NCBI GenBank assembly: GCA_000025185.1
Contig: CP001848.1
Span: 2,670,001 to 2,702,000 of the forward strand
Source: Pirellula staleyi DSM 6068
GTDB taxonomy: Bacteria > Planctomycetota > Planctomycetia > Pirellulales > Pirellulaceae
Length of the DNA stretch: 32,000 bases
Direction: 5' to 3'
Positions 1-32,000 of the stretch are shown here, piece by piece. The position numbers and the translations under genes were made by a program. The notes beneath the pieces were generated by a model, which was not told where the DNA came from, ran no database searches, and was given only the letters and a program-made list of their open reading frames with translations. Every line of letters starts with the position of its first letter. The first letter of the stretch is position 1.

Positions 1-306
1 CGGATGGTGATGGTCCAACAGGTCATCACCAACGCTTCGCGAGAAGGGGCAAGGACGGCTGTGCTCGACGGGACGACGACGGCGGAAGTAACTGCCACAG
101 TCAACTCCTACCTCGCTAGCGGTTCGATTTCAGGCGCGACTGTAGTGGTCACACCTAATCCTCCGACGAATGCCGATGGTGGGGATCCAGTGACTGTGAC
201 GGTTTCTGTTCCTTTCAGTCAAGTCAGTTGGCTCCCGTCGCCAATGTACTTAGGAGGGAAGACTCTCTCGTCGACGACCGTAATGCGCCGCGAGTCGGTG
301 CAGTAG
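1..306 (+). CDS. TadE/TadG-like Flp-pilus assembly protein, C-terminal part (5' end lies outside the window)
   Basis: The frame-1 ORF is open to the window edge, with TAG at 304-306. The sequence ...NASREGARTAVLDG...GDPVTVTVSVPF... resembles the C-terminal part of TadE/TadG-type proteins. It sits directly upstream of cpaB-cpaC-cpaE. Confidence 0.55.
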   Translation, partial: RMVMVQQVITNASREGARTAVLDGTTTAEVTATVNSYLASGSISGATVVVTPNPPTNADGGDPVTVTVSVPFSQVSWLPSPMYLGGKTLSSTTVMRRESVQ

Positions 307-400
307 CTAGCAACACCAGCGACTAGCTCTTTACGGCCGTCCAGATGGTTCAGCGTCTCATCATTTGTGTTTGCTGGCGGCAAGCGAAGGAAACCTCGCA

Positions 401-1519
401 ATGCGGATGAAGTCTCTAATCCTGATCTTCATTGCCCTAGGCTGCGGTCTGGTCGCTTCGATCGGCATCAGCCAGGTGATGGAGCGTGGTGGCAGCGGAG
501 CTGCGCCAGCCATGGAGATGGAGCAGATCCTCGTTGCGCTCGCCGACATCGATATCGATGCCAAGCTGAACGCCGAGAATGTGCAACTCGAAGAGTGGCC
601 CAAATCCAAGGTTCCCGAGGGGGCGGTTCGCTCGCTCGATGAAGTCGAGGCCAAATTCGCTCAGCAGCGATTCTTTAAAGGAGAGCCGATTCTCCTGGCC
701 AAGATCAGCGACCAAAACGTCAACCCGATGATCCGCATCCCGGAAGGTTACCGGGTCATGCCGGTGAAAGTCGACGATGAAACGGTGCTGAAAGCCATTT
801 CGCCCGGCGATCGCGTCGACGTGATGGTGTTCCTCCGCCGTAGCGAAGAAATCAAGCAGACCGCGACCTATACGATTCTGCGTAATGTCCGTGTGTTCGC
901 TGTGAATTCCAATACCGAGCGCGATCTCGAGACCAAGGGGCAAGACGTCAATGCTCGCACCGTGTCGCTGATCATTAAGCCACAGCAGTCGCGAGAACTC
1001 GCGGTCGCTTCGCAGATTGGCAAGATCATCCTGACGATGCGTCGCCCCGATGAAACCGACGAAGCGGGCGAAGGTGAAGACGTAACTCCTATCACGGAAA
1101 TCCTTTCGGGCAAAGCATCGCTTGGCGATGAAGAGCAGCCCGCACCAGCGGCACCAGTCGCTGCTCCGGCACCGATCAACAGCTTTCTGACCGAAGTGAC
1201 CACGCCTGCTGCTCCAGCCCCCGCACCAGCGGCTGCTGTCCCAGCAAAGCCTGCCTTCACGATGCACATCTTTGGCCCTGCTGATGTGAAAGCCTACGAA
1301 TGGCAAGACACCAAGCAGCTCCCAATCGAAACGAGCCTGGGTGGCCAGCCCACACCTGTGGTCGAGCCTGCACCAGCCCCAGTGGCTCCGGCTGCTCAAC
1401 CAACGCCAGCTGCCGAGCCAACTTTGGAAGAACCAGTATCAGCCGAGCCAGTGACCGTGGAGCCTGTGACCGAAGAAGCAGGCACGTCTCCACCTGCGTA
1501 TGCACCACCTGTCGACTAA
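401..1519 (+). CDS. cpaB: Flp pilus assembly protein CpaB/RcpC with Pro/Ala-rich C-terminal extension
   Basis: ATG at 401 gives the N-terminal membrane anchor MRMKSLILIFIALGCGLVASIG; the ORF-track TTG at 365 only adds 12 aa in front of it. The core is CpaB-like (YRVMPVKVDD, ISPGDRVDVMV, VRVFAVN, TVSLIIKPQQSRELAVASQIGKIILTMRRP). Position in the tad locus supports the call. Confidence 0.8.
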   Translation: MRMKSLILIFIALGCGLVASIGISQVMERGGSGAAPAMEMEQILVALADIDIDAKLNAENVQLEEWPKSKVPEGAVRSLDEVEAKFAQQRFFKGEPILLAKISDQNVNPMIRIPEGYRVMPVKVDDETVLKAISPGDRVDVMVFLRRSEEIKQTATYTILRNVRVFAVNSNTERDLETKGQDVNARTVSLIIKPQQSRELAVASQIGKIILTMRRPDETDEAGEGEDVTPITEILSGKASLGDEEQPAPAAPVAAPAPINSFLTEVTTPAAPAPAPAAAVPAKPAFTMHIFGPADVKAYEWQDTKQLPIETSLGGQPTPVVEPAPAPVAPAAQPTPAAEPTLEEPVSAEPVTVEPVTEEAGTSPPAYAPPVD

Positions 1520-1742
1520 CGAGTGGAGCGATAGCGTCAGCGAACCGACACCACGACATTCACGACCGAGCATCCTGAGAGACCACACGAGCCAAATCAC
1601 CTTCCCACACTCGATTTTTCATCTGCAGCAATATGCGAGAGGCCTTGGAGGGCGAGCTTGCATGTACTACGGACGCGAGTGATACAGCACACCCTGCCAA
1701 GCCGATACGAACAAGACAGTCCCGATAGCGCGTTTACAACGC

Positions 1743-3518
1743 ATGCAAGGAAGCATAAGGATGGCCATCGCAAACTCTCCAGGGCGCTTGCAAAAGCGAT
1801 ACTCCCTGCTGGCAGGATTGCCCGCGCTACTCGTGGCACTCACGTTTGCCGCACCTGCGTTTTCGCAGCCAATGAGCCTTCCCGGAGTTGGCCCCATGCC
1901 AGCCGCCGTGAAGTTCAAGGTCCAAGGACCTGCGGAAAAGCTCGAAATGACGGTCAACACCAGCCGCGTCGTCGAATTTCCGTTCGACGTCCCGAAAATG
2001 CTGGTGAACAACCCCGATCTGGTGCGCATCACTCCGATCTCGCCTAACAGCATTCAGCTGTCGGCCGTTAAAGGTGGCGTGACGCAGCTGAACGTCTGGA
2101 ATGCCGATGACCAGGTCACCACGCTCGACCTGATTGTGATTCCCGACGTCCAAGAGCTGGAGATGATCCTCAAGCACGAGTTTCCCGACGCGGCGATTCG
2201 TCTGCGTCCCCTCGCCAGCAGCCTCTACATCTCGGGCTTTGTGCCAAAGGCCGAGATGGTGGCCAGCATCACGCGAGTGGCGGAAGACTACTTCCCCAAG
2301 ATCATCAACAACATGACCGTGGGTGGTGTGCAAAAAGTGCTCCTCCACGTGAAGGTGATGGAAGTTTCGCGCACGAAGCTCCGGACCATGGGTTTCGACT
2401 GGGCTCAGCTCAACGGCGACGACTTTGTGACCCAAAGTGTCAGTGGTCTGCTGCAGACGCCCGGCACCCTCACGGGCAACACCGGCGCCACGGTTCGCTT
2501 TGGCATCCTCACCGATAACAACCAGTTCTACGGCTTCCTCGAAGCTCTCCGTCAAAACGATCTGGCGAAGCTGCTCGCCGAGCCGACCCTCGTCACCATG
2601 AGTGGTCGTCCCGCCTACTTCAATGTCGGTGGCGAAGTCCCGATTCCGATGCAGCAATCGCTCGGTGTCACCACCGTGCAGTACAAACAGTTCGGTACCC
2701 GGATCGACTTTGTTCCGATCGTTCTGGGCAACGGTAGCATTCGGCTCGAAGTTCGTCCCGAAGTGACCGAAATCGACCCCAGCTTACGCGACGCTGTGAC
2801 CGGTGTTCCCGGTTTCCGTCAACGGGGTGCTGATACCGCTGTGGAAATCAAAGCGGGTCAAACGATGGCGATCGCCGGTCTGGTCTACAACCGTGTGGAA
2901 GCCAGCAATCGTGGTGTGCCGTTCCTCGCCGATCTCCCTTGGGCCGGTGGCGCGTTCCGCCGCGTGAGCGAGAAGGTGAACGAAGTCGAACTCGTCATCA
3001 TGGTGACCCCCGAATTCACCGAAGCCCTCGATCCAAGCGAAGTCCCTGCCTGTGGTCCTGGTCAGCTGACGACCAGCCCCACCGACAAAGAACTCTACGG
3101 ACGTGGCTATATCGAAGTCCCCAAAGCCAACTGCAACAATGGCAACTGTGCTCCTCAAGGAAGCATGTTCCAAGGGACGCAGATGCAGCGTCACTACGAA
3201 GAAGTTCCTGCTGGTCCTTCGACACCGATGGGCAGCAACCGACGCCCTGTCGCAGGTCCTCAGCCGAGCCAAACTGCTCAAGCAGCACAGCCCACACCAA
3301 GCTATCGCACGGCACAATCGGCGCCGTCGTCGCCTGCGATGAGCGTGCAGCCTCGCAGTGTTAGTTACGGTCAGCCGACACCTGCCCCGCCACAAGTGGC
3401 CCAGCCCGCTCCGGCACAATCAGTACCGTCCTACTATTCTGGTGCTGCACCCCAGAATCCAGCACCAGTAACTCAGCCAACACTCATTGGCCCACTTGGT
3501 TATGACGACCTAAAGTAA
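1743..3518 (+). CDS. cpaC: CpaC/RcpA-type secretin (type II/III secretion system secretin family) with Pro/Gln-rich tail
   Basis: Signal peptide LLAGLPALLVALTFAAPAFSQP. N-terminal pilus-formation domain (VVEFPFDVPKMLVNNPDLVRITPISPNSIQLSAVKGG). Secretin core (LAEPTLVTMSGRPAYFNVGGEVPIP, QYKQFGTRIDFVPIVLGNGSIRLEVRPEV, GVPFLADLPWAGGAFRR, ELVIMVTPE). Confidence 0.9.
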   Translation: MQGSIRMAIANSPGRLQKRYSLLAGLPALLVALTFAAPAFSQPMSLPGVGPMPAAVKFKVQGPAEKLEMTVNTSRVVEFPFDVPKMLVNNPDLVRITPISPNSIQLSAVKGGVTQLNVWNADDQVTTLDLIVIPDVQELEMILKHEFPDAAIRLRPLASSLYISGFVPKAEMVASITRVAEDYFPKIINNMTVGGVQKVLLHVKVMEVSRTKLRTMGFDWAQLNGDDFVTQSVSGLLQTPGTLTGNTGATVRFGILTDNNQFYGFLEALRQNDLAKLLAEPTLVTMSGRPAYFNVGGEVPIPMQQSLGVTTVQYKQFGTRIDFVPIVLGNGSIRLEVRPEVTEIDPSLRDAVTGVPGFRQRGADTAVEIKAGQTMAIAGLVYNRVEASNRGVPFLADLPWAGGAFRRVSEKVNEVELVIMVTPEFTEALDPSEVPACGPGQLTTSPTDKELYGRGYIEVPKANCNNGNCAPQGSMFQGTQMQRHYEEVPAGPSTPMGSNRRPVAGPQPSQTAQAAQPTPSYRTAQSAPSSPAMSVQPRSVSYGQPTPAPPQVAQPAPAQSVPSYYSGAAPQNPAPVTQPTLIGPLGYDDLK

Positions 3519-3666
3519 GATAGCTGAGTGAATTGAGTCACCCGGCTTCTGCCATCCTTAAGACCGCAGAAGTGGGGTGCGTCGATCGCACGCGACGACC
3601 ACATGCTCGTCGCCCGGCTAAGGTCCTGTCTCGTAAGCCACCACCCCTCCACTTCCCCTTGTCGCA

Positions 3667-4902
3667 ATGAGCAACGTTCTTCGACTTGCCATCGTCGACC
3701 CGAATGACACCTCTCGCAATGCGCTCAAAAGCATGCTGCTGGGGATGGATGTTGTTTGGCTAGAAGCGGAATGCTCGCGCTACGAGTTCTTCGCCGACGT
3801 CATTGGGCAGACCAAGCCCGACATCGGTGTGATTTCGATCGACAGCAACCCCGAGAAGGGGCTCAAGCTGATCGAACAGATCCACATCAGCGCTCCCGAC
3901 TGTGCGCTCCTGGTGGTGAGCAGCTCGTCCGACGGACAAACGATCCTGCGGGCGATGCGGGCCGGTGCCAAAGAGTTTCTCACCCAGCCAATTCGGGTCG
4001 AAGACCTGCTCCACGCCCTCGATCGCATCGGTAGCCAAAAATTTGGGGCCGGTGAAGGTCGCACCCGCAGCTGTCACGTCATTGCCGTCGCTGGTGCCAC
4101 TGGTGGTGTCGGAACGACGAGTCTCGCCGTCAATCTCGGCTGTGTGCTCGCTGCTGAACCTCGCAACAGCGTGGTGCTGGTCGACCTCGACCTGTCACTC
4201 GGTGATGCCGACGTGTTCCTCGACACCATTCCCGACTACACGCTGGTCGATGTCGCGCAGAACATCAGCCGACTCGACTTCACGCTGCTGAAGCGTTCGC
4301 TCACCAAGCACTCGTCGGGGCTCTATCTGCTGCCGCGACCCGTGCAATTGCAAGACACCGCACTCATCACGCCCGACGATCTCACCCGTGTGCTCGGTCT
4401 GCTGAAGGCCAGTTTCACGCACATGATCCTCGACTTGTCGAAGGGCTATACGCCCGCCGACTTCGTGGCGCTCAAGAGCGCGAAAGATATTCTGCTCGTC
4501 ACCCAGCTCGACCTGCCGTGCCTGCGTAACGTCGTGCGACTGATGATGTCGTTCGGCGAAACTGAAGGGCTCAAGGACAAGGTGAAGATTGTGGTGAATC
4601 GGGTCGGTCTCGACACCGGCTCGATCAGTGTGAAGAAGGCCCAGGAGACGATGGGTCGCGAGATCTACTGGCAGTTGCCCAACGATTACCGCACGATGGT
4701 GGAAGTTCGCAACAACGGTGTGCCGCTCATCGAGCAGGCCCCGCGAGCCAGCATCACGCAAGCGGTGGTGACTCTGGCCGAAGCGCTCGGCGCGGAAGAG
4801 AAAACCAAAGAGGCCGAACCAGCCGCCGCTGGCGCTGGCAAATCGGGTGGAGGCTGGCTCAGCTTCCTCTCCGGTAAAGGAAAGCCCAAAGGAAGCAAGT
4901 AG
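3667..4902 (+). CDS. cpaE: CpaE/TadZ-like pilus localisation protein: receiver-like N-domain plus MinD/ParA-type ATPase fold with degenerate Walker A
   Basis: The N-terminus is REC-like (LAIVDPND...PDIGVISID...LLVVSS...GAKEFLTQP). The MinD/ParA-like part is VIAVAGATGGVGTTSLAVNLG...VVLVDLDLSLGDADVFLD...ILLVTQLDLPCLRN. It follows cpaC, as in tad loci. Confidence 0.8.
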   Translation: MSNVLRLAIVDPNDTSRNALKSMLLGMDVVWLEAECSRYEFFADVIGQTKPDIGVISIDSNPEKGLKLIEQIHISAPDCALLVVSSSSDGQTILRAMRAGAKEFLTQPIRVEDLLHALDRIGSQKFGAGEGRTRSCHVIAVAGATGGVGTTSLAVNLGCVLAAEPRNSVVLVDLDLSLGDADVFLDTIPDYTLVDVAQNISRLDFTLLKRSLTKHSSGLYLLPRPVQLQDTALITPDDLTRVLGLLKASFTHMILDLSKGYTPADFVALKSAKDILLVTQLDLPCLRNVVRLMMSFGETEGLKDKVKIVVNRVGLDTGSISVKKAQETMGREIYWQLPNDYRTMVEVRNNGVPLIEQAPRASITQAVVTLAEALGAEEKTKEAEPAAAGAGKSGGGWLSFLSGKGKPKGSK

Positions 4903-5043
4903 CAGCCGCTAGCAACTCGCTTGGCTCGTTGACTCCTTCCCTTAGCGTTCTTCCGGCGGCATTTCTGCCGCGAAAAACTGCTCTCGCATCGAGGGGGCCG
5001 TTTTGATACTCCTTCGCGACTCAACCAAGCGAGGAGTTTTTCC

Positions 5044-6174
5044 ATGAACGTGCGATTTGCCCAAGCCTGCCGTGCGACGCTCTGCCTTCTGCTACTCGTC
5101 GCCACCGCGACCACCAGCCTGGCAGCCCCTCCGTGGATGGCCCTGGTCCCATTCCGTCGCAACGTGGAAGCCGATCCCAAAAAGACCTACGAACTCACCC
5201 AAGGCCAAGGGCCTTGGATGATCATGTGCACGTCGTTTAGCGGCGAAAATGCCGAGGAGCAAGCGCATCAGCTCTGCCTCGAAATCCGCAGCCGCTTTCA
5301 GCTCGAAGCGTTTGTTTTCAAACAGAATTTCGACTTCACCAAGTCGGAAATCGGACTCGGTTTGAACCAGTTCGGTGGTCCGAAGAAAATGCGTTACGCC
5401 AACGGCGCTAAGATTGAAGAGGTCGCTGTTCTTGTTGGAAATTTTGGCTCGGTCGAAGATCCTGCGGTCGAGAAAGTGCTCGAGCAGATCAAGTATGCCA
5501 AGCCCGAGATGTTTGCCAAAGCGAATCCCGAAACGTCGGGACAAACGTTTGCTCAGCTCCGCAACGTTTATCGTCTCGTCTCGAAGTCGGCCGAGAAAAA
5601 ACAGCGCGGACCACTCGGCAACGCCTTCGTGACGCGCAACCCTCTGCTCCCCGAAGAGATGTTTGTCTCCAAGGGTATCGATCCGTTTGTGGTCGAAATG
5701 AACGAAGGGCGCGCTCACTCGCTCCTCGGTTGCCCCGGCGCTTACACCGTGAAAGTCGCCACGTTTCGTGGTGTCGATACGATGAAGCCGGCCGAGTTTG
5801 AAAAACTGATCTCGAAACGCAAATCGTCCAAACTCGATGAAGCGGCCGAGAAGGCCACGAAGCTGTGCGAATCGCTTCGCCGTCGTCAGGTCGAGGCGTA
5901 TGTGTTCCACGACATCACCGAGAGCTACGTTTGCGTCGGTTCGTTCGACACCGTCGGCACACCACTGCCGAGCGGCAATATCGAAATCAATCCGGCAATC
6001 TACAAAGTGATTCAGTCGTACGGTCCCGAAAAGAAGGCGATCCCCGGTCAGATGCAAACCGCGCTCGAGCCACGCATGCTCGACAACCTGCCGTTCGACG
6101 TGCAGCCGATGCCGGTGGAAGTTCCCAAGCGTTCGATCGCGGCCGCCTATTCGCGCTCGTTGCTCGAGCAGTAG
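5044..6174 (+). CDS. secreted hypothetical protein with two internally duplicated SPOR-like modules
   Basis: ATG at 5044 with signal peptide LCLLLLVATATTSLAAP. Codon usage matches neighbouring genes. The two modules share the pattern (W/Y)x(I/V)x(C/V)x(S/T)F ... A..LC..(I/L)R.R...EA(F/Y)VF. No family is firmly recognised. Confidence 0.7.
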   Translation: MNVRFAQACRATLCLLLLVATATTSLAAPPWMALVPFRRNVEADPKKTYELTQGQGPWMIMCTSFSGENAEEQAHQLCLEIRSRFQLEAFVFKQNFDFTKSEIGLGLNQFGGPKKMRYANGAKIEEVAVLVGNFGSVEDPAVEKVLEQIKYAKPEMFAKANPETSGQTFAQLRNVYRLVSKSAEKKQRGPLGNAFVTRNPLLPEEMFVSKGIDPFVVEMNEGRAHSLLGCPGAYTVKVATFRGVDTMKPAEFEKLISKRKSSKLDEAAEKATKLCESLRRRQVEAYVFHDITESYVCVGSFDTVGTPLPSGNIEINPAIYKVIQSYGPEKKAIPGQMQTALEPRMLDNLPFDVQPMPVEVPKRSIAAAYSRSLLEQ

Positions 6175-6264
6175 AGCCGTTTCCCTGCTAAAATAACGTG
6201 CTTACGCGATCTGGTGCCGTTTAGCTCGGTCGCGCTCGAGGCTGTGAATAGCAGGGAACAATCG

Positions 6265-6891
6265 ATGTCCAGTGCGGCTTGCTCGCTGGTCGTGGCGACG
6301 CGCAATAAAAAGAAACTCGGCGAGCTGCTCGAACTGCTCGCTCCCGAAGGTTTCGCGCTCCAAACACTCGACGATTTTCCCCAGTCGATCGAGGTGGAAG
6401 AGACCGGCGAGACCTTTGCCGCCAACGCCGCTTTGAAAGCGTGCGAGCAAGCGCGGGTGCTGAAGCGCTGGGTCTTGGCCGAAGATAGTGGCCTGGCGGT
6501 CGATGCTCTTGGTGGAGCGCCGGGAGTCTATTCCGCCCGCTTCTCGGGGGAAGGTGCCACCGACGCTAAAAACAACGCGCTACTGCTCGAGAAGCTCGCC
6601 CACGTGCCGCTCGAAAAACGGGGAGCGCACTACGTCTGTCACGCTGTCCTCTCCGACCCGGCCGGAAATATTCGGGCCGAAGCGGTCGGACGCTGCTATG
6701 GCCGCATCCTCCCCGTCGCTGCTGGCTCCGGCGGATTTGGTTACGATCCACTCTTCGAAGTGATCGAGTATCACCGCACCTTTGGCGAGCTTGCACCGGC
6801 GGTGAAACGGGCGATCAGTCATCGCGCCCGCTCGATGCGGCTGATGCTCGAGCAGCTGCGTGTTCTGCGCCAGGCTGGCGCATTTGCCTAG
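6265..6891 (+). CDS. rdgB: non-canonical purine NTP (dITP/XTP) pyrophosphatase, RdgB/HAM1 family
   Basis: Motifs: LVVATRNKKKLGEL, VEETGETFAANAALKA, LAEDSGLAVDALGGAPGVYSARF, GFGYDPLF, ISHRA. ATG at 6265 is preferred over the ORF-track GTG at 6214, which adds 17 non-conserved residues. Confidence 0.9.
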   Translation: MSSAACSLVVATRNKKKLGELLELLAPEGFALQTLDDFPQSIEVEETGETFAANAALKACEQARVLKRWVLAEDSGLAVDALGGAPGVYSARFSGEGATDAKNNALLLEKLAHVPLEKRGAHYVCHAVLSDPAGNIRAEAVGRCYGRILPVAAGSGGFGYDPLFEVIEYHRTFGELAPAVKRAISHRARSMRLMLEQLRVLRQAGAFA

Positions 6892-7265
6892 CGACTTTCG
6901 GGGGCGTCGAGGGCATGCTCGGAAAGTTCTTCGAGCGTAGCAAATTCGAGGGCCGAGATGTGGGTCGCGGCGAGATTCACCGGCGGCGCTACACCGGCGT
7001 CGAACGCTTCTTTCCAGCGTGCCGCACACAGGCACCAGCAATCCCCCGGCTTGAGCCCCGGGAAGTCGTACATTGGCATCGGGGTCGAGAGATCGTTGCC
7101 GCGTAGCTGCGAGAAGACGAGGAACTCGGAAGTCATCTTCGCGCACACCACATGCACACCTTCATCGCCGGGCCCTGTGTCGCAGCGACCATTGCGATAG
7201 AAGCCGGTCATCGGTTTGCTACAACAGCCGACGAGGTTCTCTCCGAGTACATTTTTTCCAGGCAT
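6888..7265 (-). CDS. DUF2237 family protein
   Basis: Signature of the DUF2237 family: GFYRNGRCDTGPGDEGVHVVCAKMTSEFLVFS..GNDLSTP...FPGLKPGDCWCLCAARW. The stop codon overlaps the rdgB stop inside CTAG (6888-6891). Confidence 0.85.
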   Translation of the reverse strand: MPGKNVLGENLVGCCSKPMTGFYRNGRCDTGPGDEGVHVVCAKMTSEFLVFSQLRGNDLSTPMPMYDFPGLKPGDCWCLCAARWKEAFDAGVAPPVNLAATHISALEFATLEELSEHALDAPESR

Positions 7266-7477
7266 AAGGGATCCTCTGCAGAGGGCACTACACGATCTTC
7301 AATCACTTCACTCTACCACAACGACCAGCGCCCCAAGTTACGGTCGCCAATATCGCTCGAGGGGCTTTCCAGCCTATGATAATAGAGCAGGCTTGGGCGA
7401 CAGCCGAGCCTCGGTTTTATCGCGCGGAAGCGATGGTGGTTTTGGTTTCGAAGTGACACCCGTAAGCAGCAGCGGCC

Positions 7478-7867
7478 ATGCAACCTAAGTGGTGGGAAAT
7501 CGTGATCTTCGTGGCGATCGTCGGCTCGGTGGCGGGGGGCGTCTTCTACGGTCGCTCGCAAGCCTTGGCGATCTATGGCGACGATGTTGCGCAAGGAGAA
7601 TGGGACACCTGGCGCGAAGATGCCACACAGATGTCCGAAGGTATCGGACCGGTGAAGCGGCGTGCTCCCAAGAGTTTGCAGCCCCCGGCGCTGGTGCTGA
7701 TGAGTCAATATTTTGGCGTCTGCCTGGTGGGGAGCGTGCTGCTGTCGAGCGTGCTGACGATCACCATCCTGGCGTTTGTGCGAGGGGTGATGTCGAGCCC
7801 CACGATGGTCGACCGGAGTCGCGACCAGTCGCCCGCAGCGACCGCGCGACAGCCGCGCCTGCCGTAA
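7478..7867 (+). CDS. small membrane protein (two predicted TM helices), hypothetical
   Basis: ATG at 7478. Hydrophobic segments WWEIVIFVAIVGSVAGGVFY and YFGVCLVGSVLLSSVLTITILAFV. Codon usage resembles neighbouring genes. The competing frames (7313-7921 minus, 7489-8559 plus) are Arg/His-rich junk. Confidence 0.55.
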   Translation: MQPKWWEIVIFVAIVGSVAGGVFYGRSQALAIYGDDVAQGEWDTWREDATQMSEGIGPVKRRAPKSLQPPALVLMSQYFGVCLVGSVLLSSVLTITILAFVRGVMSSPTMVDRSRDQSPAATARQPRLP

Positions 7868-7917
7868 GTTTCGATCGGGCCGTGCTCGCGCTTCAACCTC
7901 ACGATTCAACCTCTCGG

Positions 7918-9633
7918 TCAAACCCAGCGTTTTTTCAGCGACGATTCACTCGCTTCCTCGGCCTGCGCTTGCTTGGCCGACTTCTGCCCCTTGCTGGCGT
8001 TCACTTCAGAACCGGGGGAATAGTCGATCGTTTCGGCGATGGCTCGAGGAGAATTTTCGAGCGGTACACCCGACAGATTGGCCGGCGCTGGTGGAGTGAT
8101 GGGGCCCAGGCCCGAAATGTATTTGCGCCAGCTATCGAGCTGATCGCGCGTCAGGCTGTTCTCACGATTGATCTCGTGACTGAGCGCCCCTTCGGAACCT
8201 TCCACCTGCACGGTGACGGTGAGTCGACCATTTTCTTCATAGCGGAAGCGGACTTCGATGGGCGACTGCGCAGGAAGATTCGTCGGCAAGTTGCGAACCG
8301 AGCATTTGCCGAGCTGGCTGCAATCGTCGGGCGAGGTGCTTTCCCCTTCGACAATCTGCACCAGAATCGATTTCTGCGCTGCCCGCTGCGTCCGAAAAAC
8401 GCGCCGCGCGACAACCGGCAGCGGCGTGTTGCGAGGAATCAGAATGGCATTCCGCGAGCGTTTGGTTTTGGCATCGGTGGCGACGACGCCGAGGCTGTGC
8501 GAGTTGACGTTCCGAATGCGAAACGACGGGCTTTTTCCCTCGTGATGAGCCAGCAGTAGACCGGCGTGCAAAGCGGCACCATGCGCCACCGCTTCATCGG
8601 GCGAGACACTGCAATCGGGCTCTTTGCCCGAGAGTTCGCGGAGCATGTCGACCACCGCTGGCATGCGGCTCGAGCCACCCACCAGCAGCACCCGGTCGAT
8701 ATCGCTCCAGGCGAGTCCCGCCGCGCTCAAGGTTTGCCGCGTGGTGAATGAGGTCCGGACCAGCAAGTCCTGCGTGATCTCGTGGAACGTCTGCCGAGTC
8801 ATCTCGACCCGAATCGCTTTCCCGAGGTAATCGCAAGGAATCGTTACCTTCATGCGGGCCGAAAGTGTTCGTTTGGCTTCTTCGCATTCGCGCGAGAGGC
8901 GACCGAGTGAGTTGGGTTCTTCGCGCGGATCGATGTGGTGCTTCTTCAGGAACTCTTCCGCGACATAGTCGACCAGTCGGCTGTCCCAGTCTTTACCACC
9001 GAGCTGTACATCGCCGTCAGTCGCCAGGGCGTTGAAATTACGCCCGCCGATCTCCATCACCGTGACGTCGAACGTGCCGCCGCCGAGGTCGTAGACCAGG
9101 ATCTTTTTGCGGTCGGTCGTCGAAGCATCAGCCCGCATGAAGCCTTGCTGAAAGCCAAACGCGACAGCAGCGGCGGTTGGCTCGTTGATGATGTCCATCA
9201 CTTCGAAGCCGGCGATATAGCCAGCATCTTGCGTCGCTTTGCGGCGGACTTCGTCGAAGTAGGCCGGGACGGTGATTACCACCTTGTCGAGCTTGCCAAC
9301 CAGTTTCTCGGCATCTTTGCGAAGCTTATTGAGGACCCACGCTTCGAGCGCTTCGGGGGGATATTGCCGACCACCAATCGACTTGTGAAAGAAGCGGCTG
9401 CCGAGGTCGCGTTTGGAGCATTCGGCGACCTGCTCGGCATCGGTGGCGATCGCTTTGGCCGCTTCCTTGCCGACGACGACGTTCTCCCCTTCGAAGAAAA
9501 TCACGCTGGGGGTGATCTTGTCCCCTTCGGCGTTGATGAGCGTTTGTGGTCGCCCTAGATCATCGAGACTGGCGATCACCGAGAAAGTGGTCCCGAGATC
9601 GATCCCCACGGCTGGTGATCGTGAGCTTTTCAT
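7918..9633 (-). CDS. Hsp70 family protein (DnaK paralogue, non-canonical C-terminus)
   Basis: Motifs: AVGIDLGTTFSV, ITVPAYFDE.RRKATQDAG, ILVYDLGGGTFDVTVMEI, VLLVGGSSRMPAV, and a beta-sandwich substrate-binding domain (SLGVVATD...LIPRNTPLP...IVEGES). ATG at 9633 is preferred over GTG at 9651. The tail lacks the helical lid and EEVD. Confidence 0.9.
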   Translation of the reverse strand: MKSSRSPAVGIDLGTTFSVIASLDDLGRPQTLINAEGDKITPSVIFFEGENVVVGKEAAKAIATDAEQVAECSKRDLGSRFFHKSIGGRQYPPEALEAWVLNKLRKDAEKLVGKLDKVVITVPAYFDEVRRKATQDAGYIAGFEVMDIINEPTAAAVAFGFQQGFMRADASTTDRKKILVYDLGGGTFDVTVMEIGGRNFNALATDGDVQLGGKDWDSRLVDYVAEEFLKKHHIDPREEPNSLGRLSRECEEAKRTLSARMKVTIPCDYLGKAIRVEMTRQTFHEITQDLLVRTSFTTRQTLSAAGLAWSDIDRVLLVGGSSRMPAVVDMLRELSGKEPDCSVSPDEAVAHGAALHAGLLLAHHEGKSPSFRIRNVNSHSLGVVATDAKTKRSRNAILIPRNTPLPVVARRVFRTQRAAQKSILVQIVEGESTSPDDCSQLGKCSVRNLPTNLPAQSPIEVRFRYEENGRLTVTVQVEGSEGALSHEINRENSLTRDQLDSWRKYISGLGPITPPAPANLSGVPLENSPRAIAETIDYSPGSEVNASKGQKSAKQAQAEEASESSLKKRWV

Positions 9634-10360
9634 GGAGGCGGTTCTCGGCACGCGGGGTAAAACGGCGGGGCAGAATCTGCAATAGTCCCCATCCTAACTG
9701 GGGAGCGTGGGGGGGACAACAATTCCGACCCGTGCAGGCCCAGGGGAAGCGATTTTTACGGACATTGGGATCGTGCCGGTGGTGCGGCGAGCAAGCGACT
9801 CGGTGAGGAATCGGGGCGCGAATGGTCGATGATGTCGAAGCGACCAGCGCCGGTGCTCCCCGCACGCTGCTGGCCTGAAGAACTCCACGCCACTTGCTGG
9901 CAACCAACTCCCCCCACTGGTTTGGAGCAGCCCGATGTCGGTCGATCTTACGAATGTTGCCCTCGGCCTCGTTTTTCTGGCCGTTTGGGGAATCGTTGCG
10001 CAGATTTGCGCCAGCGGAAAACGTGTCGAAACACGTAATTAGTAGTCCGGCTATCGAGCAATGTCAGTGTCTTTGGGTGGCCCTGCTGGCTTGTCCAGCA
10101 GTGTGAATCGCAGCTGAGAATGACATTGATCGATAGACGAAATAGTAGGGCCGGTTCCACCGGCCAAGAATCGCAAGCTACCTCTGAACTGTGTTGCGCT
10201 GCGCTGAGCACAGCCACCTGTCCGGCGCATGACGTCTACGTGAGCTAGCAGCCTGCTAGTGGCTGCCATGGGGCGATTGATCTTTACCCAGCGCGTGACC
10301 CTTGCTACGCTCCCACCTCAACTAGGCGAAAAGTCGATCGCTGGTCGACTTTTAGACAGG

Positions 10361-11254
10361 ATGAATCTCAGCCGGAAGGACTCGGCGATGCTGGTATCTG
10401 GAGTGACGGTTCGTATCGGAATGCTCGTGGCAGTAGCCCTGCTTTGGGCCGCGCCGCTGACGATGAAAAGCATTACCGCGCAAGAATTTCGGATCGATAC
10501 CGAAGTCTTTGTCGGCGAAGAAACCGAACCGATCGTCGAGTCGCTCACGCTGTTTGCCGACGGTCTGGTCTACGACTTTTTGATCGGTAAGCAGAGCGAA
10601 ACCACTGTCTTCGATCCACATCGGGGAGAGTTCACCCTGCTCGATATCGACCGCCAGGTGCGGGCCGTGGTCAAGACCCAAGATGTGCTCGATTACACGT
10701 TTCAGCTCGAGCAATATGCAGCCCAAGATCCCAACCCGATCTTCGCGGCGGCAGCACAGCCGAACTTCGCGGTGACGCACGAAACGGCGGACGAAAAAGG
10801 GATGAAGGTGAGCTACCTGCGCCTTGCTGGTAAGCCGATTGAATACAGCGCCGTCGGAACGGTTCCCGAGCAGATCGAGAGCGTTCGCTTCTATCGCAAC
10901 TTTGCCGATTGGTATGCCCGACTCAACAGCACCCGCAGTGGCAACTTGCCACCCGGTTCGCGCATGGCGCTCAACAAGGCTCTGGCCGATCACGATCTGC
11001 TGCCGAGCGAAATCACACGAACGATCACCGATGGTGGCCGCTTCTCGAAGAAGCTCGTCGTCCGTAGCACGCATCTTTATAACTGGAAGCTCTCGGGCGA
11101 GGATCGCCGCCAGATCGCGAAGGTGGGTGACCAGATGCGCGATTTCCGCGTCGTCAGTTTCGACGACTACCGCGGGGCAATTGCTCCGGCCGAAGCCTCC
11201 AAGTCCGGCGCAAGCAACAACGCCTCGCGCAGCACCGCACCCACGATGCGTTAA
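10361..11254 (+). CDS. exported hypothetical protein
   Basis: ATG at 10361 is followed by a hydrophobic signal/anchor, VRIGMLVAVALLWAAPLTMKSITAQ. The long ORF has native-like codon usage. No family is recognised. The ORF-track start at 10259 adds an implausible leader. Confidence 0.65.
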   Translation: MNLSRKDSAMLVSGVTVRIGMLVAVALLWAAPLTMKSITAQEFRIDTEVFVGEETEPIVESLTLFADGLVYDFLIGKQSETTVFDPHRGEFTLLDIDRQVRAVVKTQDVLDYTFQLEQYAAQDPNPIFAAAAQPNFAVTHETADEKGMKVSYLRLAGKPIEYSAVGTVPEQIESVRFYRNFADWYARLNSTRSGNLPPGSRMALNKALADHDLLPSEITRTITDGGRFSKKLVVRSTHLYNWKLSGEDRRQIAKVGDQMRDFRVVSFDDYRGAIAPAEASKSGASNNASRSTAPTMR

Positions 11255-11406
11255 GCGGCGGAGCAAACTATATCAATCGCCGAGCGCTGCTGGGCGATTT
11301 CTGCGAATCCACCATTTCTCCTTTTCAAGTGGTGGAACCTCCCCTCCGGTGACATTACGATCTAGGCACTTTTGTGACCTCGATCACTCTCTCCCGGAGT
11401 TTTTTT

Positions 11407-12366
11407 ATGCGCTGCTCACTTGCTGCGTTGCTGCGCGCAACGGTTGTCCTGGGACTTGTCGTTTTCTCTTGCCACACGGCAGAGGGAGAAGAAGTCTCGG
11501 TGAAGAAAAACGAGGCTTCGATCGATGTGCTCGTCGGGGACAAACTCTTCACCACCTATCACTTCAAGTCGGGCGCCAAACCCGTGCTGTGGCCCATTCA
11601 TGGCCCTCACGAACTAGAGATGACGCGCGCTTATCCACTCCGCGAAGGGGACAAAGGAGAAGCGACTGATCACATTCATCAGCGCTCGTTTTGGTTCACT
11701 CACGGCGATGTCGATGGGGTCAGCTTTTGGCACGAGACCGAAGGTCACGGCAACATTGTGCAGAAGGAACTGGTGAAGGCCGAAGGGGGCGACGTGGCCA
11801 CGATCGTCACGAAAAACGATTGGCAAAATGCCACGGGTGAAAAGCTGCTCGAAGACCAACGCACGCTCCGCTTTGGGGTCGATCCTTCCGGCCGCTATAT
11901 CGATTTCGATATCGTGCTGACGGCCAGCGAAAAGGATGTAAAGTTTGGCGACACAAAGGAAGGGATGTTTGGCATCCGTGTAGCTGAGTCGATGCGGGCC
12001 GACATCAAAGATGCCGCGAAAAAAGGGCGTATTTTCAATAGCGAAGGGCAGATCAACGATGCCGCGTGGGGCAAGCCAGCGGCGTGGGTCGACTACAGCG
12101 GACTGGTGAAAGATCAGCAGGTTGGGATTGCGATTTTGAATCATCCCACGAGCTTTCGGCACCCCACACACTGGCATGTCCGGACGTATGGTCTGTTCGC
12201 TGCCAATCCATTTGGTCTCCACGATTTCAAAGCCGTGACCGAAGGGGATGGAAGTCACGTGCTGAAGAAAGGGGAGTCGATTGCGTTTCGCTATCGCGTG
12301 CTCTTTCACGAAGGGGACGAGAAAAAAGGGGACATTGTCTCGGCCTGGAATCGGTATGTGAAGTAA
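11407..12366 (+). CDS. PmoA-family (DUF6807) protein, secreted
   Basis: ATG at 11407 with signal peptide MRCSLAALLRATVVLGLVVFSCHTAEG. Family motifs: KPVLWPIHGP, DHIHQRSFWFTHGDV, FGDTKEGMFGIRVAESM, WGKPAAWVDYSG, HPTSFRHPTHWHVRTYGLFAANPFG. Confidence 0.8.
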   Translation: MRCSLAALLRATVVLGLVVFSCHTAEGEEVSVKKNEASIDVLVGDKLFTTYHFKSGAKPVLWPIHGPHELEMTRAYPLREGDKGEATDHIHQRSFWFTHGDVDGVSFWHETEGHGNIVQKELVKAEGGDVATIVTKNDWQNATGEKLLEDQRTLRFGVDPSGRYIDFDIVLTASEKDVKFGDTKEGMFGIRVAESMRADIKDAAKKGRIFNSEGQINDAAWGKPAAWVDYSGLVKDQQVGIAILNHPTSFRHPTHWHVRTYGLFAANPFGLHDFKAVTEGDGSHVLKKGESIAFRYRVLFHEGDEKKGDIVSAWNRYVK

Positions 12367-12516
12367 CGGGCAGCGCGAGGAACTGGAGGCGAGGGTAGGA
12401 CACACGTACGCTCGTCTCTCCATGGAACTGATCTGGCTGAATGGTTGAGCCTAAATAAATGCGTGTGTCGCTGCGCTCTACTTCCTCTCTTCTTTCTTCG
12501 GTAAGGCATTCTCTCC

Positions 12517-12999
12517 ATGCGCATTACTTGGAATGAATTGACGGTCTCGCCTCAAGGGATCGATTTCGAAATGCTCCTCTCGGAGTGGCGCTGGCTCGTC
12601 GATGTGTCGTACGAACCGGTGGTGATCAGTTCGATGGGGGATCTGTTTTTGCGACACGCCGATGGTCGTGTCTTTTGGATGAGCACCGTCTCGGGACAAC
12701 TGGAAGAGGTCGCGGCGACGGTCGACGACTTCAAACAAAAGATGGTGCAGAAGGAAAATGCGAACACTTGGTTTCAGCCGCAACTGGTGGGAAGCATTCT
12801 GTCGCAAGGCAAACAGCTGAGCGCGGGAGAAGTCTTCAGCCCGTCCGTTCCTCTGGTGCTGGGTGGCTCGTTGGAAGCCGACAACTTTGAAGCGACCGAC
12901 ATGCAGGTGCACTTTGGTATGCTCGGTCAGATTCATCTGCAGGTGCAAGAGCTGCCACCCGGGACCGAGATCGGCGGGATCGAAATCGAAGGGGAGTGA
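12517..12999 (+). CDS. DUF1851 / T6SS-immunity Tdi1 C-terminal-like protein
   Basis: The pattern GDLFLRH.DGRVFW ... QL...LSQGKQLSAGEVFSPSVPLVLGGSLEADNFEATDMQVHFGMLGQI matches my memory of the DUF1851 consensus (GD.., P.L.LGG, N.e, H...LGQ). Codon usage is good. The family call was not verified by search. Confidence 0.45.
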   Translation: MRITWNELTVSPQGIDFEMLLSEWRWLVDVSYEPVVISSMGDLFLRHADGRVFWMSTVSGQLEEVAATVDDFKQKMVQKENANTWFQPQLVGSILSQGKQLSAGEVFSPSVPLVLGGSLEADNFEATDMQVHFGMLGQIHLQVQELPPGTEIGGIEIEGE

Positions 13000-13338
13000 A
13001 GCGAGTGACTGCGCGACCGCTGGAGGGGCGCGCGTGAGCGCGCGCAAGTTGCGCTTTGGCGCAAGTTTTGCGCAGCAAAATGACATTTCAAACGAGGTGT
13101 CACTCAAGATTCGGAGTGACGCCTCACCGGGCATGCGACCCGAGCATCGCGCGACGGAATAACCATCACGTCGTCTTCGCGAACTTCTTAAACTTCGCAG
13201 TCTTCCTATTCATACAAGTCGCACTGAATTGCCGATAGGTAATTCTGCCGACAATCATCTCAGGCTGCCTAGCTTACCCCCACAGCGCAGCCTTCTACGG
13301 CCCTCGAATCATCCCGCGCCAAGGAGTTCTGCGCGACC

Positions 13339-13635
13339 ATGACAATGCACTCCCTCCAGATCGGTGACCTCAGTGACTTGCGACACTACGTTCACCACAC
13401 CCTGTGCGACTTACATCAATTGGAACTGGGAGCTTTTGAAATCACTGAACGAATGCTGGTACGCGGCGATCAACCTTGCGGCATTTTCTTTTGCCTGCAC
13501 GGTCCTCGCAGTGTGAAGCTGACCGCCATCTGGGAAACCGATCGGAACACCGTGCTGTTCTACGGTTCGACCGGCGAGCGGATTCAGAAGACGCAGTTGG
13601 TCCGAGCTCCCAAGCTCGCATGCGTCGCAGCCTAG
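13339..13635 (+). CDS. small hypothetical protein (98 aa)
   Basis: ATG at 13339 is preceded by AAGGAG (13321-13326). Codon usage is acceptable. No family is recognised. Confidence 0.5.
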   Translation: MTMHSLQIGDLSDLRHYVHHTLCDLHQLELGAFEITERMLVRGDQPCGIFFCLHGPRSVKLTAIWETDRNTVLFYGSTGERIQKTQLVRAPKLACVAA

Positions 13636-13834
13636 TCTTCCTCACCAGGAAGGCGGGCAGGTTGGTTAGACAAGCTAGAGAAGACGACGAACTGCCCCGA
13701 GCCGAGATAGCCGAGCATGCCCTGCCAACAGCATGCCGGCCTTGGCAGCCGAGCAGTTCCCAAACTTGGATTCACAAAAATAACGCAAACTTAAGAAAGC
13801 CAGCCACTTACGAGTGGCCACGGAGGGCAAGCCC

Positions 13835-14032
13835 ATGCTGGTGTTATCACGTAAAGAAGCCGAACGGATCCGCGTTGGAGATTCGATCATCGTGACGGTT
13901 GTGCGAGTTTCGGGGGACAAGGTTCGTTTGGGGATCGAGGCTCCGCCGAACGTGCTGGTGTTGCGGGAAGAGCTTCAGCCGCACGAACTGGCTGCTGCCA
14001 AGGAACTTACGACCATCGAGATCGATGGCTAG
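13835..14032 (+). CDS. csrA: carbon storage regulator CsrA
   Basis: MLVLSRKEAERIRVGDSIIVTVVRVSGDKVRLGIEAPPNVLVLREEL is the canonical CsrA core. ATG at 13835 is preceded by GGAGGG (13822-13827). The ORF-track GTG at 13814 is not needed. Confidence 0.9.
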   Translation: MLVLSRKEAERIRVGDSIIVTVVRVSGDKVRLGIEAPPNVLVLREELQPHELAAAKELTTIEIDG

Positions 14033-14496
14033 TCGTCCCTTCCGGCCAGCCTCGAGAGTGGCCTGGTCGGTCGTTCCTCCCCTCAGTGATTCCTGGCCAC
14101 GTCGCGCCGATATGTGGCCGACAAATCGCCTTAAGTATTTGCCTGAGAATCTGTTAGGTGGTCTCTCTAACAGTCTTGGCAAGTGGGGCGAGTGGTGAAT
14201 CAGCCATGGGGGCCAGTGGCAGTTTGGCGTTGATCGGCCAAGGCGAAGTTTGACACCGACGGTATCGTCCCCCCTTCCGATAGCCGTCGGACCGACTTCC
14301 CTGGCAAGTCTAGCGATGCGTGCACACCTGACCGCAGAAGCAATGGGAGTCGTTGCAGATTGGTGATCGGTCGAGCCGGCCGACTTATTGCCAGTTGTGT
14401 GATGGCTGATTGTGGATGCGGAACATTCGCTGGCGGGTCCCCGCTGGCACTGGCCCCTGACCGGGAAATTCTTGAAAAATTGATAACCCATCAAGT

Positions 14497-14525
14497 TTGA
14501 CAACTGCGTTGGGAGTCGATAATCT
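14497..14525 (+). promoter_or_regulatory. candidate sigma70-like promoter (TTGACA-N17-TAATCT, or GATAAT with N15)
   Basis: TTGACA at 14497-14502; TAATCT at 14520-14525 (GATAAT at 14518-23). It lies in the ORF-free gap about 330 bp upstream of the DUF1501 gene. Motif match only; planctomycete promoters are poorly defined. Confidence 0.25.
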
Positions 14526-14854
14526 CTGTGGATGTGGAAGGGCGCGTTCCCGGCCACAATCGGCGTGATGATGCTGTCTTCTGTCCCTCCCAGGATCCTC
14601 TCCTGACGGCTAGCTTCACGCTCGAACGCATGTTCTATCCCGCCTTGGTTGCAGAGTTTGCGAGCTTTTCCTCGTAGGCATGATTGTTCCCAGCGGACAA
14701 TTGTGGACTCGATTTCTCGTAACCAGCTGCTTGATGGCGACATAGTATGTGCTGAGAATTATGTCCTGAGGGATCTTGTTCTCACACTCAGCGCTTTAGC
14801 CTCGAACACAACCCGCCCGAATATCCCACCGAACGAAATACCTGGAGTCTTCCG

Positions 14855-16159
14855 ATGACCTGCAGTGGAAATCGCTTGAGCCGCCGCAACATGCTCACTG
14901 TCGGCGCAGTTGGTGGCCTTGGTCTTTCGCTGGCCAACTTCTTCGAGATGCGAAGTGCCCAAGCGGAAATCAAGAACTACGACTTCATTCAGGCCAAGGC
15001 CCAGAGTGTGATCCATATCTACCTGCCCGGTGGTATGGCCCATCAAGAGTCGTTCGATCCCAAGCCTTATTCGCCGATCGAATATCGCGGCGAACTCAAC
15101 CCGATCAAGACCAACACGGGCGATATCTTCAGCGAAACGCTCCCGAAGCTTTCGCAGCTGGCCGACAAGCTGGCGGTTATCCGCTCGATGACGCACGGTG
15201 AAGCTGCCCACGAACGTGGCACGCACAACATGTTCACCGGCTATCGCCCCAGCCCAGCTTTGACGTTCCCCAGCATGGGAAGCGTGGTGAGCCACGAATA
15301 TGGCCCTCGCAACAACTTGCCTCCTTACGTTTGCGTTCCTGGCGTCCCCAATGAATATGCCAGCAATGGCTATTTGAGTTCGTCCTACGCTCCGTTTAGC
15401 CTCGGCAGCGATCCAGCCAACGGTGGATTCAAGGTGCTCGACCTGAACCTGCCTGGCGACGTGAATGAAGCTCGCTTTGCTCGCCGCCGCTCGGCACTCG
15501 AAGCAGTGAACGACTACTTCGTGAAGAAGGACAAGTCCGACAACGTTGGTGCGATGAACACGTTCTACGATCGTGCTTACAGCCTGATCAGCTCGCCGCA
15601 AGCTCGCGAAGCGTTCAATATCGATGCCGAGCCAGCTGCTCTGCGTGATGAATACGGTCGCAACACCGCCGGTCAGCGGATGCTGATGGCCCGCCGGTTG
15701 GTGGCTGCTGGTGTTCGTTTTGTGACCCTCACCTATGGTGGTTGGGACATGCACGACAACATCACCGCTGGCATGAAGAACCAAATGCCATCGCTCGATC
15801 AAGGTTTGTCGGCTCTGATTTCGGATCTCGACCGTCAAGGTCTCCTCGCCAGCACCTTGGTGCTCGTGTCGAGCGAATTCGGTCGTACGCCAAAGATCAA
15901 CCAGACGGCTGGTCGCGATCACTGGCCTAAGGTGTTCAGCGTGATGATGGCTGGTGGTGGTATCAAGGGTGGCATGATCTACGGTGCCAGCAACAGCACC
16001 GCTTCGGAACCCGACAGCGACCCTGTTGGTCCAGAAGATCTGGCCACGACTGTATATCACCAGCTCGGCATTGTGGCTGACAAGGAACTGATGGCTCCCG
16101 GTGATCGCCCGATCGAAATCGTCGACGGTGGCAAGATCATCGAGCCACTCATCTCGTAA
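14855..16159 (+). CDS. DUF1501 domain protein (sulfatase/alkaline-phosphatase-like fold), TAT-exported
   Basis: GGAG sits 7 nt upstream of ATG 14855. Twin-arginine signal: SRRNMLTVGAVGGLGLSLANF. Family motifs: IHIYLPGGMAHQESFDPKP, IRSMTHGEAAHERG, TLTYGGWDMHDN, SSEFGRTP, GRDHWPKVFSVMMAGGGIKGG. Confidence 0.9.
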   Translation: MTCSGNRLSRRNMLTVGAVGGLGLSLANFFEMRSAQAEIKNYDFIQAKAQSVIHIYLPGGMAHQESFDPKPYSPIEYRGELNPIKTNTGDIFSETLPKLSQLADKLAVIRSMTHGEAAHERGTHNMFTGYRPSPALTFPSMGSVVSHEYGPRNNLPPYVCVPGVPNEYASNGYLSSSYAPFSLGSDPANGGFKVLDLNLPGDVNEARFARRRSALEAVNDYFVKKDKSDNVGAMNTFYDRAYSLISSPQAREAFNIDAEPAALRDEYGRNTAGQRMLMARRLVAAGVRFVTLTYGGWDMHDNITAGMKNQMPSLDQGLSALISDLDRQGLLASTLVLVSSEFGRTPKINQTAGRDHWPKVFSVMMAGGGIKGGMIYGASNSTASEPDSDPVGPEDLATTVYHQLGIVADKELMAPGDRPIEIVDGGKIIEPLIS

Positions 16160-16625
16160 GAGTGCATGCATCGATCGTTCTGCCAAGCGAATGCTCTTGA
16201 GCTGAGCTTGCTTGCGGAATAAATCGATTACGAATCGGATCGCTCTTGCTAGAGGCAGTAGAGCGGTCGGGGCTGGCCACGCTAGCCCGAAGTTCTCTCA
16301 CAGCGGTTGGCGGCCGAGCGCTACCAGCCGCTGTCTTCTCGAAGGATCGGGATGGAGCCGAAAAATGGCTCTTTAGCCTCGGAAAATGCTGCAGAAATTC
16401 AGCATTCTCGACTACACTAGATGTACTTCCTGTGCATGAGTTCCCCGTGCTCGGTGGTTTTGCTCCAAGAGCAAGGCGTTTTGAGCATCCCCGCCACGAA
16501 CTCCCACCCAACCTTCTGACCAACGTTCCGAAATCGAACCGGCGCGATTGTCGTAGCAAACCCTGCTGCGCCCCGCTGCTCGCTTTCGAAAGCCGCTTGA
16601 TCCGACTTCGGAGTCTGCTGCCAAC

Positions 16626-19124
16626 ATGAGCACCCCTCAACTTAAGTCGTTCGCGAATTCACTGATCTGCGGCCTAGCGTCGCTCGTGCTCGTGGCTTCC
16701 ACGCTGGTCTCGCCAGCGTCGGCTGTCCACCCGCAGCTGAGCAGCATCAGCCCGGTTGGTGTGCAGCGTGGCACCGAAGTCGAGGTGATCTTCAGCGGCA
16801 ACGAGTGCGATGAAGCGGTCGAGGTGATGTTCTATTCACCTGGCTTCACCGTGCAGTCGCTCGAGAAGAGTGGCGACAACCAAGCCAAGGCCAAAATCGC
16901 TGTAGCCGCAGATTGCCGCCTCGGAATTCACGCCCTGCGACTCCGATCTCCTTCGGGCATGTCGGGCATTAAGACCTTCACCGTCGGTGCCCTCGGCGAA
17001 ACCAAAGAAGTCGAACCCAATAACGATTTCGCTACACCTCAAGCGGTGAGCCTGAACACCACGGTGGCGGGCAGCGTCGGTAATGAAGATGTCGACTACT
17101 ACTCGGTCGACCTCCAAGAGGGGCAGCGACTGAGTGTCGAAATCGAAGCGCTGCGTCTCGGAAATTCTTACTTCGATCCCTACGTCGCGATTCTCAACGC
17201 CGAACGTTTTGAGCTGTCGCGCAGCGATGATGCTCCGCTGCTGAATCAAGATGCACTCTGCTCGATCGTCGCTCCCACTACTGGGAAGTACATCATCCAA
17301 GTTCGTGAAAGTGCTTATGGTGGCGGCTCTGCCTACCGCATGCACGTCGGTTCTTTCCCACGCCCCACCGCCGTGCTTCCTGCTGGTGGTAAGCCGGGCG
17401 AGAAGCTGCAAGTGAAGTGGCTCGGAGATGCCGGTGGCGAGTTCACCACCGAAGTGACCATTCCTGCAGGCGATGAAACTGGCCGCGGCGAACTCTTTGC
17501 CCAAGATGATCGCGGCATCGCTCCTTCCCCCAATCCAATTCGCGTGGTCGACCTGAATAACTACCTCGAAGCGGAACCCAATCACGAAATCGCCAATGCT
17601 TCAGCTGCTGCAGCACCGGGCGCGATGAATGGTGTGATCGGTGAACCAGGGGATGTCGACCTCTTTAAGTTCGAAGCCAAGCAAGGACAAGCATACGAAG
17701 TGCGTGTGTTTGCCCGCATGCCGATTCGTTCGCCACTCGATAGCGTGCTGCAAATCCTGAATGACAAAGGTCAATCGATCGCCAACAACGACGACTCCGG
17801 TGGACCCGACAGCTATTTGCGATTCAACGTTCCCAGCGATGGCATCTACTTCGTCTCGGTGCGCGATCACTTGAATTCGGGCGGACCGACCTATGTCTAT
17901 CGCGTCGAGCTTTCGCCCGTTCAGCCCGAGCTGATCTTTTCACTCCCCGAGCGTGAACGCTACGTCGCCACCACCCTCACTGTCGGTAAGGGAAATCGGA
18001 TGGCGGTGATGGTTTCGGCTCAGCGTCAAAATTTCGGTGGCGATATCACACTCGAAGCTCAGAATCTTCCACCAGGAATGAGCATTCAGCTTCCACCGTT
18101 CACCGGCAATCGCAACGAAGTGCCGGTCCTCTTCACCGCCGCTGCCGATGCTGCACCCGCTGGGGCTCTGGTTCCACTCACCGGAAAATCAACCGATCCC
18201 AACGTCAATGTGACTGGCAAGTTCCGTCAGCGCACGATGTTGATTCGTGGCAACAACAACAGCGATGTTTGGGGACACGACAGCGATCGCATGGCTGTCG
18301 TTCTCTCGGAAGAAATCCCGTTCAAACTCGATCTCGTACAGCCGAAAGCTCCGCTAGTTCGCAACGGTTCGATCGACCTGAAGGTGGTTGCGACACGTGC
18401 GGAAGGTTTCACCGGCGAGATTCGCGTGCAGTTGCTCTACAACCCACCCGGTGTGGCCTCGTCGAGCAATATCACGATTCCTGAAGGGCAAAACGAAGCT
18501 CTGATTCCACTCACTGCCAACGGTGGTGCCGCTATAGGATCTTGGCAAATCGTTGCACTCGGTCGCGCTCGCGATCCCGGGGCGATGCAAAATGATCAGC
18601 AGCGTGGTCGTCGTGGTGGTGGCAGCTTCGAAGTCGCCACCGGTTTCATCGACCTCAATATCACCGATCAGTTCTACAAGTTCACGTTCGATAAGTCGGC
18701 GGTAGAGCAAGGCAAAGAGTCCGACGTGCTGGTGAAGGTCGAGAAGCTGGCCGACTTTGCAGGCAACGCCAAGTGCGAACTCAAGGGACTTCCTGCCGGT
18801 GTGACGGTCGACGGTCCTGTCGAATTCAACAAAGACACCACCGAGATCCTCATCAAGGTGAAATCGGCGGCTGATGCTCGTCCAGGGAAGTACAACTCGC
18901 TGGTCTGCGTCACCACCTTCCCGGTCGAAGGGGAACTCGTAACCCACACGCTCGGGACCGGTGAAATTCGAGTCGATGCACCACTCCCACCGAAGCCTGC
19001 AGCGCCCATGGCGCAAGCGGCTCCGATGCCCATGCCAATGCCCGCCGCTGAAGCACCACCGATGAAGCGTTTATCGCGCCTCGAACAGCTTCGCCTCGAA
19101 AAAGAACAAGCGATGGGCAAGTAA
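16626..19124 (+). CDS. secreted protein with two pre-peptidase C-terminal (PPC) domains and Ig-like modules, no protease domain
   Basis: Signal peptide LASLVLVASTLVSPASA. PPC module 1 at about 17007-17345: EPNNDFATPQAV...GNEDVDYYSVDLQEGQRLSVEI. PPC module 2 at about 17571-17915: EPNHEIANAS...GEPGDVDLFKFEAKQGQAYEVRV...NNDDSGGPDSYL...GIYFVSVRD. Confidence 0.8.
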   Translation: MSTPQLKSFANSLICGLASLVLVASTLVSPASAVHPQLSSISPVGVQRGTEVEVIFSGNECDEAVEVMFYSPGFTVQSLEKSGDNQAKAKIAVAADCRLGIHALRLRSPSGMSGIKTFTVGALGETKEVEPNNDFATPQAVSLNTTVAGSVGNEDVDYYSVDLQEGQRLSVEIEALRLGNSYFDPYVAILNAERFELSRSDDAPLLNQDALCSIVAPTTGKYIIQVRESAYGGGSAYRMHVGSFPRPTAVLPAGGKPGEKLQVKWLGDAGGEFTTEVTIPAGDETGRGELFAQDDRGIAPSPNPIRVVDLNNYLEAEPNHEIANASAAAAPGAMNGVIGEPGDVDLFKFEAKQGQAYEVRVFARMPIRSPLDSVLQILNDKGQSIANNDDSGGPDSYLRFNVPSDGIYFVSVRDHLNSGGPTYVYRVELSPVQPELIFSLPERERYVATTLTVGKGNRMAVMVSAQRQNFGGDITLEAQNLPPGMSIQLPPFTGNRNEVPVLFTAAADAAPAGALVPLTGKSTDPNVNVTGKFRQRTMLIRGNNNSDVWGHDSDRMAVVLSEEIPFKLDLVQPKAPLVRNGSIDLKVVATRAEGFTGEIRVQLLYNPPGVASSSNITIPEGQNEALIPLTANGGAAIGSWQIVALGRARDPGAMQNDQQRGRRGGGSFEVATGFIDLNITDQFYKFTFDKSAVEQGKESDVLVKVEKLADFAGNAKCELKGLPAGVTVDGPVEFNKDTTEILIKVKSAADARPGKYNSLVCVTTFPVEGELVTHTLGTGEIRVDAPLPPKPAAPMAQAAPMPMPMPAAEAPPMKRLSRLEQLRLEKEQAMGK

Positions 19125-19248
19125 CCCAGCGTCGGTTCTGCCAATTTCCACCACTGCAAAATTTGTCGATACAGCCTGCTATACGCAAACTTCCACTCAC
19201 GTCACTGGATGATGTTTGGAAGTCACACTTGAGTCGGAGTCCGAAGAG

Positions 19249-21681
19249 ATGCTCGAGAGTTTTCGCCGCTTCGCTTTTGGTTCACTAGCGATCCTTGTCC
19301 TTGGGGCAAGTGTGGCTATTGCCGACACAACGATTGTCGATGTGCAGGTCTATCCACCCGATGTCCACCTGTCGACCAAGGTCGATTTGCAGCGGTTCAT
19401 CGTGGTGGCGACACGCAAGGATGGTGTGACACTCGATGTCACCGCCGCTGCTTCGGTCAAAGTGGTGGACCCCAATCTTTGCAAGCTCGACAAGAATGTC
19501 CTGACGCCCGTTGCCGATGGCCAAACGGCCCTCGAAGTCGAGTACCAAGGCTTCAAAGCTGCTTCCACCATCACGGTGAAGGATGCAGTGGTCGATCGCC
19601 CTGTAAGCTTCCAACTCGACATCATGCCCGTGCTGCTGCGAGCTGGCTGCAACACCGGCAGCTGCCACGGTGCTGCACGTGGTAAAGATGGTTTCCGTCT
19701 GTCGCTCTTCGGGTTCGATCCGCAGGGAGACTACTTCCGCATCACTCGCGAAATTGGTGCCCGCCGCATCAATCTTGCTTCCCCCAAAGATAGTTTGCTC
19801 ATCGAGAAGTCAATCGGCGCCGTGCCTCACACCGGTGGCAAGCGTTTTGCTGCAGACAGCGAGTACAACGCGACACTGCTCCGCTGGCTCGAAGCTGGTG
19901 CAGTGAACGATCCCGGTCCAACACCGGCAGTGCTGGGGGTCGACCTCTATCCCCCGTCGGCTGTACTCGAAGGTGAAGGAGCAACGCAGCAATTCATTGC
20001 TGTGGCTCGTTATGCCGATGGAACCGATCGCGATATCACGTCGCTCGTCAATTTCATGACGAACAACGACAACAGTGCTCCGATCAGCGTGGATGGTTTG
20101 GTGACAGCCGCTTCACGTGGCGAAGCGTTCATCATGGCTCGCTTCGAAACGCACACAGTGGGCAATCAAGTTCTCGTCCTGCCGAAGGACCTGCAGTACA
20201 CCGCTCCTGAAGTGACCGGCAACTACGTCGATCAACTTGTCGGCGACAAACTCCGCAAGGTTCGTTTGCTCCCCAGCGGACTCTGCACCGACGAGCAGTT
20301 CCTCCGTCGAGCAACGATCGATATCACCGGGAAATTGCCGACCGAAGAAGAGTATCACGCCTTCATGAACGACGCCGATCCAACCAAGCGTGAAAAGCTG
20401 GTCGATCGCTTGCTCGGTCAGAAAGAGTTCTCCGAAATCTGGGCCATGAAGTGGTCGGAACTCCTGATGATCAAGTCGACGAACCAAGTGAGCGTGAAGT
20501 CGGCGTTTCTCTACAGCAGCTGGCTCACCGACAAGATCGCCACGAACGTGCCGCTCGACAAGATGGTGCAAGAGCTGCTGAGTGCTTCGGGGGGAACGTT
20601 CAAAAACCCACCGACCAACTACTACCAAATCGAGCGCGACACCCTCAAGGTATCTGAAAACGTCGCCCAGGTTTTCATGGGCATTCGCACCCAGTGCGCC
20701 CAGTGTCACAACCATCCGTTCGATCGCTGGACGATGGACGACTACTACGGATTTGCTGCCTTCTTCTCGCAAATTGGCCGCAAGCAAGCGGAAGACGAAC
20801 GCGAGCAAATCGTGTTCAACAGTGGAGGCGGCGATGTGCGTCACCCAGTCGGCAATCGGGTGATGAAGCCTAAATTCCTCGGCGGAATCGAGCCAGAACT
20901 CAATGGGATGGATCGCCGTGAGGCTCTCGCCAAGTGGCTCACTTCCACCGACAACCCTTACTTTGCCACGAGTGTTGCTAACCGAGTTTGGTCGCACTTC
21001 TTCTGCAAGGGCATTGTCGAACCGATCGACGACATCCGCGTTAGCAATCCAGCGAGCAACCCTGAGTTGTTCAATGAACTGGGAAAAAAGCTCGTGGAAT
21101 ACAACTACGACTTCAAACGTTTGGTGCGTGATATTTGCACTTCGCAAACCTATCAGCGGTCGACCGAGCGAAACGAAAGCAACATGACCGACGAGCGGAA
21201 CTTCGCTCACGGTAACGTCCGGCGTATCCCTGCAGAAATGCTGCTCGACTGCATCTGCCAAGTGACCGACGCGCAGGACAAGTTCAATGGTTTGCCTCTC
21301 GGTTCGCGAGCAGTGCAAATCGCCAACGGTCAAACCAGCAACTACTTCCTCACCACCTTCGGACGCGCACCGCGTGATACCGTTTGTGCATGTGAAGCCA
21401 AGACCGAGCCCACCTTGTCGCAAGCCTTGCACATGCTCAATGGCAGCACGATTCAAGGCAAGATTGGGGCAGGGCAGGTGGTGAAGAAGTTGCTCGATGC
21501 AGGCAAGACGCCACCCGAAGTGATTGAAGCGTTGTACATTCGCGCCCTCAGCCGCAAGCCAACTGCAGAAGAGACCGAACGTCTCCTGGCAGTCGTGGGA
21601 CAAGCGGAGAACCCACAACTGGGGCTTGAAGACTGCTTCTGGGCGATCCTGAACTCGCGCGAGTTCCTGTTTAATCACTAG
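19249..21681 (+). CDS. Big_2 / DUF1549 / DUF1553 (PSCyt2-PSD1 type) protein
   Basis: ATG at 19249 gives the signal peptide MLESFRRFAFGSLAILVLGASVAIA. There are two Ig-like Big_2 modules. DUF1549 motifs: IMPVLLRAGCNTGSCHG, RRATIDITGKLPT, FSEIWAMKWSELL. DUF1553 motifs: GIRTQCAQCHNHPFDRWTMDDYYGFAAFF, NPYFATSVANRVWSHFF, LNSREFLFNH. Confidence 0.9.
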   Translation: MLESFRRFAFGSLAILVLGASVAIADTTIVDVQVYPPDVHLSTKVDLQRFIVVATRKDGVTLDVTAAASVKVVDPNLCKLDKNVLTPVADGQTALEVEYQGFKAASTITVKDAVVDRPVSFQLDIMPVLLRAGCNTGSCHGAARGKDGFRLSLFGFDPQGDYFRITREIGARRINLASPKDSLLIEKSIGAVPHTGGKRFAADSEYNATLLRWLEAGAVNDPGPTPAVLGVDLYPPSAVLEGEGATQQFIAVARYADGTDRDITSLVNFMTNNDNSAPISVDGLVTAASRGEAFIMARFETHTVGNQVLVLPKDLQYTAPEVTGNYVDQLVGDKLRKVRLLPSGLCTDEQFLRRATIDITGKLPTEEEYHAFMNDADPTKREKLVDRLLGQKEFSEIWAMKWSELLMIKSTNQVSVKSAFLYSSWLTDKIATNVPLDKMVQELLSASGGTFKNPPTNYYQIERDTLKVSENVAQVFMGIRTQCAQCHNHPFDRWTMDDYYGFAAFFSQIGRKQAEDEREQIVFNSGGGDVRHPVGNRVMKPKFLGGIEPELNGMDRREALAKWLTSTDNPYFATSVANRVWSHFFCKGIVEPIDDIRVSNPASNPELFNELGKKLVEYNYDFKRLVRDICTSQTYQRSTERNESNMTDERNFAHGNVRRIPAEMLLDCICQVTDAQDKFNGLPLGSRAVQIANGQTSNYFLTTFGRAPRDTVCACEAKTEPTLSQALHMLNGSTIQGKIGAGQVVKKLLDAGKTPPEVIEALYIRALSRKPTAEETERLLAVVGQAENPQLGLEDCFWAILNSREFLFNH

Positions 21682-21857
21682 TCGCCAGCAGGCAGCTGCG
21701 GCGAGGAGATTCTGTTGAATCTCCTCGCAATTTTGGGCCGAGTGTTGAGAAGAGTAAGTAAACTATCGTGAAAGAGTTTTTGCTGAGTTCCTTAGGAAGT
21801 GCCAAGAATCTTCTGAAGAGTTCAGCACGACAGTCTCTCGCGGGGAGTGGTTCGGAT

Positions 21858-24398
21858 ATGCGTTACCTGGCATTGTGGTCGGTGGTTGTGGGCTCGCTGT
21901 GGGCCGGAAGTATGGCGTCTGCTCAAGAGGCAAAGCCTGCCGATCCAGCGACCCCCAAAGTAACCTACGACGATCACGTCCGTCCGATTCTTCGCGAGCA
22001 TTGCTTCTCGTGCCATAACCAAGGACAAGCCAAGGGCGGTTTGATCCTCGATTCGTATGCCAAAACGATGGAAGGTGGCAGTAGCGGCGAAGTCGTGCTG
22101 GCCGGGGATCTCGAAAGCAGTCGGCTGTGGGCTCTGGTGAGCCACAACGAAGAGCCGATCATGCCCCCCAATCAAGACAAAATTGCGCAGGCAAAGCTCG
22201 ACATCCTGAGCAAGTGGATCGAGCAAGGGGCACTTGAAAACAGCGGATCGAAAGCGGTTATCAAAAAGAAGAACAACCTAGCTCTCGCGCCAACATCGAG
22301 CACCGGTAAGCCCGAAGGGCCTGCTGCGATGCCCGAGTCGGTGTTCAAGCAACCGGTGATGTTCACCCCCCGTGCTGGCGCAGTAACCGCGATCGCCACG
22401 AGCCCCTGGGCTCCGCTGGCTGCTGTGGCGGGTCAAAAGCAGGTTGCTCTTTACAACACCGATTCGCTCGAACTGCTCGGCGTGATTCCGTTCCCCGAAG
22501 GGATTCCTCACGTGCTCCGCTTCAGCCGCAACGGAAGTGTGCTGCTGATCGGTGGTGGTCGTGGTGGACACTCGGGGTGCGTGGCACTCCACGATGTGAA
22601 GACCGGCAAGCGCCTCGCGAAGATCGGTGATGAACTCGATGCGGTTCTCGCCGCTGATATCAACCTCGATCAGTCGATGGTCGCCCTCGGCGGACCTTTG
22701 CGAATGGTTCGCATCTACTCGACAGCTACGGGCGAACTGCTTCACGAAATCAAAAAACACACCGATTGGGTCTACAGCCTCGAGTTCAGCCCCGATGGTG
22801 TGCTGCTCGCCACGGGCGATCGAAGCGGTGGCCTGTTTGTGTGGGAAGCTGACACAGCGCGTGAATACCTCAGCCTACGCGGCCACACGGGTGGCGTTTG
22901 CGACGTAGCTTGGCGTGGCGACTCGAACGTGCTCGCCTCGAGCGGCGAAGATGGAACCGTCAAGCTTTGGGAAATGAACGAAGGTAACGCCATCAAGAGC
23001 TGGCCTGCCCATGGTGGCGGAGCGTTCTGCGTTTCGTTCACACACGACGGCCGAATCGCTTCGGCTGGTCGCGATAACACAGTGAAGTCGTGGAGCGGTG
23101 ATGGAAATGCCCTGAAGAACTTTCCGGCGTTCAGCGAATCGGCTTTGCAAACGGTCTTCACCCACGATGGCAAACGCGTGATCGGTGGCGACTGGCTCGG
23201 CAACGTTCGTGTTTGGGACACCGAGGAAACTAAAGAAATCGGTACCCTTGCAGCCAACCCGCCAACGCTGGTGATGCAAGTGGAAGCGGCCAAGGGAGCG
23301 ATTGTTCCGGCCGAACAAGCGGCTGCCAATGCCGCTGCGGAACTGGCTGTCATTACGAAGCAAGCCACCGATAAAGATGTCGTCGTCAAAGCCGCCGCTG
23401 ACAAGTACAACGCTACCGTCGCTGCAATGCAGCAACTGGCTGCCGATCAAGTGGCTAAGACCAAGGAACTAGAAACATCGACCGCCACCGCTAAAACCAC
23501 GGCCGATGCCAAGGTAGCTGCCGAAGCTGCCGCCAAACTTGCTACCGACGAAAAGGCTGCCGCCGACAAACTTGCCGGTGAACGTGACGCTGCCGCGAAG
23601 GCTGCTGCCGAGGCCGCCGCCAACGACAAGAAAACAGCCGACACACTCGCCGCCGAACAAAAGCCAGAAGCTGCTGCTGCGGCGGAGAAAGCTGCTGCAG
23701 CCGCAACCGCCGCTGCCATGGCCGACCAGCAGAAGGCCGAGGCCGCCGTAGCCGCTGCGATGAAGGGTGAAGCCCTCACCAAGGCCGCCAATACACTCGC
23801 CGCGGCTGCCAAAGCTGCCACCGATGCCCAAGCTGTTGTGGATGCCACGAAAAAGAAGCTCGAAGAAATCGCGGCGGCGATGAAAACCACCGAAGCGGAA
23901 ATCGCCGCCACTAAAGCCGAAGCTGATAAGCAGGCCAAAGAGCGAGCCGATCTCGAACCGCAAATCTCCGCTAAGAAGGTGGCGGCTGATGCCGCTGCTG
24001 CTGCCGTGAATGCCACCAAGGAAAAGCTCGCTAAGATCGAGGCCGAACTGGCAGAGTTCAATGCGATGGCTGGCAAACTGCAGGCGGAAGCCGACAAGGC
24101 TGCCGCAGAAGTAGCCGCCAGCACCACAGCCGCCACACAAACCGAAGCTGAACGCGTCGCTGCTGCCACCGAGATGGCCAACAAAGCAGCCGCTGCCAAG
24201 GCAATTGCCGACAAACTGGCCGCTCTGCAGGCCGAGTATGCGAAAGCAGAAGCCGAGCAAAAGAAGGCTCAGGAGATGCTCGCCGCAAAGGAAGCCGCTG
24301 CCAAGGCGATGCAAGAGAAGGTGGCCGCCGCCCAAGCTGCTGCTGATGAAGCGGCTGCCCAGCGTAAGGCATTTGCCGAGGCTTACGAGGTGAAGTAA
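21858..24398 (+). CDS. PSCyt1 (planctomycete cytochrome-c-like) domain, WD40 beta-propeller and Ala/Lys/Glu-rich helical tail protein
   Basis: ATG at 21858 gives the signal peptide MRYLALWSVVVGSLWAGSMASA. PSCyt1: VRPILREHCFSCHN...KGGLILDSY. Seven WD40-like blades by eye (e.g. HTDWVYSLEFSPDGVLLATGDRSGGLFVWE, GEDGTVKLWE). The final ~370 aa are low-complexity A/K/E. Confidence 0.9.
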   Translation: MRYLALWSVVVGSLWAGSMASAQEAKPADPATPKVTYDDHVRPILREHCFSCHNQGQAKGGLILDSYAKTMEGGSSGEVVLAGDLESSRLWALVSHNEEPIMPPNQDKIAQAKLDILSKWIEQGALENSGSKAVIKKKNNLALAPTSSTGKPEGPAAMPESVFKQPVMFTPRAGAVTAIATSPWAPLAAVAGQKQVALYNTDSLELLGVIPFPEGIPHVLRFSRNGSVLLIGGGRGGHSGCVALHDVKTGKRLAKIGDELDAVLAADINLDQSMVALGGPLRMVRIYSTATGELLHEIKKHTDWVYSLEFSPDGVLLATGDRSGGLFVWEADTAREYLSLRGHTGGVCDVAWRGDSNVLASSGEDGTVKLWEMNEGNAIKSWPAHGGGAFCVSFTHDGRIASAGRDNTVKSWSGDGNALKNFPAFSESALQTVFTHDGKRVIGGDWLGNVRVWDTEETKEIGTLAANPPTLVMQVEAAKGAIVPAEQAAANAAAELAVITKQATDKDVVVKAAADKYNATVAAMQQLAADQVAKTKELETSTATAKTTADAKVAAEAAAKLATDEKAAADKLAGERDAAAKAAAEAAANDKKTADTLAAEQKPEAAAAAEKAAAAATAAAMADQQKAEAAVAAAMKGEALTKAANTLAAAAKAATDAQAVVDATKKKLEEIAAAMKTTEAEIAATKAEADKQAKERADLEPQISAKKVAADAAAAAVNATKEKLAKIEAELAEFNAMAGKLQAEADKAAAEVAASTTAATQTEAERVAAATEMANKAAAAKAIADKLAALQAEYAKAEAEQKKAQEMLAAKEAAAKAMQEKVAAAQAAADEAAAQRKAFAEAYEVK

Positions 24399-24452
24399 TC
24401 GCCTCGCTTTCTGCGAGACAGTTAGTCGACTAGCCTTAGGCAACGAACATTC

Positions 24453-24489
24453 AAGGTGAGCTTCACTCCGGTTGAGGCTCACCTTTTTT
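24453..24489 (+). terminator. intrinsic terminator after the PSCyt1-WD40 gene
   Basis: A 13-bp stem (24453-24465 pairs with 24473-24485, including one G-U pair) with a 7-nt loop. It runs into a T6 tract (24484-24489), 55 nt after the stop codon. Confidence 0.65.
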
Positions 24490-24542
24490 CGTGCGCTCAG
24501 CGGCTCTATGGGGCTCGACTAACCGATTGACACGAGCGCACG

Positions 24543-24582
24543 AAAAAAGGGAACGTCGCAAGCAGGTGCGGCGTTCCCTTTT
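24543..24582 (-). terminator. intrinsic terminator for the minus-strand small gene (24757-24981)
   Basis: GGGAACG (24549-24555) pairs with CGTTCCC (24572-24578), with an inner CGCA/TGCG pairing. On the minus strand the stem is followed by T6 (the complement of A6 at 24543-24548). Confidence 0.55.
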
Positions 24583-24756
24583 GGAGAGATCGAATTGTCT
24601 TGGGGCTTGGCGGGGCTGTGCAGCGATCAGCTTTCGCTTCGCGCAACTGGAGCCGCGGGTAATCGCGGACTTCCATCAGCCTCCCAGCCAAACCGTTCTT
24701 GATTCAATCGTTGCTCAGTCTTCAGCCATCATTGCGACCCACCCGGCCGCTCGAGC

Positions 24757-24981
24757 CTATTCGCGTGGGCGAATGGCACCGATCAAACCGCTGTAGTCGA
24801 CCCGGTCTTCGTCGTGCCAGAGTGGCAGGCCGAGTTCAACGCGGCTGCGGAGGATTTCGATCTTCTCGGGCGATCCAGCTGGAGCAGCGGTGGGCTCGAA
24901 GCTTTCAGGAGCATCTGGGTAGAAGTCCTCGTCGTGACCGTACTTCAGGATCGCCTCGAACACATTACGTACTTTGTCCAT
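24757..24981 (-). CDS. small acidic hypothetical protein (74 aa)
   Basis: ATG (24981-24979) with GGAG 8 nt upstream on the minus strand. Codon usage is native-like and the gene has its own terminator. No family is recognised. Confidence 0.6.
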   Translation of the reverse strand: MDKVRNVFEAILKYGHDEDFYPDAPESFEPTAAPAGSPEKIEILRSRVELGLPLWHDEDRVDYSGLIGAIRPRE

Positions 24982-25445
24982 TGCAAATACTCCAATACAA
25001 AAAATAAATACTCGAATGTCGGTCCAACGGAACGTCGGGAAAGGCCCATCAGTCGCGCGTGCAAAAAACGAAATCGCTAACGGTTACGCACGCATTTGGC
25101 CCGACAAAAAGAAGGCATAAAAAACAACGGCTGCATTTAGCAGGCGAGCAGGAGGAGAAACATCGAAGTCTTCCTAAGGGCCCCGAAATCAGTTCCGGAT
25201 GGCGAAGACCAACGTTTCAGGCGTGACATTCAACTAGAGCCATCATCAAAAAGTTGACAGCTCAACGTCACCGTTTCTCAGGCCACAGCACTTGCCAGTT
25301 ACAACAAGTAACTGATGAAGGCTTGGCGAAAAACTGCTCGGCAGCTCGTTCTCACACGCACATTATTCTTGATTCGCGCGGAAAGTCAAACAAATTGCGG
25401 TCCCTCGCATACGAAAATCTTTCGGCGCTACGATTGCCCATGCAG

Positions 25446-25457
25446 GTTGCTAGCAAC
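25446..25457. repeat. perfect 12-bp palindrome GTTGCTAGCAAC
   Basis: Read directly from the sequence. The centre is GCTAGC. Confidence 0.9.
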
Positions 25458-25498
25458 TGGTGAAACTGTAACGCTAGCAGAAGATCCTCCGAGATGGC

Positions 25499-25524
25499 TA
25501 AACCTTGCTATTTCGCAAGGTTTA
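25499..25524. other. hairpin: 10-bp perfect stem TAAACCTTGC / GCAAGGTTTA with a 6-nt loop
   Basis: Read directly from the sequence. No flanking T-run, so it is not a classic terminator. Confidence 0.85.
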
Positions 25525-25553
25525 CGTTCATTCGTGCGGTCGACAGAACCTAG

Positions 25554-25573
25554 GTTTTTGGCTAGCCAAAAAC
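25554..25573. repeat. perfect 20-bp palindrome GTTTTTGGCTAGCCAAAAAC
   Basis: Read directly from the sequence; the reverse complement of 25554-25563 equals 25564-25573. The centre is GCTAGC. Confidence 0.9.
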
Positions 25574-25887
25574 AGATCGGCCTGTGGGCTTAAGGTGAAT
25601 GGAAGGGCCAAAATAGGCTTCCTAGTGGGCCCCCTTGACACCCTCTCTTCACAATCTTGCCCCACCCCTAGAGGCGGATTGCCGCACGGGGCTTGACGCT
25701 GGGCTGGTTCGCGTGGAATTTCCCACCCCAGATTCCTCCCGCACCCGCTAGACGAGCTTCGCTCCTCCGCACAAACTGCACGACCCACAAACCTACTCCC
25801 CCTTGACACTTTTTCCGCCGGGAATGTTCAGGTTTCGAGAAGGTGGACACTTGGGAAATGGGACGAAACCTCGCTGGAGCCAAAAAA

Positions 25888-26337
25888 ATGTTCGAAAAAG
25901 GGGAAAACGCCTGGCTCCAGCGCCAAATCACACTGACGCCCCGTCGGCGTGGCTTTCACCTGGTTACCAGTGAGATTGAAGCTGCGATTCCCGAACTAGC
26001 CGACTTCTCGGTGGGACTCGCTAACTTGTTCTTACTCCATACCTCGGCATCACTTACGATCAACGAAAATGCCGACGTCGATGTCCGGACCGATCTCGAA
26101 ACGGCGTTCTCGGCCATTGCCCCCGAGAAATTCCCCTACGTGCACACCATGGAAGGGCCCGACGATATGCCAGCCCACGTGAAGGCATCGCTGCTGGGAT
26201 GTTCGCTCACTATTCCGATTGCTCGGGGCGAACTAGTGCTCGGAACGTGGCAAGGGATCTACCTTTGCGAGCATCGCAACCGTGGTGGGGCACGGCGGCT
26301 GGTGGTGACCCTGCAGGGGCTCGTTAGCGACGCGTAG
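25888..26337 (+). CDS. yjbQ: YjbQ/UPF0047 family protein (secondary thiamine-phosphate synthase-like)
   Basis: Family motifs: FHLVTSEI, GLANLFLLHTSASLTINENADVDVRTDLE, HTMEGPDDMPAHVKASLLG.SLTIPI..G.LVLGTWQGIYLCEHR. ATG at 25888 gives the typical ~149 aa length. Confidence 0.85.
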   Translation: MFEKGENAWLQRQITLTPRRRGFHLVTSEIEAAIPELADFSVGLANLFLLHTSASLTINENADVDVRTDLETAFSAIAPEKFPYVHTMEGPDDMPAHVKASLLGCSLTIPIARGELVLGTWQGIYLCEHRNRGGARRLVVTLQGLVSDA

Positions 26338-27433
26338 CCTGTCCTCGGGCCAGTTTGGTCGTCAGCCCACTAGTTGAGCCGGTCCACCACTCTGCCAGCC
26401 CGGTGAGGTTTACGTTCCCGTCGATGTGCGTTTCCGCATCGATCGCCAGATCGACCAGGTCGGCTGCCAGCTCAGGCTGAGGTCCGAGGGTGCGATAGAG
26501 CTTCTGCACGGCGCTCGTAAGCTCGTGGTCTCGTTCTTCGATCGCTGGCTCGGTGCCGGTGGTGGCAGCGTAAAGGAATCCTCGATACAGCTGCTGAGCC
26601 ATCTCGAGCACTTGTTTCATACGAGCCCGCTTGGCAGGGGACTCTTTGCCCGCTGCTTCCACAAACTGGCTCACCATTTTGGCGACCCCGAGCGTTTCGA
26701 GCGGCAGCGTCGAAAGTTTGGCGAGCAGATCACGGCGAAACTCGAGCACCCCTTCGCCCAGCAGCAAAATCGCCTGCTGCATGCTCCCCGCTGAGAGTCC
26801 GGCGATCTTGGCCGCCAGTTCCGGGGAATCGCACAGCTGATGCCGCACCAGCAAATCGGCGATGGAGGTCTCGTGGAGCCGCGACATTCGAATAATCTGA
26901 CAGCGCGACCGAATTGTGGGCAATTGACGCTGCTCGCTAGTCCCCAAGAGCATCAGCACGGAACGTGGCGGCGGCTCTTCGAGGGTCTTGAGCAGAGCGT
27001 TCGCCCCTTCTTTGTTCAGGTAGTCGGCGTCGTCGATAATCGCGATCTTGCGACCACCATCGCGCGGCCGCAGCGACAGGTCGTAGCAAAGTCCGGCCCG
27101 CATGCGGTGTTCTTTGTCGCCGATCAGCAGTTCCAGCGGAATAAACGCTTTGTCGGCTGGTTTGCTGATCACCTGCAAATCGGTATGGCTCAGCGAATCG
27201 ACCTGCAGACAGTCGGGGCAGCGACCACACGCCTTGAGTCTTCCGTCAGGCGAATGTTTGCAGAGCAACGCTTTGGCGAGCTGGATGGCAAAGGTCCGTT
27301 TGCCAATGCCGGATGGGCCGACGAGCAAGAAGGTGCTGGCCATGCGACCGCCGGCAAGCATGGCCTCGAAACGGGACACCACGTCGAGGTGCCCCACCAC
27401 ACCGTGCCAGCTACCTTGGGGGGAATCACTCAT
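26324..27433 (-). CDS. holB: DNA polymerase III subunit delta prime
   Basis: The start MSDSPQ... uses ATG at 27433-27431. Motifs: LLVGPSGIGKRTFA (P-loop), CGRCPDC (zinc module), KIAIIDDADYLN..ANALLKTLEEPP, TIRSRCQ. Its ATG overlaps the tmk TGA (ATGA at 27430-27433). Confidence 0.85.
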   Translation of the reverse strand: MSDSPQGSWHGVVGHLDVVSRFEAMLAGGRMASTFLLVGPSGIGKRTFAIQLAKALLCKHSPDGRLKACGRCPDCLQVDSLSHTDLQVISKPADKAFIPLELLIGDKEHRMRAGLCYDLSLRPRDGGRKIAIIDDADYLNKEGANALLKTLEEPPPRSVLMLLGTSEQRQLPTIRSRCQIIRMSRLHETSIADLLVRHQLCDSPELAAKIAGLSAGSMQQAILLLGEGVLEFRRDLLAKLSTLPLETLGVAKMVSQFVEAAGKESPAKRARMKQVLEMAQQLYRGFLYAATTGTEPAIEERDHELTSAVQKLYRTLGPQPELAADLVDLAIDAETHIDGNVNLTGLAEWWTGSTSGLTTKLARGQATRR

Positions 27434-28053
27434 CGCAGCGGCTCGCGGGCAAGCAGAAGTGGCTCGACAGCCGCCACCACATCGGCGTGCACAGCCTGCG
27501 GGTCGCGCGCGGCATCGATTGCGCGAATGGTCTGCGGATCGCGCTCGGCTTCGAGCAAAAAGCCTTGCCGGACACGTTCGAGGTAGGCCAGCCCCTGCGA
27601 TTCCATTCGGTCGTGCGCCCGGGCGATGCGCTTCGATGCCTCGGCCGCTGGCATATCCAGCAGCAGAACGCGGGCTGGCATCATGCCGCCGACCGCCACT
27701 TTTCCAACCGTCCAAACATCGTCGGCCACCAGTCCCCCGGCATGTGCTTGGTAGACCGCAGTCGCTAGCAGAAACCGGTCGCTAATCACCACTTTTCCAG
27801 CCTCGAGCGCCGGGCGGATCACCTCTTCGACGAGCTGAGCCCGCGAGGCCATGAACAGCAGCATTTCGCTACGTCGGTGGATCGGCGTTTCATGATCGTC
27901 GAGCAAGATCGAGCGGAGCTTCTCGCCGAGTGGTGTTCCCCCAGGATCGCGGCAGACAACCACTTCCAGCGACCGCGCGGCAAGCCACTCGGCCAGGAGG
28001 CGAATTTGTGTCGATTTGCCGGCGCCATCGACGCCATCGAAACTGAGGAACAT
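27430..28053 (-). CDS. tmk: thymidylate kinase
   Basis: Motifs: MFLSFDGVDGAGKSTQ (P-loop), RDPGGTPLGEKLR, DRF..AT.AYQ. The 207-aa length is typical. Confidence 0.95.
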   Translation of the reverse strand: MFLSFDGVDGAGKSTQIRLLAEWLAARSLEVVVCRDPGGTPLGEKLRSILLDDHETPIHRRSEMLLFMASRAQLVEEVIRPALEAGKVVISDRFLLATAVYQAHAGGLVADDVWTVGKVAVGGMMPARVLLLDMPAAEASKRIARAHDRMESQGLAYLERVRQGFLLEAERDPQTIRAIDAARDPQAVHADVVAAVEPLLLAREPLR

Positions 28054-28116
28054 GAGGGAGCAAGGGCTTAGGATCGAGGGACTCGAGACTCGCGAGAAAC
28101 AGCCGGGGCAAACACC

Positions 28117-29115
28117 CTAGGCGTTCGTGGCCCCATCGTTATACAGGGAAAGCATGCCGGTGGCACGGCGGCAGATCATCTCCCGCAGGTCTGTCGGAGA
28201 AATCACCTTCACCTGATCGCCATAACCCATCACCCACCAGCTGATTTCGCTCAGTCCCGAAACCTGCACCCGGTAGTCGAGCCAGCCATCTTCAGTAAAC
28301 GAAATCTGCTGAGTCCGGTGCCAAATCACTTCGGCGACGTTCTTCGCCACACGCGGGCTAAAGCGCAAATGGACTTCGTGGTCGGGACCCGGTTCGGGAA
28401 TCAGCCGCCAGGCATTTCCCAGGTACCGCTCGAGGGAAAACGACTTAGGAACTTCGTACGGAGTATCCAGCATGGCAAGGCTGTCGATACGTCCCACGTT
28501 GAACGTCCGGACCTCGCGATGCAAACTCGAGCGGCCAATCACGTACCAGCTGTGTTGATTGAACAGCAGTTGGTAGGGCTCGAGCTTGGTCTCGATATGC
28601 TCTTTCTCGTGCAAACTTCGGTACGCAATCCGGACGGCATGCCGCTGGCCAATCGCCTCCACCAGTTCGGCGTAGGTTCCCTGCTGACCCTCCAGGGGAT
28701 TGGTCGCATCGAGCTTGATCGAAAGTGCGCCCGACAGATTCCGAAGATACTCGAGCAATCGCCGTGGCAGGCTTGTTTCGAGTTTCGCAGCAGCTGAACG
28801 AGCGGCGGCAAAGAGAGGGATCTTATGCTGATCCCCGAGTTCGTGGCACAGCACGAGCATGGCAATGGCTTCGTCGGCCGTGAAGTTCGTCGGGGGGAGA
28901 AAAAACTGCCCCGGAATGCGATAGGTCTTCCGCTCTTCGTCGTAGACCAGCGGAACTTCCGCTTCTCGTAAGTCTTCGAGATAGCGGAAAATGGTGCGAG
29001 TACTGACTTCACAAGCACGAGCCAGGGCCGGGGCGTTATAGCCTTGCGACCCTTGGAGCAGGCCGATCAGTTTAACGATCCGCCTGATTCGTGTAAGGAC
29101 AGTCGACTCACTCAC
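28117..29115 (-). CDS. WYL-domain transcriptional regulator (HTH - WYL - C-terminal extension, YafY/PafBC-like architecture)
   Basis: N-terminal HTH: RIRRIVKLIGLLQGSQGYNAPALARACEVSTRTIFRYLEDLREAEVPL. WYL-type region: VRIAYRSL...EPYQLLFNQHSWYVIGRSSLHREVRTFNVGRI. The GTG start at 29115-29113 overlaps the upstream gene's stop. Confidence 0.8.
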   Translation of the reverse strand: MSESTVLTRIRRIVKLIGLLQGSQGYNAPALARACEVSTRTIFRYLEDLREAEVPLVYDEERKTYRIPGQFFLPPTNFTADEAIAMLVLCHELGDQHKIPLFAAARSAAAKLETSLPRRLLEYLRNLSGALSIKLDATNPLEGQQGTYAELVEAIGQRHAVRIAYRSLHEKEHIETKLEPYQLLFNQHSWYVIGRSSLHREVRTFNVGRIDSLAMLDTPYEVPKSFSLERYLGNAWRLIPEPGPDHEVHLRFSPRVAKNVAEVIWHRTQQISFTEDGWLDYRVQVSGLSEISWWVMGYGDQVKVISPTDLREMICRRATGMLSLYNDGATNA

Positions 29116-31465
29116 TGGTGCCTTCGTCGTACGAAGCGGGACGAACTTGCGAATCGCGACGCGAACTTGTCGAGTTGCCCCGCAGTGGGTTGCTCGTGTT
29201 GCTCGAAGCGACCGACGACGAGCGTGGAGCAGCTGTTGCCGGACCAGTTGTAATCGGAGTTGGTCGAGCAGCCACCTGCGACTCGCGACGAGGTGCCATC
29301 ACCGCTTCGCTCGAGACCACTTTGGCCTTAGGCATCGTGCTGCGAGCTTCGGGCATCATCGGTTCCACTTCAGGGGTGGGAACTTCTTCGCTCTTGGGCA
29401 TGGCTGGCGTCGGTTCTGGAGTGGGGAGTTCTTCGTAGTACTCTTCGCCAGGAACTTGCAGCTGCATTCCTTCGATCGAAGGAGCCATCGATTCACCTGG
29501 TCCACGGCTGATCACGCTAGGACGGGTCCAGCCGTAGTCCATGTACAGGGCGGCATCACGTTCACGAGCTCGGCCAGTCGCATCCCAGTAGGCTTTGTCC
29601 GGCCAAGGGCCTTCTTCGAATGCAACGCCATTGTAATCCATGATCGAACCCTTGCGAGTGTGCACGTCGGCAATCGACTTGTTGTATTCGCACACAGCCG
29701 ACCAGAACGCTGCTTGACCTTGAGCACGACGACGTTGAGCTTCGAGCACCAGATCGAGCGGAGCTTTACCGCCACGATAGAGGGCTTCGACCGATTCGAC
29801 TTCTTTCTGCGAAGCGGCCCAGCGATTGGCGTTAGTTTGAGCCAATTGATAGTTCGCGTCGAGGTTACGAATAGCGCGGGTCAAACCGTGCGAAACGTCG
29901 AGTTCCATATCTTCGAGCAACGCTTGTTCGCGAGCCAGACGGAGCTGAGCATGGCGGACACCGGCGAGTTCACGACGGAAGCCGACAGGCATTGCATAGC
30001 TGAAGAACAAACCCCATTCCTGATAGTTGCCTTCGGTCAGTTCGTCCATGGCGGTCGAACCGACAGCTGGATAGTTCAGACCGTTGCGATCGGCGTTGAT
30101 CAGATCGTCGCCCAGACCAACCCATCGGTACATGGCACCGACGTCGAGCTGTGGCAGGAGCTGATTGCGAGCCCAGATCACTTCCAGTTCGCGTTGCTTG
30201 ATTTCCCAACGTTTGCCGATGAGTTCTGGTCGGCGAGCAATCGACTCGACGAGGATTTCGTTCCAGTCGAAGTTCACCTGAGCCAGGGTGGGCTCATCCT
30301 TCGGACGAATCAGGCGACCATCGGTGGCCGACAGACCCATCAGCAGGCGGAGTTCGTTTTCGTTGTTGTAGAGTTCGCGGAGAGCAGCTTCGACTTGGGC
30401 GCGGAAAGCAAAGTATTGTTCGCGAGCCTGTGCCTCTTGCTGAACAGGTTCGGTACCAGCTTGCCATTTGTCGTAGATGATGCGCCAGGTGACGAGCGAG
30501 CTATCACGACCAACCTTCGCGGTTTCGAGGTTGCGATAAGCGAGGTAGAGATCCCAGTAGCGGGTTTCGATGTTGTTGAGCATGTCTTGCAAGTTGGCCT
30601 GCAAGCTGCGGATTTCGATGTCGGTGCCGATACGAGCGATCGTCACAGGCATGCGATTGATCAGAGCACCACGACCACGGAGCAGCGGGTGACGAGCTTC
30701 GACTTCGAAGGCGGTGGTCCAAGTGCTTTCGAGTGGCTGAAAGCCGAGAGGACGGGTGAAGCCGCGGCTGTAGTTCGTGACGTTACGGAAAGCGAAGGTG
30801 GTGCCTTCAGCGGTCCGCTTCGAAACTTGCGAGGTGAGACCACCCGAGGTGGTTTCGACCTGTGGCAAACCGAACGCTTGTCCGGGGGGGATGTTTTGGG
30901 GGCGATCGCTGTGGCTGGCGATGGCACCGTTGCCGTCGTTGCCGACCACGCTCACCTGGGCATCGAATTCCGACAGAGCAGCTTCCACACCTTGGCGAAC
31001 GCCAGCGACACCCGCGTCGGTGCTTGGTCCGCTCGCCGAGTTGCCAGGGTTGCTTTCGGTGATGGCTGGGTCGTAGGTCGAAGCAAAAGCTCGGCTCACG
31101 CTGTTGAGTGTCAGCGAGCCTTCACCCGTGCCAGCGACTAGCTGACCACTCTGCAAGCGGACAGCTGTGCCGCCGCGAATGATTTTGCTGTTGGCCAGCG
31201 AGATTGAAACCACTTCCTCGAGCGAGAGTTCCCAAATTTCTTTGAACTCGGGATTGCTCAAGGTGAGCGGCTTCTCGGCGTGCTGCACTTCCGCCAGAGG
31301 CATCTGATCGACGTCAGGATGCTCCGTTTGGGTCGCCTTGTCGAGGAAGTGCGACATGTCGCCATCCTCGTGCAGGTAGAACGGTTGCGTTGGATGGCAA
31401 CCTGTCGCCCAAATGAGGAGACCGACTAAGAAGCAACGCAGGATGTGTGTTAACGGCCGGCTCAT
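29108..31465 (-). CDS. TolC-family outer-membrane efflux/secretion protein (lipoprotein-type signal) with disordered C-terminal tail
   Basis: N-terminus: CFLVGLLIWATGC (lipobox-like). There are two OEP-type repeats (LSLEEVVSISLANS..., IETRYWDLYLAYRNLE, ARRPELIGKRWEIKQRELEV, LDLVLEAQRRRAQGQAAFWSAVCEYNKSIADV). The last ~135 aa are Pro/Ser/Glu-rich. Confidence 0.85.
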   Translation of the reverse strand: MSRPLTHILRCFLVGLLIWATGCHPTQPFYLHEDGDMSHFLDKATQTEHPDVDQMPLAEVQHAEKPLTLSNPEFKEIWELSLEEVVSISLANSKIIRGGTAVRLQSGQLVAGTGEGSLTLNSVSRAFASTYDPAITESNPGNSASGPSTDAGVAGVRQGVEAALSEFDAQVSVVGNDGNGAIASHSDRPQNIPPGQAFGLPQVETTSGGLTSQVSKRTAEGTTFAFRNVTNYSRGFTRPLGFQPLESTWTTAFEVEARHPLLRGRGALINRMPVTIARIGTDIEIRSLQANLQDMLNNIETRYWDLYLAYRNLETAKVGRDSSLVTWRIIYDKWQAGTEPVQQEAQAREQYFAFRAQVEAALRELYNNENELRLLMGLSATDGRLIRPKDEPTLAQVNFDWNEILVESIARRPELIGKRWEIKQRELEVIWARNQLLPQLDVGAMYRWVGLGDDLINADRNGLNYPAVGSTAMDELTEGNYQEWGLFFSYAMPVGFRRELAGVRHAQLRLAREQALLEDMELDVSHGLTRAIRNLDANYQLAQTNANRWAASQKEVESVEALYRGGKAPLDLVLEAQRRRAQGQAAFWSAVCEYNKSIADVHTRKGSIMDYNGVAFEEGPWPDKAYWDATGRARERDAALYMDYGWTRPSVISRGPGESMAPSIEGMQLQVPGEEYYEELPTPEPTPAMPKSEEVPTPEVEPMMPEARSTMPKAKVVSSEAVMAPRRESQVAARPTPITTGPATAAPRSSSVASSNTSNPLRGNSTSSRRDSQVRPASYDEGTSE

Positions 31466-32000
31466 CGATTTCGCATTCCTGAAGAGTAGCGTGCGTGAGG
31501 TAGTTCGCAGCTACAGCCGCGGGATCGGTCAGGCAAAGCCCACTGCATCGCGAGGGTCTCGCAGGCTCGCCGGGCAATCGACCTGCAACTGCTCGAGAGC
31601 AGCGGCGAGTCGTGTTGTCCGTGCGGAGTTGCTGTGAAGCACTCGCGACGATCAGTTCCAAATTGTTCAGGCCCCCCTGAACGATCCCACTGCTAGCGAG
31701 CGACTACCTAGGTAGCCTCTCTCTGGGCATAGAAATCGGTAGCCTCAATATCGTCCTCCTAACCGGCAAACTTTGAGGAAACGTCATAATCCGAATAGTT
31801 TTCTGGATCGGTAAAGTTTGCGCAGATTTCCTGGTTGGGGGCTCGAAGTTGGGTTTGCGAGGTCTGCAAAGAATGGGTGGATAGCGGGTGCTCGCTTGGC
31901 GTGCAAACGGGCTGATTGGCCCGTCGATCCTTGCGAGCACTAATGAAAGTGGCTTCTACAAAAAAGTGAAGCCATGGGCCATGTCGAACGCCAGCTGGCC

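Follow-up and report, generated by a model that had tools for sequence, protein, structure and literature searches.

The question raised by this locus is whether four consecutive, co-directional genes, the products of which all carry predicted export signals, constitute one conserved unit, and what such a unit might do. The locus lies at positions 14855-24398 of the plus strand of the window, by which we mean the whole 32,000-nt stretch of Pirellula staleyi DSM 6068 DNA that was analysed (contig CP001848.1, positions 2,670,001 to 2,702,000). Examination of the open reading frames, domains and signal peptides confirmed the 4 plus-strand genes and export signals of the initial annotation; their features are collected in Table 1. 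That annotation offered the module as a fresh candidate. However, Kamneva et al. 2012 (Genome Biol Evol, PMC3542564) had earlier described the four-gene architecture as a module conserved among PVC bacteria (planctomycetes and relatives), for which no function was known, and had listed Pirellula species among the DUF1501-bearing taxa. Since the architecture agrees gene for gene, and the gene 1 product is 100% identical to a P. staleyi DSM 6068 protein, identification of the locus as the P. staleyi DSM 6068 copy of that module is well supported. The module is real, tightly conserved and already known since 2012; in the literature searched, including that after 2012, we found no experimental work on it.

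Table 1. Features of the four-gene locus (nucleotide positions of the window)
Feature	Position	Strand	Description or evidence
Gene 1	14855-16159	+	TAT-signal DUF1501 protein, 434 aa; Pfam DUF1501 E 3e-115
Gene 1-gene 2 gap	16160-16625		466 bp; longest among 70 orthologous loci (median 160 bp)
Gene 2	16626-19124	+	Sec-signal modular protein, 832 aa; two Pfam PPC matches
Gene 2, PPC1 (preceded by N module)	about 17001-17351	+	Pfam PPC
Gene 2, PPC2 (preceded by middle module)	about 17574-17921	+	Pfam PPC
Gene 2, three related C-terminal modules	about 17922-18995	+	hhalign
Gene 3	19249-21681	+	Sec-signal protein, 810 aa from ATG 19249
Gene 3, Big_2-like module	N-terminal to CX4CH segment	+	Layout
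Gene 3, CX4CH segment (CNTGSCH)	19648-19668	+	Motif
Gene 3, Big_2	about 19933-20136	+	Solved Big_2 domains, E 6e-23
Gene 3, PSCyt2	about 20227-20775	+	Pfam 1.7e-47; CAQCH at 20695-20709
Gene 3, PSD1	about 20914-21594	+	Pfam 6e-45
Gene 4	21858-24398	+	Sec-signal protein, 846 aa from ATG 21858
Gene 4, PSCyt1 cytochrome-c-like domain	CFSCH at 22002-22016, plus MPP	+	Pfam 7e-15
Gene 4, seven-blade WD40 propeller	about 22395-23276	+	Pfam WD40; PDB WD40 matches to 3e-71
Gene 4, Ala/Lys/Glu tail	23298-24395	+	Composition
Intrinsic terminator	24453-24495	+	55 nt after gene 4 stop; 13-pair stem (24453-24485), then T-run

The 4 architectures and their order are those of the published module (DUF1501 / PPC / PSCyt-Big_2-PSCyt2-PSD1 / PSCyt1-WD40; PMC3542564), as are the TAT signal on gene 1 and the signal peptides on the other three. 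In gene 1, the expected twin-arginine motif, SRRNML, was found at residues 9-14 (nt 14879-14896), and the twin arginines are kept in more than 90% of its family. The protein also has every family-invariant residue (G59, R110, H119, R281, D298, H300, R354, H356, G367 and G377). Full-length orthologues share at least 64% identity with it within the Pirellulales and about 51-65% in more distant modules, whereas full-length paralogues reach at most 45-46%, so that the orthologue group is sharply separate. Its subfamily signature, PGG[MLQ][AS]HQES[FW]DPKP together with MTHGEAAHERGTHxMFTGYRPSPA, is retained even in the distant metagenomic relative L083.

A Foldseek search with the AF2 model of the gene 1 protein (pLDDT 92.9) returned sulfatases, LtaS and alkaline phosphatase, at a TM of about 0.4 and 9-14% identity. 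Of the PDB entries matched, 189 passed E<=1e-3, and every one of the 50 listed is an alkaline-phosphatase-superfamily enzyme. The likeness of DUF1501 to the sulfatase/alkaline-phosphatase fold, which the initial annotation had cited as established knowledge, is upheld by these matches, and at the level of the model the protein is confirmed as a remote member of that superfamily, with a predicted core fold in common with type I sulfatases, LtaS/EptA-type transferases and related enzymes. Because the nearest solved structures are so remote, its chemistry could differ entirely. In a profile alignment, the family EFGR motif (SEFGRT in gene 1) corresponded to the sulfatase metal-ligand motif GDHGR, and the MFTG helix end matches the end of the sulfatase signature. 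In contrast to the enzymes of this superfamily, the gene 1 protein has neither the sulfatase Cys/Ser-x-Pro-x-Arg motif nor the Asp pair after the first strand, and judging from motif register and the secondary structure of the model, the invariant His119 appears to occupy the nucleophile position. When arylsulfatase A was aligned by hhalign (with an approximate query sequence), only the C-terminal half aligned convincingly.

The gene 2 product, for which more than 2300 homologues were found, contains two PPC stretches (Pfam E 4e-19) that begin with EPNN at residue 130 and EPNH at residue 317, and Pfam detected no peptidase family in it, as the initial annotation had claimed. Comparisons within the protein by hhalign related PPC1 to PPC2 (E 8e-16) and the first C-terminal module to the third (E 4e-6). 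The protein ends in a Pro-rich linker followed by an invariant terminal helix, KRLSRLEQLRLEKEQ. A match to Pfam Qn_am_d_aIII was weak (E 4e-4) and fell below the Pfam cut-off.

In gene 3, the Big_2 modules, DUF1549/DUF1553 and the CX4CH and CAQCH motifs were all recovered, the motifs, like CFSCH in gene 4, exactly where they had been placed; Big_2 was weak by Pfam, but clear against solved domains. The sequences GCNTGSCHGA, VPHTGGK and QCAQCHNHP are kept in nearly all of 76 gene 3 orthologues. A departure from the published architecture is that the Pfam PSCyt1 model did not match gene 3, which has instead the conserved CX4CH variant, a segment with a weak likeness to PSCyt1 (hhalign E 1e-3, probability 20%). 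The gene 4 domains likewise agreed with the earlier description: the WD40 match extends over about 294 residues, which fits 7 blades, and the tail, put at ~370 residues, comprises 366 (40% Ala, 12% Lys and 10% Glu). Orthologue tails vary from 15 to 561 residues and from 22 to 50% Ala, except for the two shortest (15-16 residues, 12-13% Ala), and a C-terminal AFAEAY motif is conserved after this variable-length spacer. The CxxCH and MPP elements of the gene 4 PSCyt1 domain are kept across orthologues; the pattern Cys-X-X-Cys-His...Met-Pro is that of class I cytochromes c. The three conserved haem motifs would be difficult to account for were the gene 1 protein a plain hydrolase, a point against the enzymatic reading favoured below.

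Loss of synteny outside close relatives had been named as grounds for rejecting a joint role of the 4 genes. We observed that the order holds in Pirellulales, in Gemmatales and in L083. All 4 genes occurred in the same order and on the same strand in 54 of 80 Pirellulales genomes, and one of the Pirellulales loci long enough to judge departed from that order; in loci with room for them, gene 1 was present in 57 of 57, gene 3 in 60 of 61 and gene 4 in 50 of 51. Frigoriglobus tundricola (Gemmatales) keeps the order at identities of 65, 43, 58 and 53% for genes 1 to 4, respectively, with a toxin-antitoxin pair inserted between genes 2 and 3. The same order was seen in L086 and, at 51, 27-30, 33 and 32%, in L083, whereas L061 was without genes 3 and 4 and L085 without an adjoining gene 4. 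Flanking genes vary among genomes, each being common to at most 12 loci, and no glycoside hydrolase, transporter or regulator was a conserved neighbour among the loci compared. Conservation of genes 1 and 3 far exceeds that of the replication gene holB: for the same genome pairs, identities were 43-50% for holB, compared with 70-85% for gene 1, 66-80% for gene 3, 59-68% for gene 4 and 48-61% for gene 2. These observations support the 4 genes as one conserved unit.

The longest open reading frames of genes 3 and 4 begin at TTG 19216 and GTG 21768, respectively, but the ATG starts of Table 1 yield clean signal peptides, and with these starts we reproduced the intergenic gaps of 466, 124 and 176 bp noted earlier. 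Gap medians of 90-160 bp at orthologous loci leave room for separate promoters, and the toxin-antitoxin insertion in Frigoriglobus makes a single obligatory transcript doubtful. No Rfam family was found in the window, and blastn and tblastx detected no conservation of the gap between genes 1 and 2 in related loci. Terminator-like sites overall were as frequent as expected from shuffled sequence, and a long stem was present solely downstream of gene 4, where the predicted RNA fold, at -27.4 kcal/mol (z -5.4), was equalled in stability by 0 of 200 shuffled sequences and bears out the claim of a lone convincing intrinsic terminator. With regard to location, PMC3542564 linked the module to intracellular membranes. 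Here, membrane-helix-grade hydrophobicity was confined to the N-terminal signal regions of the gene 2 and gene 3 products, and no lipobox, barrel signal or further membrane segment was found in the 4 proteins. The intracellular-membrane model of the planctomycete cell plan has since been abandoned. Given these absences, a periplasmic location predicted from sequence is the simpler reading, and the outer-surface location entertained earlier is unsupported.

Two other paired systems resemble parts of the module. The two-gene PSCyt1/PSCyt2/PSD1 and DUF1501 pairs of Planctomycetota and Verrucomicrobiota share its core families, a DUF1501 member that is often TAT-signalled (PMC3542564) and a partner with haem motifs; they run to dozens of copies in a genome, differ in their binding modules and mostly begin with the PSD1 gene (e.g., L081), whereas the module begins with DUF1501, includes two further proteins, is marked by a DUF1501 signature of its own and is much more highly conserved. 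The DUF1800 and DUF1501 pairs of Proteobacteria, located in glycan-synthesis operons, likewise join a TAT-signal DUF1501 protein to a large partner of unknown function (PMC5122149), but that partner is of another family, DUF1800 not being detected in gene 3, and haem motifs, PPC and WD40 proteins are lacking.

That the 4 genes are mere neighbours, independently transcribed, without joint function and kept in order by descent, we regard as very improbable. The gaps are wider than one expects in an operon, Frigoriglobus tolerates its insertion, two loci (L061 and L085) lack adjoining gene 3 and/or gene 4, and planctomycete genomes are noted for weak operon structure (PMC2754498). Yet order and strand persist though all flanking genes turn over, and down to 27-33% protein identity in genes 2-4 of L083, and DUF1501 is paired with PSCyt2/PSD1 in every module type (PMC3542564). 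Alternatively, the module might be one substrate-specific variant among many such pairs, binding and processing one class of external polymer, e.g., a sulfated polysaccharide, in the style of a polysaccharide-utilisation locus. These phyla show a great expansion of the pair families, whose partner proteins differ in their carbohydrate-binding modules and are encoded close to sulfatases (PMC3542564, PMC5615132, 10.1101/2022.05.18.492586); a lectin-like domain is fused to one DUF1501 paralogue, and in L083 and L087 there are sulfatase genes close to the module. We nevertheless consider this unlikely, since conservation far above that of holB in the same genomes, an architecture fixed in two orders and the missing catabolic neighbours point to a core function rather than a niche-specific catabolic locus.

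Somewhat less improbable, though still doubtful, is the proposal of Kamneva et al. 2012 that this is a redox module, in which the three predicted haem-c motifs of genes 3 and 4 would relay electrons over a short distance in the periplasm, to or from a substrate that the Ig-like, PPC and WD40 modules bind, with the gene 1 product as a cofactor-containing redox or redox-controlled enzyme. CX4CH, CAQCHNHP and CFSCH...MPP are kept in essentially all orthologues, the last in the class I cytochrome c pattern, and TAT export fits enzymes with cofactors (PMC3542564). Exported proteins that join putative c-type haem domains to Ig-like domains and a seven-blade propeller recall quinohaemoprotein amine dehydrogenase and similar periplasmic enzymes; this is a likeness of parts, the sole sequence link being the sub-threshold gene 2 match. 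In contrast, by fold and conserved residues the gene 1 protein belongs with a hydrolase/transferase superfamily, and its matches include no known redox member; the domain searches found none of the quinone, flavin, Fe-S or molybdopterin families in the 4 proteins, nor does the module have a quinone cofactor subunit or maturase; and the WD40 repeats resemble those of scaffold proteins (WDR5-like) rather than those of a cofactor-binding propeller.

We tentatively favour, at somewhat less than even confidence, a periplasmic housekeeping complex built around the DUF1501 protein and its PSCyt2/PSD1 partner. The 4 exported proteins would act jointly in the periplasm around this universal enzyme and partner. 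The gene 1 protein would fold and take up metal in the cytoplasm, exit via TAT, and act as a divergent alkaline-phosphatase-superfamily enzyme with the invariant His seemingly in place of a Ser, Thr or formylglycine nucleophile. Its three invariant Arg residues and Glu/Asp/His cluster would suit a substrate group that is anionic (a phospho- or sulfo-ester) and probably borne by a glycan or envelope polymer. A glycan link is suggested by a DUF1501 paralogue fused to the lectin-like domain Laminin_G_3, by carbohydrate-binding domains in partner proteins of other module types (PMC3542564, PMC5615132) and by the DUF1800-DUF1501 pairs in proteobacterial chitin-synthase operons (PMC5122149). The gene 3 protein, which combines two haem-c-type motifs with a pair of Ig-like Big_2 modules, may hold or present substrate to the gene 1 enzyme. 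The gene 2 protein, putatively rod-shaped, with about seven beta-rich modules of which two are the PPC domains, and the gene 4 protein, a cytochrome-c domain and WD40 hub on an Ala-rich stalk of variable length, may be scaffold subunits that dock by their short conserved C-terminal motifs. Our additions to the account in PMC3542564 are a structure model, the pattern of residues, the stalk rich in Ala and the C-terminal motifs. Because the module sequences are so strongly conserved, maintenance of the envelope or periplasm would be a likelier role for it than use of a single nutrient.

The four consecutive plus-strand genes considered here, g1 to g4, almost certainly constitute a gene module that is already in the literature. 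Kamneva et al. (2012; PMC3542564) surveyed the genes around every DUF1501 gene in PVC genomes, with Pirellula among the DUF1501-bearing taxa, and reported that the "most complex gene clusters" consist of four genes, the first of which encodes a DUF1501 protein with a twin-arginine signal; the other three encode a signal-peptide PPC protein, a PSCyt1/Big_2/PSCyt2/PSD1 protein and a PSCyt1/WD40 protein. Those authors described the module as a conserved electron-transport machinery of unknown function that is probably targeted to a membrane, and the module order in Verrucomicrobia is also taken from their report. Later papers go no further than citing the module or remarking that its families are expanded (PMC4960237, PMC5587647, PMC5615132); an experimental study of module function was not found in the literature that we searched. 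The initial annotation had proposed g1 to g4 as an uncharacterised envelope machine. What it observed holds up, and the locus is real in the biological sense; the system is not new, however, and the proposal amounts to a rediscovery of the published module.

As can be seen in the table, four consecutive plus-strand genes are present where the initial annotation had placed them, and the domains that it had read by eye were recovered in database searches. The g1 protein has both features of the first gene of the published module, DUF1501 and the (often present) twin-arginine signal, here the motif SRRNML at residues 9-14, and is 100% identical to a protein of Pirellula staleyi DSM 6068. Likewise, g2 agrees with the second published gene in combining a signal peptide, read from the sequence, with PPC modules and no peptidase, none having been found in the Pfam scan; the name "subtilase-type serine protease" given to g2 in some databases was rejected, since the protein is without a peptidase domain. 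In g3, matches to PSCyt2 and PSD1 were strong, and Big_2 scored weakly with Pfam yet stood out when compared with Big_2 domains of solved structure. A possible difference from the published third gene is that the Pfam PSCyt1 model did not match g3, of which the CX4CH segment is weakly PSCyt1-like. The g4 protein agrees with the PSCyt1/WD40 description: Pfam and PDB searches gave PSCyt1 (7e-15) and a WD40 propeller over ~294 residues, followed by a tail of 366 residues, 40% of them Ala. The ATG starts used for g3 and g4 yield clean Sec-type signal peptides and reproduce the intergenic gaps of 466, 124 and 176 bp noted initially, and the three Cys/His motifs of g3 and g4 lie exactly where they had been reported. 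Relaxed Pfam scans of sub-regions detected neither DUF1800 nor PSCyt1 in g3 and at most a marginal Ig match at the g2 C-terminus; NCBIfam offered no informative family, and an Rfam scan of the window returned no family. The two long antisense ORFs listed in the table are most likely shadow ORFs, as expected opposite real genes at 57% GC, and not genes.

Coordinates of the module genes, their Cys/His motifs and other features of the window
Feature	Position	Strand	Description
Tad/Flp pilus genes	365-4902	+	RcpC/CpaB, secretin, TadZ-like response-regulator ATPase
Hsp70-family protein and following ORF	7918-9651	-	577 aa, then 202-aa ORF without family match
Antisense ORF	14759-16186	-	475 aa; overlaps g1
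g1	14855-16159	+	434 aa; full-length DUF1501 (Pfam E 3e-115)
g2	16626-19124	+	832 aa; two PPC stretches starting at EPNN and EPNH
g3	from ATG 19249	+	PSCyt2/PSD1 protein
CX4CH in g3	19648-19668	+
Antisense ORF	20113-21678	-	521 aa; overlaps g3
CAQCH in g3	20695-20709	+
g4	from ATG 21858	+	PSCyt1/WD40 protein
CFSCH in g4	22002-22016	+
Small ORF	24757-24981	-	74 aa; convergent to g4; no Pfam family
WYL/WCX regulator and OEP protein	28117-31465	-	transcription regulator adjoining 785-aa outer-membrane efflux protein

Of the four families, that of g2 marks the module most specifically, and it was used to find further loci. There are >2300 g2 homologues, and a collection with a single genome for each species contains 487 stretches that code for a relative; none was found on plasmids. 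Among the best 80 loci from Pirellulales genomes (g2 identity 48-62%), 54 contain the complete set with order and strand preserved, and where the contig has room g1 is present at 57 of 57 loci, g3 at 60 of 61 and g4 at 50 of 51, with a single locus, L061, departing from the arrangement. More distant copies were found by walking out from DUF1501 representatives, two of which (P0247 and P0245) lie in other gene contexts and not in the module. A locus from the Gemmataceae clade, L086, carries a clean four-gene copy; Frigoriglobus tundricola (CP053452.2, locus L087) has all four genes, at 65, 43, 58 and 53% identity for g1 to g4, respectively, but its g2-g3 interval contains two small genes that resemble a toxin-antitoxin pair (10531-10922 of L087; an Unstab_antitox protein of 81 aa and an ORF of 49 aa); and L083, on a frameshift-ridden contig, keeps the order at 51% (g1), 27-30% (g2), 33% (g3) and 32% (g4). 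Conservation of order across distant taxa is thus common to the published module and to this one. The initial annotation would have been contradicted by an absence of synteny beyond close relatives, and these three loci keep the order. At another locus, L085 (GCA_036704275.1), g1, g2 and g3 are followed by two family-2 glycosyltransferase genes (16731-18821) at the expected place of g4. Adjacency within the module is strong yet not absolute.

The flanking genes are common to 12 loci at most. The Tad/Flp pilus genes showed no synteny with the module elsewhere, and the WYL/WCX regulator is common to only 4 related loci. The Hsp70-family protein and the ORF that follows it may be a non-canonical DnaK-like pair. 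The 74-aa ORF, with the pattern NVFEAILKYGHDEDF...APAGS...GLPLWH..DR.DYSGL.GA.RPR, recurs at 66-77% identity, being present in 16 of 45 orthologous loci (window counted), always 80-490 bp downstream of g4.

Several observations bear on co-transcription of the four genes. The only convincing terminator does follow g4, as had been noted: it lies 55 nt past the gene and combines a stem of 13 pairs with a T-run (-27.4 kcal/mol, z -5.4). The gaps in the window are 124-466 bp and the Frigoriglobus copy carries an insertion. Median gaps across loci are 160, 93 and 91 bp; the 466-bp g1-g2 gap of the window is the maximum, and no conservation was found in it.

We compared conservation of the module with that of the replication gene holB in the same genome pairs. 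Identities were 43-50% for holB and 70-85% for g1, 66-80% for g3, 59-68% for the propeller part of g4 and 48-61% for g2, so that the module genes are higher than or equal to holB. Among 1.8 billion representative proteins searched, the orthologues of g1 found at full length within Pirellulales were at least 64% identical and full-length paralogues at most 45-46%. The module DUF1501 proteins share a signature, PGG[MLQ][AS]HQES[FW]DPKP plus MTHGEAAHERGTHxMFTGYRPSPA, which is kept even in L083, whereas most paralogues have GGPSHxDTxDPKP instead. This pattern of conservation fits better with a single core function than with one of many substrate-specific variants. One g1 paralogue (45% identical) belongs to another arrangement, in which the DUF1501 gene lies after that of a PSD1 protein and before that of a WD40 protein (locus L081, 3-2819), and WD40 partners are therefore not confined to the four-gene module.

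An AF2 model of g1 that drew on 111 diverse representatives of the family reached pLDDT 92.9 and pTM 0.89, whereas an input of 32 close orthologues, none below 80% identity, gave an unusable model (pLDDT 46). A Foldseek search of PDB with the former model returned 189 matches at E<=1e-3, and the 50 listed were all enzymes of the alkaline-phosphatase superfamily, including sulfatases, sulfamidase, LtaS/LtaP, phosphonate monoester hydrolase and alkaline phosphatase, at a TM of only ~0.4 and 9-14% identity. The g1 protein is thus predicted to have the alpha/beta core fold of this superfamily, in agreement with the resemblance of DUF1501 to it that had been pointed out initially. Sequence and profile searches of PDB with DUF1501 gave weak sulfatase/LtaS matches only and no close solved relative.

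Across the DUF1501 family, G59, R110, H119, R281, D298, H300, R354, H356, G367 and G377 are invariant and D68, K70, E341, R344 and D355 nearly so; g1 retains every one of them. The family EFGR motif (SEFGRT in g1) aligned with the sulfatase metal-ligand motif GDHGR in a profile alignment, and E341, D298/H300 and D355/H356 are candidate metal ligands. The motif Cys/Ser-x-Pro-x-Arg, through which sulfatases are matured, has no match in g1, whose only two Cys are at positions 3 and 160, and g1 is therefore not a formylglycine sulfatase. In the superfamily the nucleophile is a Ser, Thr or formylglycine at the start of the helix following the second core strand, and the sulfatase signature begins at the nucleophile Cys. 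In g1, the helix modelled from His119 onward finishes with M-F-T-G, nine and ten residues further along. Since M-F-T-G is in register with the end of the sulfatase signature, we infer from this register and the secondary structure of the model that the invariant His119 occupies the nucleophile position. When the DUF1501 profile was aligned by hhalign with an arylsulfatase A sequence, the C-terminal half was sensible but the nucleophile region was not, and the His119 assignment is kept provisional for that reason. Position 62 is Ala in g1 and Ser in most of the family; the idea that g1 is consequently dead was rejected, given that all invariant residues are kept and the subfamily signature is strongly conserved.

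The putative haem-attachment motifs (CXXCH or CXnCH) of g3 and g4 are conserved in orthologues. In g3, GCNTGSCHGA, VPHTGGK and QCAQCHNHP are kept in essentially all of 76 orthologues; in g4, CxxCH and a downstream MPP are conserved, which is the sequence pattern of class I cytochromes c with His/Met ligation. The two PPC modules of g2 are clear repeats (E 8e-16), the two modules preceding them are weakly alike, and its three C-terminal modules are mutually related (E 4e-6 to 8e-4); a Pro-rich linker and then an invariant helix, KRLSRLEQLRLEKEQ, end the protein. The tail of g4 ranges across species from 15 to 561 residues, with 22-50% Ala except in the two shortest, and in many species terminates in a conserved AFAEAY(G/E)xK motif. 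In g4 a spacer that is free to vary in length leads to a fixed end peptide, and in g2 a linker leads to a fixed end helix; both look like tethered docking elements, and these short terminal motifs could mediate complex assembly. PDB sequence and profile searches with PSCyt2/PSD1 and the non-PPC parts of g2 gave no match.

How the module might work can be stated tentatively. It may form a soluble periplasmic complex, with the universal DUF1501-PSCyt2/PSD1 pair as its core; g1 would leave the cytoplasm folded via TAT and act on an anionic ester, most plausibly of a glycan or envelope polymer, g3 would present the substrate, and g2 and g4 would be scaffolds. We regard this mechanism as possible, though somewhat more apt to be wrong than right. 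Membrane-spanning stretches were not found in the four proteins outside the signal regions. Hints toward a glycan come from a DUF1501 paralogue with a lectin fusion, from partner proteins with carbohydrate-binding modules (PMC3542564, PMC5615132) and from DUF1800-DUF1501 pairs in chitin-synthase operons (PMC5122149). The periplasmic-complex proposal is weakest in accounting for the haem motifs, and the same motifs are the strength of the redox and electron-transport proposal of Kamneva et al. A further reading, which we consider unlikely, is a housekeeping periplasmic machine specific to planctomycetes and their relatives, in which a His-centred enzyme of the alkaline-phosphatase fold is coupled to three c-type haems. 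If true, it would entail a previously undescribed active site with a central His; the machine might, for example, modify or turn over an envelope glycan under redox control within the enlarged periplasm, with the WD40/Ala-rich-stalk protein as a spacer of species-specific length.

The locus reveals no new system; its interest lies in the long-open question of DUF1501/PSCyt function, which is sharpened by conservation above or equal to that of an essential replication gene and by a confident model of g1, in which His119, Glu341, Asp298/His300, Asp355/His356 and Arg110/281/354 are the residues of interest. Few protein families of unknown function are as expanded in Planctomycetota and Verrucomicrobiota as DUF1501, PSCyt and PSD1, and these two phyla are important in breaking down polymers in the sea and in soil. 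No other member of this group is as conserved or as elaborate as the four-gene module, which is therefore the best entry point to the function of the group as a whole.
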